Assembly (NCBI GenBank): GCA_017401985.1 | Contig: JAFPNK010000001.1 | Location: 1,861 to 65,860 of the forward strand | Direction: 5' to 3' | Source: Paludibacteraceae bacterium | GTDB taxonomy: Bacteria; Bacteroidota; Bacteroidia; Bacteroidales; Paludibacteraceae | Length of the DNA stretch: 64,000 nt | Shown here: positions 1 through 64,000 of the stretch, in pieces | Numbering within the stretch: the stretch's first letter is position 1 | Layout: every line of letters starts with the position of its first letter | Notes under the pieces: model-generated | Databases searched by the model: none | What the model was told of the DNA's origin: nothing | Seen by the model: the letters and a program-made list of their open reading frames with translations, nothing else | Program-made: the position numbers and the translations under genes

Positions 1-8
1 TACCTTTG
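1..8 (+). promoter_or_regulatory. Bacteroidota -7 box (TAccTTTG) at the window edge, upstream of sbcD; the -33 element lies outside the window
   Basis: The sequence starts with tacctttg, matching TAnnTTTG, 65 nt upstream of the sbcD ATG. Confidence 0.35.
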
Positions 9-72
9 CAAGCGAAAAATAGCATTATCCTAATAGAAACGTATTTGTAAACCTTTAAATTCAATACCTCTT

Positions 73-1227
73 ATGAAAATTCTACACACAAGTGACCTTC
101 ATTTGGGAAAACGAGTCAATGAAGAATCTATGCTCGATGACCAAAAATACATTTTGAGTCAAATTGAAGCTATTGTTCGGGAAGAAAAACCAGATGTAAT
201 TCTTATTGCAGGTGATGTTTATCAGACTTCGACTCCGGCGGCAGAAGCCGTTACGTTACTCAATGAGTTTGTGAATAATCTCCATACTTTATGCAAACAT
301 GTGTTCCTTATTTCCGGCAATCATGATAGTGCGGAACGTCTTTCGTTCGGCGCCGAAATCATGAGTCAAAATGGGGTACATTTCTCAAAAATGTTCAATC
401 GTGAACCGCAAAAAGTCTCCGTGTCTGATCAATTTGGAGCAGTAAATATCTATATGTTGCCATTCATCACCCCAATAGATGTTCGAGCGGTCTTTAAAGA
501 TGATTTGGAACAGACAGGCGAGCAAATAGATTCATATGATGCGGCGGTGAAGAAGGCAATTGATGCCATGCATCCGGATTACACACAGCGGAATATCTTG
601 GTAGCCCATCAATATATTAAAAATGGCGAACGGTGTGATGGAGAAGACTCTATAGGAGGAGTGGATGAAGTGGATGCAGCTATTGTTAAGGACTTCGATT
701 ACGTGGCATTAGGTCACCTGCACCGCTCGCAGTATATGCAATATCCGCATATCCGCTATTCAGGTTCACCCCTCAAATATTCATTCTCAGAGGTGAATAA
801 CAAAAAGGGTCTTACCATCATCGAGCTTAACGAAAAGGGTAATATAGTTATACGCGAACGCGAACTTATTCCTTTGCACGACTGGAAAGACTTGCGCGGA
901 ACATACGATGAGTTGATGTCTGAAAGTTTCTATAAGGGAAAAGGATATGAGAGCACATATGTGCGTATAACACTTACGGACGAGGATGATATAGTAGAAG
1001 CAGTAAAAAAACTACGCGGCGTGTATCCACTTCTCTTAGACTTGCAATATGACAACACGCGTACGCAGCACAATGCGGGTGCGGTATTTGCTGAAAATAT
1101 CAAAGAAAAGACGGATATGGAGTTGGTTAGTGAATTTTTCGAGAAACAAAACGGCCAACCAATGAATTCGGAACAAACGGAATTGGTAGATAAACTTATT
1201 AACGAAATAAATAAATCTATACTATGA
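73..1227 (+). CDS. sbcD: Exonuclease SbcCD, nuclease subunit SbcD (Mre11-like metallophosphoesterase)
   Basis: 384 aa. Calcineurin-like phosphoesterase motifs are present (ILHTSDLHLG, IAGDVY, SGNHD, ALGHLH). A 4-nt ATGA overlap links it to the downstream Rad50-like gene. Confidence 0.9.
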   Translation: MKILHTSDLHLGKRVNEESMLDDQKYILSQIEAIVREEKPDVILIAGDVYQTSTPAAEAVTLLNEFVNNLHTLCKHVFLISGNHDSAERLSFGAEIMSQNGVHFSKMFNREPQKVSVSDQFGAVNIYMLPFITPIDVRAVFKDDLEQTGEQIDSYDAAVKKAIDAMHPDYTQRNILVAHQYIKNGERCDGEDSIGGVDEVDAAIVKDFDYVALGHLHRSQYMQYPHIRYSGSPLKYSFSEVNNKKGLTIIELNEKGNIVIRERELIPLHDWKDLRGTYDELMSESFYKGKGYESTYVRITLTDEDDIVEAVKKLRGVYPLLLDLQYDNTRTQHNAGAVFAENIKEKTDMELVSEFFEKQNGQPMNSEQTELVDKLINEINKSIL

Positions 1228-3971
1228 GACCTATACAATTATCTTTGCAATATTTCGGTTCCTATACTGAAAAACAAACAATAGATTTTGATAAGCTTGG
1301 AACCAAAGGTTTATACCTGATTACGGGTGACACAGGTAGCGGAAAGACTACGCTTTTCGATGCTATTGTTTTTGCGCTCTATGGCGATATGAGTGGCGCA
1401 TATCGAAAGAGCAACGATATGCGGTGTTCGATGGCGGCAGAGACCGACAAAACGGAGGTAACGCTGATCTTTGAGTTAAAAGGCCGACAATACACCATAT
1501 GTAGATGGCTGGCATATATGGCCAACAAAGATCGAGGACAAGGCCTAACACAAAGACCTGCGGGTGCTAAGATGACAGGCTATGGAATCCCCGAAGAACA
1601 TCCTATTACCAATACAGCCGTTAAGAATAAAGTGGAAGAGATTCTCGGCATTACCTGTGCGCAGTTTTCGCAAATTGCTATGATTGCTCAAGGCGATTTT
1701 ATGAAACTGCTTATGACGGAAACAGATAAACGTATCGACCTGTTCCGAACAATCTTCCAAACAGAGAAATACAAGCAATTGCAGGAAAAGATAGTGGAAG
1801 AGTTTAAACAAGAGAATGGAAAATACGGAGCTGCCAAAGTCGCTATCAAATCCTATGTCCAAATGGCTCAATGCGCCGAAGATTCTCCACTGAACCCCCT
1901 ATTGACTCAAATGAAGGATGATAAGGACGGAAAAGTTTTTATACCAGTTGGTCAAATGATAGAGGTCATAGACCAAATAATGGCTGAGGATAAAACGCTT
2001 CTCGGTGAGTGGAATAGGAAAAAGCAAGAGCAAGATGAGATTGTAAGAGCGTGTGATACTAACTTAGGTGTTATAGCAAGTCACGACAACGCAGCAAAGG
2101 AATTGCCGCAAAAACAGCACCAACTCAATATCCTTCAAGAAACAGATCTCCCTGCTAAGAAAACGGCATTGAAGGAGGCAGAAAAAGCGAAAGATGATAT
2201 TACCAGGCTAAACAACGAGGCCGCACAGATAGAGGGTAGTTTGGGCGATTATGATGAATTAGTTAGACAACGCAAAAAGTTAGAAAATGCTGAGACTGTT
2301 TTGAAAGGCATCGAGGGTCCTGACGGCAGAAAGGCTAAAAATGAAGCTGGTTACAAAGATGTTGAGGAAACCAAGAAGAATCTTACCGCTGAATTTGAGC
2401 AAATAGGCAACCCGGAGGTTCAAAAGACAGAACTTGAGACTAAAAGACAGAATTTGGTGCGATACCAAACGGATTTGAAGGCGTTGGTGCAGAAACGGGG
2501 CTCGTTGATAAAAGAGCAAAATGAGTATCAACGTTTAAGTACCGAGGCATCCCATGAAGAGTCAGCCTTTACATCCAAGCGCGATTTGTTCTATGCTGCA
2601 CAAGCCGGTATCTTGGCTGAAACATTAGAGGAGGGGAAACCATGCCCTGTTTGTGGCGCTACTCATCACCCCTCAAAGGCTCAAAAAACTGCAGGCGCTC
2701 CCACAAAAGAGCAATTGGATGAATTGGAGAATACAGCAAAGACTGCACGGCAAAAAGCCAATGCGCAATCTGAAAACTGCGAAGGAATTCGACGTGCAAT
2801 CAAAGCTGAAGAAGATAGATTAGCAGAACTTGGATTGTCTGTTGATGCCGAAGAACTAAACCAACTTCCAACTAAAATCAACAAATTGCAAAATGATATC
2901 AACGAATTAGTTAAAAAGATTAATCGCAAAAATGCTATTCCTGATTTACTGGAACAAAACGACAAGCAACGTCAACAATTGGAAGCCGATAAAATTGCTA
3001 TTACTTCGGCTGAATCTGCAGCCATTGCAGACCGCGACGCAGCAGACAGGCAAATAAAGTTGTTGAGTGATAAATGTAAATTTAATGACAAGAATGCTGC
3101 GCTGCAAACCGCAAGGAATAGGCGAGAACAAGCTACGGCTCTGCAGAAAATAATAGACGATGCACAAAAAGCTTTGAATAATCTCAACTCAACTATTAAT
3201 GGAGTTCAGGAGGCAATAAATACCCTCCAAGACACATTAAAGAATGTAATAACGCTTAATAAAGATGATGAAGAAGCAAGGAAAAGTGCAGCTACAACCG
3301 AATTGAATACGAATATTACTCCGGCAATAAGGCAAATTGAGGGCAGAAACACCTCGAACGCCCGAGCTCTAAATCTCCTCAGGAACAAAAAAGAGGAAAT
3401 TGAGAAGATTGAAGAACGCTATTCCTGGTTGAAGACCCTAAGCGATACGGTAAACGGCGATCTCAATGGCAAAGCGAAAATCAAGTTGGAAACATATATA
3501 TTGGCCGTCTATTTCGAATGCGTTATCCAAAAAGCCAATTTACGACTGCTTAAGATGACGAATAATCAATTTGAGTTGCGACGCAAAAAAGAAGCAGATA
3601 GCAATGCGAAACAAAGTGGTCTTGATTTGGACGTAATCGACCATCATAGCGGAAAAATCCGTACGGTAAAAGGTCTCTCAGGTGGTGAATCGTTTATGGC
3701 GTCACTCTCCTTAGCGCTCGGACTTAGCGATGAGATTCAGTCTCGTGCTGGTGGCATCCATCTCGACACAATGTTTGTAGATGAGGGGTTCGGCTCGTTG
3801 GATGAAGATACACGTATTCAAGCGCGCAATACGCTGCAAAAGCTATCCCAGGAAGGAAACTTACTGATGGGCGTTATTTCACACGTTCCTGAACTGAAGG
3901 CCATCGAAAAACAGATTCAAGTAAAGAAGGATCGATCCGGAGCATCAACGGCAGCGGTGGTGCTATTATAA
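1224..3971 (+). CDS. sbcC: Exonuclease SbcCD, ATPase subunit SbcC (Rad50-like)
   Basis: 915 aa. It has Walker A (GDTGSGKTT), a long coiled-coil middle with a CPVCG zinc hook, and a C-terminal LSGGE signature followed by FVDEGFGSLD. Confidence 0.9.
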   Translation: MRPIQLSLQYFGSYTEKQTIDFDKLGTKGLYLITGDTGSGKTTLFDAIVFALYGDMSGAYRKSNDMRCSMAAETDKTEVTLIFELKGRQYTICRWLAYMANKDRGQGLTQRPAGAKMTGYGIPEEHPITNTAVKNKVEEILGITCAQFSQIAMIAQGDFMKLLMTETDKRIDLFRTIFQTEKYKQLQEKIVEEFKQENGKYGAAKVAIKSYVQMAQCAEDSPLNPLLTQMKDDKDGKVFIPVGQMIEVIDQIMAEDKTLLGEWNRKKQEQDEIVRACDTNLGVIASHDNAAKELPQKQHQLNILQETDLPAKKTALKEAEKAKDDITRLNNEAAQIEGSLGDYDELVRQRKKLENAETVLKGIEGPDGRKAKNEAGYKDVEETKKNLTAEFEQIGNPEVQKTELETKRQNLVRYQTDLKALVQKRGSLIKEQNEYQRLSTEASHEESAFTSKRDLFYAAQAGILAETLEEGKPCPVCGATHHPSKAQKTAGAPTKEQLDELENTAKTARQKANAQSENCEGIRRAIKAEEDRLAELGLSVDAEELNQLPTKINKLQNDINELVKKINRKNAIPDLLEQNDKQRQQLEADKIAITSAESAAIADRDAADRQIKLLSDKCKFNDKNAALQTARNRREQATALQKIIDDAQKALNNLNSTINGVQEAINTLQDTLKNVITLNKDDEEARKSAATTELNTNITPAIRQIEGRNTSNARALNLLRNKKEEIEKIEERYSWLKTLSDTVNGDLNGKAKIKLETYILAVYFECVIQKANLRLLKMTNNQFELRRKKEADSNAKQSGLDLDVIDHHSGKIRTVKGLSGGESFMASLSLALGLSDEIQSRAGGIHLDTMFVDEGFGSLDEDTRIQARNTLQKLSQEGNLLMGVISHVPELKAIEKQIQVKKDRSGASTAAVVLL

Positions 3972-3972
3972 G

Positions 3973-4590
3973 CTAATACAATTCGTATCTGCCGGTGGTT
4001 TCTGACGATAAAGAACCTATATGCCTGCATGTATTCAGTGCAAACACGTTAATGACTTTTGCAGGATTGCCGGCGGAGATAGTGTTGGCGGGGATGGAGT
4101 GGGTGACGACCGAGCCGGCACCTATAGTGCAGTTATCGCCGATGGTGACACCGGGAAGAATCGTGACATTACCGCCTATCCAGACGTTGTTTCCGATGGT
4201 GACAGGTTCAGCCCATTCTTTGCGTGTGGCGCGTTCGGCAGGGTCGGTGCTATGACAGGCCGTGTAGATATGTACGCCCGGGCCGATAAAACAATCATCA
4301 CCAATGGTGACAAAAGCTTCGTCTAAGACCGTCAAACCGAAGTTAGCGAAGAATCGTCTACCGACGCGGATATGACGCCCGTAATCGCAGAAAAACGGCT
4401 GATTAATGAACGTATCTTGATCTGCCTGGCCGAGCATTTGTTGCAGCATGGAATTTCGAGCGGCAAAATCCGTCGGGAGTAGGTTGTTGTACTGTTGGCA
4501 CAGCACTTTGACTGCATTGAGTTCTTTGAGCAGTTCCGCATCGCAGGCATCGTAGATCTCACCTGAGACCATTTTTTCGTATTCTGTCAT
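3973..4590 (-). CDS. maa: Maltose/galactoside O-acetyltransferase family protein (hexapeptide repeat)
   Basis: The N-terminus MTEYEKMVSGEIYDA is typical of Maa/LacA, and left-handed beta-helix hexapeptide repeats follow (IGDNCTIGAGSVV). I trimmed the ORF-track start by 33 codons to the ATG at 4590. Confidence 0.8.
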   Translation of the reverse strand: MTEYEKMVSGEIYDACDAELLKELNAVKVLCQQYNNLLPTDFAARNSMLQQMLGQADQDTFINQPFFCDYGRHIRVGRRFFANFGLTVLDEAFVTIGDDCFIGPGVHIYTACHSTDPAERATRKEWAEPVTIGNNVWIGGNVTILPGVTIGDNCTIGAGSVVTHSIPANTISAGNPAKVINVFALNTCRHIGSLSSETTGRYELY

Positions 4591-4714
4591 AAGAGGGGCT
4601 TTTGAATTCTGCTGCAAAGGTACGAATAATTTTTGGAATATGCAAATATTTTGGCCACAAAAAAGAGCACCCTCAAGGTGCTCCTTCACTCGTTAAACGT
4701 TAATTCATTAAACG

Positions 4715-5161
4715 TTATGAGATCGCAATCTGACGACTCGTCTTGCCTTCTTCGCGTTTGATCTTCGGCAGGTCAATCGTCAAGATACCGTCTTCGACCT
4801 TCGCGCTGATGGCTTGCTCATCGACATTGTCCGGTAGCGAGTACTTCTGTTCGAAGTTGGTGTAAGCAAACTCACGTCTCAGATAGTGCGTGTGCTTATC
4901 CTCTTCCTTGTGCTCGAACTTGTTCTCGATGGCAACGCACAGGTTGTGGTCTTCATCGACATGTACTCGGCAGTACTCTTTCTTAACACCCGGAGCAGCC
5001 AGTTCAACGGTGTAACTGTTAGCGGTCTCTTTGACGTTGACCGAAGGTGCCACATTGCTGGCCGTGTTCAGCATGTCATTGTTCAAAAACTCGTCGAATA
5101 CGGTGGGGAACCATCCGTTTGTCGGCAGCCAACTGTTTCTACGATACATTGCAGGTTTCAT
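4715..5161 (-). CDS. Hsp20/alpha-crystallin family small heat-shock protein
   Basis: 148 aa with an alpha-crystallin domain pattern (VNVKETANSYTVELAAPGVKKE ... AKVEDGILTIDLPK). Confidence 0.85.
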   Translation of the reverse strand: MKPAMYRRNSWLPTNGWFPTVFDEFLNNDMLNTASNVAPSVNVKETANSYTVELAAPGVKKEYCRVHVDEDHNLCVAIENKFEHKEEDKHTHYLRREFAYTNFEQKYSLPDNVDEQAISAKVEDGILTIDLPKIKREEGKTSRQIAIS

Positions 5162-5357
5162 AATTTAATCCTCCTAAATTAGTTAAACAATGTTTGTAGC
5201 GTTCAGTGCGTGGCTTGTACGCGTACTTTGCGTTTACACTTACGATGAGGCAAATTATGTGCCAGTCCGCAAAATGCTGCCAAATTGTCCACTTTCTGCC
5301 AAAAAGTCCATCTTTGATGACAAAATGACCTCATTTTGAGTCTTTCCTGTTAATTTT

Positions 5358-5389
5358 CTTGTGTATGTCAGATTTTTTTTGTACCTTTG
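5358..5389 (+). promoter_or_regulatory. Promoter: cTTG-N20-TAccTTTG
   Basis: cTTG lies at 5358-5361 and TAccTTTG at 5382-5389, with a 20-nt spacer. It sits 27 nt upstream of the ATG at 5416. Confidence 0.7.
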
Positions 5390-5404
5390 CGCAAATTTTG
5401 CGCA
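5388..5404. promoter_or_regulatory. Candidate operator: perfect 8-1-8 palindrome TGCGCAAA-T-TTTGCGCA overlapping the -7 box
   Basis: Read directly from the sequence. The same palindrome occupies the same position relative to the -7 box at 9816-9832. Confidence 0.5.
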
Positions 5405-5415
5405 AGAAGAAACAA

Positions 5416-5580
5416 ATGAAAGACTATCAATTGACATCGGACGGGCTGATAATAGATGACGTAAAGACAGCATTGGCTAATGATGGTCATATTGACCTGA
5501 ATCAGTTGGAATGGACGCACGACATCGAAGGCAATCCGAAGTTGCAACAAGCATATGAATTAGGAAAGAGTATAAAATGA
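5416..5580 (+). CDS. Small hypothetical protein (54 aa)
   Basis: The ORF starts at an internal ATG (MKDYQLTSDG...) directly downstream of a canonical promoter. The upstream part of the track ORF overlaps that promoter. I recognise no motif. Confidence 0.45.
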   Translation: MKDYQLTSDGLIIDDVKTALANDGHIDLNQLEWTHDIEGNPKLQQAYELGKSIK

Positions 5581-5597
5581 TCGAGCCGAAAGAATAG

Positions 5598-6212
5598 ATG
5601 TACATCCCTGTTGGTAATCATATTGAACTGGATCGCGAGTTGCGCAGCGTGCGCAAGGACGGACAAGAGGTTAAGCTGACCGGACTCGAATACGGTCTGC
5701 TGGCTTATCTGACGCAGCATGCCGACCGCATCTGCTCGCGCACAGAACTTCTGGAGAACGTGTGGGGCGAAGCCTTCCAATACGACACCGGCACGATTGA
5801 TGTGCATCTCAATGCTTTGCGCCGGAAGTTAGCCTTCAGCAAGACTGCGCCTATCGAGACGATTCGCGGCGTCGGTCTCATCTATCGCTCGCAACGGAGT
5901 GCCACGGCCTATACGATTGATTTGCAGAGCTTTGTCATCCGCTGGTTGCACAGCCACGAAGCGCAAATCAACGCGTGCGGACTCACTCCGTCTCTGCATC
6001 TCACACCTTTCGTCAACGAGATTACGATGCCGCCTCAAGTGTTGCAACAAATGCTAGATGCCAGCCTCGCTGCGTTACTATCCACCGCGAGTCCCGGCAT
6101 CCTACGTATCCACTCCAAACTCAACATGACGCACTTCATCTTCTCGCTGGACATCAACGGCACCGTGAGTGAGTTGCGCATCCCCATAAATAGGGATTTT
6201 GACGTGTCTTAA
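5598..6212 (+). CDS. OmpR/PhoB-type winged-helix DNA-binding protein without a receiver domain, with an unusual C-terminal extension
   Basis: The N-terminal ~100 aa match the trans_reg_C pattern (VKLTGLEYGLLAYL...SRTELLENVWG...TIDVHLNALRRKL...IETIRGVGLIY). No receiver domain precedes it. Confidence 0.75.
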   Translation: MYIPVGNHIELDRELRSVRKDGQEVKLTGLEYGLLAYLTQHADRICSRTELLENVWGEAFQYDTGTIDVHLNALRRKLAFSKTAPIETIRGVGLIYRSQRSATAYTIDLQSFVIRWLHSHEAQINACGLTPSLHLTPFVNEITMPPQVLQQMLDASLAALLSTASPGILRIHSKLNMTHFIFSLDINGTVSELRIPINRDFDVS

Positions 6213-6239
6213 GAAAACTTAAGAAAATCTTAAGAAAGG
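6208..6239 (+). repeat. Three tandem direct repeats CTTAAGAAA(A/G) with periods of 10 and 11 nt; a fourth TTAAG lies at 6251-6255
   Basis: The sequence reads cttaagaaaa cttaagaaaat cttaagaaagg. It starts inside the stop codon of the wHTH gene and ends just before the receptor promoter -7 box. Confidence 0.8.
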
Positions 6240-6255
6240 TTTGCACAATTTTAAG

Positions 6256-6263
6256 TACCTTTG
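6256..6263 (+). promoter_or_regulatory. -7 box TAccTTTG of the TonB-dependent receptor promoter, with no canonical -33 at 20-nt spacing
   Basis: tacctttg lies 18 nt upstream of the ATG at 6281. The only nearby TTTG (6240-6243) is 12 nt away. Confidence 0.55.
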
Positions 6264-6280
6264 CACTCAAATTTAAATCT

Positions 6281-8554
6281 ATGCGTGCAAAGGTATTATT
6301 TATATTAGCGGTGATTGCTTACTGGTTACCTGTTATGGGAGAGGGAGCAGAGGTTTCCTCTTTTGGGGTATGGAGTGACACCGTTGCCCTGCCGGATGTG
6401 GAAGTATCCGCTTCACGCATAGGAACAGCTATCAGCAGTCAGCCATCAGCTATCAGCATTTTGGATAACCGTCTGTTGAATGAGACGCAGGCTGTCACAC
6501 CCAAGGACGTGAGCCAGCTGATACCGAATGTTTATATGCCTGATTACGGCTCAGCGATGACCAGCAGTATTTATATCCGCGGGCTTGGCAGTCGTATCAA
6601 CGAACCGGTGATGGCGATGGTTATAGACGGAGTGCCGTTGCTGGACAAAAACATGTACGACCATACCATGCAAGACATCAAACGCATCGAGTTGTTGCGT
6701 GGTCCTCAAGGCAGTCTCTATGGTCGCAACTCACCTGCCGGGGTGATGGAGATAAGAACCATCCAACCTTTGGACTTGACAACTTGGTCTGTGCACGGAC
6801 TGGTCAGTTACGCCACAGCTAATAGCGTACAAGCGCAAGCGTCTTACTACCAACCGTATAAAACCGATTTCGGATGGGGCATTGCGGTGCGATATAGACG
6901 CACGGACGGTTTCTTCCGCAATGCCTATTCGGGTGGACTGATGGATGGCGGGCAACAAGCAGGTGGTCGTGTTGTATTAGACGGCAAGCCCTCGGACGAA
7001 TGGCGCGTAACGGGGACCGTCTATGGCGACTGGGTGCGTCAGGGTGCCTTCCCTTATGCCTCAGTGGCAACAGGAACGATTGCGTATAACCGTCCCGGTA
7101 GTTACGAACGTTTAGCGCTGATTCCGTCCCTTCGAGCAGAATTCAACAGCGAGGGCTGGCGTTTGCAATTGGCTACCAGTTATCAGTTTCTACGCGATGA
7201 GATGCAGATGGATCAGGACTACACCACTGCGGACATTTTCACGCTTCGTCAGATGCAACGCCAGCATAATGGTACGCTGGACGCACTACTGCACGCGCCC
7301 AAGCCTTGCGAGTGGTATGAGTGGATACTTGGCATGAGCAGTTTCGTCAAGACCAACGCCATGCAAGCGCCCGTGACTTTCATGCGCGAAGGCATTGACG
7401 AAATAATCTTAGGTAACGCTAACCGAGGTATTCAAACGGTCTTTCCCGACGATTCGATAGAAATCAGCAATCAGCAATTACCCATTCCAAGTACCTTTTC
7501 GCTGCTCAATGCCGGTGTGGCCGTTTATCATCAGAGCCATTTTCATTTCGGAAACTGGCATATCAACGCAGGCCTACGCATCGACTATGAGCATACGCGC
7601 ATGGATTATCTCAGTACCGCCGATGTGAACTATCGATTCACGATGATCATGTCCGATTTTGAGACCGTATACACCCGTATACAAGGTACACAAGCGGCGA
7701 ACTACATTCAGGTGTTGCCACGCCTTGCCGTTTCTTATGATGCTTCATGGGGAACTGTCTATGGCTATGCCGCCAAAGGATACAAAGCCGGAGGATATAA
7801 CCCGCAGATATTCAGCACCATTACACAAAACCAAGTGATGACCGATATGGCGGCTGATATGGGCATGCACCTCGATATGGCAGACCCTCATTTCTCCGAT
7901 GTAGCCATCACCTCCTACAAACCGGAAAAAGACTGGACGTTTGAGATCGGAGCACACTTCACGCCGGTAGAGGGACTGAAGATAGATGTGGACGCCTTTC
8001 ATATCCAGTGCTTCGACCAACAAGTCACCATCTTTCCGAACGGCAAGACCACCGGTCGTATGATGGCGAACGCGGCACGCTCCCGTGTATGGGGTGCAGA
8101 AATGGCACTTCATTACCGCTGGCAGCAAGGTAACTGGCAAGGAATGCTCGATGCCTCTTATGGCTTTACGGATGCACGCTTCATTGATTTCAACGATGGC
8201 ATGGGTGATTACTCAGGGAACTTCATCCCTTATGCTCCCCAGCATACTGCGCATGTTTTAGTACAGGCGGGTTATCGCGTAGGACGCAAATGGCTGCAGT
8301 CACTTTCATTCTCTGCACGTTCAAACATGATAGGCCCTGTCTATTGGAACGAACAGAACGACTGCCGTCAGGCACCATATTTCTTGCTAGGCGCCAACGT
8401 AACGCTGGAGTGGAAATATGCCCAATTGGAACTATGGGGAAGAAACTTGACCGACACGCATTACAATGTGTTCTATTTCCGCTCGATGGGAAACGATTTC
8501 CTACAACGCGGCAAACCGCGGGAGTTAGGGGCTACTATACGATTTGAAATATAA
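6281..8554 (+). CDS. TonB-dependent outer-membrane receptor
   Basis: 757 aa with a signal peptide. The plug region reads IYIRGLGSRINEPVMAMVIDGVPL ... IELLRGPQGSLYG, followed by a long beta-barrel ending in a terminal aromatic-rich strand (ELGATIRFEI). Confidence 0.9.
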   Translation: MRAKVLFILAVIAYWLPVMGEGAEVSSFGVWSDTVALPDVEVSASRIGTAISSQPSAISILDNRLLNETQAVTPKDVSQLIPNVYMPDYGSAMTSSIYIRGLGSRINEPVMAMVIDGVPLLDKNMYDHTMQDIKRIELLRGPQGSLYGRNSPAGVMEIRTIQPLDLTTWSVHGLVSYATANSVQAQASYYQPYKTDFGWGIAVRYRRTDGFFRNAYSGGLMDGGQQAGGRVVLDGKPSDEWRVTGTVYGDWVRQGAFPYASVATGTIAYNRPGSYERLALIPSLRAEFNSEGWRLQLATSYQFLRDEMQMDQDYTTADIFTLRQMQRQHNGTLDALLHAPKPCEWYEWILGMSSFVKTNAMQAPVTFMREGIDEIILGNANRGIQTVFPDDSIEISNQQLPIPSTFSLLNAGVAVYHQSHFHFGNWHINAGLRIDYEHTRMDYLSTADVNYRFTMIMSDFETVYTRIQGTQAANYIQVLPRLAVSYDASWGTVYGYAAKGYKAGGYNPQIFSTITQNQVMTDMAADMGMHLDMADPHFSDVAITSYKPEKDWTFEIGAHFTPVEGLKIDVDAFHIQCFDQQVTIFPNGKTTGRMMANAARSRVWGAEMALHYRWQQGNWQGMLDASYGFTDARFIDFNDGMGDYSGNFIPYAPQHTAHVLVQAGYRVGRKWLQSLSFSARSNMIGPVYWNEQNDCRQAPYFLLGANVTLEWKYAQLELWGRNLTDTHYNVFYFRSMGNDFLQRGKPRELGATIRFEI

Positions 8555-8564
8555 TAGATTAGAT

Positions 8565-9014
8565 ATGAAAAAGATTTTTACATTTATTCTTTTGGCGGGA
8601 ATGCTGACTGCCTGCCATATAGGTTCTGAAGAACCGGAGATACAGGAAAACGAAAAGTCCTACGTAGCTTACGGCTTATTAACCATCCCTTCGTCTGGTT
8701 TTACCAAAGAGGATGTACGTACACAGATCGTACTGGTGAATGATCACCAACTGGACATTTATATGTATGACGTCAAGTTCGCTGCTTTGATGCCGGTAAC
8801 AATTGACATGGTCATTAGTAGTGTCAGTTATACGAAGAATGCCGGCGGGATACATTTTTACGGAGACAGTATTATCCCTACCGCAGGCAACAAACCCTAC
8901 GATAAATATATCGTCACAGACCTGAATGGCACTATAACTGCCGACTCGCTATGTCTGTCCAATAACTACGGCGATACGCCAAGCGTCTATGCCGGCAAAC
9001 TGGTTGAAGAGTAA
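8565..9014 (+). CDS. Lipoprotein, possibly a calycin-like beta-barrel, receptor-associated
   Basis: Lipobox MKKIFTFILLAGMLTAC. I trimmed the start to the ATG at 8565. It abuts the receptor gene. The fold assignment is only a guess. Confidence 0.6.
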   Translation: MKKIFTFILLAGMLTACHIGSEEPEIQENEKSYVAYGLLTIPSSGFTKEDVRTQIVLVNDHQLDIYMYDVKFAALMPVTIDMVISSVSYTKNAGGIHFYGDSIIPTAGNKPYDKYIVTDLNGTITADSLCLSNNYGDTPSVYAGKLVEE

Positions 9015-9017
9015 ATC

Positions 9018-9308
9018 ATGAATTTCGAAGGACTTTTATTGGGCGCAGGGGCGTTCTTGTGCATAGGCATATTTCATCCGCTGGTAATTAAGGCGGAGTA
9101 CTATTTTGGTGTGCGTTCGTGGTGGGCTTTTTTATGTGTAGGACTAATATCAGCAGGCGCTTCGTTGTTAGTAGAGAACGTGTATCTCTCCATTTTTCTT
9201 GGTATCTTTGCTTTCTCAGCATTCTGGGGTATTGGCGAAGTGTTCAAACAGAAGGAACGTGTGGAGAAAGGCTGGTTTCCGAAAAATCCAAAACGCAAAT
9301 ACAAATGA
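9018..9308 (+). CDS. Small membrane protein (resembles the DUF4491 family, recalled from memory)
   Basis: 96 aa with three hydrophobic helices. There is a 3-nt gap to the upstream gene and an ATGA overlap with the downstream one. Confidence 0.6.
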   Translation: MNFEGLLLGAGAFLCIGIFHPLVIKAEYYFGVRSWWAFLCVGLISAGASLLVENVYLSIFLGIFAFSAFWGIGEVFKQKERVEKGWFPKNPKRKYK

Positions 9309-9754
9309 ATATAGATCGTATTCTCCCCGTTAACAAGGAGCACTTGTTGCTGATGCAGGTTCTGTTTTGGCTGGCTCCGGGTATTGTTATCACGCGCAAA
9401 GGCATCTTGGCGCTGATGGCCGTTAGTGAGGTGCATCCCGAACGTGTCTGGTGGCTGACGCTCATCGCTATTGTCGTAGTGGTATCTTTCTCGCTGATGT
9501 TCAACGGTTTCATCATCCGTTATACCAACCGTATCCTTAACTTCCCGACGCGCAGGAAATCGCTATTAGCTTTCCTTGACCTGCATGGCTATATTCTCAT
9601 CACTTTCATGATGTGCCTGGGTATCAGCCTTAAATACATTCCCTGCTTACCTCAGGAGTTTTTTGCAGGCTTTTATCCCGGTCTCGGAGTAGCACTCTCC
9701 ATCGCCGGCATTCGCTACTTTGTTTCATGGTGTAAAGCGAAAAACATTCCATAA
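9305..9754 (+). CDS. Integral membrane protein, hypothetical
   Basis: 149 aa from the internal ATG at 9305 (MNIDRILPVNK...), which overlaps the stop codon of the preceding gene. It has about four hydrophobic segments. Confidence 0.6.
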   Translation: MNIDRILPVNKEHLLLMQVLFWLAPGIVITRKGILALMAVSEVHPERVWWLTLIAIVVVVSFSLMFNGFIIRYTNRILNFPTRRKSLLAFLDLHGYILITFMMCLGISLKYIPCLPQEFFAGFYPGLGVALSIAGIRYFVSWCKAKNIP

Positions 9755-9785
9755 GAAGAAAAATAGCACGAAAGTCCCACAAAAA

Positions 9786-9817
9786 CTTGTATATGTGGGA
9801 TTTTTTTTGTACCTTTG
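9786..9817 (+). promoter_or_regulatory. Promoter: cTTG-N20-TAccTTTG, a near copy of the promoter at 5358-5389
   Basis: cTTG lies at 9786-9789 and TAccTTTG at 9810-9817. 43 of 47 nt are identical to 5358-5404. Confidence 0.7.
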
Positions 9818-9832
9818 CGCAAAATTTGCGCA
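9816..9832. promoter_or_regulatory. Candidate operator: palindrome TGCGCAAA-A-TTTGCGCA
   Basis: Read directly from the sequence. It is the second copy of the 8-1-8 palindrome. Confidence 0.5.
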
Positions 9833-9836
9833 GACA

Positions 9837-10532
9837 ATGAAAAAGACACTCTTTATCCTCTTGGCGGTACTGACACTGACCGCTTGCAACCGCAAGGCTG
9901 AACAGACCTGCGAACCCATTTATGACCGTTCGGACTTTGTCGAAGTGACCGAAGTGATACCGGATGTCATATTGGAGATTCGTTATTACAGCACCTATAA
10001 TTTCGTGGGAGCACGTATCGACGGCTACGAGCGACCGCTAGCGCTGATGACACATCAAGCCGCCGACTCGCTCAAGGCCGTGAACGACGAACTCAAGGCG
10101 CATGGCTATCGTCTCAAGATTTGGGATACCTACCGTCCGCAACGCGCCGTCAATCATTTCATCCGCTGGGCGGAGGATGTACAAGACACGGCGATGAAAG
10201 CCGTCTTCTATCCGATGGTGGACAAGAGCTTGCTCTTTGAGCAAGGCTATATCTACGCCCGCAGCAGTCACAGCCGCGGTTCAACGGTGGACTTGACGCT
10301 CATCGATGCCGCCACCGGCAAGGAACTCGACATGGGTTCGCCGTTCGACTGGTTCGGCGACGAGAGCCATCCGGATTATCGCTGCCCGTTATACCGACAG
10401 AGTGAGAACCGCCTCGTTCTCCGTAATGCCATGCTTCGTCACGGCTTCGAAGGTATCGACAGCGAGTGGTGGCATTTCACCCTTGCCAACGAACCATATC
10501 CCGACACCTATTTTGACTTCCCAATAGAATAG
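9837..10532 (+). CDS. D-alanyl-D-alanine dipeptidase (VanX/DdpX-like, peptidase M15D) lipoprotein
   Basis: Lipobox LTLTAC. The M15 zinc and catalytic motifs are present (SSHSRGSTVDLTL, EWWHF). I trimmed the start to the ATG at 9837. Confidence 0.8.
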   Translation: MKKTLFILLAVLTLTACNRKAEQTCEPIYDRSDFVEVTEVIPDVILEIRYYSTYNFVGARIDGYERPLALMTHQAADSLKAVNDELKAHGYRLKIWDTYRPQRAVNHFIRWAEDVQDTAMKAVFYPMVDKSLLFEQGYIYARSSHSRGSTVDLTLIDAATGKELDMGSPFDWFGDESHPDYRCPLYRQSENRLVLRNAMLRHGFEGIDSEWWHFTLANEPYPDTYFDFPIE

Positions 10533-10551
10533 ACAAATAAATAAATATATC

Positions 10552-11175
10552 ATGAATCCGAACAACAAATTTGTTATCACGATCAATCGTGAGTTAGGTA
10601 GCGGTGGTCGCACCGTAGGTCGTAAACTGGCGGAGAAACTGGGCATCGAGTATTACGACAAAGCGCTTATCAAGGCCCTGCAAGAGAAGTTTGATCTCTC
10701 TGTGGAGGAAATCGAGAAAATCAAAGGTCAGAAGCAGAACTGGTTGGCAGAGCTCATGCATAGAATGACTTTCTCGGAGTCGGGGTACGAACTGAACCAG
10801 ACGGTAGAGAGCATTGATGTTTTCCGTGCAGAGACGGAGATCCTTAAGGCACTGGCTAAGGACACCTCCTGTGTCATCGCCGGTCGTAGCGGTTTCTATA
10901 TCTTCAGCGACCACCCGAACCACCTGAGTATCTTCATTCAGGCCTCGATGCTTAGTCGTGTAGCACGTGTAGCGCGTGAGCAAAACATGTCGAAAGAAGA
11001 AGCTCGCATGACCATCGAGAAAATCGACCAGATGCGCGAGAACTACATCAAAGAACAGACGGGTCTTTCACGTTACGACACGCGCAACTACCAGCTCGTG
11101 CTCTCCATGGACGAACTGACGGAAGACGCAGCCGTTGACGTCATCATGGAGTATATACAGAGTATGAATAAGTAA
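10552..11175 (+). CDS. Cytidylate kinase-like family protein
   Basis: 207 aa. The N-terminus INRELGSGGRTVGRKLAEKLGIEYYDK is typical of this family. Confidence 0.7.
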   Translation: MNPNNKFVITINRELGSGGRTVGRKLAEKLGIEYYDKALIKALQEKFDLSVEEIEKIKGQKQNWLAELMHRMTFSESGYELNQTVESIDVFRAETEILKALAKDTSCVIAGRSGFYIFSDHPNHLSIFIQASMLSRVARVAREQNMSKEEARMTIEKIDQMRENYIKEQTGLSRYDTRNYQLVLSMDELTEDAAVDVIMEYIQSMNK

Positions 11176-11182
11176 TACATAT

Positions 11183-12235
11183 ATGAAGAAATCATTTTTA
11201 TTTCCGATTCTGATTGCGTTGGTGGTATTGTTAGGCGGATGCAACGTCAACAACCCCGAGCCGAAAAAGACGTATTTCACGTTGTGGAATGACTGCGAGG
11301 CATTGACTGCTTTGCAGGCATACGTAGAGGATGTGACGAACCCGCAGTCCGCGAATTTTATTCCTGTAGCCGACCGTATCGCAACTTTCGACATGGATGG
11401 TACGTTCGTCGGCGAGTTATACCCTACTTACTTCGAGTACAACCTGCTGGAATACCGTGCGTTGGACGATGCCTCCTATACTGCTCCGGAAGAGGTGCGT
11501 GCAGCAGGTCAGAACATCCGCGATTTTGTGCGTAACGGCACGCCGCTACCCGCCAAATTTGACATGGTGCATGCTTATGCAGCCGCCAAAGCTTATGCGG
11601 GTATGACGCTGGCTCAGTTCGATGCCTACGTGCTTGATTATGCCAAGAAACCCGCTAACGGTTTCAAGGGAATGACTTACGGCGAGAGTTTCTACCAGCC
11701 CATGTTGGAAGTGTTCGACTATCTGGAGGACAACGGCTTCACCTACTATGTCGTTTCCGGTTCAGATCGTTTTATCTGCCGTGCGTTGGTGCGTTCGATA
11801 GGTATCGAACCCAACCGCGTCATCGGTATGGATGTGCGCTTGGAGGCCAGCAATCAGGGAGACGTGCCCGGAGTGGAATATACGATGGGTAAGGAGGAAG
11901 ACCTTATCCGTACCGACGAACTGATCATCAAGAACCTGAAGACGAACAAGGTGCTGCAGATCACGCAGGAGATTGGTAAGGTACCGGTGCTGTCGTTCGG
12001 TAATAGTTCCGGCGACTGCGCGATGCATAACTACTGCTTGGGCAACGAGCAATACAAGACTGCGGCTTTCATGCTGGTGGCGGACAACGATGTCCGCGAC
12101 CACGCCGACCTTGCTGAAGGTGCTCGTCGTGAGGCCAAATGGCGCGAAGCAGGCTATCATATCATCTCGATGAAGAATGACTTCAAGACCATCTACGGCT
12201 ACGGGGTAGAGAAAACAGAGTTCGTGTTCCAATAA
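11183..12235 (+). CDS. HAD-superfamily phosphatase-like lipoprotein
   Basis: Lipobox LLGGC. HAD motif I (FDMDGTF) and a later GNSSGD motif are present. Confidence 0.65.
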   Translation: MKKSFLFPILIALVVLLGGCNVNNPEPKKTYFTLWNDCEALTALQAYVEDVTNPQSANFIPVADRIATFDMDGTFVGELYPTYFEYNLLEYRALDDASYTAPEEVRAAGQNIRDFVRNGTPLPAKFDMVHAYAAAKAYAGMTLAQFDAYVLDYAKKPANGFKGMTYGESFYQPMLEVFDYLEDNGFTYYVVSGSDRFICRALVRSIGIEPNRVIGMDVRLEASNQGDVPGVEYTMGKEEDLIRTDELIIKNLKTNKVLQITQEIGKVPVLSFGNSSGDCAMHNYCLGNEQYKTAAFMLVADNDVRDHADLAEGARREAKWREAGYHIISMKNDFKTIYGYGVEKTEFVFQ

Positions 12236-12259
12236 CTGTGTCAAAGCAAACAAGAAACA

Positions 12260-13177
12260 ATGAGAAAGATACTCTATACCCTGCTGGCGGTGCTGACGCT
12301 GACCGCTTGCTGCACCACCGAAGAGCAACTGAAACAGCGTGCCAACGAACTCTGTGTGTACATCCCCGACCATGAGTTATTGGAACGTTCGCGCGACTTC
12401 ATGACGACCGATTTCTATACCGTCCTCGACACGATGTTTTACCGTTTACCGGAACACGAAGCGATGGACCATGAGTGGCTCTATTATTTCGTTACCGGTA
12501 ATGGTGGCACAATAGCCGACTACGAAGTGCTATCCGTCGAAAAGACCGATGCTACACACGCAGTCGCTACGATTTTAGTACGGCAGAAATGGGAAGACGG
12601 TTCGTTTGATCCCGAGAGTGATGTGGAAGAGCACCGCCTCTACATGGAGAGCGTGAACGGCAAATGGCTGATGTCGGATTTCGATGAACACAAAGCCGAT
12701 TGTATCCGGTATATAGCCAATAACCGCAAGGAGCAAGCCCTGCGCGATGCCATCAGCGATTACCTGGTACGCGAGATAGGTACGCAGTATCTGCAAGGTG
12801 AACTCTGTATCCCGACGCTGCTGATGGTAGCCGAAGAAGACTCAGTCGTCTATGGCGACTTCTGGGTCTTCTGGTACAAGCTCTCCGACGATACGCTCCA
12901 AACAGTTTCCGGAGGCAACCACGCCGGACGCATGACCATCGCTTACCGTGACGGTCAACCCGTCATCGCGGCTTTCGAACAGACAGTGGACGGTGCCGGA
13001 AACGATGCCAGCGCCAAGCGTATCTTCGGCTCGCACTACGACATCTACTGCAACATGCATTCCAATGCCGACGTTCGCGAAGCGGTTCGCAAGGAGCAGT
13101 TAGGCGAGTACATCCACCGCCACAATATCCCTGCCCGCTATTACCAAGACTACGGCTGGCAGGCAGTGGAATTATAA
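12260..13177 (+). CDS. Hypothetical lipoprotein
   Basis: 305 aa with lipobox LTLTACC. I recognise no catalytic motif. Confidence 0.6.
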   Translation: MRKILYTLLAVLTLTACCTTEEQLKQRANELCVYIPDHELLERSRDFMTTDFYTVLDTMFYRLPEHEAMDHEWLYYFVTGNGGTIADYEVLSVEKTDATHAVATILVRQKWEDGSFDPESDVEEHRLYMESVNGKWLMSDFDEHKADCIRYIANNRKEQALRDAISDYLVREIGTQYLQGELCIPTLLMVAEEDSVVYGDFWVFWYKLSDDTLQTVSGGNHAGRMTIAYRDGQPVIAAFEQTVDGAGNDASAKRIFGSHYDIYCNMHSNADVREAVRKEQLGEYIHRHNIPARYYQDYGWQAVEL

Positions 13178-13202
13178 ATGTACTGTTTAAGGAAACATCC
13201 CT

Positions 13203-14147
13203 ATGCAACGAATATGTGATTTTATTGCCAAATGGATGGGCGTGCTGGTACTGCTTGTTGCAGCAGTCAGTATCATTGTGCCGAAGTCGCTGACGTGGGT
13301 CGGTACATGGGTGATCAATCCGATGTTAGGAATCATCATGTTCGGCATGGGCCTGACGCTCACTGCAAATGATTTCCGAATCATCCTTCGCCGTCCGATA
13401 GATATACTCATCGGTTGCCTCACGCAGTTCACCGTCATGCCCCTACTGGCATGGGGATTGACGTGGGCGTTCTCGCTTCCGCAAGAATTGGCAATTGGTG
13501 TCATTCTGGTAGGTTGTTGTCCCGGAGGAACAGCCTCTAACGTCATCACCTATCTGGCCAAAGGCGACTTGGCGCTGTCGGTCGGAATGACTGCCGCATC
13601 CACCTTGTTGGCGCCACTACTGACGCCGCTTCTCGTCTGGTGGTTAGCCGGTACGATGGTGGATGTGGACACAGTAGGCATGTTGCTCAGCATCCTGTGC
13701 GTGGTTATTCTGCCCATCGTTTGCGGACTGCTCTGCCAAAGCTTTATTCCCAAGATGACACAGCGTGTGACGCCTTATCTGCCGGCGTTCTCGTCTATCG
13801 CAATTGCCCTCACCGTAGGCATCGTCGTGGCACACAATGCTGATAGGCTGTTGACCGCAGGTCTGATTGTCGTGCTCGTTGTGATATTGCACAATCTGCT
13901 TGGACTCGGTGTCGGTTATCTGGTCGGACGTCTGTTGCGCTTACAGCGTCCCAAGTGTGTAGCACTGAGCATTGAGGTCGGGATGCAAAACTCCGGTCTG
14001 GCGACCTCGTTGGCTGTGCTGCATTTTGCTGCTTTCCCCTTAGCCACGATACCGGGGGCAGTATTCAGCGTCTGGCATAACATCAGCGGTGCCATCGTAG
14101 CACGCATCTCATCCGCTACGCTATCGAAGAAAATAGAAACGAAATAA
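13203..14147 (+). CDS. Bile acid:sodium symporter (BASS) family transporter
   Basis: 314 aa and polytopic. Family-typical motifs are present (GCCPGGTASN, EVGMQNSGLA). Confidence 0.85.
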   Translation: MQRICDFIAKWMGVLVLLVAAVSIIVPKSLTWVGTWVINPMLGIIMFGMGLTLTANDFRIILRRPIDILIGCLTQFTVMPLLAWGLTWAFSLPQELAIGVILVGCCPGGTASNVITYLAKGDLALSVGMTAASTLLAPLLTPLLVWWLAGTMVDVDTVGMLLSILCVVILPIVCGLLCQSFIPKMTQRVTPYLPAFSSIAIALTVGIVVAHNADRLLTAGLIVVLVVILHNLLGLGVGYLVGRLLRLQRPKCVALSIEVGMQNSGLATSLAVLHFAAFPLATIPGAVFSVWHNISGAIVARISSATLSKKIETK

Positions 14148-14190
14148 CATGGAACTATCTAACCGAATACTGTATATCTGCGCTCTCGAT

Positions 14191-15447
14191 ATGAAAAAGC
14201 TTATTTTTGCTTTTGCATCGCTACTGGTTGTGGTAGGATGCACGACAAAGAACCAACAAATAGGTGAATGGACCTATCCGCAAGCGGAGTGGGATAAGGC
14301 AGGAGTCATCCTGATGCATACGCCCGGGCAGGAGCTGTTCGACGGCGTCATTCATCCGTCGGCTGGGCTGTTCGAGCACTATTTTGATGTGGATAAGGCT
14401 GCCGAAGAGCATCGCGGTTATATCCGCCGGTTGGAAGCTAACGGTATTCATGTGTTCACTGTTACGGATATTCTCAATGAGGTGTCATTGGATACTTTGC
14501 GGATGTTAGCTGGCAGGGAAATGATATACGACGTCAGCGCCATGCCGGATGCCGACCGTGCAGCTACAGAAACCTATCGGCAGGAAGTGCTGGCGCAGAT
14601 GAGCCGTTCGGACTTGATTCGATGTATATTGCTCCGGCCTATCGTACGGTTGTTCCCGACCGATAACAACACCGGTGTGGCGGCTGAGTATATCCATGAT
14701 CCGCTCATGAATCTCTATTTCACGCGTGACCAGAGCATCACCACGCCTTGCGGACATATCATCTGCCGCATGAACTCTCCGCAACGTGCTGCAGAGACGG
14801 ATGTCATTGAACTATGCTACCGTCATTTGGGTGTAGCACCCGTTCTGCGTATTGAGGGGAATGGACGATTGGAAGGCGGCGATTATATCCCTGCGGGCAC
14901 GATAGCGTTTATCGGTTGCGGTATGCGTACCAACGAAGAAGGTATCCGTCAGATTATGGAGGCAGACGTGTTCGGGCATGATACCATCGTGGTAGTAAAA
15001 GACCATAAGCGATGGCAGATGCAGATGCACCTCGATACACATTTCAACATCATCGACCGCGACCTGTGTACCATGGTTAGCAGTCGTCTGAATGCCCAAT
15101 CCGGCGAACCGGAATTTGGTACATGCGACATCTATGTACGTGCACCGGGCACCAAACCGTACAATCTGATGCAAAAAGATATGCCGTTTGTGGAATACCT
15201 GCAGGCCAGAGGATTTGAGATTATCCCTATTGACGAGGAGGATGAACTGCACTATGCGAATAACTATCTTACCATCGCGCCGCGGCATATCATGGCGGTG
15301 GCAGGGCAAAGCGAAGCGTATCAGCAGCGTCTAAAAGCCGCCGGTGTGACCGTTGAGTGGATTGAACTGGAAAGCCTGATTGACGGTTACGGCGCCGCGC
15401 ATTGTATGACGCAGGTACTCAAGCGCGCATCAGTAGGAAGATATTAA
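14191..15447 (+). CDS. Arginine deiminase/amidinotransferase-family protein with a lipoprotein signal
   Basis: Lipobox LLVVVGC at the trimmed start. The guanidino-modifying fold pattern ends in the catalytic-Cys context GAAHCMTQV. Confidence 0.7.
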   Translation: MKKLIFAFASLLVVVGCTTKNQQIGEWTYPQAEWDKAGVILMHTPGQELFDGVIHPSAGLFEHYFDVDKAAEEHRGYIRRLEANGIHVFTVTDILNEVSLDTLRMLAGREMIYDVSAMPDADRAATETYRQEVLAQMSRSDLIRCILLRPIVRLFPTDNNTGVAAEYIHDPLMNLYFTRDQSITTPCGHIICRMNSPQRAAETDVIELCYRHLGVAPVLRIEGNGRLEGGDYIPAGTIAFIGCGMRTNEEGIRQIMEADVFGHDTIVVVKDHKRWQMQMHLDTHFNIIDRDLCTMVSSRLNAQSGEPEFGTCDIYVRAPGTKPYNLMQKDMPFVEYLQARGFEIIPIDEEDELHYANNYLTIAPRHIMAVAGQSEAYQQRLKAAGVTVEWIELESLIDGYGAAHCMTQVLKRASVGRY

Positions 15448-15537
15448 GTTATGAACGTTGAAGAATATAGGGATTACTGCCCAACTCCTCATCCGCAATT
15501 CGTACGAAATAGTGAAAACTAAATTTAGTAAGAAAAA

Positions 15538-16056
15538 ATGAAATATAAAGAGATATATTTGGCAGGAGGATGTTTCTGGGGAACGGAGCATTTCTTCAAG
15601 CAGATAGCCGGTGTGGTAGAGACCGAAGTGGGCTTTGCTAACGGGCATATAGATAACCCGACATACGAACAGGTCTATACGGATACGACAGGCTATGCGG
15701 AGACTGTCAAAGTGGTCTATAATCCGGCACAAGTGAGTTTGGAGTTTTTGCTACGGATGTTCTTCGTAGCAATTGATCCAACGAGTCTGAACAAGCAAGG
15801 CCATGACGAGGGAACGCGTTACCGTACTGGCATCTATTATACCGATGCGGCAGACCGCGTAGTGATAGATAAAGTCTTTGCAGAAGAGCAAGCTAAGTAT
15901 GCACAGCCGCTGGTGGTAGAACGTGAACCGTTGGCTAACTTCTATCCAGCGGATGAATATCACCAAGACTATCTCGACAAACATCCCGATGGTTACTGCC
16001 ATCTACCCAAAGCGCTCTTTGAATTCGCACGAAAAGCAAAAGAGAAGATACAATGA
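15538..16056 (+). CDS. msrA: Peptide-methionine (S)-S-oxide reductase
   Basis: 172 aa with the GGCFWG active-site motif. Confidence 0.92.
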   Translation: MKYKEIYLAGGCFWGTEHFFKQIAGVVETEVGFANGHIDNPTYEQVYTDTTGYAETVKVVYNPAQVSLEFLLRMFFVAIDPTSLNKQGHDEGTRYRTGIYYTDAADRVVIDKVFAEEQAKYAQPLVVEREPLANFYPADEYHQDYLDKHPDGYCHLPKALFEFARKAKEKIQ

Positions 16057-16925
16057 AACGAGACTATTCCAAATGGAGCAGTATAGCGCTGATTACCGCT
16101 ATTTATGTGCTTGCAGGTGTAGCAGGCATATTGCTGTTCAAGAGTTTGACCACCATGGCCATGCATCCGATGGGAGCACTTCTGCTGGCAGACGTGCTGG
16201 CAACTATCGTTGTGTGGTTCTTCGGACTAATCTACAAGAACGTGTCGGTCTATGACCCCTATTGGAGTGTGTTCCCTCCGGTGGCATTTCTCATCTGGGC
16301 ATTCTATACGGGTATGTGGACGTTGCCGGTTGTGCTGCTGCTTGTTGCCTCATGGTATTGGGGTTGGCGCCTGACGCGCAACTGGGCACTTACGTTCAAA
16401 GGCATGGCGCATGAGGACTGGCGTTATACCAAGTACCGCAGTCTCCATCCGGCGCTCTTCCATTTGATTAACCTGTTTGGACTGAACATGATGCCGACAT
16501 TGGTGGTGTTTGGCGCGATGCTGCCTGGACTACAATTGTACCAACTTAGCGCGGCTTTAATGATTAACAATCCGTTGTGTTTAGCTATTCTTATTTTAGG
16601 GTTTATCGTTTGCATATCATCAGCGACTATCCAACTGATTGCCGACAAACAAATACACGATTTCCGTGCAGCCAACCCCGGCAAGTACTGCAATGTGGGA
16701 CTATGGAAACATGGTCGGCACCCGAATTATTTCGGGGAAATGTCGTTCTGGTGGGGCATTTGGATCATGTACGCCGCGTTTGGAGGAATCGACTGGTTCA
16801 TCTGCGGACCGATAGCGATGTCGGCTATGTTCCTCGGTATCAGTATTCCGCTTATGGAGAAACGGCAGTTGCAGAACAAACCCGGCTACGCCGACTACCG
16901 CAAACAGACACGAATGCTTATCTAA
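16053..16925 (+). CDS. DUF1295 / steroid 5-alpha-reductase-like membrane protein
   Basis: 290 aa and polytopic. The GLWKHGRHPNYFGEMSFWWG motif is present. An ATGA overlap links it to msrA. Confidence 0.75.
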   Translation: MKRDYSKWSSIALITAIYVLAGVAGILLFKSLTTMAMHPMGALLLADVLATIVVWFFGLIYKNVSVYDPYWSVFPPVAFLIWAFYTGMWTLPVVLLLVASWYWGWRLTRNWALTFKGMAHEDWRYTKYRSLHPALFHLINLFGLNMMPTLVVFGAMLPGLQLYQLSAALMINNPLCLAILILGFIVCISSATIQLIADKQIHDFRAANPGKYCNVGLWKHGRHPNYFGEMSFWWGIWIMYAAFGGIDWFICGPIAMSAMFLGISIPLMEKRQLQNKPGYADYRKQTRMLI

Positions 16926-16988
16926 TTCAACGAGGTATGCAACTCCGCCTCACCCCGCAAGACCTAATCAACTATGTACCATTAACCG

Positions 16989-17004
16989 TAAGTGATTTGA
17001 TATA
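16989..17004 (+). repeat. 16-mer TAAGTGATTTGATATA, copy 1
   Basis: An exact copy occurs at 17619-17634. This copy ends 3 nt before the ATG of the acetyltransferase gene. Confidence 0.85.
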
Positions 17005-17007
17005 GAT

Positions 17008-17562
17008 ATGACTGAATACGAAAAGATGATTAACAACCTGCCGTATGATTACACGGACGAGGAGATACAGACGCGCATCAAACAGACCTATTATGCGATG
17101 CGGGACTTCAACCAATGTGGCGCGTGGGACATGGATGAGTTTCATCGTTGCCAGCAAAAACTGTTACCGAACGCGCACCCTTCGGCACTTGTCATCCCGC
17201 CATTTCACTGTGACCACGGCGACCGTATTTCCATCGGCGAAGGAGTAGTGATTAACTTCAATGCGGTCTTCCTCGACGGCGGCGGTATCACCATCGGTGC
17301 ACACACGCTCATCGGACCAAACTGTCAACTGTTAACACCTGATCATCCGCATAATTACTTGGAGCGTCGGAAGCCGATTGAGACCGGTCTGCCAATACAT
17401 ATAGGCGACGATTGCTGGCTCGGAGGAGGCGTGATTGTTTGTCCGGGCGTGACCATCGGCAACCGCGTGATTGTAGGAGCCGGCAGTGTCGTGACGCACG
17501 ACATCCCGGATGAAGTGGTCGTTGCAGGAAATCCTGCAAGAATCATCAAAAGGACAGAATAA
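17008..17562 (+). CDS. maa: Maltose/galactoside O-acetyltransferase family protein (second paralog)
   Basis: 184 aa. MTEYEKMINNLPYDY N-terminus and hexapeptide repeats (IGNRVIVGAGSVV). Confidence 0.85.
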   Translation: MTEYEKMINNLPYDYTDEEIQTRIKQTYYAMRDFNQCGAWDMDEFHRCQQKLLPNAHPSALVIPPFHCDHGDRISIGEGVVINFNAVFLDGGGITIGAHTLIGPNCQLLTPDHPHNYLERRKPIETGLPIHIGDDCWLGGGVIVCPGVTIGNRVIVGAGSVVTHDIPDEVVVAGNPARIIKRTE

Positions 17563-17618
17563 GAAATAATGACACGCAAAGAAACTATCATAGCAACCTG
17601 TTTGCTGATTTAGGATAA

Positions 17619-17634
17619 TAAGTGATTTGATATA
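17619..17634 (+). repeat. 16-mer TAAGTGATTTGATATA, copy 2
   Basis: An exact repeat of 16989-17004. It ends 13 nt before the ATG of the alcohol dehydrogenase gene. Confidence 0.85.
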
Positions 17635-17647
17635 AAACCCTGATATT

Positions 17648-18820
17648 ATGCAAGGCAATTTTACGTACTACAACCCCACCAAGCTTTATTTTGGTGAAGA
17701 GTCCCTGAACAAACTCAAGGGCGAGTTAGCGAACTTCGGTCAGACCGTGCTGCTCAATTACGGCAGCGGCAGTGTCAAGCGTAACGGCATCTACGACCAA
17801 GTGGTGGCTATCTTGCGCGAAGGAGGCAAGTCCATCGTTGAGAACCCAGGCGTGATGAGTAACCCGACGTTGGAGAAACTGAACGAAGGTATCCGCATCG
17901 CCCGTGAGAACAAAGTGGACTGGATACTGTCGCTTGGTGGCGGTAGCGTGTGCGACTACTCCAAAGGAGTAGCGGCGTCCGTTTACTTTGAAGGCGATTA
18001 CTGGCAAAACTTCTGGGTGGAAGGTAATCAACCGCCGAAAGACCAGCGGATCTTGCCGATTGGTTGTATCCTGACGATGGCAGGAACAGGAAGCGAGATG
18101 AACGGCGGTTCGGTTATCACCGATGCAGAGCATAGCAACAAACTCGGGCATGTGTTCGACAGCCGACTGATGCCTAAGTTTGCCATCCTCAACCCGCGTT
18201 TCACGATGACCGTGCCCATCGAACAGATGAAAGCCGGTATCTATGACATCATGAATCATATCATGGAGCAGTATTTCTCGGACTTCGACGATAACACGAG
18301 CGATTACCTGTCCGAAGGACTGATGCGTAGTCTTATTGTCGCTTCGTGTGCGGCGGTGAAGAACCCGCAGGACTACGAGGCGCGTTCGAACATCATGTGG
18401 ACAGCGACGTGGGCACTCAATACGTTGCTCAAATGCGGCAAGACGGAAGACTGGATGGTACACATGATCGGCCACTCGTTAGGCGCATGGACGCACGCAC
18501 CGCACGGTTATACTTTGGCTTCTGTTTCCATGGCTTATTACCGCCGTGCGATGGAAAAAGGACTGCCTAAGTTCGTGCGTTTCGCAGAGAACGTCTGGGG
18601 TCTCCAGCCGGAAGGTAAGTCCGACCGCGAGATAGCCGAAGCAGGATTAGAGGCCTTGCGCAACTGGATGCAGGAGATAGGTCTGCCGCTGACCATCAGT
18701 GAGATAGGTGCCACACCGGACATGATTGACAACATCGTTTCGACTACCGTCCTCTTCCCTGCCGGTTACCTCGACCTCACGGCAGAGGATATAAGAGAGA
18801 TACTAAAAGAAAGTTTATGA
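17648..18820 (+). CDS. Iron-containing (group III) alcohol dehydrogenase, YqhD/butanol dehydrogenase-like
   Basis: 390 aa. GGGSVCD and metal-binding His motifs are present (HIMEQYF, HMIGHSLG). Confidence 0.85.
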   Translation: MQGNFTYYNPTKLYFGEESLNKLKGELANFGQTVLLNYGSGSVKRNGIYDQVVAILREGGKSIVENPGVMSNPTLEKLNEGIRIARENKVDWILSLGGGSVCDYSKGVAASVYFEGDYWQNFWVEGNQPPKDQRILPIGCILTMAGTGSEMNGGSVITDAEHSNKLGHVFDSRLMPKFAILNPRFTMTVPIEQMKAGIYDIMNHIMEQYFSDFDDNTSDYLSEGLMRSLIVASCAAVKNPQDYEARSNIMWTATWALNTLLKCGKTEDWMVHMIGHSLGAWTHAPHGYTLASVSMAYYRRAMEKGLPKFVRFAENVWGLQPEGKSDREIAEAGLEALRNWMQEIGLPLTISEIGATPDMIDNIVSTTVLFPAGYLDLTAEDIREILKESL

Positions 18821-18951
18821 TAACAATGAGCAAAGTAGTAGTACTCTCAACCGGTCTCCGCCCGGGGGCGAAATAAATAACCTTTATAAAGATATAAAGT
18901 AAAAAAACTGTGGACTTATATTTAACTAACTAATAAATATACATTAGAAAT

Positions 18952-21897
18952 ATGCAACGGAATTTATTTTTAACCGTAGCCCTGCTATGCATAGTTGCTC
19001 AGGGAACATTTGCAGACACTTTTCGCGATAAAGAGGGGTACTTGTATTACATTTTCAACGCTTCGGAAGACTTGAATAATAATACGGCAGAGGTGACTTG
19101 GCAATATGAAGATAGCCCAAATAACTATTCCGGTTATACGACCGTTAACATCCCCTCCATCGTAGTTCACAATCAAGTGAACTATAGAGTCATCGGCATC
19201 AGAGAGAAAGCATTCAGTTTTTGCAAAACGCTGACCTCTGTGAGCATTCCAAATACCGTTACAAGTATAGGAACAGATGCTTTTTCCGAATGCGGTTTGA
19301 CTTCCATTGATATCCCAAATAGTGTAACCCACATTGGTTATCAGGCTTTCCATCGCTGCTCCGGCTTGACATCCCTTGTGATTCCCAAGACTGTCACGAG
19401 CATAGGGAATAGTGCTTTCGATTACTGTCGCAATTTGACAACTGTGTCGATTGATTGTTCCACGAATATACCTTATGCTGCATTTTCTGAATGCGAAACT
19501 CTGACTACAGTGACGATTGGCGATAACGTTCGCGGCATAGGAGAAGAAGCTTTCGAGCGCTGCCACAATCTGCAATCTGTGAGCTTTGGTAATAGTGTCA
19601 CGAGTTTAGGAAGGAGAGCTTTTAGCAACTGCTATAATTTGGGAACCGTGAACATTCCCTGGAGTGTTACTTACATAGCACAAGATGCTTTCTCCAGCTG
19701 CACCGGTTTGAGTTCTATTGAGGTTGAAGCCGGCAATACGGTATATGACAGTCGCGACAATTGCAATGCGATTATCAAGACGAACGAAAATGTTCTTGTT
19801 TATGCCTGTAAGAATACTTTTATTCCCAATACCATCACCGGCATCGGATATCGTGCTTTCTCCGACTGCCGCGATATGACTTCCATCAATATTCCCAGCA
19901 GCGTACAAAGCATCGGGCAGGAAGCTTTCTCCAACTGCACCAGTTTGAGTTCTATTGAGGTTGAAGCAGGTAATACGGTATATGACAGTCGTGACAATTG
20001 CAATGCGATTATCAGAACGGCAGATAATACACTTATCCAAGGCTGTAAGAACTCGACTATTCCCAATGGTGTTGTAAGTATTGCAAGCGGTGCTTTTTCG
20101 GAGTGTACGGGCTTGACTTCCATTGATATCCCCAATAGCGTTACGAGCATTGGAGATGGAGCTTTCTGGTATTGTACGGGGTTGAAATCCATTATTTGTA
20201 AGGCTGCAACACCGCCGACTCTGGGAGAATTCGTCTTTTTGCTTGTTAACAAATCCATTCCTCTGTACGTACCGGCAGGCAGCATAGCAGCCTATCAAGC
20301 CGCAGACCAATGGAAAAGTTTCACCAATATTGTGCCTATTCCCGACTGGGACGACCCGAATACAGGCACAGCGACCAATCCCATCGTCATCACCGATCTG
20401 AATATATGGAATCTATTCGCCGAACAGGTCAGCAACGGCAATAGTTTCAGCGGCAAATATGTGAGACTCGACACCGACCTGAGCGTAAACACTATGGTGG
20501 GCAAAAATAATGACACACCGTTCAGTGGCATTTTCCTCGGCAACGGACATACGATTACCACTACGCTTTCCGACAGCGAGAATGATGGTGTCGCGCTCTT
20601 CCGCTGTATCAACGGAGCTACTATCAAGAATCTCAAAGTGGCAGGTTCCATACAAGGAGGCAGGTACAGCGCAGCGCTTGTCGGCATCTCGAAGGGTAAC
20701 GGAAACCGTATTGAGAACTGTGTGGTAAGCGCTGACGTGAAGGGAACATTGAACGTCGGAGGTATTCTCGGACGCTCTGTAGAAAGCGAAATCACCATCT
20801 GCGGTTGCGTATTCATAGGCAAATTGTGTGGCAACACCTCTAACGTACCCAAAGGTGCTTTTATCGGATGGTTCGAAGATAACAACAGGAAGGTCGTTAC
20901 CGACTGTCTGTTTATCATGCAGAGCGATCAGGAAACCGTAAACCTCGATCTCGTAAAGGGACACGGTAATATCACACTCAGTAAGTGCTTCAAAACCAGG
21001 GGCAATGTAGCACCAACCGGTGCACCTAAGAAAATAGCAGCCGAAGATATACCGCAGGCCGAATGGGAAGACGAGGAAGATTATGTATATGAGGGTATAT
21101 GGGCAAACGTCTATGATGCCATGCCCGACTATTTCGGCAATCTATTGGAGGACTACGGTTTCCTGAAGGTATATGAAGGAGGCCTGGAGTACGAAGACCT
21201 ATACTATGTAGCTTGCATCAGCATCGAAGACCACCTCGACAACAACGCACTCATCGAATTGGCGACCGACTACATCGTTGATGTGAGCCTTACCGACCGC
21301 ACGTTCTACAAGAACAACGCATGGCAGACCCTCTGCCTGCCGTTCAGCCTCGACGACTTCGCCGGCACGCCGTTGGATGGAGCCCATGTGAAGACACTCA
21401 GCGGCTCGTCGTATGATGAGAGCACAAACACGCTGACGCTTGACTTCTCGGAAGACCTGACGGCTATCGAAGCCGGCAAACCGTATATTGTGAAGTGGAT
21501 AAATGGCGAAGACATCATTTACCCGATGTTCACCGGTGTGATTGTCGATTCTGTTACTGCGGATGTGCATACGACATACGCCGACTTCATCGGCACATGT
21601 AGCCCCGTAATCTTCACGAATGAAGACTTACGTATCTGCATTCTCGCTGCCGCTCGCACACTCTATTCCCCTCTGGCAGGCGATATTCTCGGTTCGTGCC
21701 GCGCTTTCTTCCGTCTCGGCGAAGGACTGACCGCAGGCGAACCGCTTCGTATCGTGCTGAATTTCAATGAGGGCTCGCAAGACGTCGAACTCGTGACGGA
21801 CGAAGATCAGCAGACCGTCAAGTTCATTCAGGACGGAAAGATGTATATCCGTCGCGACAACAAGACTTACACCGCCGCCGGACAAGAGATTAAGTAA
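18952..21897 (+). CDS. Cell-surface leucine-rich-repeat (BspA-type) protein with a central GLUG-motif region
   Basis: 981 aa with a signal peptide. About 14 LRR units of the IP.SVTSIG..AF..C..L type are followed by a GLUG-like segment (AALVGIS, VGGILGRS). The C-terminal motif is DGKMYIRRDNKTYTAAGQEI. Confidence 0.8.
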   Translation: MQRNLFLTVALLCIVAQGTFADTFRDKEGYLYYIFNASEDLNNNTAEVTWQYEDSPNNYSGYTTVNIPSIVVHNQVNYRVIGIREKAFSFCKTLTSVSIPNTVTSIGTDAFSECGLTSIDIPNSVTHIGYQAFHRCSGLTSLVIPKTVTSIGNSAFDYCRNLTTVSIDCSTNIPYAAFSECETLTTVTIGDNVRGIGEEAFERCHNLQSVSFGNSVTSLGRRAFSNCYNLGTVNIPWSVTYIAQDAFSSCTGLSSIEVEAGNTVYDSRDNCNAIIKTNENVLVYACKNTFIPNTITGIGYRAFSDCRDMTSINIPSSVQSIGQEAFSNCTSLSSIEVEAGNTVYDSRDNCNAIIRTADNTLIQGCKNSTIPNGVVSIASGAFSECTGLTSIDIPNSVTSIGDGAFWYCTGLKSIICKAATPPTLGEFVFLLVNKSIPLYVPAGSIAAYQAADQWKSFTNIVPIPDWDDPNTGTATNPIVITDLNIWNLFAEQVSNGNSFSGKYVRLDTDLSVNTMVGKNNDTPFSGIFLGNGHTITTTLSDSENDGVALFRCINGATIKNLKVAGSIQGGRYSAALVGISKGNGNRIENCVVSADVKGTLNVGGILGRSVESEITICGCVFIGKLCGNTSNVPKGAFIGWFEDNNRKVVTDCLFIMQSDQETVNLDLVKGHGNITLSKCFKTRGNVAPTGAPKKIAAEDIPQAEWEDEEDYVYEGIWANVYDAMPDYFGNLLEDYGFLKVYEGGLEYEDLYYVACISIEDHLDNNALIELATDYIVDVSLTDRTFYKNNAWQTLCLPFSLDDFAGTPLDGAHVKTLSGSSYDESTNTLTLDFSEDLTAIEAGKPYIVKWINGEDIIYPMFTGVIVDSVTADVHTTYADFIGTCSPVIFTNEDLRICILAAARTLYSPLAGDILGSCRAFFRLGEGLTAGEPLRIVLNFNEGSQDVELVTDEDQQTVKFIQDGKMYIRRDNKTYTAAGQEIK
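19687..20013 (+). repeat. Intragenic duplication: two 90-nt segments, about 90 percent identical, 237 nt apart (19687-19776 and 19924-20013)
   Basis: Both encode AFS(S/N)CT(G/S)LSSIEVEAGNTVYDSRDNCNAII. Confidence 0.8.
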
Positions 21898-21899
21898 TT

Positions 21900-21962
21900 A
21901 TGAACATCCTTATTTTACAAGGCTCGCCGAGTTTCGCGACATCTGCAACTATTGGCAGGTAG
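21900..21962 (+). pseudogene. Possible remnant of the 5' end of a flavodoxin-like NAD(P)H oxidoreductase gene
   Basis: The ATG at 21900 encodes MNILILQGSPSFATSATIGR and then a stop. MxILILxGSP is the usual N-terminus of that family. Confidence 0.25.
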
Positions 21963-22087
21963 AGAACATCGGTCATGTATCCGCGAAGATCGATGAGCAG
22001 AAGGACGATAGCTGCTTTATTGCCGATGTGCCTGAGTGTCAGTTTGTGAGAGGACATTAACGAGATGTGATTCGTCAAGGAGATCCC

Positions 22088-22129
22088 ATGCCCTGTCCGT
22101 ATAATAACATAGAATGTTTCGAACTTTAG
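22088..22129 (+). pseudogene. Truncated duplicate of the 5' end of the small Cys-rich gene at 23617
   Basis: It encodes MPCPYNNIECFEL and then a stop. 27 of the first 30 nt are identical to 23617-23646. Confidence 0.5.
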
Positions 22130-22212
22130 AAAATATCGAAGTGAACTTTCGAAACCCTCGGAATAAAAACATCAAAAAGTTCGGAGTAAACTCTCCAAAA
22201 TCTTCGGAATTA

Positions 22213-22244
22213 TTTGCATATATGAAATATTTTTTGTAATTTTG
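22213..22244 (+). promoter_or_regulatory. Promoter: TTTG-N20-TAatTTTG
   Basis: TTTG lies at 22213-22216 and TAatTTTG at 22237-22244, 25 nt upstream of the ATG at 22270. Confidence 0.7.
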
Positions 22245-22269
22245 CGGCGGATTTCTAAATCGAACACAT

Positions 22270-23544
22270 ATGAAATATCTCGAACGTATTGGTGATGAAC
22301 TGCTCAAACGCAAACTTCGTAGTAGTGCAGCAGTACTGATTGAAGGTCCTAAATGGTGCGGCAAGACCTCGATGGGTGCGCAGCTAGCCAAGAGCATCAT
22401 CTATATCCAAGATCCGGACAAGCGTGCCATGTATCGAAAGATGGCAGATTCTCAGCCTTCGCTTTTACTGGAAGGAGAGACGCCGCATATGCTGGATGAA
22501 TGGCAGACAATACCGGTTTTATGGGATGCCGTTCGTTTTGCAGCAGACCAACGTCAAGAGATGAACCAGTTTATTCTTACCGGTTCGGCTACTCCGCTGG
22601 ATGAGGACGAGAACAGCGAGATGGAGCACACCGGAACGGGTCGTATCGCTCGCTTGCGTATGCGTCCGATGAGTCTCTGGGAGTCTAAAGAATCGCGCGG
22701 ACAGGTATCGCTGAAAGCGCTCTTTGACGGTACACAAGAGATGGGACTGTTCGAGAACCCGCTTACGATTAAAGACCTGGCATATGTCATGTGCCGTGGA
22801 GGTTGGCCCGGTGCATTAGGACTGGAAAAAGAGGACGCGCTGGAAGTGGCGGTTAACTTAGTGGACGAGTTGGTCAATACCGATGTTAACCGTGTGGATA
22901 AAACGGAGAAGAACCCCGACAGAGTACGCGCGGTACTTCGTAGTTACGCACGAAACATCTCTACCATGACGGCCGCCACTACCATCATGGCGGACGTGAA
23001 GGCGAACGATATTTCCATTACCGATAAGACGCTGACTAACTATCTGACGGCATTGCGTCGGCTGTTCATCGTAGAAGACGCGAAGGCTTGGCAACCGAGC
23101 CTGCGTAGCAAGACCGGTATCCGTACATCAAACAAACGCCATTTCGTGGATACCAGCATCGCTACAGCGGTTTTGGAACTGAACCCGACCAGCATCCTCG
23201 AAGATTTTAATCTGTTTGGCTTTCTGTTCGAAGATTTCTGCATGCGCGATGTGCGTGTATATACAGAGCCGCTGAGAGGAACTGTATATCACTATCATGA
23301 TAATTCCGAGTTAGAGTCGGATTTGATTATACGTCTTCATGACGGTCGATGGGCGGCTGTGGAAGTGAAAACAGGCAGCAAGGAAATAGAGGAAGCGGCT
23401 GAGAACCTGATCAAGTTATCCAAGACAGTGGATACATCCACAATCGGCGAACCGTCCTTCCTGATGGTGCTCACCGCCGGCCAATTTGCCTATCGTCGCG
23501 CAGATGGCGTATATATTGTGCCGATAGGGTGCTTAAAAGACTAA
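22270..23544 (+). CDS. AAA-type ATP-binding protein of the COG1373 / DUF4143 kind
   Basis: 424 aa. It has Walker A (GPKWCGKTS), a Walker B-like segment (FILTGS), and a C-terminal restriction-endonuclease-like segment (ESDLII...AAVEVK). Confidence 0.75.
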   Translation: MKYLERIGDELLKRKLRSSAAVLIEGPKWCGKTSMGAQLAKSIIYIQDPDKRAMYRKMADSQPSLLLEGETPHMLDEWQTIPVLWDAVRFAADQRQEMNQFILTGSATPLDEDENSEMEHTGTGRIARLRMRPMSLWESKESRGQVSLKALFDGTQEMGLFENPLTIKDLAYVMCRGGWPGALGLEKEDALEVAVNLVDELVNTDVNRVDKTEKNPDRVRAVLRSYARNISTMTAATTIMADVKANDISITDKTLTNYLTALRRLFIVEDAKAWQPSLRSKTGIRTSNKRHFVDTSIATAVLELNPTSILEDFNLFGFLFEDFCMRDVRVYTEPLRGTVYHYHDNSELESDLIIRLHDGRWAAVEVKTGSKEIEEAAENLIKLSKTVDTSTIGEPSFLMVLTAGQFAYRRADGVYIVPIGCLKD

Positions 23545-23616
23545 CTTCGCTCCCCCAAAACTTCACAAGCATCTCCTTCCCGGTTAAGTTTGTGGATACG
23601 ATAGAAATAGAATAAT

Positions 23617-23763
23617 ATGCCCTGTCAATTTAATAACATAGAATGTCCCTGTCCGAAGGAAGGATGTCCGCGGCACGAGAAATGCTGTGAGTGTGTGAAG
23701 CATCATAGAGAACACGGAAAGAAACTACCCACATGCTTGCGCGGCATAGAGTGGGAACAATAA
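23617..23763 (+). CDS. Small Cys/His-rich protein (48 aa), absent from the ORF track
   Basis: MPCQFNNIECPCPKEGCPRHEKCCECVKHHREHGKKLPTCLRGIEWEQ. The pattern C.C....C.R...CCEC..H......LP.C resembles a small conserved family that I recall being annotated DUF6485. That assignment is unverified. Confidence 0.55.
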   Translation: MPCQFNNIECPCPKEGCPRHEKCCECVKHHREHGKKLPTCLRGIEWEQ

Positions 23764-23796
23764 TTTTTCCTAATATCGATAATTTTTTGACAACTA

Positions 23797-23828
23797 TTTG
23801 CATATGTCAAAAAAAAGCAGTAATTTTG
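23797..23828 (+). promoter_or_regulatory. Promoter of the seven-gene operon: TTTG-N20-TAatTTTG
   Basis: TTTG lies at 23797-23800 and TAatTTTG at 23821-23828. The spacer is catatgtcaaaaaaaagcag. Confidence 0.7.
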
Positions 23829-23925
23829 TAGCCGTTTTAGTTGAATCATACTAAGGAACACACATTATATTATATCGGAGGATGCCGAAAATCCGCAGAA
23901 GAGTAGGCACATATGCACTATTATC

Positions 23926-24975
23926 ATGGGAGAAAATAGATTCCTTAAAATCTTTGCATTGGTAGCGTTTGTTGCCTTTGCAGCTGTCAGTTGCTGGTCA
24001 ACGACAGAATCGCTGTTTTTGACTTTGGAGAACGCACAGATTCCAAAGTGGGTGTTTTGGATCGCAGTTGTGGGCCTTTATGTACTAACTTCTATCTGCA
24101 CTAAATTGGTATTAGACACGTTCAACCAAAACATTTACATGGAGCATCGCACCATTAAATTCATTGTTGGGCTGCTTGGCGTAATCATGCTCTGGGTGGT
24201 ATTTAGTATGCCTACCAATGCACACACGTTCTTCTACAAGCAGATGGCAAAGAACACCGCGGTCAAAGAGTTAAAACATATTGACGGTGAGTTGCAGAAA
24301 TTATCCAGCGAAACCACCTTCCTCGATGTTTATAATGCGGAGTGGAATAAGTACGAAGCTGATGTCCTGAATGCGTTAGCCGGCATCAAACGCGAGATTA
24401 ATGACTTCCAAAATGTAGGCACGGGTGACAAAACTGAAGCCCGCATTGTTGATGTGGAGGATTTGTTGGGCTTAAAAACCGGTACTATTGCCAGAATACG
24501 TGCTCGTAATAATTCGCAAAAAGAGTTGAATAAAGTATGTGAGTATTACGATAAGGCTGTCAAAGAACAGTTGGAAATCAAAAAGCAGCAACATGAAGCC
24601 AGAGTGGCACAAGCATTGTTGGACTTCCAAGAAAGGACAAAGAATGTAGGACCTTTGCGTCGTGATATAAAAGCCACATTGGAGCAGTTGGATGATCCAC
24701 AATACGACAAAGAGGCCGTTTTGAAGAATGCACGTATTCTTGTTGGAAAATCATATGCTGAATTAGAGTCACAGTTCAATGGATTGTATACCTACGATGA
24801 GACTATATATCGCTCTGACCGTTTGGTGAAGGTAACCAAAGTATGGGGTGACTATTTTAAGGGGAAATTCAGACATACCGATTACACGTTGTGGTACTGG
24901 ATCCTGCTTTCCGTCATCGTGGACATCGCAGCATTCGCATTCTTCAGCATTGCTTTTAAGAAAGAGGATTATTAA
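23926..24975 (+). CDS. Operon gene A: polytopic membrane protein with a long helical/coiled-coil soluble region, function unknown
   Basis: 349 aa. Three N-terminal hydrophobic helices are followed by about 200 aa of charged helical sequence and a C-terminal hydrophobic helix (LWYWILLSVIVDIAAFAFFSIAF). Confidence 0.75.
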   Translation: MGENRFLKIFALVAFVAFAAVSCWSTTESLFLTLENAQIPKWVFWIAVVGLYVLTSICTKLVLDTFNQNIYMEHRTIKFIVGLLGVIMLWVVFSMPTNAHTFFYKQMAKNTAVKELKHIDGELQKLSSETTFLDVYNAEWNKYEADVLNALAGIKREINDFQNVGTGDKTEARIVDVEDLLGLKTGTIARIRARNNSQKELNKVCEYYDKAVKEQLEIKKQQHEARVAQALLDFQERTKNVGPLRRDIKATLEQLDDPQYDKEAVLKNARILVGKSYAELESQFNGLYTYDETIYRSDRLVKVTKVWGDYFKGKFRHTDYTLWYWILLSVIVDIAAFAFFSIAFKKEDY

Positions 24976-24998
24976 TCAATAAAACCATTCATTATACT

Positions 24999-25976
24999 AT
25001 GGCACAAGTTAATATAGGGGAAGAGCAAACCCCCGTTATCGCACCTGAAACGAATGAACCGACGATTCAAGAAGCCGCTCCTGTGCAAGAACCGGCAGTA
25101 GAAGCTGCTCCGAACGAAAAGGGAGATGACAAACTGTTGCTCCCGAGTGATAAGATTGTTGGATTGACCAAAGAGGAATTAAATGACCCGAATAAGATTA
25201 GCGTAACCATTGCAGACAAGGACGCACCAATCGTAGTGCTCTTTGGTCCGCCGGCTTGCGGTAAAACCATGACCCTGGTTCGCTTGACTCGTTATTTACG
25301 TGAGAACGGCTACACTATCACACCGATTCGCACATTCCGCCCTACCTACGATTCTAACTACTCGGAGATTTGCGATAACTTCGATGTAATGATGAATCAG
25401 GATGATGCCGCTGCTTCTACCAGTAAGATCAGCTTCATGTTGGTAAAAGTAAGCAAAAACGGACGCACTATTTGCCAAATCTTGGAGGCTCCGGGTGAGT
25501 ATTATTTCAACCCAAAAACGCCGAAAAGTCCGTTCCCCGGATATTTCAATACCATCAAATCCAGTCGCAACCGCAAGATCTGGACTATTATGGTCGAACC
25601 GGATTGGGCTAATACCAATGACCGTTTGAACTACGTGGATCGAATTAAGAAACTGAGGACCCAAATGTCCACTAAAGACAAAACGATTATCGTTTACAAC
25701 AAGATTGATATGACGGATTTCTTGATTGACAACAGCGGAAATGCGCATATGAATCTGGCACGTAAGAATATTCGTGACTTGTATCCAAATATTTTTGAAC
25801 CCTTTAAAAACACCAATCCGATTGTAAGTTGGTTCACTCCATATCGTTTGGACTTCACCATCTTCCAAACCGGTGACTACTCTCAGGCTGCTGACGGTTC
25901 GTACTTGTTCCAGCAAGGACCGGACGTCTTCCCACGTCGTCTATGGAAACTTATTCTTAAAGACGTAAGAGGATAA
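24999..25976 (+). CDS. Operon gene B: P-loop NTPase with Ras-like GTPase motifs and a disordered N-terminal region
   Basis: 325 aa. The first ~75 aa are P/E/A-rich. G1 is GPPACGKT (nt 25245-25268), G3-like is LEAPGE (25482-25499), and G4 is NKID (25698-25709). Confidence 0.7.
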   Translation: MAQVNIGEEQTPVIAPETNEPTIQEAAPVQEPAVEAAPNEKGDDKLLLPSDKIVGLTKEELNDPNKISVTIADKDAPIVVLFGPPACGKTMTLVRLTRYLRENGYTITPIRTFRPTYDSNYSEICDNFDVMMNQDDAAASTSKISFMLVKVSKNGRTICQILEAPGEYYFNPKTPKSPFPGYFNTIKSSRNRKIWTIMVEPDWANTNDRLNYVDRIKKLRTQMSTKDKTIIVYNKIDMTDFLIDNSGNAHMNLARKNIRDLYPNIFEPFKNTNPIVSWFTPYRLDFTIFQTGDYSQAADGSYLFQQGPDVFPRRLWKLILKDVRG

Positions 25977-25980
25977 GACT

Positions 25981-27591
25981 ATGGATGTGGAGATTTTATT
26001 ACATGGTGTTCCTGATGGACAGGATTACTATGGCGTGAAAGAAGAGCAGACAAACATGGGGTTGTTCTATGACAACTCCATGGAGTCTGTCAAATTCGTA
26101 GTAGAAACCAAGAAACAGGGGAATGTAGCATACACGTACTATTCCTACTTGCGTTATCGCGGGATGATCGGTGCCGGTGGTCGCCCCGGTTCCTATTTCG
26201 GAATAACGCTGCGTATTGATAAGTACTATCAGGACGCGCTGCATATATACCAATTGCTGGATATTGTCTTCAAAAGACACATTGTGGGCACATTGCTAAC
26301 ACCATCTGGTGAAGCATACAAGTATATCACCCCTAGTTTTACAGCTAAATCGGCAGAGATTGAACAAGCACAGCAAGCGTTGATTCAACTGATTCAAACC
26401 ACCTGCGTTTCCTCCAAATTCATCAACATCGATGCCAGCATGATTCATCCGATCTCTGTCGTTCCGACTGGGAACTTTATGGATGTATCCGATGCTGCTA
26501 TCCTTTCTTCTATCAAAAAGTATTCAAAAGTTGTCATCTCTCCTGACTATGAGATGAATATTGAGAAAGAATACAAGAAAAAAATGACCGATGTAGAGGG
26601 GAAAGTAAGTGGTGTTGCTGCAGAAAAGGACAAACAGATTGCCGACCTCAAATCGTCTATTGCTGCGCTTCAAAACAGAATAACCACACTGGAGCAAGAA
26701 AAAAAAAGTAGAGAAACTGATCTGCAGCAATATAAAAAGAACGGTAGTCTAACACAAGCCGTTGGGCAGATTAAAGAACCCATCACGTCCCTGGCAAACT
26801 ATTTCCGCAGCAAAGAGGAACCTCAACCGGAAACGACCGGATATAATTTCAAAAGTGACTTATTTGGCATGGTCAATTGCGCACTGTTAGTAGTCCTATT
26901 GAGTCTTGGTATTTACGGGATTTTCTTCGCTCCGTCCGAAGGCAATTGGAAAGAGCGGGTAGCGGCGCTTGAGAAGGAAAATCAAGAGTTGGCGCAAGCT
27001 GTGCAACAGCGCGATTCGATTATCAAAGGGTTTAGGGAAGGTCGTATATCGGGAAGCGAAGCGACTGATGACAATACCCTTATTATTGATGTAGAAGGAT
27101 ACGTCTCCGGCCAGATGGCTACCGATAAACGATACACTGTTGTAATCAAAAACAAAGGTGCACAGTTTGCAGGACAAGGAGAGTGGAAACTGACCAATGC
27201 GAAACTCATAACCGGTAAGAAAACAGATGCCAAGATTGTAATTCAACCGGACGGAAAGGGAGATGTCGCCATCGCATACACCGCGAAAGATACGCAACTT
27301 AAGTGCAACCCGCGTACTTTTGAGATTAAAAAACCGGATGTTATTAACTTCACCATCGTGATGGACCCTGACGATAAGGAAGTGGAACCGGGAAAGGCAT
27401 ATACCTTCAAGATCAATGGTTACAACGGAAAGGGCACATGGGGGGTAGATGGATTCGAAGCACCAGCTGACAAGAGAGCTAAGACTATCACCGTTAAAGC
27501 ATTGAGCGGAAACAAAACAGCCGTCGTTTCTTTCACTCCGGATGGAGGCGCTAAACAGAGAAAAACAATTCAAGTAAAAGCCAATGAGTAA
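25981..27591 (+). CDS. Operon gene C: bitopic membrane protein (N-terminal globular domain, coiled coil, TM, coiled coil, repeated beta-sandwich-like C-terminus)
   Basis: 536 aa with no signal peptide. The TM spans aa 294-316. Heptad-like segments flank it. The C-terminal ~170 aa are beta-rich with two similar segments. It is a paralog of gene E. Confidence 0.75.
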   Translation: MDVEILLHGVPDGQDYYGVKEEQTNMGLFYDNSMESVKFVVETKKQGNVAYTYYSYLRYRGMIGAGGRPGSYFGITLRIDKYYQDALHIYQLLDIVFKRHIVGTLLTPSGEAYKYITPSFTAKSAEIEQAQQALIQLIQTTCVSSKFINIDASMIHPISVVPTGNFMDVSDAAILSSIKKYSKVVISPDYEMNIEKEYKKKMTDVEGKVSGVAAEKDKQIADLKSSIAALQNRITTLEQEKKSRETDLQQYKKNGSLTQAVGQIKEPITSLANYFRSKEEPQPETTGYNFKSDLFGMVNCALLVVLLSLGIYGIFFAPSEGNWKERVAALEKENQELAQAVQQRDSIIKGFREGRISGSEATDDNTLIIDVEGYVSGQMATDKRYTVVIKNKGAQFAGQGEWKLTNAKLITGKKTDAKIVIQPDGKGDVAIAYTAKDTQLKCNPRTFEIKKPDVINFTIVMDPDDKEVEPGKAYTFKINGYNGKGTWGVDGFEAPADKRAKTITVKALSGNKTAVVSFTPDGGAKQRKTIQVKANE

Positions 27592-28102
27592 ATTTAATTT
27601 TAGTTGCTTGCTTCTTACTGTCACCTTAGCGTTATCTGCATGCGGCGGCAAGATCAAACCGGAGCCTTTGAGTAGTACCGCATATTACTCAGATGACTAT
27701 ACCGGTGTGATTGAAGTTCCGTTTACAAACGAAGATGGTGTGCGCATCATTCATGTTAGAATCAATGGAAGCCCCGAGTATCCTATGATTTTCGATACCG
27801 GATGCTCCGGTGTTTCTATCTCTGTTCTTGAATTAGGCACTTTACTCAAATATGGTTACATTTCTGAGGAAGACGTGCTCGATGAAATGGTAGAGACACA
27901 GATAGCAGACGGCAGTACTACGACTGAACATGTTGTGAATATCCGAAAACTTCAGATTGGGGATTATGAGTGCCACAATGTGAAGGCTTACGTTTCTGAA
28001 AACATAGAAGCACCGCTTCTATTAGGAAATGAAGCGCTAAAGGAAGTGAAATCGTTCATTGTAGATGAAGAAGACAAAGTCATTCGATTTCAACTTCGAT
28101 AA
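27584..28102 (+). CDS. Operon gene D: retropepsin-like (clan AA) aspartic protease lipoprotein
   Basis: Lipobox LALSAC. The catalytic motif is MIFDTGCSGVSIS. The family pattern also includes INGSPEYPM and APLLLGNEAL. An 8-nt overlap links it to gene C. Confidence 0.8.
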   Translation: MSKFNFSCLLLTVTLALSACGGKIKPEPLSSTAYYSDDYTGVIEVPFTNEDGVRIIHVRINGSPEYPMIFDTGCSGVSISVLELGTLLKYGYISEEDVLDEMVETQIADGSTTTEHVVNIRKLQIGDYECHNVKAYVSENIEAPLLLGNEALKEVKSFIVDEEDKVIRFQLR

Positions 28103-28108
28103 CAGTAC

Positions 28109-28156
28109 GGTCAGGAGGGAACTTCAATGGCATCTCTCCTGACCATTTATTTTTTA
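28109..28156 (+). terminator. Intra-operon hairpin with a T-tract (possible attenuator or partial terminator)
   Basis: A 9-bp stem pairs GGTCAGGAG (28109-28117) with CTCCTGACC (28136-28144) around an 18-nt loop. It is followed by atttatttttt. Confidence 0.5.
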
Positions 28157-28161
28157 TGTAA

Positions 28162-29667
28162 ATGAAAGCAACAGTATACATCTTTGGAAAATTTGCGGAC
28201 GGATATTCGCAGTATCCGGATAACTACACCCGTGACTTATTCGAATCAGTCGCCAAATCGCGTAAGGGCGCTACTGAATTAGTGTATCACCGTGATGGAG
28301 CACTAACCTATTACATATACACACGTGAAGTGTCAAAATCCTCCAACACCTTTATCGGATTGTGCTATGTGTTTAACGGCATCCTGATCTCTGATTTTGG
28401 ATACCTATTCGACATTTTTGAAGATGCCATTACCAATATTGTTGTACAAGGGGAGATTCTCGAATTTACCAACGATGGTGCCCTCTCCACCAAAGTCAAT
28501 CAATTATACACGAATGCAGACGAATTGCAACGTGTTGCCGACTACCTTAACAGCAAACTATCCTCGTTAGGTAGATATGCAGAGAAACTACCTCCTGTAA
28601 ACTTCTCCGTGGCCAGCAACGAATGGAAAAACTTCTCGTTTGACGAAATAGAAACCGTACAAACGGCCATAAAAGACAATCCAAATATCCGTGTCATCAA
28701 AGGAAATAATTATGACACAGATACCCTAAAAGGGTATGCTCATAAACTCAAAACACAAAATGACACCATCCAAACATTAACCGCGGAGAAAGAAAAACTA
28801 AAAAATGAGATTTCCGCCCTCGAACGCAAGAAAAAACAATTCACTATCGTCATTATACTTACGATAATTATTGCTTTCGGAGCTATTATTTTTATAGCTG
28901 TGCTTAATAGTCACAATCAGACTATCAAAAGGAAGAACCGCCAGATTGAGCAACTGGAGAGCCACAGAGACCACCTGCGGCAAGATTCTATTTTCCTCAC
29001 TCGGAAAGTTGAATCTGTCAATGAATCTCTGAGAACCACCAGAACCAATTTGGAGGAACTGCGTGCCGAATATGCACTATTGGACTCCGCCAAGACGGAA
29101 CTGGATTCCATCTTCGCAGAACAAACAGAGAGATATCTTGCTCTCATTGACCGGAATAATGAATTAGAGAATATGATTGATAACATGGGGGCATATTCTT
29201 ACAATGGATATTCATCCGGTTATAGCAGTACCACATATACCGTGGGACCTTCCACCAGTTCTTCCATCGGAGGACATGACAAAGATTATGCCGAATGGTT
29301 ATATGCCTCTTCTTCGCTGAGAATCAACTCTTTCTATGTGCACGCCGATAAAAGCGGATACATCACCATTGGCTTGTATAATGCCTCCGGCGGATTGGTC
29401 GCTACACATAGAGCGTATGTCTCTTCCGGACAATGGACGCAAGTGTCTCCGTCTAATTTTGAACTCGAAAGCGGCAGAAAATACTACTTGGCGCTTTACG
29501 ATGCCAATGGCATTGCATTGAGTTACCACAGCTCGAATAGCAGCGAATATAGTAAGTACAAGAGGGGATCGTTGCAGATCATCGGATCGTGCTCCAAAAA
29601 CAGCTCCAACTACGGCTCCGGATATTATCAATATTTCTACAATATCAATTATTCGCTAAAAAATTGA
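28162..29667 (+). CDS. Operon gene E: bitopic membrane protein, paralog of gene C (N-domain, coiled coil, TM, ~100-aa coiled coil, S/Y/G linker, beta-sandwich)
   Basis: 501 aa. The TM spans aa 227-248. The N-terminal domain aligns with that of gene C (h.hhhG..dG..Y....F ... YY.Y.R ... F.G ... DIF). Confidence 0.75.
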   Translation: MKATVYIFGKFADGYSQYPDNYTRDLFESVAKSRKGATELVYHRDGALTYYIYTREVSKSSNTFIGLCYVFNGILISDFGYLFDIFEDAITNIVVQGEILEFTNDGALSTKVNQLYTNADELQRVADYLNSKLSSLGRYAEKLPPVNFSVASNEWKNFSFDEIETVQTAIKDNPNIRVIKGNNYDTDTLKGYAHKLKTQNDTIQTLTAEKEKLKNEISALERKKKQFTIVIILTIIIAFGAIIFIAVLNSHNQTIKRKNRQIEQLESHRDHLRQDSIFLTRKVESVNESLRTTRTNLEELRAEYALLDSAKTELDSIFAEQTERYLALIDRNNELENMIDNMGAYSYNGYSSGYSSTTYTVGPSTSSSIGGHDKDYAEWLYASSSLRINSFYVHADKSGYITIGLYNASGGLVATHRAYVSSGQWTQVSPSNFELESGRKYYLALYDANGIALSYHSSNSSEYSKYKRGSLQIIGSCSKNSSNYGSGYYQYFYNINYSLKN

Positions 29668-29671
29668 CACC

Positions 29672-30922
29672 ATGAATAAATACCTCAACTTCATTATAGG
29701 ACTCGCTATATTAAGCTTGGTCTCGTGCAGCAATAAGCAGACACCACCTGCTTTATTTTCAGGAAGCGAGGACGAAGATGAAACAGAGCAGACTGTCACA
29801 GCTCCCGTCTCTCCAACTGCACCAGGAGCGCCACAAACAAGCGTAGGACCACAGAATAGCAATATCCCGCAAATTATTTATGATATCTGGTCATACGCGC
29901 CACAAACCGTTAATATACCTGCAGAGACAACGATGGAACAGGCTATTTGTAGCACCTATCCCAATTTAAGAAGATGCTACGGATACACCAATGTCGGAGG
30001 TGCAAAACTGATTGGAGAGATGTCTGCGGATAAAGCAGGACATAATTATTCATTTTTTTCCTACCCCATTACACTACAGGTCATGTCACTACCCCAATTA
30101 CGTCTCGGATTCATCTCCAATCAAGATAATATCATGTGCCATGTTGTCAATCAAGAACTGGAGATTCAATCGGCAGATATCATCTATACCGGCAACGGGT
30201 TAGGCTTGGAGATGGATGTGCGCAATCGCACCGGCAGTGCGTATGCCGTCACGATAGAGCGAGGACAGATGGTAGAAGCGAAGGACAACCATGTGCAAAA
30301 TGTAGTGGTGAATGCTGATGTCGAGGGACAATTAACTCCTAATGGTTCACGACATTTCTCTATCCCTGTCTATTGCGCCTCCCATTACCGCAGTTCTCCT
30401 ACCGGAAGCAAGGCCAAAATGACACCATACGTAATGAATGCTTCTAGTACAACTTTCCAATCACAACAGCGCGTATGGGAGTTCATCGAATCAAATGACA
30501 ATCCAAACAGTTTTGTTACATTCTATGTTTGGGGTAAGGGAACTGTTACCGCGGCTGGAAGACGTAGCCCGCTTGGACACGCATTTATAAAAATACCACA
30601 AGTGGGAATACTCGGATTTGGATCAATGCATGGAGGTTTGTTAGATGACGATGGTATTATTTTTGACCACACTTCTAATCTCCAATACGCGACAGATAGT
30701 TGCCGTATCAAACTCTCCCGGGAAGCGCAACAAGCCATGGTAAGGAAACTTCGCCAACTGCAAGCGGATGTGCCCAACTATAGCGCAGGGCATTACGACT
30801 GTACCTCATTTGTTATGGATCTTGCAGATGCCGCAGGTATACGCTACGGTTCTCGAATCACCATTCAAACACCGGTGGGATTCATGCAAGAGCTTAAAGC
30901 ACATAACAATTACGCACAGTAA
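29672..30922 (+). CDS. Operon gene F: lipoprotein with an acidic, Pro-rich linker and a C-terminal domain carrying a DCTSF (NlpC/P60- or LRAT-like) Cys motif
   Basis: Lipobox LSLVSC. The linker reads SGSEDEDETEQTVTAPVSPTAPGAP. The C-terminal region contains SPLGHAFIKIP ... IIFDHTS ... GHYDCTSFVMDLADAAG. Confidence 0.7.
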   Translation: MNKYLNFIIGLAILSLVSCSNKQTPPALFSGSEDEDETEQTVTAPVSPTAPGAPQTSVGPQNSNIPQIIYDIWSYAPQTVNIPAETTMEQAICSTYPNLRRCYGYTNVGGAKLIGEMSADKAGHNYSFFSYPITLQVMSLPQLRLGFISNQDNIMCHVVNQELEIQSADIIYTGNGLGLEMDVRNRTGSAYAVTIERGQMVEAKDNHVQNVVVNADVEGQLTPNGSRHFSIPVYCASHYRSSPTGSKAKMTPYVMNASSTTFQSQQRVWEFIESNDNPNSFVTFYVWGKGTVTAAGRRSPLGHAFIKIPQVGILGFGSMHGGLLDDDGIIFDHTSNLQYATDSCRIKLSREAQQAMVRKLRQLQADVPNYSAGHYDCTSFVMDLADAAGIRYGSRITIQTPVGFMQELKAHNNYAQ

Positions 30923-31722
30923 TGAGAAAAAAGTTTCTTTTTGCCTTGACGGCGATGATGCTGATTGCTTGTGCCAACTCCACTCCGGCCAAGTCCAATC
31001 GGTTACAAAACTCTAATCTGACCGGTTGGAGCCAGTTGGAGATCCCCCGTCTTACCATTTCGCGCAGTCAGCAGATCATTGAGCACACCGGTTATACCGT
31101 CAGTTATAACCACGATTGGCGCATTCCCAATTGGGTAGCATACGAGTTGACGGATAGGGAAGTGGCAGGTGATCAACCGCGTGCGGATAAGTTCCTCCCT
31201 GACCCACTGGTATATGGCGACCCGGTAGTCACAAGCGACTACACTAAGTCTGGGTATGATCGTGGCCATATGGCACCGGCAGGGGATATGAAATGGTCCG
31301 AACAGGCAATGCGCGAATCGTTCTATATGACCAATATCTGCCCGCAGAACCGCAGCAATAATGCCGGTGACTGGAAAGATTTGGAAGAACTGGCGCGTGA
31401 CCTCGCACAGCGCTATAAGAGCATCTATATCTGCTGCGGACCAATCGTTACTGATTCATCTCAAACGATAGGAACCAAGCGCAAAATAGTGATACCGCAG
31501 TCGTTTTACAAAGTCTTCCTCCGTCAGAAGCACGATGGTTCGTGGACATCAATTGGCTTTGTTATGCCTAACGCGCCCGGCAATCGTCCCCTCATGACAT
31601 ATATGCTTTCTGTAGACGAAGTGGAACAACTCACCGGCATCGATTTCTTCTATAACCTCCCCGACTCCGTAGAAAACATCATCGAAGCAGACTACACTAT
31701 CTCCGACTGGATAGTGCGGTAA
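30922..31722 (+). CDS. Operon gene G: DNA/RNA non-specific endonuclease (NucA/EndoG family) lipoprotein
   Basis: Lipobox MMLIAC. The active site is YDRGHMAP, followed by NICPQNRSNNAGDWKDLEE. A 1-nt TAATG overlap links it to gene F. Confidence 0.88.
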   Translation: MRKKFLFALTAMMLIACANSTPAKSNRLQNSNLTGWSQLEIPRLTISRSQQIIEHTGYTVSYNHDWRIPNWVAYELTDREVAGDQPRADKFLPDPLVYGDPVVTSDYTKSGYDRGHMAPAGDMKWSEQAMRESFYMTNICPQNRSNNAGDWKDLEELARDLAQRYKSIYICCGPIVTDSSQTIGTKRKIVIPQSFYKVFLRQKHDGSWTSIGFVMPNAPGNRPLMTYMLSVDEVEQLTGIDFFYNLPDSVENIIEADYTISDWIVR

Positions 31723-31831
31723 AAGGCCTCTTCAACGTAATTTTGGCTCGCCTTTAGGGGGTTATGATATTATCTTTGCACCGGAATTTGAAGATTGCTA
31801 AGCGCTCAAACGATTATTTTCTCAGAAAAAT

Positions 31832-31863
31832 CTTGCGTATATCAAAAAAAAGCAGTACTTTTG
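31832..31863 (+). promoter_or_regulatory. Promoter: cTTG-N20-TActTTTG, upstream of nadB
   Basis: cTTG lies at 31832-31835 and TActTTTG at 31856-31863. The spacer is cgtatatcaaaaaaaagcag. Confidence 0.7.
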
Positions 31864-31991
31864 CAGTCGCAAAAGTTTTGGAGCGTATATGAAAAATGCA
31901 GCGGATAAGAAACTGCAGGATGTGACGATTAAGAAATTGACTTACGGCAATCCGACCATGCGTGCGAAGTTTGCCGAGAATATTGATAAAA

Positions 31992-33593
31992 ATGACTAAG
32001 AAGTACGATTTTTTGATTATCGGCGGAGGGGTAGCCGGTATGAGTTTTGCGCTGAAAGTGGCGCAAGCGGGTAAGTACAAGATTGCGTTGTGCTGCAAGA
32101 CGACGTTGGAGGAGGCCAATACGGCCAAGGCGCAGGGCGGCATAGCGTCCGTCACCAATCTGCTGGTGGACGATTTTGAGAAGCATATCCATGATACGAT
32201 GGTGGCGGGTGACTGGTTGAGTGATCCGGCAGCCGTAGAGCAAGTGGTTCGTAATGCGCCGAAAGGTATAGCGGACTTGGTTAAGTGGGGTGTTAACTTC
32301 GACAAGAAAGATGACGGTGCGTTCGATCTGCATCGCGAAGGCGGTCACTCGGAGTTCCGTATCTTGCACCATGCGGATGACACGGGCTTTGAGATTCAGC
32401 GCGGTCTGATGGCGGCTGTTCGGGCCAATCCGTCGATTGATGTGCTGGAGAACCATTTTGCGGTAGAGATCATCACGCAGCACCATCTGGGCGTTCGTGT
32501 GACGCGTCGTACGCCGGATATAGAGTGCTACGGCGCATATATACTGAACCCCAAGACGCAGAAGATTGACACTTATCTGAGTCGTATCACGCTGATGGCC
32601 ACGGGCGGCACGGGAGCTGTGTATGCGACCACGACCAATCCGGAGATTGCGACCGGCGACGGTATCGCTATGGTCTATCGTGCGAAAGGGCAGGTGCGCG
32701 ACATGGAGTTCGTTCAGTTCCACCCGACGAGCCTGTATAACCCGCAGGAGACGCATCCGGCTTATCTGATTACGGAAGCGATGCGCGGGTACGGTGGTAT
32801 CTTGCGTTTGCCGAATGGCGAGGAGTTCATGCAGAAATACGACCCGCGTCTGAGTTTGGCTCCGCGTGATATCGTGGCGCGCGCTATTGATAACGAGATG
32901 AAGATTCACGCGATTGATCATGTGTGCCTGGATGTGACGCATAAGGATCCGGAGGAGACCAAGCATCATTTCCCCAATATCTACGCCAAATGTCTGAGTA
33001 TAGGCATTGACATCACGAAAGAGTATATCCCCGTTGCGCCGTGTGCGCACTATATGTGCGGCGGTATCAAGGTGGACTTGGACGGACAGTCGTCGATACA
33101 CCGTTTGTACGCGGTAGGCGAGTGTTCGTGCACGGGTCTGCATGGCGGTAACCGCTTGGCATCGAACAGTCTGATTGAGGCAGTGGTCTATGCCGATGCG
33201 GCTGCCAAGCATAGCTTGAGTGTGATTGATCACTACGATTTTAACACGAAGATACCGGCCTGGAACGATGAGGGCACGCTGAGTAACGAAGAGCGCGTGC
33301 TGATTGCGCAAGACGTGAAAGAAGTGGGACAGATCATGTCCACGTACGTGGGCATCGTTCGTTCGGACCTGCGTCTGCGTCGTGCTTGGGAACGTCTGGA
33401 TCTGCTGTACGAAGAGACGGAAGACCTGTTCAAACGCGTGAAAGCGGATAAGGAGATTTGCGAGTTGCGCAATATGATCAATGTGGGTTATCTGATTACG
33501 CGCCAGGCGATGGAGCGTAAGGAGAGCCGTGGTCTGCATTACTCGATCGATTATCCGCGCACACAGAATGACCACCCGCAGGAGGTATGGTAG
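31992..33593 (+). CDS. nadB: L-aspartate oxidase
   Basis: It has the FAD-binding N-terminus YDFLIIGGGVAGMS and succinate dehydrogenase/fumarate reductase flavoprotein-like motifs (HYMCGGI, GECSCTGLHGGNRLASNSL). I trimmed the start to the ATG at 31992. Confidence 0.92.
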   Translation: MTKKYDFLIIGGGVAGMSFALKVAQAGKYKIALCCKTTLEEANTAKAQGGIASVTNLLVDDFEKHIHDTMVAGDWLSDPAAVEQVVRNAPKGIADLVKWGVNFDKKDDGAFDLHREGGHSEFRILHHADDTGFEIQRGLMAAVRANPSIDVLENHFAVEIITQHHLGVRVTRRTPDIECYGAYILNPKTQKIDTYLSRITLMATGGTGAVYATTTNPEIATGDGIAMVYRAKGQVRDMEFVQFHPTSLYNPQETHPAYLITEAMRGYGGILRLPNGEEFMQKYDPRLSLAPRDIVARAIDNEMKIHAIDHVCLDVTHKDPEETKHHFPNIYAKCLSIGIDITKEYIPVAPCAHYMCGGIKVDLDGQSSIHRLYAVGECSCTGLHGGNRLASNSLIEAVVYADAAAKHSLSVIDHYDFNTKIPAWNDEGTLSNEERVLIAQDVKEVGQIMSTYVGIVRSDLRLRRAWERLDLLYEETEDLFKRVKADKEICELRNMINVGYLITRQAMERKESRGLHYSIDYPRTQNDHPQEVW

Positions 33594-34405
33594 GGATTTC
33601 ATTACATAGTATAATACCCGTGCGGGCGGAGGCGCGCGAAGGGGCGGAGCAGAACACCCAGATGCTGTTTGGGGAGTTGGCGGAGATAGTCGAGAGTCCA
33701 AAGTCGAAAGTCAAAAGCCGCTGGCGGTATGTGCGTTTGGAATCGGACGGCCAGGAAGGTTGGGTGGATGCGAAGATGTTAGCGCCGATGACGGATGAGG
33801 AGTATAGCGCTTATCAAACAGCCTATGCCCATTCGGCGATGGTGGCTTTCCCGATGGCGCTCGCGATGAGTGAGAACAACGGTCAGACGATTCCACTGAC
33901 TGCCGGCACGCGGTTGGCTAATTACAAGGACGGCCAGTTCGAAGTGCTGGGTGTGCGTTTTCGTATTGACCCGAGTATGGTGATTACGTCACCGCTGGAG
34001 ATGAACGAACAGAACCTGCTTCGCGCGGTGCGTTTCTTCTTGAATATCCCTTATCTGTGGGGCGGTAAGAATGCGTTCGGCATGGACTGCTCGGGCTTCA
34101 CGCAAGTGGTGCTGAGTCTGTTCGGCAAGCAGTTGCTTCGTAATGCTTCGCAGCAAGCCACGCAAGGCAAGCCTGTGTCTTTGGCTGAGGCTAAGGCAGG
34201 TGATCTGGCTTTCTTTGATCACGTGGGTTTGAACGACGGCGCTGCAGCTCCTGAAAAAATAACACACGTGGGTATCGTTATTGATCCCACGCGCATTATT
34301 CATTGTTCCGGTCGCGTCAAAGTGGAGAAACTGGACGAGACGGGAATATATAATATAGAGCAAGGTGGCTATAGTCACCACCTTGCATCTATCGTTACCT
34401 TATAA
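33587..34405 (+). CDS. NlpC/P60 (C40) peptidase with an N-terminal SH3-like domain
   Basis: 272 aa. The catalytic Cys is in GMDCSGF and the His in ITHVGIVID. It overlaps the nadB stop by 7 nt. Confidence 0.85.
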   Translation: MVGISLHSIIPVRAEAREGAEQNTQMLFGELAEIVESPKSKVKSRWRYVRLESDGQEGWVDAKMLAPMTDEEYSAYQTAYAHSAMVAFPMALAMSENNGQTIPLTAGTRLANYKDGQFEVLGVRFRIDPSMVITSPLEMNEQNLLRAVRFFLNIPYLWGGKNAFGMDCSGFTQVVLSLFGKQLLRNASQQATQGKPVSLAEAKAGDLAFFDHVGLNDGAAAPEKITHVGIVIDPTRIIHCSGRVKVEKLDETGIYNIEQGGYSHHLASIVTL

Positions 34406-36376
34406 TTGACTTTTCCTTCTTCTGGCTTCTTCCAGTCTCTGGGCTTTTGTCATGCCCGGGAGGAGTTGATCCAGATCCGGAATAATCAATTCCATGCCGA
34501 CCGGTAAGTTACTCGGGTCGGCTATTTTGTCTTTGTTAGCCTCGTAGATGAAGATCCAGAACTCCGGTTCTCCGTAGTGTCGTCTTGCTATCTGAGCGAG
34601 ACGTGAACCCTGGCGTACTCTCTCGGTAGTACCACCTACATTCGCATTGGAAGCAGTGGTCTGGGTCGAGGTCGTTTGTGCCGGAGCAGCTTGAGCGGAC
34701 GTTGTCGCTTGTACGCCGTTATCGAAGACCGGAACGATCTCCACGCGGCGGTCCTTGCTGAGTTGGTGCTGGCCGTTGTTGTAGCGGTACGGTTCATTGG
34801 CACCGAGGCTCTTGATGATCATCTGGTCGTCGTGAACGCCCAGCGCACGCAGTTTGTCGGCTACGGCTTGTGCACGACGGAGCGCCAGACGCTTGTTGTA
34901 ATCGGCTTTACCGAGTTTGCAAGCGTGTCCGTTGATGTACACTTTCTGTTGCGGATGTCTAACGAGGATAGCAGCGATGCGATCCAGGATGTCCGCGGGC
35001 TCCAGTTTTGGAACGGACTTGTCGAGGTCGAACCAGATGACAGCGCCCTGGAGGTGCTCATCGAGTTGCTGAGCCGGTTGGGTCGTTTGTGTCTGAACCT
35101 GTACGGTCTGCACGATATAAACGGTGTCATGGATGCGGCACAGTTCTTGGCAGACGTCGATATCGTATTCGCGTGCGATTCGTCTAATCTCATCGAGTGC
35201 ACGTTGACGCGGGTCGAGTTCGCCTTCGGTAACAACGGCTGTATCCTGTTGTTCCTCTTCGACTTGTTGTTGTCTGCGGAGTTCATCCTCCTCAGCACGT
35301 CTCAGTTTCTCGAGCTCTTCCTGCTCGCGTCTTGCTTTCTCGAGCGAGTCGCGTTCCGCTCTGCGGAGTCGGCGCATCTCTTTGTCGTACTCGCGTTTTG
35401 CTTTCTCCTTGCTTGCGTTGACGTGTACGGTGAACTTAAGACCGGCAGCCCAGGGGTGCAGCGATTCCACTTCGTTGGAGCGGAGCACGCCGTTGTAGGA
35501 CGCGGTGTACGGCATCGGATACTCGCCGGCTTTGGTGCCGTCGTAGAAGCCGAGTTGCTGCATGCCGTGCGAACTCATGACATCGTTGAAGTAATAAGTA
35601 CCGAAAGCGGAGATAGCGAGGTCCACGCGTTTGTGCACTTGAATGAGCATACCTAACTCGAGGTGTGCGGCATAGTTGAGCATGCGCAGGGACGGACCGC
35701 TGGCTTTGGGACCGATGCCGATAGCACCGTCACTTCCCGGTACGGTGATGTCTTCAATGACGGTCGGCACATCTTCCATCAACAGGTCGAAGTACTCGTA
35801 GTACACTTTGTTCTCGAAGTAACCGCCTGTAGGCATGGTGTAGGTGTTCTTGATTGGAATACCCAACTTAACGCCGGCTGTACCGATGAAACCTAACTTA
35901 CCCGGACGAGCACGGAACTTAAGTGCTAACGGAATCTCCACCATGTAGATGTTCTGACTCTCACGTAAGTTATACGGAGTCGAAGTCATGGTGTACAGGC
36001 ACCAAGGGTCGGTACCGTACTTATCGTAGGTCGTTTGTGTCCAGGGTTTGTCGAAGACAGTGCGGTTAGCGTACGATGCGAATTCTGCACCGGTACCGAT
36101 ACCCATCCACGGCAGGAAGTAATAGTTGATGCCGATGCCTGCGTTCCAAGCGGGGAACGAGACATGATTGGACGAAACGGCAGGTTGGAAATTCGAACCC
36201 AGTTGCTTGAACGCAAAACTGCTGACGCCGAGGCTACCGCCGAACTCGAAGTTCCATCCGGTAGCGATGTTCGGTTCTTCGTTACTCTTTTGCAGTACCG
36301 AATCAGGGTACTGGTTAACTGCTGATAGCGAGGTGGCTACTGCCAGAATAGCTGCTAAGATAATAGTCTTTTTCAT
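34400..36376 (-). CDS. OmpA-family outer-membrane protein with a charged coiled-coil linker and a C-terminal LysM domain
   Basis: The signal peptide is MKKTIILAAILAVATSLSA (start trimmed). A beta-barrel-like N-half is followed by an E/R-rich linker, an OmpA_C motif (NKRLALRRAQAV...DRRVEIV) and a LysM-like tail (LAQIARRHYG...IYEANKDKI). Confidence 0.8.
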   Translation of the reverse strand: MKKTIILAAILAVATSLSAVNQYPDSVLQKSNEEPNIATGWNFEFGGSLGVSSFAFKQLGSNFQPAVSSNHVSFPAWNAGIGINYYFLPWMGIGTGAEFASYANRTVFDKPWTQTTYDKYGTDPWCLYTMTSTPYNLRESQNIYMVEIPLALKFRARPGKLGFIGTAGVKLGIPIKNTYTMPTGGYFENKVYYEYFDLLMEDVPTVIEDITVPGSDGAIGIGPKASGPSLRMLNYAAHLELGMLIQVHKRVDLAISAFGTYYFNDVMSSHGMQQLGFYDGTKAGEYPMPYTASYNGVLRSNEVESLHPWAAGLKFTVHVNASKEKAKREYDKEMRRLRRAERDSLEKARREQEELEKLRRAEEDELRRQQQVEEEQQDTAVVTEGELDPRQRALDEIRRIAREYDIDVCQELCRIHDTVYIVQTVQVQTQTTQPAQQLDEHLQGAVIWFDLDKSVPKLEPADILDRIAAILVRHPQQKVYINGHACKLGKADYNKRLALRRAQAVADKLRALGVHDDQMIIKSLGANEPYRYNNGQHQLSKDRRVEIVPVFDNGVQATTSAQAAPAQTTSTQTTASNANVGGTTERVRQGSRLAQIARRHYGEPEFWIFIYEANKDKIADPSNLPVGMELIIPDLDQLLPGMTKAQRLEEARRRKSQL

Positions 36377-36390
36377 AACCGGTCCTCCTA

Positions 36391-39300
36391 TCATTTAACG
36401 ATTAACTTATGAATATCCAGACCACCTTCTGCGTCGCGAATCTCGACGTAGTACATACCCGGAACACGCGGAGCGCTGACGGTAATCTTCTCTTCGATAT
36501 TGTGAGCTTGCAGTACGCATTCTCCGGAGAAGGAGATGATACGAGCGTCGCCGGTGCACTCGATGGTGATGGTCTGTCCAGCGTTAGCCGGAACCGGATA
36601 AACGTAGCAGCGTTGCGGAGCAGCGGCAGCACCGTCAGCCGGCAGTGTGATATCACAGGTGCGGTAGGTCTTGTCCTTCGTATCCTTGAGCATGCAGTAG
36701 AACACACCGTTGAGGATAGCGCCGTTCTCGTGGTAGTACTGATCGGTCATACCCTCTTGCGGGATACCGTTCTTGTACCACTGGTAAGAAACAAACTCCA
36801 GTTTCTCGGTTGTCTCAGGCAGTGCGCCGTTCTCAGGGTTGTTGTCCACGAAGACCACGCGGTCGTACTTGCTGTACAAGTAACCACCCAGACTCGGGTA
36901 GAGACGCAGCTGACGGCTGGAGCTGAAGCAGGTGCTCTCACCGCTGTTAGCGGAGTAACCGATCTGAACCATGAGGTAGAGATCACCTGTTCCGAGGCTC
37001 GGCATGTTATCGAACTGAATCATACCCGGCGTAGTGATGGCACCGGTTGTGTCCGCTTTGCCCATGTAGGCCTTCAGGTCATCCGAGTAACGGATATAGA
37101 AGTAGTTGGACGGAATAGCGGGGTCATCGTTGTAGTAAACGGCCATGGTACCGGTTGTCTGGCACCAGCTGACATAATCCTCGTTGAAGGTGAAGTTCGG
37201 ACGCTGAGCCACTACCACTTTGAAGGTGGTATCCTTGGCGCAACGGTTGGTCCAGGTGTCACTAACGGTCCATACGTCGCCGTCGTTGTAGAACTTGTGC
37301 TCCGAACCGTCAATCCAAGTCATGGAGTACGGCAGCTCGGATTCGCAGACGGTGAAGGTGACATAGTCACGTGTGTCTTGTCCGAAATACATCGAAGCAG
37401 CACCGGAGGAGCGTTGCCAATCGCAATTCGGGTTACGCACATCGCGGTGGAAGACGAGCGTCTTGCCGATCACGTCAATGAGGCGAACCTGGTACGAGAG
37501 GGTAGCGCTGTTGGCGCCGGAAATGATTCTTTCACCCGAGCCGTTATTGTAGGTCCAGCGGTACTGGAGGTTATCGTCTCCGGAAGCGGCTGTCACTTGA
37601 CCCACGTTGACGGTGATCATAGTGGAGTTGGTCGCGTCAAACGCTGCGCAGTAGTCAGCCAATGCGCCATCCTGGATAGCACCCGGATTGAGTGCAGCCA
37701 TGATATGAATCTTACGCTGGTAGCGGCTGACGGTCCACTTGGTCCAGTGAGTGTTGTCCCATGCCTTACGGATGAAGGTGTATGTCTTTCCCGCTTCGAG
37801 ATTGAGCGAAGTGAGATTGAGCGACAGGTTCTGGTTCGTAGCACCGGAGATAGCGATTGTATCGGTTCCGTTCACCTTATACCACTGGTAGCTGTATCCC
37901 TTATCGGTGATACCACCGGTAGCGGCAGTCGCTTTGATGATGTATGCTTTGGCATCATCCACCGAGCAGAACGTGGTGTCGTTTGTCGGATTCACCTCTC
38001 CCGGATCGAGCGGAAGGAATGCATACACAACGTATTCTCCCAGCGTAGAGAGCAGGAAGTTCGGCGTGTAGCAAGCCTCGTCCATGGTACCGCGGGTGAA
38101 ACGATAGACGCCCGGGTTGTAGATCTTGTAGTTAACGAGATTGAGAGCAGTAGGTGACGGATAAACGACGGTGTCGCCATTCATCATCCACCAGTACACG
38201 ATCTCGCCGTTACCGCCATGCGAAACGGAGAAGCTGGTTGCGTTAGCCAGATAAGGCACGTTGTCGAGAATGACAGTATCGATGTCCGAGTTGATCTTAC
38301 CCGGCACGAACTCTTCATATACAATGTACTCGATGCCGGTCGGGTTCTCCAACCAAGCGCTGACACAACCGTTATCCTTGACGTAGCTGCGGAGGATATA
38401 ATGTCCAGGGCGCGACAAGTCAATCATATAGTTGTTGTACCACGTACTGTATGACGAGGTATTCGCATTATGCAGAAGCGTATCGAGGACAGTGGTGTCG
38501 TTGTTGCTGTCGATGATCATTCGCTCTACCTGGTAGGTGTAGTCACCGTCTCCGAGCCAACCGCGTGAAGCGACCGACATGTTGGAGTAGGTAGAGAGTT
38601 TGGCATTGTGGTTACCGTCGTAGCAGAAATGAAGCACTACGTCTGTTTGTCTGCTCTCGGGGTTGTAGGAGATGAATTCACCGGCGAGCAGGTCGTCAGT
38701 ACGGCGCGGACGCATATACACGATATGCATTTCGTTGCGGAGCGTTTTGTCCACGAGTACGTCCGTCTCAGAGCAAGGACGTGTCACCTCTACATCACTT
38801 CCGCTGATAGCGATCCAGCGTTCAGCACTCTTGTCTTCGCATGTCCAAACGACGCCTCCGTCTGTGCTGACGGTGAAGTCGAGCGTGAGATCATTGGCGT
38901 GGTTCACCGGATCGATTGCGTTTGCTTCGATGAACATCGGCGCGGCTGAAAGGAGCGCAGCGTCGGTTGATTGGAATGCGCTGAGGACCGGATAGCGGTT
39001 GGTTCCGTTCGACCAAGCAGGATTGCCGGCATAGAGGGTGAACATGTTCACTGTCACATCCTCCGGCGTTTGCGGGTCGTTCGCGATACCGGATTGCTGA
39101 TAATAGAGCTTGCGGTCGAAGCGGCAGTTGGTGTAGGTACCGAAGAGATCGATACCGACGAGAGCATAGCCGTTCTTGGCATAACCGGTGTTGAACACGC
39201 GTGTGAGGGTACCGCGGTTATTACGTCCCACAATACCACCGATGGTGTCATTGGCGTTGAGAATAAGACCGGCATTGTAAGCATCGGTGATGACACCGGT

Positions 39301-39840
39301 AGCAGTCAATTCGCCGACCAGACCACCGACTACATTACCTGCCACAGCGATCTCCGCCATGGACCAGCATTGATTGATGTGTCCTGCGCAGACACCGGCG
39401 ATAGCACCGACGCGGCGTTTGTTCTTAGCCACCAGATTACCTCCGCTGATACCGAGGCTATCAATCGTAGCACCTTGTGCCACATGGCCGAACAAGCCGA
39501 CACCGTCAGTAGCGTTGAACAGACGCAGACCCTTGATGAGGTGGCCTTTGCCTTTGAACGTACCCTTGAACGGTTTGGTAGCAGTTCCGATAGGTTTCCA
39601 AACTTGACCGTTGAGGTCTATGTTAGCCTGCAGTTCGATGGTGATACCGAGGAAGTCTTGATCCTGGTCCGCCAGCCAAGCTAACTCATCTGCCGATGTG
39701 ATGGTATAGACAGTGGTTCCGACGACAGCCGTTTTGGTCGTGCCGTCCCACACATCATATACCTCGTTAGCCGCACGTAGCGCGAGCGAGTACACGCACG
39801 CGAACATTAGAAATAAAAAAGGAAGAAATCGATTCTTCAT
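36391..39840 (-). CDS. Large T9SS-secreted surface protein with an N-terminal GLUG-motif domain and a type-A C-terminal sorting domain
   Basis: I trimmed the start to MKNRFLPFLFLMFACVYSLALRA at 39840, because the track ORF runs through a tRNA gene. GLUG motifs are present (VGLFGHV, VGGLVGE, IGGIVGRN). The C-terminus YVYPVPANAGQTITIE...GMYYVEIRDAEGG..HKLIVK is typical of a T9SS CTD. Confidence 0.8.
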   Translation of the reverse strand: MKNRFLPFLFLMFACVYSLALRAANEVYDVWDGTTKTAVVGTTVYTITSADELAWLADQDQDFLGITIELQANIDLNGQVWKPIGTATKPFKGTFKGKGHLIKGLRLFNATDGVGLFGHVAQGATIDSLGISGGNLVAKNKRRVGAIAGVCAGHINQCWSMAEIAVAGNVVGGLVGELTATGVITDAYNAGLILNANDTIGGIVGRNNRGTLTRVFNTGYAKNGYALVGIDLFGTYTNCRFDRKLYYQQSGIANDPQTPEDVTVNMFTLYAGNPAWSNGTNRYPVLSAFQSTDAALLSAAPMFIEANAIDPVNHANDLTLDFTVSTDGGVVWTCEDKSAERWIAISGSDVEVTRPCSETDVLVDKTLRNEMHIVYMRPRRTDDLLAGEFISYNPESRQTDVVLHFCYDGNHNAKLSTYSNMSVASRGWLGDGDYTYQVERMIIDSNNDTTVLDTLLHNANTSSYSTWYNNYMIDLSRPGHYILRSYVKDNGCVSAWLENPTGIEYIVYEEFVPGKINSDIDTVILDNVPYLANATSFSVSHGGNGEIVYWWMMNGDTVVYPSPTALNLVNYKIYNPGVYRFTRGTMDEACYTPNFLLSTLGEYVVYAFLPLDPGEVNPTNDTTFCSVDDAKAYIIKATAATGGITDKGYSYQWYKVNGTDTIAISGATNQNLSLNLTSLNLEAGKTYTFIRKAWDNTHWTKWTVSRYQRKIHIMAALNPGAIQDGALADYCAAFDATNSTMITVNVGQVTAASGDDNLQYRWTYNNGSGERIISGANSATLSYQVRLIDVIGKTLVFHRDVRNPNCDWQRSSGAASMYFGQDTRDYVTFTVCESELPYSMTWIDGSEHKFYNDGDVWTVSDTWTNRCAKDTTFKVVVAQRPNFTFNEDYVSWCQTTGTMAVYYNDDPAIPSNYFYIRYSDDLKAYMGKADTTGAITTPGMIQFDNMPSLGTGDLYLMVQIGYSANSGESTCFSSSRQLRLYPSLGGYLYSKYDRVVFVDNNPENGALPETTEKLEFVSYQWYKNGIPQEGMTDQYYHENGAILNGVFYCMLKDTKDKTYRTCDITLPADGAAAAPQRCYVYPVPANAGQTITIECTGDARIISFSGECVLQAHNIEEKITVSAPRVPGMYYVEIRDAEGGLDIHKLIVK

Positions 39841-39894
39841 ACAAAAGTGGGTTAAGTTATATATAGATTGTGTTTTGTGTTTGTTATATTTTTG

Positions 39895-39980
39895 TACCGC
39901 GAGCCGGGGTCGAACCGGCACGCCCATCACTGGGCAAAAGATTTTAAGTCTTTCTTGTCTACCTATTCCAACATCGCGGC
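39895..39980 (-). tRNA. tRNA-Leu (anticodon UAA), type II with a long variable arm
   Basis: Folded by hand. The acceptor stem is GCCGCGA/TCGCGGT, the D-stem has 3 bp, the anticodon stem AAAGA/TCTTT has loop CTTAAAA, the variable arm is CCCA-GTGA-TGGG, and the T-arm is GCCGG-TTCGACC-CCGGC. No CCA is encoded. Confidence 0.9.
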
Positions 39981-40052
39981 GGTAAAAACTCAAATCGGGC
40001 TTTCGCCTCGTTTTTTCTCGCGCCCAAAATGGCGTTCGATCAAAAAGCGGCA

Positions 40053-40084
40053 CAAAAGTACTACTTTTTTTTGATATATGCAAG
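40053..40084 (-). promoter_or_regulatory. Promoter of tRNA-Leu: cTTG-N20-TActTTTG on the minus strand
   Basis: The plus strand shows caaaagta at 40053-40060 and caag at 40081-84. The spacer contains atatcaaaaaaaaagtag. Confidence 0.65.
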
Positions 40085-40089
40085 AAAAA

Positions 40090-40121
40090 TTTGTACATAT
40101 CGATATTTTTTTGTACTTTTG
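40090..40121 (+). promoter_or_regulatory. Promoter: TTTG-N20-TActTTTG
   Basis: TTTG lies at 40090-93 and TActTTTG at 40114-21, 19 nt upstream of the ATG at 40141. Confidence 0.7.
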
Positions 40122-40140
40122 CAGCAAAATAATGATAATT

Positions 40141-40620
40141 ATGAACCGAAAAATATTAAAATTTGCATCATTTTGTCTTTTTGCGCTATTGATATGCGCG
40201 TCCTGTTCTCGTACGAGCCGAGTGGATGAATACCGGGCAGAGAAGCATGTGCGCGACTCCATCGGTTTGGTGGATCAGCAGCGCAGTTTGGCGTTTTATC
40301 AGTCGCAATTGGACTCGCTGTTGCCGGTCGCGGATTCGTTGATGACGCTGTTCAAGTATGAGAAGAACGAGCGTTATCAGGACCACGGTTATTATGTGGC
40401 GACCGGTCGGGATGGCTTGCGTGTGATGGTGAGAGACGACGGTAAAGAGCCGATTTTGATGTACCGCTACGGCAAGCGCGTAGAGGAGCATGACGATGCC
40501 GCAGTGGACCGCGCGGAGCATCTGGCGGTCGTGATGCGCGATATCAAAGAGTTGGAAAAACGCATTAGCCACACCTCGCTTGAGATACAAAAATATCAAA
40601 AAAGACTGCAAAAACAATAA
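40141..40620 (+). CDS. Hypothetical lipoprotein
   Basis: 159 aa from the trimmed start. The lipobox is LLICASC. Confidence 0.6.
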   Translation: MNRKILKFASFCLFALLICASCSRTSRVDEYRAEKHVRDSIGLVDQQRSLAFYQSQLDSLLPVADSLMTLFKYEKNERYQDHGYYVATGRDGLRVMVRDDGKEPILMYRYGKRVEEHDDAAVDRAEHLAVVMRDIKELEKRISHTSLEIQKYQKRLQKQ

Positions 40621-40623
40621 TTA

Positions 40624-40655
40624 TTTGCGTATATCAAATTTTATTTGTAACTTTG
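40624..40655 (+). promoter_or_regulatory. Promoter: TTTG-N20-TAacTTTG
   Basis: TTTG lies at 40624-27 and TAacTTTG at 40648-55. Confidence 0.7.
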
Positions 40656-40679
40656 CAGCGAAAATTAGATTCGGATACT

Positions 40680-41111
40680 ATGAGCGAAACGAAATACGAG
40701 AGTAAAATCACTTCGGCGCCCTGTTCGGCGCAGCAGATCTACCGCGTGTTGAGTAATATGCAGAACCTGGAGCGCGTGAAGGATATGATTCCGAAGGACA
40801 AGATTCAGGAGATGGAGATTGAGCCGGATAGAGTGCGTCTCAAAGTGGACGGCTTGGCTCAGAAGATTACTATTGCTATCGTCGATCGGATAGAGAACGA
40901 CACCATCAAATTCGGTGCAGAAGGGATACCGATGGACGCGCATTTCTGGATTCAGTTGAAGGAATTGAACCCGGTCGATACGCGCATCAAATTGACGGTG
41001 AAGGCGGATATTCCGTTTATGTTCAAAGTGATGATAGACAAGAAGTTACAAACGGGTTTGGATCAAGCGGCGGATATGCTGGCGCAGTTCCCATATGCCC
41101 AATGGAATTGA
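40680..41111 (+). CDS. SRPBCC (START/Bet v1-like) fold protein, hypothetical
   Basis: 143 aa from the trimmed ATG. The pattern resembles polyketide-cyclase/CoxG-like small proteins. This is a weak assignment. Confidence 0.5.
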   Translation: MSETKYESKITSAPCSAQQIYRVLSNMQNLERVKDMIPKDKIQEMEIEPDRVRLKVDGLAQKITIAIVDRIENDTIKFGAEGIPMDAHFWIQLKELNPVDTRIKLTVKADIPFMFKVMIDKKLQTGLDQAADMLAQFPYAQWN

Positions 41112-41112
41112 T

Positions 41113-41790
41113 ATGAAAAGACCACGAATACACAGAGAGGGAAGGAATCTGATCATCGGCACGGTGTTGCTGCTGTTCTTGATCAATGTACCGATGTACA
41201 TGTATTTCCCGCATTGGATTTTTGCTATTTCCTTGTCACTTACCGCGTTGCTGCTGGTGTTTGTGACATATTTCTTCCGCAATCCGGTTCGTATATTAGA
41301 GATAGACGATCCGAATTTTATTATCGCTCCGGCGGATGGCCGCGTGGTGGTGATTGAACCGACGGAGGAGAATGAGTATTTCCACGAGAAGAAACTGCAG
41401 GTGTCGATATTCATGTCACCGTTCAACGTGCATGCCAATTGGTATCCGATTGAGGGTAATATATTGGTTAGTGAGCACCAGAAGGGTCGTCACAAAGGCG
41501 CATGGTTGCCTAAATCGAGTACGGAGAATGAGCGTTCGCTGGTAGTGATAGAGACGCCGTCGAAGGTGCAGATTGCGGTTCGTCAGGTAGCGGGCGCGAT
41601 GGCGCGTCGAATAGTGACGTACGCCAAGCCGGGCCATTATGCACATCGGAATACGCATCTTGGCTTTATCAAATTGGGTTCGCGTGTAGATATGTATCTG
41701 CCGTTGGATACCGAGATGTACGTCAATGTAGGTGAACCCGTTCGCGGTAACGAGACGGTGATCGCGCGTTTGGCAGACAAAGAAGAGTGA
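41113..41790 (+). CDS. psd: Phosphatidylserine decarboxylase family protein
   Basis: 225 aa. An N-terminal TM is present. The conserved region reads IAPADGRVV...FMSPFNVH...RQVAGAMARRI, and the self-cleavage LGS motif reads FIKLGSRVDMYLP. Confidence 0.85.
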   Translation: MKRPRIHREGRNLIIGTVLLLFLINVPMYMYFPHWIFAISLSLTALLLVFVTYFFRNPVRILEIDDPNFIIAPADGRVVVIEPTEENEYFHEKKLQVSIFMSPFNVHANWYPIEGNILVSEHQKGRHKGAWLPKSSTENERSLVVIETPSKVQIAVRQVAGAMARRIVTYAKPGHYAHRNTHLGFIKLGSRVDMYLPLDTEMYVNVGEPVRGNETVIARLADKEE

Positions 41791-41817
41791 CAATAATTAA
41801 CAAAAAACAATATTACC

Positions 41818-42699
41818 ATGAACAAGTTCGAAGAATTATTTGCGCAGTACCCCTGCCCATTTACAGACGAGCAAGTAAAGGCTCAAGTAGAAGACATTCT
41901 CGCAAAGCATTTTGATGAGAACAATAATGTAGAGGTTTGGAAAGAGTGTCTGCATCAGATCGATTACACGACGCTGAGTGCAGACGATACCGTAGCACGC
42001 GTTGAGAAGATGGCTAACGCTGTGAATAACTTTGAGAAAGATTTCCCGGGTATTCCGAACGTAGCAGCAATCTGCGTTTATCCGGCCATGGCTGAGTACG
42101 TACGCAAGGCTCTGAAAGACCCGAAATTCAATATCGCTTGCGTGAGCGGTGTATTCCCCAGCTCGCAGAGTTTCTTGGAGGTAAAGGTTGCTGAGACCGC
42201 ATTAGCACTCAAAGCAGGTGCAACGGAGATTGATATCGTACTGCCGGTAGGTAAGTTCCTTGAGGGACGTTATCAGGAGTGCTACGATGAGATCGTTGAG
42301 TTGAAGGCCGTTTGCGGTGCACATCACCTGAAGGTGATTCTCGAGACCGGTATGCTGAAGAGCGCAGAGAACATCTGGAAAGCATCGATTCTGTCGATGG
42401 CAGCAGGATGTGATTTCATCAAGACTTCAACAGGTAAGATTGCTGTGAATGCTACTCCGGAGGCTACGTTCATCATGTGCAATGCTATTAAGGCATGGCG
42501 CGAGAAAACGGGCGTTAAGATGGGTTACAAACCGGCAGGCGGCGTGAGCACAACGGCTGAGGCTGTGCAACATTTCACGCTGGTAAAAGAAGTGCTGGGT
42601 GAAGAGTGGCTCAATAACGAGTCGTTCCGTTTCGGCGCTTCGCGTCTGGCCAACAACCTACTCAGTTCGATTGTCGGCACAGAGACGAAGTATTTCTAA
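41818..42699 (+). CDS. deoC: Deoxyribose-phosphate aldolase (long form)
   Basis: 293 aa. The Schiff-base Lys lies in the context DFIKTSTGK, and there is a class I aldolase pattern (ATEIDIVLP). Confidence 0.85.
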   Translation: MNKFEELFAQYPCPFTDEQVKAQVEDILAKHFDENNNVEVWKECLHQIDYTTLSADDTVARVEKMANAVNNFEKDFPGIPNVAAICVYPAMAEYVRKALKDPKFNIACVSGVFPSSQSFLEVKVAETALALKAGATEIDIVLPVGKFLEGRYQECYDEIVELKAVCGAHHLKVILETGMLKSAENIWKASILSMAAGCDFIKTSTGKIAVNATPEATFIMCNAIKAWREKTGVKMGYKPAGGVSTTAEAVQHFTLVKEVLGEEWLNNESFRFGASRLANNLLSSIVGTETKYF

Positions 42700-44811
42700 T
42701 TAATCGCCGATCGTTTCCACTTTGGTAACGGTGAGCGTGCTATCGTTCTTCTGAGCAAAGTGGATGATATAACTGGTATAAGCCGATTTGACAGTTAATT
42801 GGTTATCCGATTGCAACGGTGCATCTTCAAAAACGAGGTGCGCCGTTGTTCCTTGTAAGTAGTCCTCTTTGGCTTCCTGTCCGTCGTTGAGCACGTAGAT
42901 CGGGTCAAGCATAATTACGATACGCGGCAAGCGGATGTGCAGGAGCGAGTGCTTCTTGAACAGATTGCTGTTATCTTCCACGCTAATCTGTGTGTTGCGC
43001 AGCAGGGACTCTTTGATGGACGAAGCGGTCTCGTTCATGGATGCAAAATAATGCTGGCGTTGTTTGAGCGACGCACTGCCTGCCAATTCGGCTACCGATG
43101 CCGAATAAGTGGGGTTGTAATTGGTGTGCGTATCGGCATTGTACACATTGTCAATCCAGCATATGGTGTTGTCTGTCAGCGCGATAGCGCGAACTCGGGT
43201 GATATCGTTGAACGATTTGTCGCGGTAGTTGAGCTCAATCTCGCCCATCTCCTGTCGTTCGTTTCCGTTGATGCGGTTCAGCGTCGGAACGCGGACTACG
43301 TGGTACTCGGTTTTGTACATGTCTGTGAAGTGGAAACAGAGGAACACGCGTACGTTCTCCAACGTCTTGTCGCTGCGGTTGATAAGCGACACTTTGAGTT
43401 TGTAGTCGTCGTTACCCATTCCCATGATCTTGGACGAGCGTTTGAACGAAACGTCCATGTAAGAGTTCTCCGGCAGTAACTGCTTGAAGCTGCAGGATAA
43501 GTGTTCTTCGCAGTACTCCATGTCGGACAGCAAACAGTCGTAGGCGGCTTGATTGGAACGGCGGAAGAAATGGTTGTAAATTTCTTCGCGTGCGGAGAGC
43601 ACGTCACCGGCCTGCTCGTACATCAAGGCTTTGGTGAAGTTCGGCGAGAACATACCGAATCCTTCCATCGTCGATTGGTAGAGGCTGAGCAGATATCCGC
43701 CTTCAGCAGTATTGTTAAGGTACGTACGTGCGCGGTAAGAGGAGAGCATATCCGTCAGATGCTCCGCCTGACGCGGATACTCCATCGCCGCTTGATCGCA
43801 ATAGACAAACGCTTGTGCTTTGTTGCCTTCTTTGGCGCGGATGATACCTTTCATCAGCAGTGCGGGTGCCGATTGGTCAGGCCAGCGCTCCATGTAGCTG
43901 TCCAGTAGTTGGTCTGCTTGTCTGAGTCGTGCATCCGTCACTTGGTCGGTAACGGTAGTCAGTTCTTCGTTCGTCGGCAGTAGCGGCACGTCTGTGGCAG
44001 GTGCAGGGTTGCTCACCGATTGAATGATAGCCATGCATTGAATGAGTTGCATCTCGCGGTTATTGGGGTCACGTTGCAGTGCCTCTTGACAGGACTTGAG
44101 GGCGGCTTCGTATTCGCCACTATAAAGGTTCAAGTACGCACGGTCCTTCACCAGACACAACTGATTCCACTCCTGCATATACTTGTCGTATATCGGCATG
44201 TAATCTTCCAGATAATCAACGTATTGCGTCCGCACTTTATGAATGCGTTTCTGCAGATCGCCTTTCAGCTTCTGCTCTTTCTCATAGGCATCGAACACGC
44301 GTTCTCCGGTCTTGGCTATGGCTGTGAATCCGGCCGTTCCTGGCAGCAATGATTCCGGAGAAATGGCAAAGCGGAACAGACCGCGTAGCGTACCTGCTTT
44401 GAGCGCTTGCTCATACTCTTGAGTGGCCATCTGGCTGAAGTCCGAACTAAGGTCGCGACCCAACGTGGACCACAGATTGAGGTTCTCGTACTCCTGGTCT
44501 AACAAGTACATCTCCTGCAGTACCGGCAATAACCGAACACGCTGATCGACTACCTCTTGCGGCACTTTGCTGTAATCCTGACGCGCCATATACTCCAGGA
44601 AGGTCTGAAAATCTTCCGAACGAGCCTGCGCCAACTCCATTCCGTTCAGAATACGAACGGTCTCTTCGATATCATAATCATTCCCTTGCGCACCGTGCAG
44701 GGCTTTGTACGAAGGTTCGAAGGCTTCAATTGGAACATAATCTTTGTTTCTGTTGTCGCAACCAACAAGCAGCAGAAGGGCTGCTAAGAATGCCAAATAA
44801 CGTGTTTTCAT
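42700..44811 (-). CDS. Large lipoprotein with TPR-like helical repeats, function unknown
   Basis: 703 aa from the trimmed start MKTRYLAFLAALLLLVGC. The N-terminal two thirds are helical repeats (for example YEAALKSCQEALQRDPNNREMQL). Confidence 0.65.
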   Translation of the reverse strand: MKTRYLAFLAALLLLVGCDNRNKDYVPIEAFEPSYKALHGAQGNDYDIEETVRILNGMELAQARSEDFQTFLEYMARQDYSKVPQEVVDQRVRLLPVLQEMYLLDQEYENLNLWSTLGRDLSSDFSQMATQEYEQALKAGTLRGLFRFAISPESLLPGTAGFTAIAKTGERVFDAYEKEQKLKGDLQKRIHKVRTQYVDYLEDYMPIYDKYMQEWNQLCLVKDRAYLNLYSGEYEAALKSCQEALQRDPNNREMQLIQCMAIIQSVSNPAPATDVPLLPTNEELTTVTDQVTDARLRQADQLLDSYMERWPDQSAPALLMKGIIRAKEGNKAQAFVYCDQAAMEYPRQAEHLTDMLSSYRARTYLNNTAEGGYLLSLYQSTMEGFGMFSPNFTKALMYEQAGDVLSAREEIYNHFFRRSNQAAYDCLLSDMEYCEEHLSCSFKQLLPENSYMDVSFKRSSKIMGMGNDDYKLKVSLINRSDKTLENVRVFLCFHFTDMYKTEYHVVRVPTLNRINGNERQEMGEIELNYRDKSFNDITRVRAIALTDNTICWIDNVYNADTHTNYNPTYSASVAELAGSASLKQRQHYFASMNETASSIKESLLRNTQISVEDNSNLFKKHSLLHIRLPRIVIMLDPIYVLNDGQEAKEDYLQGTTAHLVFEDAPLQSDNQLTVKSAYTSYIIHFAQKNDSTLTVTKVETIGD

Positions 44812-44836
44812 AAGCAAGTAATTATCAATTTGGCTG

Positions 44837-44868
44837 CAAAGATACACAAAAATTCGCAAATACACAAA
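44837..44868 (-). promoter_or_regulatory. Promoter: TTTG-N20-TAtcTTTG on the minus strand
   Basis: The plus strand shows caaagata at 44837-44 and caaa at 44865-68. Confidence 0.6.
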
Positions 44869-44902
44869 TAAATGTACATTTTTTTTGAAAAATGCGCAGA
44901 TA

Positions 44903-44934
44903 CTTGCACATGTCAATTTTTTTTACTACCTTTG
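44903..44934 (+). promoter_or_regulatory. Promoter: cTTG-N20-TAccTTTG
   Basis: cTTG lies at 44903-06 and TAccTTTG at 44927-34, upstream of the ATG at 44970. Confidence 0.7.
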
Positions 44935-44969
44935 CAGCCGCAAAGGTTTGTAAACAAAGAAACGAAGAT

Positions 44970-47279
44970 ATGAATAAGATTATCAGTAAACACTTTTTCT
45001 CCGAGAATGTAGCGGAAATGGTGGTAGAAGCACCGTTGATTGCGCGTAGTCGTAGAGCGGGTCATTTTGTGATTATTCGTGTAGATGCGCAGTCGGAGCG
45101 TGTGCCGTTGACTATTGCCGGAGCGGATGTGGAGCGTGGTACGATCACGTTGGTGATTCAGCAGATTGGTGTATCGACACATAAGTTGTTGGCGCTGAAT
45201 CCCGGCGACTGTTTGCACGATATAGTAGGTCCGTTGGGTCGCGCTACGCGTATTGAGAACTACGGTACGGTAGTGTGCGCATGCGGAGGAGTGGGTGCAG
45301 CACCGATGTTGCCGATTGCTGAGGCGTTGAAGAAAGCCGGTAACCGTGTGATTACAGTGCTCGCTGCGCGTAACAAGGATCTGATTATTCTGCAGGATGA
45401 ACTGGCCAAGTGGTCGGATGAGGTGATCCTGATGACGGATGACGGTTCGGTAGGACAGAAAGGTGTGGTGACGGTTGGCGTGGAGCAGGTGATTAACCGC
45501 GAGAAAGTGGATAAATGTATCACCATCGGTCCGGCTATCATGATGAAATTCGTGGCGCTGACAACCGCTAAGTATAATATCCCTACCGAGGCGAGCCTGA
45601 ATACGATCATGGTTGACGGAACGGGTATGTGCGGAGCATGCCGCGTCACCGTAGATGGCAAGACGAAGTTCGTTTGCGTTGATGGACCTGAGTTTGATGC
45701 GCACGGAGTGGATTGGAACGAGATGCTCAGCCGCATGAAGAGCTATAAGGCAGAAGAGGCTGAGGCGATGGAGGCCTATAAAGGTGAAAGGTTAAAGGTG
45801 AAAGGTGAAGGGGACGAGATCACGAGATCACGTGATCAGGAGATCACGATTTCTTCCGTGGAGCCCTTCACGGGAACAGCTAAAGACCGCGTGGCTATAC
45901 CGAGAGTACAGATGCCGGAGTTGCGTCCGGAAGTGCGCGTGAAGAGTCTGCATGAGGAGGTGAATCAAGGTCTGACGTTCGAGCAGGCAGTTACGGAGGC
46001 CCATCGGTGTCTGAATTGCAAGAACCCGACGTGTGTACAAGGATGTCCGGTGAATATCAATATTCCGGGATTCATTAAGCAGCTGGAAACGGGCGACGTG
46101 TTGGGTGCGGCTGCTGTCATCAAAGAGAGTTCATCTCTGCCCGCAGTGTGCGGACGTGTCTGCCCGCAGGAGAAACAATGCGAGGCTAATTGTATTCACT
46201 TGAAGATGAAACACCCGGCTGTGGCAATTGGTTATCTGGAGCGTTTCTGCGCAGATTACGCGAACCGGATAGCATCCGGAAGCGAACAGCCATGCGGCAA
46301 ACCGTCAGGTCCCAAAATCGCCGTAGTGGGTTCGGGTCCTGCAGGTCTGACTTTTGCCGGCGATGCAGCCAAATACGGGTACGAAGTGCATGTGTTCGAA
46401 GCGCTGCACGAGATAGGCGGTGTGTTGAAGTACGGTATCCCGGAATTCCGTTTGCCTAATCGCATTGTGGACATCGAGATAGACGGTCTTCGCGCACTTG
46501 GCGTGCAGTTCCATCCGGATACGATCATCGGTAAGACGATTGGTGTGAAAGAATTGGAAGAGCAGGGCTTCAAGGGTATCTTCGTTGGCTCAGGAGCCGG
46601 TCTGCCGCGTTTCATGAATATCCCGGGTGAGAACCTGAACGGCGTGCTCAGTTGCAATGAGTACCTGACGCGTGTGAACTTGATGGACGCATCGAATCCG
46701 AATACTGACACCCCGTTGTTGAGCGGTAAGAATGTAGCAGTAATCGGCGGTGGTAATACCGCTATGGATGCTGTACGTACAGCTAAACGTCTGGGCGCGG
46801 AGCACGCTATGATTATCTATCGTCGTAGTGAGGAAGAGATGCCTGCACGTGTAGAAGAAGTGCATCATGCGAAAGCGGAAGGAATTGAATTCATGACGCT
46901 GCATAATCCGATTGAGTACCATGCGGATGAGAACGGTCGTGTGAAAGAGGCGGTGCTGCAAGTGATGGAATTGGGTGAGCCCGATGAGTCCGGTCGTCGC
47001 AGTCCGGTGCCGGTAGAAGGCAAGACGGTGACTGTTCCGGTGGATCTGGTGATTGTGGCAGTAGGCGTAAGTCCGAATCCGCTTATTCCGTCTTCAGTAG
47101 AAGGCTTGGAAATCAGCAAGAAAGGAACGATTGTCGTAAACGAATCGATGCAGTCGTCTATCCCGACTATTTTTGCAGGCGGCGATATAACACGTGGCGG
47201 TGCAACGGTTATTCTGGCAATGAGCGACGGCCGAAAAGCCGCTGCGGCAATGCATGAGTATTTAACGGCGAACGGTTAA
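44970..47279 (+). CDS. Fused PyrK-like FAD/NAD(P)-binding ferredoxin reductase and GltD-like NADPH-dependent glutamate synthase small-chain homolog (NfnAB-like fusion)
   Basis: The N-terminal ~280 aa are PyrK/NfnA-like, with a 2Fe-2S Cys cluster (GMCGACRV...FVCVDGP). The C-terminal ~460 aa are GltD-like (CLNCKNPTCVQGCP, VVGSGPAGLT, VIGGGNTAMD). I trimmed the start to MNKIISKHFF. Confidence 0.85.
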   Translation: MNKIISKHFFSENVAEMVVEAPLIARSRRAGHFVIIRVDAQSERVPLTIAGADVERGTITLVIQQIGVSTHKLLALNPGDCLHDIVGPLGRATRIENYGTVVCACGGVGAAPMLPIAEALKKAGNRVITVLAARNKDLIILQDELAKWSDEVILMTDDGSVGQKGVVTVGVEQVINREKVDKCITIGPAIMMKFVALTTAKYNIPTEASLNTIMVDGTGMCGACRVTVDGKTKFVCVDGPEFDAHGVDWNEMLSRMKSYKAEEAEAMEAYKGERLKVKGEGDEITRSRDQEITISSVEPFTGTAKDRVAIPRVQMPELRPEVRVKSLHEEVNQGLTFEQAVTEAHRCLNCKNPTCVQGCPVNINIPGFIKQLETGDVLGAAAVIKESSSLPAVCGRVCPQEKQCEANCIHLKMKHPAVAIGYLERFCADYANRIASGSEQPCGKPSGPKIAVVGSGPAGLTFAGDAAKYGYEVHVFEALHEIGGVLKYGIPEFRLPNRIVDIEIDGLRALGVQFHPDTIIGKTIGVKELEEQGFKGIFVGSGAGLPRFMNIPGENLNGVLSCNEYLTRVNLMDASNPNTDTPLLSGKNVAVIGGGNTAMDAVRTAKRLGAEHAMIIYRRSEEEMPARVEEVHHAKAEGIEFMTLHNPIEYHADENGRVKEAVLQVMELGEPDESGRRSPVPVEGKTVTVPVDLVIVAVGVSPNPLIPSSVEGLEISKKGTIVVNESMQSSIPTIFAGGDITRGGATVILAMSDGRKAAAAMHEYLTANG
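45781..45847 (+). repeat. Intragenic microrepeats in the inter-domain linker: (AAGGTKA)x4 at 45781-45808 and (GAGATCAC-like octamer)x4 at 45816-45847
   Basis: Read directly as aaggtga aaggtta aaggtga aaggtga and gagatcac gagatcac gtgatcag gagatcac. The region also contains the palindrome GATCACGTGATC. Confidence 0.85.
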
Positions 47280-47291
47280 CGGTGAACGGTT
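47264..47291 (+). repeat. Heptanucleotide tandem repeat (AACGGNN)x4 spanning the stop of the Nfn-like gene and the start of dacB
   Basis: The units are aacggcg aacggtt aacggtg aacggtt. The TAA stop lies at 47277-79 and the GTG start at 47282. Confidence 0.85.
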
Positions 47292-48667
47292 TTCTCTGCT
47301 TTATATTATTGAATATCAGCCTGCTGACAGGACATCCGATTACGGGACAGGCGAATATGTCGGTGCTGGTTCAGAACATGACCACGGGGGAGGTGATTGA
47401 CAGTTACCGTCCGGATCATGTGGTGCCACCGGCCAGCGTGCAGAAACTGCTGACTACCGGTGCCGCGCTGGAGATGTTAGGTCCTGATTTTCGCTTTCCG
47501 ACGGTGCTGGAGTACACCGGCACGATTGAGAATGGAGTGCTGAAGGGCGATTTGTATATCCGCGGTAACTGTGATCCGTCGCTGGGATGGAAAGGAAAGA
47601 CGGCTTTTTTGACTCGTTGGGTGAAGGCTGTCCAAGATGCGGGAATCAAGCGCATAGAAGGAGCTGTGATTGCCGATATGACGATGCTGGACGGGGATGC
47701 TCAGAATCCGGGCTGGCTCTGCGAGGACGCAGGAAACTATTATGCGCCGGGTATCTTCGCAATCAATTATTACGGCAATACGATGAATATCACGCTCAAG
47801 AGTGGTGAACCCGGCAGTGTAGCGACGGTGCTGGGTACGGATCCGCAAGTGGAGGATGTGGTGTTCATCAATCATGTTCGTTGCGGTAAGATCACGCACG
47901 ACGGCGCGTACGTAAGTGGTCTTCCGTATAGCAGGGAACGCTATTTGACGGGCGCTGTGCCGTCTAATTTAGGTACTTTCGGAGTGAAAGGCGATTTGCC
48001 TAATCCCGGATTGCTTTTGGCGCGGCATTTCACCAAACGGCTTCGTGAGGCAGGTATCAAGGTGAATAGAGATGCAAGTTATATAGCTGATTATAACCCG
48101 CTTACACCGCCTCGTCAGGAATTGTACGTACATTATTCGGAACCGCTGTCAGAGTTGCTAAAAGAGACTAATATTCACAGCAATAACTTATTCGCGGAGG
48201 CTATTTTCCGTTATCTCGGAACGCGGTACAGCTTGCCGGGTTCGATTAATAACAGTCAGGATCTGATCCGTGATTACTGGCGTCGCCGTGGTGTGAGTGT
48301 GCAAAACGCTATTATAAAGGACGGTTGTGGCTTAGCGCCGCAAGATGCTGTTAGCGCAAAGGCGTTTGTGCAGTTGTTAACCGTGATGGCGGCCAGTCCT
48401 AATAAGGATGTGTGGATGGCTTCGTTGCCTGTGAGTGGCCAGACGGGAACCATCAAATCGCTGTGCGCCAAGACGGCACTGGAGGGACGCATACATGCCA
48501 AAAGCGGTACGATTGCAGGAACGAAGAATTTTGCGGGATACATAGAGATGCCGAATGGCGACACGTGGGTGTTTGCTATTTTGATTAACTCTGCACCCGG
48601 CAAAGCGCGTAATATACAAGCCGTTATCCAGCAGTATTTATTGGATGTATATACCTCGCACCAATAG
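47282..48667 (+). CDS. dacB: D-alanyl-D-alanine carboxypeptidase/endopeptidase (PBP4, peptidase S13)
   Basis: It has SxxK (SVQK), SxN (HSNN) and KxG (KSGT) motifs. The GTG start at 47282 is uncertain; an alternative ATG lies at 47357. Confidence 0.85.
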   Translation: MNGFLCFILLNISLLTGHPITGQANMSVLVQNMTTGEVIDSYRPDHVVPPASVQKLLTTGAALEMLGPDFRFPTVLEYTGTIENGVLKGDLYIRGNCDPSLGWKGKTAFLTRWVKAVQDAGIKRIEGAVIADMTMLDGDAQNPGWLCEDAGNYYAPGIFAINYYGNTMNITLKSGEPGSVATVLGTDPQVEDVVFINHVRCGKITHDGAYVSGLPYSRERYLTGAVPSNLGTFGVKGDLPNPGLLLARHFTKRLREAGIKVNRDASYIADYNPLTPPRQELYVHYSEPLSELLKETNIHSNNLFAEAIFRYLGTRYSLPGSINNSQDLIRDYWRRRGVSVQNAIIKDGCGLAPQDAVSAKAFVQLLTVMAASPNKDVWMASLPVSGQTGTIKSLCAKTALEGRIHAKSGTIAGTKNFAGYIEMPNGDTWVFAILINSAPGKARNIQAVIQQYLLDVYTSHQ

Positions 48668-49388
48668 TACGAATACGCTCCTGAAGGAGTTGTTAGCGAA
48701 AGGCGACCGGAGAGTCTTCGGAGACGGACACCAGGGGGAGTTCTTCTATATTCGTGCAGGGTTTCAGACGGCAGGCCGCGGGCAGACAGGCAACGGATGG
48801 GAGAGTGAAGAAGGAAAGAACCTGTTATGTTCCATTCTCTTACCGACGCGAGAGAACCTGTTTGAGTTGAATGTGGTGACGGCGGTAGCGGTTCAGCGGA
48901 TGTTAGGCGATGGTTTTACCATCAAATGGCCTAATGACATCTACTGGCACGACAAGAAGATAGCCGGCATTTTGATTGAGAACGCGCTTATTGGGAACGA
49001 AATTCGCTACTCCATCGCCGGCATAGGACTGAATGTGAACCAGACTGCGTGGAAAAGCGATGCGCCGAATCCTGTTTCTTTGAAACAGATAACGGGACAG
49101 ACGTACGACATTGAGGTGCTGATGCAACGACTCTATGCGGAAATACAAAAAGCGCTGCAAGAAGAGTTGTGGGATTATTACAAAGCGCACTTGTACCGCA
49201 GAGAAGGGTACTGGCCGTTTGTGGAGCGCGAAGTGAATACCGCCCCGACGATGAACGCATCCTCGCATGCACCGGAGCAGTTTTTGGCTCGTGTGGCGGA
49301 TGTGTTGCCAACAGGAGAGATAGTACTGCAAGATCAGCAGGGAGAATATAGAAAATATCATTTTAAACAAATACGATACGTTATATGA
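48645..49388 (+). CDS. birA: Biotin--[acetyl-CoA-carboxylase] ligase (group I, no HTH)
   Basis: 247 aa with the motifs STNT, GRGQTGNGWES and KWPNDIY...KKIAGILIE. Confidence 0.85.
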   Translation: MYIPRTNSTNTLLKELLAKGDRRVFGDGHQGEFFYIRAGFQTAGRGQTGNGWESEEGKNLLCSILLPTRENLFELNVVTAVAVQRMLGDGFTIKWPNDIYWHDKKIAGILIENALIGNEIRYSIAGIGLNVNQTAWKSDAPNPVSLKQITGQTYDIEVLMQRLYAEIQKALQEELWDYYKAHLYRREGYWPFVEREVNTAPTMNASSHAPEQFLARVADVLPTGEIVLQDQQGEYRKYHFKQIRYVI

Positions 49389-50521
49389 GTAAGAGTATCA
49401 TTATCACCGGCGGAGCCGGATTCATCGGAAGTCATGTGGTACGTTTGTTCGTGAACAAATACCCGGATTACCGCATTATCAATGTAGATAAACTGACTTA
49501 TGCCGGCAACCTGGCTAACCTCAAAGACATAGAGGATAAGCCGAATTATCGGTTTGTACGCGCAGATATTTGCGATTTTGACACCATCTTTGCGTTGATG
49601 AAAGAAGAGAAGGTGACGGGTGTTATTCATCTGGCAGCGGAGAGTCATGTGGATCGTTCCATCAAAGATCCGTTCACTTTTGCCCGTACGAATGTGATGG
49701 GTACGTTGTCCATGCTGCAAGCGGCTAAGTTGTACTGGGAGAGTTTGCCGGAGAAATATGAGGGTAAGCGATTCTATCATATTTCCACAGATGAGGTGTA
49801 CGGTGCGTTGCAGTTAACGCATCCGGAAGGTATCCAACCGCCGTTCACAACCGCGGCTTCTTCGGCGGAGCACCATTTGGCTTACGGCGAGGACTTCTTC
49901 TATGAGACGACGAAGTATAATCCGCATTCTCCTTATTCGGCTTCGAAAGCATCATCCGATCATTTTGTACGTGCGTTCCATGATACGTATGGCATGCCGA
50001 CTATTGTGACCAACTGCTCCAATAACTACGGTCCGTATCAGTTCCCGGAGAAACTTATTCCGCTCTTTATCAACAATATACGTCATCGCAAACCGCTGCC
50101 TGTGTATGGTAAGGGTGAGAATGTGCGTGACTGGTTATATGTAGTGGATCATGCGCGTGCGATTGATCTCATTTTCCACCAAGGCACGATTGCAGAGACC
50201 TATAATATCGGTGGTTTCAACGAGTGGAAGAACATTGATATTATCAAAACGGTCATTAAGACAGTGGACCGTTTGTTAGGCCGTCCGGAAGGGGCTGACT
50301 TGGATCTGATTACGTACGTGACGGATCGCGCAGGACACGACATGCGTTACGCCATTGACAGCACGAAGTTGCAACGCGAATTGGGTTGGGAGCCGAGTTT
50401 GCAGTTCGAAGAAGGTATTGAGAAAACCGTTCGCTGGTATCTGGACAATCAGGAGTGGTTGGATAATATCACTTCGGGCGAGTACGAGAAGTACTACGAA
50501 GAAATGTATAAAGGACGCTGA
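49385..50521 (+). CDS. rfbB: dTDP-glucose 4,6-dehydratase
   Basis: 378 aa. It has a Rossmann motif (GGAGFIGS), the YSASK catalytic motif and RmlB-typical motifs (STDEVYG, NCSNNYGP). Confidence 0.92.
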   Translation: MSKSIIITGGAGFIGSHVVRLFVNKYPDYRIINVDKLTYAGNLANLKDIEDKPNYRFVRADICDFDTIFALMKEEKVTGVIHLAAESHVDRSIKDPFTFARTNVMGTLSMLQAAKLYWESLPEKYEGKRFYHISTDEVYGALQLTHPEGIQPPFTTAASSAEHHLAYGEDFFYETTKYNPHSPYSASKASSDHFVRAFHDTYGMPTIVTNCSNNYGPYQFPEKLIPLFINNIRHRKPLPVYGKGENVRDWLYVVDHARAIDLIFHQGTIAETYNIGGFNEWKNIDIIKTVIKTVDRLLGRPEGADLDLITYVTDRAGHDMRYAIDSTKLQRELGWEPSLQFEEGIEKTVRWYLDNQEWLDNITSGEYEKYYEEMYKGR

Positions 50522-50557
50522 TTGGCGTCCTTTATAGTTGTGATTTGTAGTTGTGAT

Positions 50558-51403
50558 TTACGCGTTGCGATACGCCTTAGGCGTCACGCCTACGTGCGAT
50601 TTGAAGAAGCGGTTGAAGAACGCTACATTGTCAAATCCTAACCCGATAGCAATCTCTTTGATCTGCAAGTTGGTGATTTTCAGTTGACTCTTGGCATCGG
50701 TAATGATGGCCTCGATGATGATATCACCGGCGGTGCGTTCACCTACCGATTTGATGGTAGAACACAGGTGCGGCAAAGTCAGACGCATCGCTTCCGCGTA
50801 TTGGCTGACGTGATGCCACTCATGATAATGCTTGAGCACCAATTGGCAGTACTCTTGATAGATCTCCGTTTTGCGGTCCTGCGGTTTGATGAGGTACTCG
50901 TCTTGCTCATGCGCATACTTGGCATAACTAACCTGCAGCAGGTTGAAGATATGCATCATTTTCTCGCTGTCGAGCATGGTAGGAGTGGCGTTGAGCGCGG
51001 CTACGATGGTATCATACATCTTGCAGATCACTTCTGCATGGTTCTCGCTGATACTCAGTTTGGGTGAGTGCAGTTGCAGCGCAGACAGAGACATTTTGTT
51101 GTTCACTGTATGCTTCTCCAGAAATTTACTGCCGAATACCACCCAATATACCAGTGCGTCCTCTGAGAACTCCCGAATGAGCAGGAAACTGCCGGGCTCC
51201 AATAACAGCACATCGTTCGCCTTGAAGGTGTAATCAGTCACATTGATGGTTGCGTGGGCTGTTCCGCGAACCAGTAACGCATATACACCGCATTTGATCT
51301 TACACGGATACCGACCGTACTCGTTCATCAGTTTTCCGCTCGCGTCTCCGATCATATAATCGCCGTATGGGCAATCCAATATAGGAATATTATTTCCGTT
51401 CAT
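50558..51403 (-). CDS. AraC-family transcriptional regulator
   Basis: It has a C-terminal double HTH (IKEIAIGLGFDNVAFFNRFFKSHVGVTPKAYR) and a cupin-like N-domain. I trimmed the start to MNGNNIPIL. Confidence 0.85.
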   Translation of the reverse strand: MNGNNIPILDCPYGDYMIGDASGKLMNEYGRYPCKIKCGVYALLVRGTAHATINVTDYTFKANDVLLLEPGSFLLIREFSEDALVYWVVFGSKFLEKHTVNNKMSLSALQLHSPKLSISENHAEVICKMYDTIVAALNATPTMLDSEKMMHIFNLLQVSYAKYAHEQDEYLIKPQDRKTEIYQEYCQLVLKHYHEWHHVSQYAEAMRLTLPHLCSTIKSVGERTAGDIIIEAIITDAKSQLKITNLQIKEIAIGLGFDNVAFFNRFFKSHVGVTPKAYRNA

Positions 51404-51429
51404 CTTAATAAATGTATCAAAATTCGCTG

Positions 51430-51461
51430 CAAAGGTACAACTTTTTTTCGATATATGCAAA
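51430..51461 (-). promoter_or_regulatory. Promoter: TTTG-N20-TAccTTTG on the minus strand, for the AraC-family gene
   Basis: The plus strand shows caaaggta at 51430-37 and caaa at 51458-61. Confidence 0.7.
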
Positions 51462-51491
51462 TAATCGTATATTTTTTTGATAAAAGAGTGC

Positions 51492-51522
51492 AAAAAAAAG
51501 AAGAACCATTGTGTGGTTCTTC
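51492..51522 (-). terminator. Rho-independent terminator of rpsT
   Basis: A 9-bp stem GAAGAACCA/TGGTTCTTC (51500-51522) has a 5-nt loop. On the minus strand it is followed by U8 (plus-strand A8 at 51492-51499). Confidence 0.8.
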
Positions 51523-51564
51523 CGTTACCCTAATGCGTATCACGCAGGATTTATTCTCTAACTC

Positions 51565-51819
51565 TTAAGCGAGTTTGTTCACGAAGCGAGCTAATTTCGA
51601 TTTGAGGTTAGCTGCTTTGTTGTTGTGAATAATATTGCGTTTAGCCAGTTTGTCGAGCATCGAGCTTACCTTAGGCAGAGCTGCAGCAGCTGCTGCTTTG
51701 TCGGTAGTCTTGCGCAAATCGCGCACAGCGTTACGTGCGGTTTTAGCGTAGTAGTGGTTGTGTGCTTTGCGTGCTGCCGTTTGGCGAATACGCTTAAAAG
51801 ATGATTTGTGGTTTGCCAT
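51565..51819 (-). CDS. rpsT: 30S ribosomal protein S20
   Basis: 84 aa. The sequence [13 protein letters not shown]... is a basic, helical S20 signature. Confidence 0.93.
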
Positions 51820-51939
51820 CTTGTTTGTTGTTTTTGTTGTCCGACTCGCGGACGGTTTACTTACTGTCCCGTTATGGCCTTGAGAGGATCAGCCGAGGGA
51901 CGTGACTTTAGGGAAGGTCATTTTTTCGCTTTCGCGAAG

Positions 51940-52011
51940 TAGTGCCAAGGGGAATCGAACCCCTATTGCAAGAATGAAAATCTTGAGTACTAACCGTTAT
52001 ACGATGGCACC
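51940..52011 (-). tRNA. tRNA-Glu (anticodon UUC)
   Basis: Folded by hand. The acceptor stem is GGTGCCA/TGGCACT (G1-U72 wobble), the anticodon stem CAAGA/TCTTG has loop TTTTCAT, and the T-arm is AGGGG-TTCGATT-CCCCT. No CCA is encoded. Confidence 0.88.
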
Positions 52012-52030
52012 TTTTATTTAAAAGCGGGTG

Positions 52031-52062
52031 CAAAGGTACTGCTTTTTTTTGATATGACCAAA
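52031..52062 (-). promoter_or_regulatory. Promoter of tRNA-Glu (and possibly rpsT): TTTG-N20-TAccTTTG on the minus strand
   Basis: The plus strand shows caaaggta at 52031-38 and caaa at 52059-62. The spacer contains atatcaaaaaaaagcag. Confidence 0.7.
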
Positions 52063-52099
52063 TATTTTGGCATTTTTTTGCAAAAAAAAGTAAAAAACA

Positions 52100-52131
52100 C
52101 TTGTGTATATCATTTATTTTTTGTAATTTTG
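52100..52131 (+). promoter_or_regulatory. Promoter of gyrB: cTTG-N20-TAatTTTG
   Basis: cTTG lies at 52100-03 and TAatTTTG at 52124-31. Confidence 0.7.
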
Positions 52132-52205
52132 CAGCCGATTACGTGTGCGCGCGTACACTGCGTGCTTGTGTGTGCACGATAATGTATATAGGTATAGAAG
52201 ATTAA

Positions 52206-54205
<2,000 letters not shown>

Positions 54206-54206
<1 letters not shown>

Positions 54207-54748
54207 TGAAGATTGCGGTTTATTGCAGTGCTAAGGACACCATTCCGGAGGAGTATCTGGAGTTGGGCGACCGGTTGGGCCGTTGGATAGGCGAGCACGG
54301 ACACGTGTTAGTCTATGGCGGTGCAACGGGAGGTCTGATGTCACGAACCAGCGAGGCGGCGAAAGCGGCAGGGGCAACCGTTATCGGAGTGATTCCTCCG
54401 CGAATCATAGCTGCCGGTCGTCTGGCTACGCACTGCGATGAGTTGATAGAAGTGGCAAATATGTCGGAACGCAAGCAGACGATGCGGGATCAAGCCGATG
54501 TGATCGTGTGTCTGCCGGGCAGTTACGGCACGCTGGATGAGATGATGGATGCAACCTCTGCGGCTATCGTAGGCGAGCACCATAAACCGACGTACGTAAT
54601 CAACTATAAGGGTTTTTATGAACCACTCAAACAGCAGATGGCGCTGATGGAGCGTTTGCGTTTCATTCCCGAACAGCAGAGTTACAAGCCGATCTTCGTA
54701 GATACACTCGAAGAACTGTACAAACAAATAGAAAATTATAAATCATAA
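54206..54748 (+). CDS. LOG-family (TIGR00730) nucleotide phosphoribohydrolase-like protein
   Basis: 180 aa with VYGGATGGLM and LPGSYGTLDE motifs. A 1-nt overlap (TAATG) links it to gyrB. Confidence 0.8.
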
Positions 54749-54760
54749 ACAAGCAATAGT

Positions 54761-56074
54761 ATGAATTTATTCACAGCCAGATTAACCGGCAAGATGGTTT
54801 CTACCGACACGTTCGAGAAAAACATTGTTGCAATGCAAGAGCGTGTTAAACGTTGGCGCCGGATTGAACAATCGCCTGAGTTGGCGGAGTATAATGAGTT
54901 GAAAAAACTCATTGAGAGTTATGACTTCCAGGAGCGCAAGAACGAGTTGAAAAACCGTAAGTACAAAGACACGGACGAAGGTCGCAAGATGCTGTCGTAC
55001 GAGAAATTGTCCACTACGATGCGCATGCGCGGTTTCCGCTATGCACAGAACAACGACACGTTCCAGGCATTCCTCAAGTTTCGTGACTCGGAGGATTTCC
55101 AAAACCTGCAAAGCGCCAAAATGAAGTATCAAGCGAGCGAGTTGCGCATGTACAACATGATCTACCGTTCGGCGTTCTACAAAAACTATCAGAAAGTGCT
55201 GAACTCTCCGGAGTACAAGCAGTTGACGGAGTTGGAGAAGGAGATCAACACCGAGGATTTCCAGAAACGTCATGCATTGTGGGCAGACGCCAAGCGTTGG
55301 AATCACTCGGACTTGTATCAGAAAGAGCAACGCTATGAGCAGTTGGCTAAATCAGATGATATCAAGTTCTATTTCTCGCAGCGCGAGCAGCAGATCGACT
55401 GGGCTGAGTTGTTCCGTCCGGCCTTTGAGGATGACATGAGCTCGAACAAGAACTGGAAAGCCGGCTACGGCAATGCCAATCCGGCAGCCAAAGACGGTTA
55501 TTCGCATACCAACGAGCAACAGGCATATAACAACGGTAAGAACACCTTCTTTGTGGAGGGCCGTATGGACATTGAAACGCGTGCCGAGAGCAAGAAAGCG
55601 GTGGCGTGGGATAGCAAGAAAGGTTTCGTTGAGCACGTGTTTGATTATACGTCCGATGTGATGAACACACGCGAGGCGTTTGCACAGGAGAGTGGTCTGT
55701 TTATGGCTAAAGTGCGTACGCAAGGTGTCGGTCATCATTTCTTCGGTCTGTCCACCGGCAAACCGAAAAAACCGATGGTAGCGCTGTACCATTTTAATGG
55801 TGATCACCATCAGTTGGGTTATATCGACGGTGACAATACGAAGATGGCAGATCTGTCGGGTGTGCTGCGCTCCATGTACCATGTTTATTCGTTCCGCTGG
55901 ACCAAGTATGAGCTCATTTGGTACGTGAACAACATGGAAGTGTTGCGTCTGCCGAACCGTTTGCCGAAAGAGGCGATGTTCTTTCTTGCCCAGTCGTTCC
56001 TTCCCAAGGCAGAGAAGGGCGGCGAAGGTAAACTGAAAGTACAATGGATCCGCGTCTTCAAGAGCGTTGAATGA
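54761..56074 (+). CDS. Hypothetical cytoplasmic protein: helical-repeat N-half and a concanavalin/GH16-like beta-sandwich C-half
   Basis: 437 aa with no signal peptide. The C-terminal pattern YHVYSFRWTKYELIWYVNNMEV resembles a GH16/LamG jelly-roll. I found no ExDxxE catalytic motif. Confidence 0.55.
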   Translation: MNLFTARLTGKMVSTDTFEKNIVAMQERVKRWRRIEQSPELAEYNELKKLIESYDFQERKNELKNRKYKDTDEGRKMLSYEKLSTTMRMRGFRYAQNNDTFQAFLKFRDSEDFQNLQSAKMKYQASELRMYNMIYRSAFYKNYQKVLNSPEYKQLTELEKEINTEDFQKRHALWADAKRWNHSDLYQKEQRYEQLAKSDDIKFYFSQREQQIDWAELFRPAFEDDMSSNKNWKAGYGNANPAAKDGYSHTNEQQAYNNGKNTFFVEGRMDIETRAESKKAVAWDSKKGFVEHVFDYTSDVMNTREAFAQESGLFMAKVRTQGVGHHFFGLSTGKPKKPMVALYHFNGDHHQLGYIDGDNTKMADLSGVLRSMYHVYSFRWTKYELIWYVNNMEVLRLPNRLPKEAMFFLAQSFLPKAEKGGEGKLKVQWIRVFKSVE

Positions 56075-56109
56075 TTGATAAAACAGTAAATCTCTAATCG
56101 CAATTCATT

Positions 56110-56895
56110 ATGTTCCTTATTGCCGGTCCTTGTGCCATAGAGAGTCGAGATGTCGTGATGACAACAGCCGATACGCTAAACAGTCTCTGTTACGAACTAG
56201 GCATTACGCTCTATTTCAAGTCCTCGTTCGACAAGGCGAATCGTACTTCGGCTTCGCCTCGCGGAGTGGGCATGGAGGAAGGTCTGTGTATATTACAGGA
56301 AGTGAAGCAGCAGTTTGGTCTGCCTATCTTGACCGATGTGCATGAGAGTCATCAGTGTGCGCCGGTAGCTGAAGTGGCGGACGTGCTACAGATACCTGCT
56401 TTCCTCAGTCGCCAAACGGACCTGCTGCAAGCTGCGGCTGTCACTGGACGTATCGTGAATATAAAGAAAGGACAGTTCATGGCGCCGTGGGACATGAGTG
56501 GTGCGATAGACAAGATAGAACAGGTGGCTCCTCATGCCGCTCGGGACGGACGTGTCTGGCTCACAGAACGCGGCAACTCGTTTGGCTATGGACGACTGGT
56601 GGTCGATATGACGTCTCTGGTAGAGATGCGTCGGTTCGGTTGCCCGGTGATCTTCGATGCCACCCATTCGGTGCAACAACCTTCTTCACAAACAGGCATA
56701 ACAGGAGGAAACAGAGAGATGGTGCCTTATCTGATGCGTGCCGCGCTGGCTGTCGGCATAGATGGATTGTTCATGGAAACACATCCTAACCCGGATAGCG
56801 CCATCTCAGATGCTGCAAACCAAGTACGCCTGTCGGACATGAAGACCGTGCTGCAACAAGCCATAGAAATAGATTCGCTAATCACCAAACATTAA
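56110..56895 (+). CDS. kdsA: 3-deoxy-8-phosphooctulonate (KDO-8-P) synthase
   Basis: 261 aa with the motifs FLIAGPCAIES, FKSSFDKANRTS, LQIPAFLSRQTDL and VIFDATHSVQ. Confidence 0.9.
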   Translation: MFLIAGPCAIESRDVVMTTADTLNSLCYELGITLYFKSSFDKANRTSASPRGVGMEEGLCILQEVKQQFGLPILTDVHESHQCAPVAEVADVLQIPAFLSRQTDLLQAAAVTGRIVNIKKGQFMAPWDMSGAIDKIEQVAPHAARDGRVWLTERGNSFGYGRLVVDMTSLVEMRRFGCPVIFDATHSVQQPSSQTGITGGNREMVPYLMRAALAVGIDGLFMETHPNPDSAISDAANQVRLSDMKTVLQQAIEIDSLITKH

Positions 56896-56913
56896 TTGCT
56901 AATCGTAAATCGT

Positions 56914-58608
56914 ATGGAACCAACCATTACCGTTTATTGCAAGAACACCCATTCTTATCATGAGGTGCCACGTGGAATATCGCTTATTGAGTTGAAGGAT
57001 CTGTTGAATATCCAACTCACTTATCCGATTATTGCCGCACACGTCAATTACAAGGTGGAGAATTTGGATTTCCGGCTCTATAAACCCAAAGATATAGAGT
57101 TCCTCGATGCCAGCTCGCCTTCCGGAATGCGTGCGTACGTGCGTACTTTGGGAATGGTACTTGCATGTGCAGTCAACGAGTTGTATCCACGAATGGACCT
57201 GCGTGTAGAGCACCCGATCAGCAAGGGGTACTATTGCACTCTTCAGTGGCATATAGATAAGGATAATGATGAACTGAAAGAATCGGAACCGCCTATTGTG
57301 TCTGAAGAGATGGTTGCTGCCATTAAGCAACGTATGCAACTCATTATTCGCGAGGATAGACCGATATACGAAGAAGAGAAGCAGACCAAAGAGGTGATTA
57401 AGATGTTCGCTGCGCGGTATAATAACGAGACTTCTATTTTCGAAACGCTCGGTAATCCGTACTGCCGCTATTTCCGAATGGGTGATTTCATTGATTACTA
57501 CTCTAATGTGTTGTTACCCAGTTCCGGATACATCAAACTGTTTGATATAGTGCCGTTTAAGGACGGAATGCTGGTCCGTATTCCAAACCGCAGTAATCCG
57601 CTTATTCTGGAGGATTCGATTCAGCAGGAGAAGATGTTCTCTATTTTCCAGGAGTATAACCGTTGGAATAAGTTGCTGCATATCAATAATGTAAGCGATT
57701 TCAACATCGCATGCAAGGACAAAAAATCGTTTGAGATGATCAAACTGGCAGAGGCGCTGCATGAGAAGAAGATTGCTCAGACAGCCGATGCCATTGCTGA
57801 GAAGCGTCCTAAGATCGTGTTCATCAGCGGTCCTTCGTCTTCTGGTAAAACCACGTTCTCCAAACGTTTGCAGATACAGTTGCTGGTGGATGGTATCAAA
57901 CCGGAAGTGCTGTCAATGGACGATTATTTCGTGAATCGTGTGGACACCCCGCGTGATGAGAACGGAGAATGGGATTTTGAGAATGTGAACGCAGTGGACT
58001 TACCTTTCTTCCGTCAGCAGATGCATGATCTGTTGGACGGCAAAGAAGTTGATCTGCCGACTTATGATTTCACGATCGGTGAGCGTGTGTTCAAAGGACG
58101 TAAGTTGAAGTTGCAGAAAGATTCCGTGCTGGTTATTGAAGGTTTGCATGCGCTCAATCCTTGTATTCTGCCCGATGTAGACAAGAGTTTGACATTCAAA
58201 ATCTTCGTTTCTGCCCTGACGACTATCAATATTGATAACCATAACTGGATTCCTACCACGGATATTCGTCTGTTGCGTCGTATAGTGCGCGATTATAAGT
58301 ACCGCGGATTCTCGGCCAAGGAGACGATCGCCCGTTGTCCGTCGGTTAGTCGCGGAGAGCAGAAATGGGTGTATCCGTTCCAGGAAGAGGCAGATGTGAT
58401 GTTCAACTCCGCACTGATATTCGAGTTCGCGGTGCTCAAACGTCACGCCGAACCGATTTTGGCAGAGGTGCCTAAGTTCTGTGAGGAATATACGGAAGCG
58501 CACCGCTTGCTCAAGTTCCTGCAGTATTTCGTGCCGATTCCAGAGAAAGAGATTCCGCCTACCTCGTTCTTGCGTGAGTTCGTCGGTGGTTCGTCCTTCC
58601 ATTATTAA
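56914..58608 (+). CDS. Uridine kinase/phosphoribulokinase-family nucleoside kinase with an N-terminal TGS/ThrRS-like extension
   Basis: It has a P-loop (ISGPSSSGKTTFSKRL) followed by the udk-like segment LVIEGLHALN. The N-terminal ~270 aa look like a beta-grasp domain plus a SAD-like domain. I chose the ATG at 56914 over the TTG at 56896. Confidence 0.75.
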   Translation: MEPTITVYCKNTHSYHEVPRGISLIELKDLLNIQLTYPIIAAHVNYKVENLDFRLYKPKDIEFLDASSPSGMRAYVRTLGMVLACAVNELYPRMDLRVEHPISKGYYCTLQWHIDKDNDELKESEPPIVSEEMVAAIKQRMQLIIREDRPIYEEEKQTKEVIKMFAARYNNETSIFETLGNPYCRYFRMGDFIDYYSNVLLPSSGYIKLFDIVPFKDGMLVRIPNRSNPLILEDSIQQEKMFSIFQEYNRWNKLLHINNVSDFNIACKDKKSFEMIKLAEALHEKKIAQTADAIAEKRPKIVFISGPSSSGKTTFSKRLQIQLLVDGIKPEVLSMDDYFVNRVDTPRDENGEWDFENVNAVDLPFFRQQMHDLLDGKEVDLPTYDFTIGERVFKGRKLKLQKDSVLVIEGLHALNPCILPDVDKSLTFKIFVSALTTINIDNHNWIPTTDIRLLRRIVRDYKYRGFSAKETIARCPSVSRGEQKWVYPFQEEADVMFNSALIFEFAVLKRHAEPILAEVPKFCEEYTEAHRLLKFLQYFVPIPEKEIPPTSFLREFVGGSSFHY

Positions 58609-58655
58609 TGGCATGGTTGTTGTGGTTGAATAGTTACTATTTAGTATTTAGAGAG

Positions 58656-59105
58656 ATGAGAAAAATTCTTATTATAGCTTTAGTAGCGATGGCCTCTGTT
58701 CGGATGTGTGCAGAAGATACTATTGTTAGTCCGCTGCGTCCGAATCTGGTGGATTCGATGCCGGGCGTGGAGTTGATACAAGATTCGACGGTTGGTGTTC
58801 TGCTTCAGGCGGCTATGCGCGGCTCCATGGAACTGGTGGAGATCGACGGTTATCGTGTGCAGATTTATTCTTCCAACCAGCAGCAGACAGCGAAGGCGGA
58901 AGCCTTGGATTTGGAGGATAAGCTGAGAGATAAACTCAATCAAACTATCTACGTGCAGTATCTGCCGCCGTTCTGGAAAGTGCGTTTGGGTGATTTCCGT
59001 ACCTACACGGAAGCCAAAGAGTATAAAAAAGAGTTCGTGCAGATGTATCCTGAGATGCAAGGGGATACGTATATTGTGCGCGATAAAATACAAGTGTTGC
59101 AATGA
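58656..59105 (+). CDS. SPOR-domain protein
   Basis: It has a signal peptide at the trimmed start ([15 protein letters not shown]) and a SPOR pattern (GYRVQIYSS...AKAE...[17 protein letters not shown]). Confidence 0.75.
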
Positions 59106-59686
59106 ATCTACAGGATTTTCACTCCAATCCGGAGGTGTCCGCTGCCATTGCTGCTTCGGTAGAGACAGCTTTGCGTCAGATAGGCGAAGACCCGCAGCGC
59201 GAAGGATTAGTTAAAACGCCTCACCGTGTAGGCGAAGCGTTGCAGTTCCTGTGCAAGGGGTATAAAGAAGACCCTGAGGCCATCTTGCGTTCCGCTCTTT
59301 TTGAAGAGGACTATCGGCAGATGGTGGTAGTCAAGGATATTGATTTCTATTCGCTTTGTGAGCACCATATGTTACCGTTCTTCGGCAAAGTGCATGTGGC
59401 TTATATCCCGAACGGTCGTATCACCGGACTCAGTAAGATTGCTCGCGTGGTCGATGTGTACGCGCGTCGGTTGCAGGTGCAAGAACGTCTGACGACGCAG
59501 ATCAAGGATTGTATCCAGAATACGCTTGACCCGCTGGGTGTGATGGTGGTGATTGAGGCCGAGCACCTGTGCATGCAGATGCGAGGAGTGCAGAAACAAC
59601 ACGCCATGACAGTCACTTCTGACTTCACGGGCGTGTTCAATCAAGCCAAGACTCGAGAAGAGTTCATGAAACTGATTAAGAATTAA
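59102..59686 (+). CDS. folE: GTP cyclohydrolase I
   Basis: 194 aa with the motifs LCEHHMLPF and RLQVQERLT. Confidence 0.92.
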
Positions 59687-59721
59687 AAAGAAGCAGGTCT
59701 TACGGCCTGCTTCTTTTTTTT
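59687..59721. terminator. Bidirectional rho-independent terminator between convergent genes
   Basis: The stem GAAGCAGG/CCTGCTTC (59690-59697 and 59706-59713) can be extended by A-T pairs. It is flanked by an A-tract on the left and T8 on the right. Confidence 0.8.
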
Positions 59722-62700
59722 ATCGTACTACCATGATCTTCACAACGGTGTGTTTGCCTCCCGGTTCGTTACATAGCGCGGTATAAACACCCGGGGTGGC
59801 ATATCGTCCGTCCGGCAGTTTGCCATCCCAAACGGCGGTGCCTCCGTGACTGCGTGTCTTGCAAACGAGGTTACCTCCGCTGTCGATGATGTTCACTACT
59901 GTGTTCTCCATCAGTCCGGTGATGGAGATGGCGCCGCTGTAACCCGGTCTTACAGGATTCGGATAAGCGTACGCACTGCTCATGTCTTCCTGTGCCTCAC
60001 TCGCATCGCTGCGATAGGAGGCTATACCGCGGTCGGTTCCCACGAAGACCTCTCCGGTCTTCGGCATGATAGCGATGGACTGCACACTATTGGAGGGAAG
60101 CAGACTGTTCGTTTCCGTGAAATGCGCCACGGTGATGGTGTCATCTTCAATCAGGTACAGACCGGAATTGGCGGTTCCGATCCACATACGGTTGCCTCCG
60201 TCCACGGCCAGACAGTTGATCTGCTCATCGCCTAACAGGTAGTCGCCTAAACCTGTGCCGTCGTTGCGAGGAATGATGATACGTTTGCAGGTGTTGGAGG
60301 TGAAGAAATCAGTGTTCTTATCGAAAAGCAATATACCTTTGTCCGTGCCAATCCAGATACGGTTCGTCTGATCTTGCGCGAAACAGCGGAATTGTGCCGG
60401 TGTCAGTACGTTGCCGTTCTGATCCGTGAACGAACTGCGAACCATACAACGGTCGTCGCCGCTTAGCGTCGGTGTTCCGCCGTCGTCTAACAGTATTAAT
60501 CGCGGTTCACCACGTTGCGCCATCATCCATTTGTATTGGCTGTTACGTTGGTCAACCCATATGCCTGTCGGGGTTTCAAAAGTCAACTCATTCCCTCCGC
60601 TACGCAAAGGAATACTGAACCATTGCCCCAAGGTGTTCATCACGTGCAGAGGCTGGCCAATGGTCGTGGCATTCATCACCCATAAGTTCCCTTGCTCATC
60701 CATCATCGCGCCATCCGTACGCGTGAAATAATAGTCACTCGACTCGGCTGTCACTTTGCGCAACGTACTGTTGCTGCTGTCATAATGCTTATACGCTTTA
60801 TAGTCCTTGAATTCAAACACCCCCGTGCCGTAGGTAGCCACGAAGAAGTGTCCTGCATCCTTCGGATCAACGGCGTAACTGACAATATCGCGTATGTCGT
60901 GGTTCGTGTAAAACCATGTGTCTTGCCATGGAATACCTCGCCAACCTTGTCCGTCGTAGATGCTCATGCCGATCTGACGCCCGAACTGCTCTGCCCATCT
61001 GCCACCCGGAGAAACATAGATCTGATCATGCGCTACATCCAGATGATAACCGAAATTACTCATCGGACCCTCCGGACGGAAGAACTGATCTCCGTCTGTG
61101 CCTAATCGAACCAGTCCTTTGCCTTCTTCTGCCAACCAGTATTCGCCGTTCGAACAAACCGCATCGGTAGCTACGTACGTGGCGCAGATACCTTTCCATT
61201 GATCGTCATCGGTTAACTGAAGCACTCCTGTGCCGCTTTGATAAGCCAGAAGTTGTCCTCCGTTCGCATGAATCCAAGCGATTTGTTCCGGACGAACCAA
61301 TTGCCAATTCATACCTTCACGCCGATAAAGCGAATCGTGTGCCAGCACGTAGATCTTATCTTTATACGTCACTACTTGACTCGCTTGTTCAAACGGCAGT
61401 GCCTCCGATTGCCAGTACGAGTAATCGACTAAGTTGTCTTTCAAAGCCGCTTTGTACATCCGGTCGTACGAGAAGGCGTAAAGTGTATCCTTCGCTTCCG
61501 CAATAAACTGCACATTCAATGCTGCAGCATCCGAACCGATATAATACGTGTCGCTCACTTCGCCTTTGCGCGGCTGGATGGCGATGATACCGAACGGCAT
61601 CGCCAGATACACTTGTTTCGAACCGGTACAAATGTGATTGACAGTCACATCTATCGAACCCGCTTTCATGGATATATCCGGCATCTGTGTTACGTCCCCG
61701 TCATCGTCTATCAAATCAATCTGGCCGTTCTCGTAAGCGATAATCAGTTTGCCGGATCCCGCATCGTACGCGATATGCGCGACGGATGTACCGTTCAGAC
61801 CGGTCGCTTTGTTCCAATAAACGATGGCCTCGTCTGCCCGATCGACACTGAACAACGAACCGTTCGCGCACGCGAATATATGATTCGGAGTCGCTACTAT
61901 CTCTTCCGGATTGGAGTACGAGAAATGCAGTTTCCAGCGTAACATGCTTCCTTCCTCTAACTCACCAATGGTCTCATCCTCTGACTCGTTCAATCCTTCC
62001 CCCCATCCATTCGGGTCGTATTCCACTAAACCTTCCGAAGTGCCGATGAACACATGGCCCTCGTTATTGCAGGTCAGCGATAGGACACCGTTCCCTGACA
62101 TAGCGGAGTTGTCGGTAGTGTAATGCGCCACGATCTCCGTTGCTGCTTCATTCAGCACATACACCCCTAAATCTTCTGTCCCGATCCAAATCTGTCCATC
62201 CGAAGCCTGACAAAGGGCTCTCGCTCGCAGCGAAGTGATCGGATTCTCATCGTTGTTATCCCTTACGTCCGGTTGGATGATTGCATCGGAAACGAAGAAA
62301 TCGGTGTTCGCGTCTATGTAGGCTGCGCCGAGATCCGTAGCCAACCATATTCGTCCCAGGCGGTCTTGCATCGCAGCATAAATATGGTTTGGCTTGAATG
62401 TGCGACCTTGCTGGTTCGTCCATTCCTTCCGCATGGCCGTGCGGTCGTCCGTTGCATCAAGAGGCGTGCCTTTGTCGTCCAGCAAAATAACACGAGCCTC
62501 CTTGTAGGCCGCGATAAGCCATTTGTACTGTTCATGCCGTTTGTCAATCAGTATATCTTGAGGAATTTGAATGACGGCGTTGGTGCCTTCTTCCTTCACC
62601 TGCACACCCGTATATGTCTCGCCGCTCTTGATGATAATCGGGTACGCCACTTGGCCGGCATTCATGAACCAAAGTCTTCCTGCACTGTCGAAATGGGCAC

Positions 62701-63784
62701 CCGTTAGGCGGGTATAATGAGCGGGATTGTTCGTAACAGCCGAACCGATGACGCCATTGGCGGAGGTGTGACTGACACATTGATCGCCTCGGAACTCGTA
62801 CAAGCCTGTTCCGTAACTCGTTACGTAATAATGATTGGCATCCTGCGGATCAACGGCTACGTTCATGAAATCCAACGGACTGTTATTCGACACTTTCTGA
62901 ATCGAATCCACAGAGATATTATGCCAGGTGTTGTTGACATAGCGCATTACGTTGCCGGGTGTGTAGTCTTGTGCAGTCCAGCGTCCTCCGGAGAGCATGA
63001 ACAGCTGATTACCTACTGCGGAGACATAATACGGTTTATTGGTCAGCGGACCTTGAGGCTTATACGTCAAACGCGCTGTCTGCGTGAAACGCACAATACC
63101 TTCTGTATAGCCGGCATACCAGTGACTGGTGGCGTCTTGATAGTGAATACCTTTCTCTTCGTCCGGTTTGACACGACCCGCTTTCTCGCGTTTCCAAACC
63201 GTGTAGTCCACTAAATTAGCTTGCATCGATGCACAGAAGAGACTGTCGTCCGTGAAGGCATAAATACTGTCATTCTTAATCAGCACATCCTTCACTTCTG
63301 TCTCTTGTCCACCCGGACGCAACCAGTAACTGTCCACCAGTTTGTTCTCACGCAAGTCCATCGTCTGCACGCCGTAAGCCGTGGCCAGATAAGCCGTTCG
63401 ACCTTTGATGGTGAAGTTATAAATAGTCTTGCGTTGCGTCATGTCCTTGTTATATAACTCGCTGATGTACTTCACGCCATTAGCAGACATAATATCCATT
63501 TTGCCGGTGCTATAACCGATCAGCAACTGTTTGCCGGTTGCGTCATAGTGGATACAAGTGATGCCGGTGGAGTGCAGACCTGATTGGTTGTTATATACTT
63601 TAATCAGCTCGCTTTGTTTGTCCACACTGTAGAGGCTGCCGTCCGAGACAGCAAACACTTTATCTGACGCCATGGCAATCTGCGTCACGTTATTGTACGC
63701 AAAGTGTGTGGTCCACCGTGCTGCATGCAGCGGCAGCAGGGCCGATAGGACGGCAATAAGGAGGATGTATCGAGTTCTTTTCAT
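59720..63784 (-). CDS. PorZ-like beta-propeller ('two-component regulator propeller' repeat) protein with a T9SS C-terminal domain, internally duplicated
   Basis: 1354 aa with a signal peptide. aa 23-595 and 616-1265 are clearly homologous to each other. Repeated IWIGT..G motifs are present. The C-terminal ~80 aa (AYAYPNPVRPGYSGAISITGL...GVYTALC) look like a CTD. Confidence 0.7.
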   Translation of the reverse strand: MKRTRYILLIAVLSALLPLHAARWTTHFAYNNVTQIAMASDKVFAVSDGSLYSVDKQSELIKVYNNQSGLHSTGITCIHYDATGKQLLIGYSTGKMDIMSANGVKYISELYNKDMTQRKTIYNFTIKGRTAYLATAYGVQTMDLRENKLVDSYWLRPGGQETEVKDVLIKNDSIYAFTDDSLFCASMQANLVDYTVWKREKAGRVKPDEEKGIHYQDATSHWYAGYTEGIVRFTQTARLTYKPQGPLTNKPYYVSAVGNQLFMLSGGRWTAQDYTPGNVMRYVNNTWHNISVDSIQKVSNNSPLDFMNVAVDPQDANHYYVTSYGTGLYEFRGDQCVSHTSANGVIGSAVTNNPAHYTRLTGAHFDSAGRLWFMNAGQVAYPIIIKSGETYTGVQVKEEGTNAVIQIPQDILIDKRHEQYKWLIAAYKEARVILLDDKGTPLDATDDRTAMRKEWTNQQGRTFKPNHIYAAMQDRLGRIWLATDLGAAYIDANTDFFVSDAIIQPDVRDNNDENPITSLRARALCQASDGQIWIGTEDLGVYVLNEAATEIVAHYTTDNSAMSGNGVLSLTCNNEGHVFIGTSEGLVEYDPNGWGEGLNESEDETIGELEEGSMLRWKLHFSYSNPEEIVATPNHIFACANGSLFSVDRADEAIVYWNKATGLNGTSVAHIAYDAGSGKLIIAYENGQIDLIDDDGDVTQMPDISMKAGSIDVTVNHICTGSKQVYLAMPFGIIAIQPRKGEVSDTYYIGSDAAALNVQFIAEAKDTLYAFSYDRMYKAALKDNLVDYSYWQSEALPFEQASQVVTYKDKIYVLAHDSLYRREGMNWQLVRPEQIAWIHANGGQLLAYQSGTGVLQLTDDDQWKGICATYVATDAVCSNGEYWLAEEGKGLVRLGTDGDQFFRPEGPMSNFGYHLDVAHDQIYVSPGGRWAEQFGRQIGMSIYDGQGWRGIPWQDTWFYTNHDIRDIVSYAVDPKDAGHFFVATYGTGVFEFKDYKAYKHYDSSNSTLRKVTAESSDYYFTRTDGAMMDEQGNLWVMNATTIGQPLHVMNTLGQWFSIPLRSGGNELTFETPTGIWVDQRNSQYKWMMAQRGEPRLILLDDGGTPTLSGDDRCMVRSSFTDQNGNVLTPAQFRCFAQDQTNRIWIGTDKGILLFDKNTDFFTSNTCKRIIIPRNDGTGLGDYLLGDEQINCLAVDGGNRMWIGTANSGLYLIEDDTITVAHFTETNSLLPSNSVQSIAIMPKTGEVFVGTDRGIASYRSDASEAQEDMSSAYAYPNPVRPGYSGAISITGLMENTVVNIIDSGGNLVCKTRSHGGTAVWDGKLPDGRYATPGVYTALCNEPGGKHTVVKIMVVR

Positions 63785-63785
63785 C

Positions 63786-64000
63786 TTATATAATCTTCAC
63801 TAATTCGTGTAGCGCGCGAGCGCGGTGGCTGATATTGTTTTTCAGTTCTGCCGGCAGTTCACCGAAGGTCTTGTCGTATCCTTCGGGGATAAAGAGCGGG
63901 TCGTATCCGAATCCGCCTTGTCCGTATTCTTCCGTGGCGATGCGTCCGCGAACGATACCGCTTACTTGAATGGTCTTTCCGTCCTTAATCAACGTAATAA
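63786..64000 (-). CDS. rdgB: Non-canonical purine NTP pyrophosphatase (RdgB/HAM1), C-terminal part; the 5' end lies beyond the window
   Basis: The C-terminal sequence is [20 protein letters not shown]....ISHRARAL. The reading frame is still open at nt 64000. Confidence 0.8.

Follow-up and report, generated by a model that had tools for sequence, protein, structure and literature searches.

The nearest described counterparts of the locus considered here are the 'GTPase-centric' DO-GTPase/GAP1 conflict systems, a computational prediction of Kaur, Burroughs, Iyer and Aravind 2020 (PMC7159879). DO-GTPases are TRAFAC GTPases with a glutamate in Walker B that operate near the membrane alongside peptidases, sensor modules that vary, and effectors of the TIR or calcineurin type (PMC7159879). 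MglA-MglB, SR-beta/SRX and Rag/Ragulator each combine a switch of the small-GTPase fold with a pair of related alpha/beta domains, as the present locus appears to do. In Caulobacter, the periplasmic clan AA aspartic protease of the PodJ-PerP pair reportedly cleaves a bitopic coiled-coil protein. Zorya and Kiwa, which serve here as analogies, are multi-gene systems whose polytopic membrane components are conserved and which have long coiled coils; they are believed to detect events at the envelope and signal inward.

A gene run and its conserved core

We analysed a run of seven genes (A to G) in a window of 64,000 nucleotides from a Paludibacteraceae bacterium, with the following features.

23797..23828, + strand: Bacteroidetes-type promoter, exact consensus match (-33 TTTG, -7 TAATTTTG), serving the cassette
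23875..23909, + strand: DUF805b RNA motif (Rfam RF02914) in the 5' leader, 17 nt ahead of the A start codon
23926..24975, + strand: A, 349-aa polytopic membrane protein, core
24999..25976, + strand: B, 325-aa cytoplasmic protein, predicted TRAFAC-class GTPase, core switch
25981..27591, + strand: C, 536-aa bitopic protein, core, with a variable head
27584..28102, + strand: D, 172-aa lipoprotein, clan AA (retropepsin-like) aspartic protease with a DTG motif
28162..29667, + strand: E, 501-aa bitopic paralogue of C, core
29672..30922, + strand: F, 416-aa lipoprotein, clade-specific accessory
30922..31722, + strand: G, 266-aa lipoprotein, DRGH (Endonuclease_NS) non-specific nuclease, accessory

The seven same-strand genes and their junctions, given in the original prediction as 23, 4, -8, 59, 4 and -1 nt from A/B to F/G, are exact in the list of open reading frames. 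The promoter at their head fits the Bacteroidetes consensus (TTTG-N19-21-TAnnTTTG), which has nine matches in the window against 0.93 expected by chance, but it is not strictly the single promoter that had been proposed, since another match lies inside F (30637-30665), 257 nt ahead of G. A 10-nt inverted repeat (TTTTTTGACA/TGTCAAAAAA, 23783-23814) spans the -33 box; conservation of this repeat was looked for in the other cassette loci and not found. The DUF805b match covers the full-length model (cmscan, 41.6 bits with the gathering cut-off at 35.6, E = 2e-8), and a similar leader occurs elsewhere only in one related Paludibacteraceae locus (L011); it is a lineage-specific regulatory addition outside the cassette core.

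Sixty-two non-redundant related loci have flanks long enough to judge gene order; 49 of them show A-B-C-D-E and 10 show A-B-C-E, with median core junctions of 28, 5, 1 and 2 nt. At least 59 independent loci share this arrangement, far above chance; A is found in every locus with room for it, and D in about 80% of cassettes. The conserved unit consists of the five genes A to E only. Synteny thus bears out the claim of a genuine, co-transcribed-looking unit around a GTPase-like protein, the order A-B-C-(D)-E being kept in 59 of the 62 informative loci, but the seven-gene system must be given up, as F is confined to three related loci and G-like nucleases to four. The distribution is patchy, with 187 matches among 185,579 species genomes scattered over families, and the core spans Prevotellaceae, Bacteroidaceae, Porphyromonadaceae, Muribaculaceae, Paludibacteraceae, Rikenellaceae and one Saprospiraceae genome. 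No Pfam, NCBIfam or PADLOC family matched A, B, C or E, no component matched a known defence system in the PADLOC scan, and no published description of the cassette was found in the literature. To that extent the description of an unrecognised system stands, although the DO-GTPase/GAP1 concept (PMC7159879), which it did not name, comes close.

The GTPase and its envelope-spanning partners

B has a disordered N-terminal stretch of 55 aa and carries the motifs G1 (GPPACGKT), Walker B/G3 with a glutamate (LEAPGE) and G4 (NKID), of which GKT, ExPGE and NKxD are invariant across B homologues. Its AF2 model (pLDDT 84) was matched by Foldseek to the PDB GTPases Nog1, Rab, EF-Tu, GPN and Gtr1 (E = 5e-6 to 1e-3), and also to Arl and SR-beta; by modelled fold and motifs B is predicted to be a TRAFAC GTPase, in keeping with the Ras-like P-loop assignment made earlier. 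The B family forms 518 clusters at 50% identity, and among the best 150 of the 518 representatives an N-terminal TIR_2 domain is present on 11, a calcineurin-like phosphoesterase on one, and weak DO-GTPase1 or DO-GTPase2 matches, below threshold, in seven. One TIR-B gene sits in an array of TIR-RHS, TIR-WD40 and TIR-FGE-sulfatase genes.

A, whose conservation equals that of B across loci, comprises three N-terminal TM helices, a 230-aa helical insert and one C-terminal TM helix. Its K+R counts indicate an N-in topology, so the insert would be periplasmic. S22-C23-W24, P96-T97-N98-x-H100-T101 and D333 are invariant in an alignment of 65 sequences; no PDB or Pfam relative of A was found, the sole lead being a weak DUF4407 match in 3 of 65 homologues.

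In C, a cytoplasmic alpha/beta N-domain (residues 1-190) and a coiled coil precede the TM helix (298-316), and a periplasmic helix and a pair of Ig-like beta-sandwich domains follow it (AF2 model, pLDDT 85); its C-terminus gave Foldseek matches to Ig-like, invasin and intimin domains, and its N-domain no Pfam or PDB match. In E, an N-domain homologous to that of C leads through a coiled coil into the TM helix (229-247), beyond which lie a periplasmic coiled coil and a C-terminal head that varies; residues 1-307 of E share 31% identity with the fifth gene in B. luti. Profile-profile comparison (hhalign) aligned about 190 N-terminal residues of the two with a probability of 96.8-97.7% (E = 2e-10 to 2e-12), which makes C and E, by sequence comparison, true paralogues with a common new cytoplasmic domain, as had been suspected. 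The topologies put forward earlier also hold, with 3+1 TM helices in A, a soluble B, lipoboxes in D, F and G, and one TM helix in each of C and E, consistent with their spanning from cytoplasm to periplasm.

Conservation is graded along this architecture. In 177 locus pairs with B at least 60% identical, mean identities were 72, 69 and 65% for A, B and D, 45 and 49% for the cytoplasmic parts of C and E, and 22 and 25% for their periplasmic parts. The heads of C and E are swapped outright between close relatives and are heterogeneous, with Filamin, MORN, FGE-sulfatase-like and Fib_succ domains at other loci. D, whose gene overlaps C by 8 nt, matches Pfam PF13975 and PF13650 (Asp_protease_2 / gag-asp_proteas) at about 1e-11, above cut-off, and TIGR02281 'clan_AA_DTGA' weakly (3e-9, below cut-off); 60 homologues retain its motifs MIFDTGCSG and APLLLGN, and 51 of 65 carry a lipobox, so that its identification as a retropepsin-like lipoprotein is upheld. 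The periplasmic tail of C measures 46 aa in cassettes without D against 122 aa in those with it (p = 1.3e-4, with kinship ignored).

Set beside DO-GTPase/GAP1 systems, the cassette shares a TRAFAC-type switch with a Walker B glutamate, a conserved partner directly downstream, which can bear a C-terminal TM helix and extracellular Ig- or cadherin-type domains, many membrane-associated components, constant regulators joined to highly variable non-enzymatic sensor modules, associated peptidases, and mobile neighbourhoods, the GAP1-N1 type occurring in Bacteroidetes among others. TIR and calcineurin-phosphoesterase effectors are common to both, in the B family as fusions elsewhere. In contrast, B and its close relatives miss the Pfam DO-GTPase1/2 thresholds; by sequence the wider family resembles DO-GTPases weakly; the cassette has one GTPase rather than two paralogues and no zinc ribbons; and the new N-domain of C/E, the four-TM protein A and the lipoprotein D are missing from the published systems. 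GAP1-N/M/C, GASH, GAAD and FNIII-repeat domains were not detected in the cassette, GAP1 being the defining partner of DO-GTPase systems. The beta-beta-alpha-beta-beta-beta-alpha order of the C N-domain is typical of longin, a likeness of secondary structure only, and the C/E N-domain has no sequence similarity to longin-roadblock modules. Unlike MglA and the longin modules, B is 325 aa long with extra elements and a Walker B Glu, its partners are membrane-anchored and reach the periplasm, and no link to motility or polarity genes is seen. The PodJ-PerP parallel lies in a periplasmic retropepsin-like protease whose gene sits with genes for bitopic proteins of one layout (N-terminus in the cytoplasm, coiled coils, a single TM helix, C-domain in the periplasm), and in the tracking of D with the length of the C tail; C and E, however, have no PodJ homology, D is a lipoprotein, and its cleavage of C would be purely inferential. 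Zorya and Kiwa have no component homologous to those of the cassette, and no GTPase, paired bitopic sensors or aspartic protease.

Composition, neighbours and the 3' position

The cassette has a GC content of 0.440 against 0.492 in the rest of the window (0.40-0.455 in one-kb windows inside it, 0.45-0.55 in the flanks), and the lowest-GC 7.8-kb stretch of the window starts at 23201; the dip noted earlier is therefore real but smaller than the hand counts. In 49 of 52 loci the cassette is AT-richer than its flanks, the mean difference being 7.7 points, and the flanks are unrelated between loci, which strengthens the suggestion of horizontal acquisition, although the low GC may partly reflect the K/E/N-rich composition of coiled coils. 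A DUF4143/AAA_14 gene (PDC-S01-type) lies directly upstream of the cassette in the window, as originally described, and the rearrangement scar corresponds to a partial duplication around it (22088-22254 against 23617-23838). Across loci most immediate neighbours have housekeeping roles (LytB, cytidylate kinase, tRNA synthetases, OmpA), the OmpA family being commonest at 6 of 150, and integrases, transposases, a CBASS system and PDC candidates turn up only occasionally; the defence-island signal is therefore weak. Phage and plasmid collections lack the cassette, apart from one match in 2.9 million IMG/VR contigs.

Downstream of E the gene content changes from locus to locus. F homologues follow E only in L006, L008 and L011, and G-like genes lie 3' of the cassette in only four non-redundant loci, at variable distance. 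G is a DRGH nuclease lipoprotein as proposed (Pfam PF01223, Endonuclease_NS, 2.7e-56; PHROG nuclease family, 3e-39; lipobox). The papain-like call for F falls back on a non-significant phmmer match to the 'cysteine hydrolase' PDB 6v98 (E = 1.3), in which LGHA and DCTSFVxDLADAxG both aligned; by these motifs F may be a Cys/His hydrolase. Because of the narrow distribution of F and G, the proposed coupling of three hydrolases to the switch is limited to D. The first same-strand gene 3' of the cassette starts with a signal-peptide-like N-terminus in 21 of 36 loci, compared with 33 of the 162 upstream controls (Fisher p = 1.5e-5), and downstream same-strand genes overall in 45 of 87, with controls at 13-20%. 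The position is thus usually filled by some exported protein, at various loci an Endonuclease_NS, a Peptidase_M23, BACON proteins or a GDSL lipase; no common family or tag was detected among these genes, and 26 of the 62 cassettes with room lack a closely linked same-strand 3' gene.

A possible role in invader surveillance or envelope maintenance

We tentatively favour, at somewhat below an even chance, the reading that A-E form a horizontally mobile, GTPase-switched, envelope-spanning conflict module, most likely for anti-phage or other invader surveillance. The data establish which genes are present, how they are ordered and conserved, how B and C fold, that C and E are paralogues, how evolutionary rates are graded and that the B family includes fusions; all interactions, the way the signal runs, what A does, what D acts on and defence itself are inference. 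In the model, the rapidly evolving periplasmic heads of C and E, Ig-like or beta-sandwich in this genome, would act as sensors, and a signal would run down the coiled coils and single TM helices to the paired, conserved cytoplasmic N-domain, which would set the nucleotide state of B. B would then act on the equally conserved four-TM protein A, which would be a membrane effector or an enzyme. D would work periplasmically, probably on the head of C, and the variable 3' slot could supply exchangeable periplasmic effectors, here F and G.

Several observations argue for an immune function: a genuine syntenic unit with a GTPase in it; a constant core paired with variable, swapped heads; the signs of mobility in AT-richness, unrelated flanks, occasional integrase, transposase, CBASS and PDC-candidate neighbours and the DUF4143 gene upstream; the preference of the 3' slot for exported proteins; the link of D to C through tail length; and the TIR and phosphoesterase fusions, which lend new support to the conflict-system idea and suggest use of the B family in conflict contexts, although, lying outside the A/C/D/E context, they amount to guilt by association at the domain level. 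Against it stand a core without a recognisable toxic effector, an A protein conserved well beyond what is usual for pore-forming abortive-infection effectors, the below-threshold DO-GTPase link with GAP1 absent, the weak defence-island signal, and a rate gradient that is also compatible with a receptor whose host or environmental ligands vary.

In a rather unlikely, yet substantial, alternative, C and E would be receptors for host or environmental ligands (glycans, cell-wall state) that signal through B to A to remodel or maintain the envelope (tethering, vesiculation, polarity, division), with D processing the receptors as PerP is said to process PodJ in Caulobacter. The housekeeping flanks with their OmpA-family genes, the strong conservation of A, B and D, the lack of a toxin-like domain in the core and the near absence from phage and plasmid collections agree with such a non-immune device, and Filamin/Ig, MORN and Fib_succ_major heads and BACON neighbours are also typical of Bacteroidales glycan or surface binding. 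The patchy distribution, consistently lower GC, unrelated contexts, TIR or phosphoesterase fusions of the GTPase domain and head swapping among close relatives would, however, be unusual for a housekeeping machine.

It is improbable that A-E instead sort, anchor, activate or release the exported proteins encoded 3' (here F and G), for extracellular DNA or cell-wall processing or for attack on competitors. The enrichment and hydrolytic or surface-type content of the 3' genes, the start of F 4 nt past E and the start/stop coupling of F and G fit this proposal, and D could mature pro-proteins; yet many cassettes lack such a gene, those present share no detectable family or tag, A-E contain nothing like a known translocon, a sortase or a secretion component driven by ATP or GTP, and lipoproteins already bear their own Sec/Lol signals. 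Although F and G are not conserved partners, a promoter-like site lies inside F, and D and E are 59 nt apart in this genome, it is hardly credible that seven unrelated genes share a strand by chance, and for A-E this is refuted by the conserved order with junctions of 1 to 28 nt.

In conclusion, the A-E module is widespread but unstudied in gut Bacteroidales, and our best, tentative reading of it is a new GTPase-switched, envelope-sensing conflict system.

Gene order, distribution and composition

All seven plus-strand ORFs of the cassette, together with their junctions (23, 4, −8, 59, 4 and −1 nt, in order from A to G), were reproduced with exactly the coordinates first predicted. At the protein level they correspond exactly to MBQ3997728-34 from a Paludibacteraceae MAG, a set in which only D and G are not named ‘hypothetical’.

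Genes of the cassette
23926-24975, plus strand: gene A, four-TM protein
24999-25976, plus strand: gene B, predicted GTPase
25981-27591, plus strand: gene C, predicted bitopic protein, paralogue of E
27584-28102, plus strand: gene D, predicted aspartic protease lipoprotein
28162-29667, plus strand: gene E, predicted bitopic protein, paralogue of C
29672-30922, plus strand: gene F, lipoprotein, possible Cys/His hydrolase
30922-31722, plus strand: gene G, predicted DRGH nuclease lipoprotein

A scan of one genome per species found a relative in 187 species, and the best 80 loci from these were used for locus comparison. Carriers include Segatella copri, Parabacteroides distasonis, Porphyromonas endodontalis and Bacteroides luti, as well as members of Alistipes, Barnesiella, Muribaculaceae and Paludibacteraceae. 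Among the 62 non-redundant loci with enough DNA, 49 have the gene order A-B-C-D-E and 10 have A-B-C-E, and the median junctions across loci are 28, 5, 1 and 2 nt. F follows E in three close relatives only, and G-like nucleases lie downstream of the cassette in four loci, at variable distance. Because F and G are so rarely conserved, we regard the core as five genes and F and G as occupants of a variable slot 3′ of E. The original prediction of an undescribed seven-gene system is thus narrowed to A–E; literature searches on the gene combination, on follow-ups to the DO-GTPases and on DUF4407 returned no description of the cassette, and the A–E core is undescribed.

An expanded version in a Saprospiraceae genome (locus L091, 6850-15204), with A split into two ORFs, three paralogues bearing the C/E N-domain and extra unannotated genes interleaved, indicates that the cassette reaches beyond Bacteroidales. 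Although the cassette is typical of Bacteroidales, the contigs of seven loci (L008, L009, L010, L023, L057, L059 and L061) are assigned to MAGs named as Faecalimonas, Clostridia, Bacilli, Waltera, Akkermansia or Lachnospiraceae; mis-binned short contigs seem a likelier explanation than real transfer.

The cassette had been described as markedly AT-rich from hand counts. The dip is real, although smaller than those counts implied: GC content is 44.0% in the cassette versus 49.2% in the remaining window, and the lowest-GC 7.8-kb stretch of the window falls within the cassette. Across related loci, AT content exceeds that of the flanks in 49 of 52, with a mean difference of 7.7 points. The flanking genes differ between loci, with no conservation; they are chiefly housekeeping genes, and integrases, transposases, a CBASS system and PADLOC candidates are seen only occasionally. 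Defence matches among 150 flanking proteins (one CBASS, PDC-S27 twice, PDC-S02 and SoFic) were scattered and too weak, and defence-island enrichment was set aside as an argument. An origin from phages or plasmids was rejected, since 50,697 phage and 72,556 plasmid records contained no homologue of B; IMG/VR yielded a single B-homologue match. Searches for att-like direct repeats bounding the cassette found none, the repeats detected being copies of the promoter.

Predicted proteins of the cassette

Scans of A–G against Pfam, NCBIfam, PHROGs and PADLOC recognised D and G only, leaving A, B, C, E and F as orphans in these collections; with the PADLOC-DB v2.0 HMMs, A–G gave only chance-level coiled-coil or P-loop matches (best E = 1e-4).

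B has no TM helix by hydropathy, and its AlphaFold2 model (pLDDT 84) adopts a GTPase fold for which Foldseek returned Nog1, Rab, EF-Tu, GPN-loop, Gtr1 and SR-beta proteins at E = 5e-6 to 1e-3. The motifs GPPACGKT, LEAPGE and NKID are invariant across homologues, including the Walker B glutamate, E163, within LEAPGE. The model has a β-hairpin after switch I, and its top structural matches are TRAFAC GTPases. An SRP-like identity (SRP54/FtsY/FlhF, SIMIBI class) was dropped in favour of the TRAFAC fold because the profile match to PDB sequences that had raised it covers the P-loop alone (residues 57-125, E = 7e-4). The B family is large: a word-indexed search gave 1410 clusters at 90% identity, and an exhaustive profile search gave 518 at the 50% level, of which 282 reached E ≤ 1e-30.

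Hydropathy places three TM helices at the N-terminus of A and one at its C-terminus, flanking a 230-aa insert. The invariant residues S22-C23-W24, P96-T-N-x-H100-T and D333 lie at the predicted periplasmic ends of the TM helices, and a cytoplasmic loop, DSLNQNIYxEKRG, is also conserved; together these features suggest that A may be an enzyme or a gated conduit, beyond a mere anchor. The A profile matched nothing meaningful among PDB sequences, and a Pfam scan of 65 A homologues gave three weak DUF4407 matches and nothing else. That A could be a degenerate second GTPase, making the cassette a ‘double GTPase’ system, was rejected (hhalign probability of A versus B, 0.6%).

C and E each have one TM helix by hydropathy. 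The AlphaFold2 model of C (pLDDT 85) comprises an N-terminal α/β domain, a long helix, the TM helix, a periplasmic helix and two Ig-like sandwiches, with the N-domain confidently modelled in the order β-β-α-β-β-β-α. BLASTP detected no relation between C and E, whereas profile-profile comparison aligned their first ~190 residues with a probability of 96.8-97.7% (E = 2e-10 to 2e-12), showing them to be paralogues with a common new cytoplasmic domain. Neither N-domain profile matched anything meaningful among PDB sequences, a Pfam scan of 72 C N-domains revealed no relative, and matches to the two Ig-like domains at the C-terminus took up the whole Foldseek list obtained with full-length C.

The periplasmic C-terminal parts of C and E, here termed heads, are highly variable. 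The two Ig-like sandwiches that end C in the window are missing from most of its homologues; across loci, Filamin, MORN, FGE-sulfatase, Fib_succ_major or DUF805 domains turn up sporadically in the heads, others of which have no recognisable domain. When loci are compared pairwise at a B identity of 60% or more (177 pairs), the mean identity drops steeply from the core (A 72%, B 69%, D 65%) through the cytoplasmic portions of C (45%) and E (49%) to their periplasmic portions (22 and 25%), and some close relatives differ by the complete exchange of a head.

D carries a lipobox and scores above the Pfam cut-offs for Asp_protease_2 and gag-asp_proteas (44.4 and 43.7 bits versus 28.2 and 24.3), and its catalytic DTG motif is conserved in 60 homologues; D is thus a predicted member of the clan AA retropepsin-like aspartic proteases. 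The periplasmic tail of C is shorter in cassettes without D (46 aa versus 122 aa; p = 1.3e-4, ignoring phylogeny), which suggests that D is tied to the C head.

F and G also carry lipoboxes. By its match to Pfam PF01223 (Endonuclease_NS; 191 bits, E = 2.7e-56, above cut-off) and the YDRGHMAP sequence containing the DRGH active-site motif, G is assigned to the DNA/RNA non-specific endonuclease family. A proposed relationship between F and the recurrent sixth gene of Prevotellaceae cassettes was rejected (hhalign probability 1.4%). The first same-strand downstream gene encodes a signal-peptide-like N-terminus at 21 of 36 loci versus 33 of 162 upstream controls (p = 1.5e-5), and the families in this position are mixed: Endonuclease_NS, BACON, M23, DUF1810, DUF805, TPR and, in Prevotellaceae, an orphan secreted protein.

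Promoters, leader RNA and neighbouring genes

Features surrounding the cassette in the window
18952-21897, plus strand: putative leucine-rich-repeat surface protein of 981 aa with BspA-like repeats (by eye), upstream of the DUF4143 gene
22214-22250: promoter with the shared spacer
22270-23544, plus strand: AAA_14/DUF4143 ATPase gene (PADLOC candidate PDC-S01, 1e-62), directly upstream of the cassette and outside it
23617-23763, plus strand: small Cys-rich ORF of 48 aa (MPCQFNNIECPCPKEGCPRHEKCCECVKHH...), just upstream of the cassette promoter
23797-23828, plus strand: cassette promoter, TTTGCATATGTCAAAAAAAAGCAGTAATTTTG, fitting the Bacteroidetes promoter consensus
23798-23834: cassette promoter again, as the stretch with the shared spacer
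23875-23909, plus strand: DUF805b RNA (Rfam RF02914), 41.6 bits versus a gathering score of 35.6
31833-31869: promoter with the shared spacer
31962-33593: flavoprotein-like ORF of 543 aa, downstream of the cassette
51430-51461, minus strand: promoter with the shared spacer
52031-52062, minus strand: promoter with the shared spacer

The promoter consensus is matched nine times in the window, against 0.93 matches expected by chance. One match lies inside F (30637-30665, plus strand), 257 nt upstream of G, so G may have its own start besides transcription with the operon. Several promoters of the window have in common the −33 and −7 boxes and a near-identical spacer, TATATCAAAAAAAAGCAGTA, and the cassette promoter is 86% identical across 37 nt to that of the downstream nadB-like gene. 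Two ideas about the cassette promoter were rejected: a conserved operator, since the palindrome at the −33 box lacks conservation, and an invertible promoter, since flanking inverted repeats are absent.

The leader of A contains a full-length match (all 35 model positions) to the DUF805b RNA, a motif that is known from positions upstream of DUF805 genes and is a candidate for regulation in cis. At the gathering score this RNA is absent from 8 related loci, and a pattern scan of 85 related loci found similar upstream sequence in L011 only; the leader was therefore rejected as a family-wide feature. In a few related loci (for example L002), cassette proteins are fused to a DUF805 domain or have a DUF805 gene or domain encoded downstream. 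The RNA and these occurrences together hint at a regulatory link between DUF805 genes and the cassette.

The first 30 nt of the small Cys-rich ORF (copy at 22088-22117) and a copy of the promoter are duplicated upstream of the DUF4143 gene, so that a partial duplication of the ORF and promoter brackets this gene. It looks as if the DUF4143 gene was inserted into, or duplicated with, a unit of small ORF plus promoter, which fits the rearrangement scar reported for this site. L004, L013, L074 and L089 have similar DUF4143 or ATPase_2 genes in the vicinity of the cassette or of its relatives. Downstream of the cassette in the window lie higher-GC, housekeeping-looking ORFs, among them one of 272 aa and, on the minus strand, one of 664 aa.

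Possible roles of the cassette

The closest published parallel is with the DO-GTPases, TRAFAC GTPases with a Walker B glutamate whose downstream partner, GAP1, can bear a C-terminal TM helix and extracellular domains; as described by Kaur et al. 2020 (PMC7159879), these systems act near the membrane and employ variable non-enzymatic sensor modules along with peptidases and effectors of the TIR or calcineurin type. B resembles them in its TRAFAC-type fold and Walker B glutamate, and the logic of the cassette is alike. However, B of the window matched no DO-GTPase model at E ≤ 1, and among the best 150 B-family representatives six matched DO-GTPase2 and one DO-GTPase1, at 1e-4 to 1e-5 and below the gathering score. 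Pfam models of GAP1 (GAP1-N1/-N2, GAP1-M, GAP1-C) had no match in A, C or E at E ≤ 1 and none among 72 C N-domains or 65 A homologues; nor were GASH or fn3 (FNIII) components matched. Unlike the published DO-GTPase/GAP1 systems, the cassette also has a single GTPase. We therefore consider it to work like a GTPase-centric conflict system without being a member of that group.

DO-GTPase-type effectors (TIR, Metallophos) were seen only as B-family fusions outside the cassette: among the best 150 B-family representatives, 11 carry an N-terminal TIR domain and one a calcineurin-like phosphoesterase. The Walker B acid of the TIR-fused relatives is Asp. One TIR-B gene belongs to an array with TIR-RHS, TIR-WD40 and TIR-FGE-sulfatase genes, while the phosphoesterase-B gene is solitary, adjoined by Schlafen-like and DUF4143 genes; none of A, C, D or E was found near the examined genes of either kind. 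The array (metagenomic locus L087, 860-11237) looks like a separate TIR-rich conflict island, in which four successive TIR genes (TIR-RHS, 974 aa; TIR-WD40, 857 aa; TIR-FGE-sulfatase, 366 aa; TIR-B-type GTPase, 431 aa) precede genes for a RyR-domain protein of 94 aa and for a 705-aa protein that lacks annotation. Within cassettes, the only candidate effectors seen are the aspartic protease D and heterogeneous exported proteins. The TIR and phosphoesterase fusions of the B family, which lie outside the A/C/D/E context, are the chief lead towards the conflict role first proposed for the cassette, a role that is plausible but unproven.

In a conflict role, C and E would probably associate by way of the N-domains they have in common and their coiled coils, and their exchangeable heads would respond to an event at the envelope or to an invader. 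The paired N-domains could then govern the nucleotide state of B, which would act on A, while D might trim or release the C head and the proteins of the 3′ slot, here F and the nuclease G, would serve as periplasmic or surface effectors. The modelled order of secondary-structure elements in the C N-domain resembles that of longin domains, which like roadblock domains are a type of regulator of Ras-superfamily small GTPases. A bolder and unlikely extension is a wholly new kind of bacterial signalling and immune machine in which a receptor-like, longin-like C/E heterodimer would be the GEF/GAP platform for a dedicated TRAFAC GTPase, and A a membrane enzyme or gated pore acting on the envelope or on exported cargo, its invariant Cys23, His100 and Asp333 being grouped at the predicted periplasmic face; if true, prokaryotes would have an equivalent of the signalling from receptors to small GTPases known in eukaryotes.

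That the cassette is an envelope or signalling machine with no immune function is a possible, if tentative, alternative, supported by the housekeeping flanks, the conservation of A, B and D, and the lack of a toxin. That the core is instead an apparatus deploying the exported proteins of the 3′ slot we consider unlikely, and the notion of A–G as chance neighbours, refuted for A–E, is very improbable.

Bacteroidales of the gut and rumen are among the most abundant bacteria in animals, and little of what they possess for phage defence and envelope signalling has been mapped. Four protein families of the cassette have no curated model (A, B, C and E), C and E having a new N-domain in common, and the cassette occurs in culturable species (S. 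copri, P. distasonis, P. endodontalis and B. luti). If it is an immune system, it would represent a trans-envelope, GTPase-switched defence with exchangeable periplasmic sensor heads, and a tractable experimental model for the predicted ‘GTPase-centric conflict system’ concept. If it is not, it would still be a conserved GTPase-controlled envelope device in major gut commensals.
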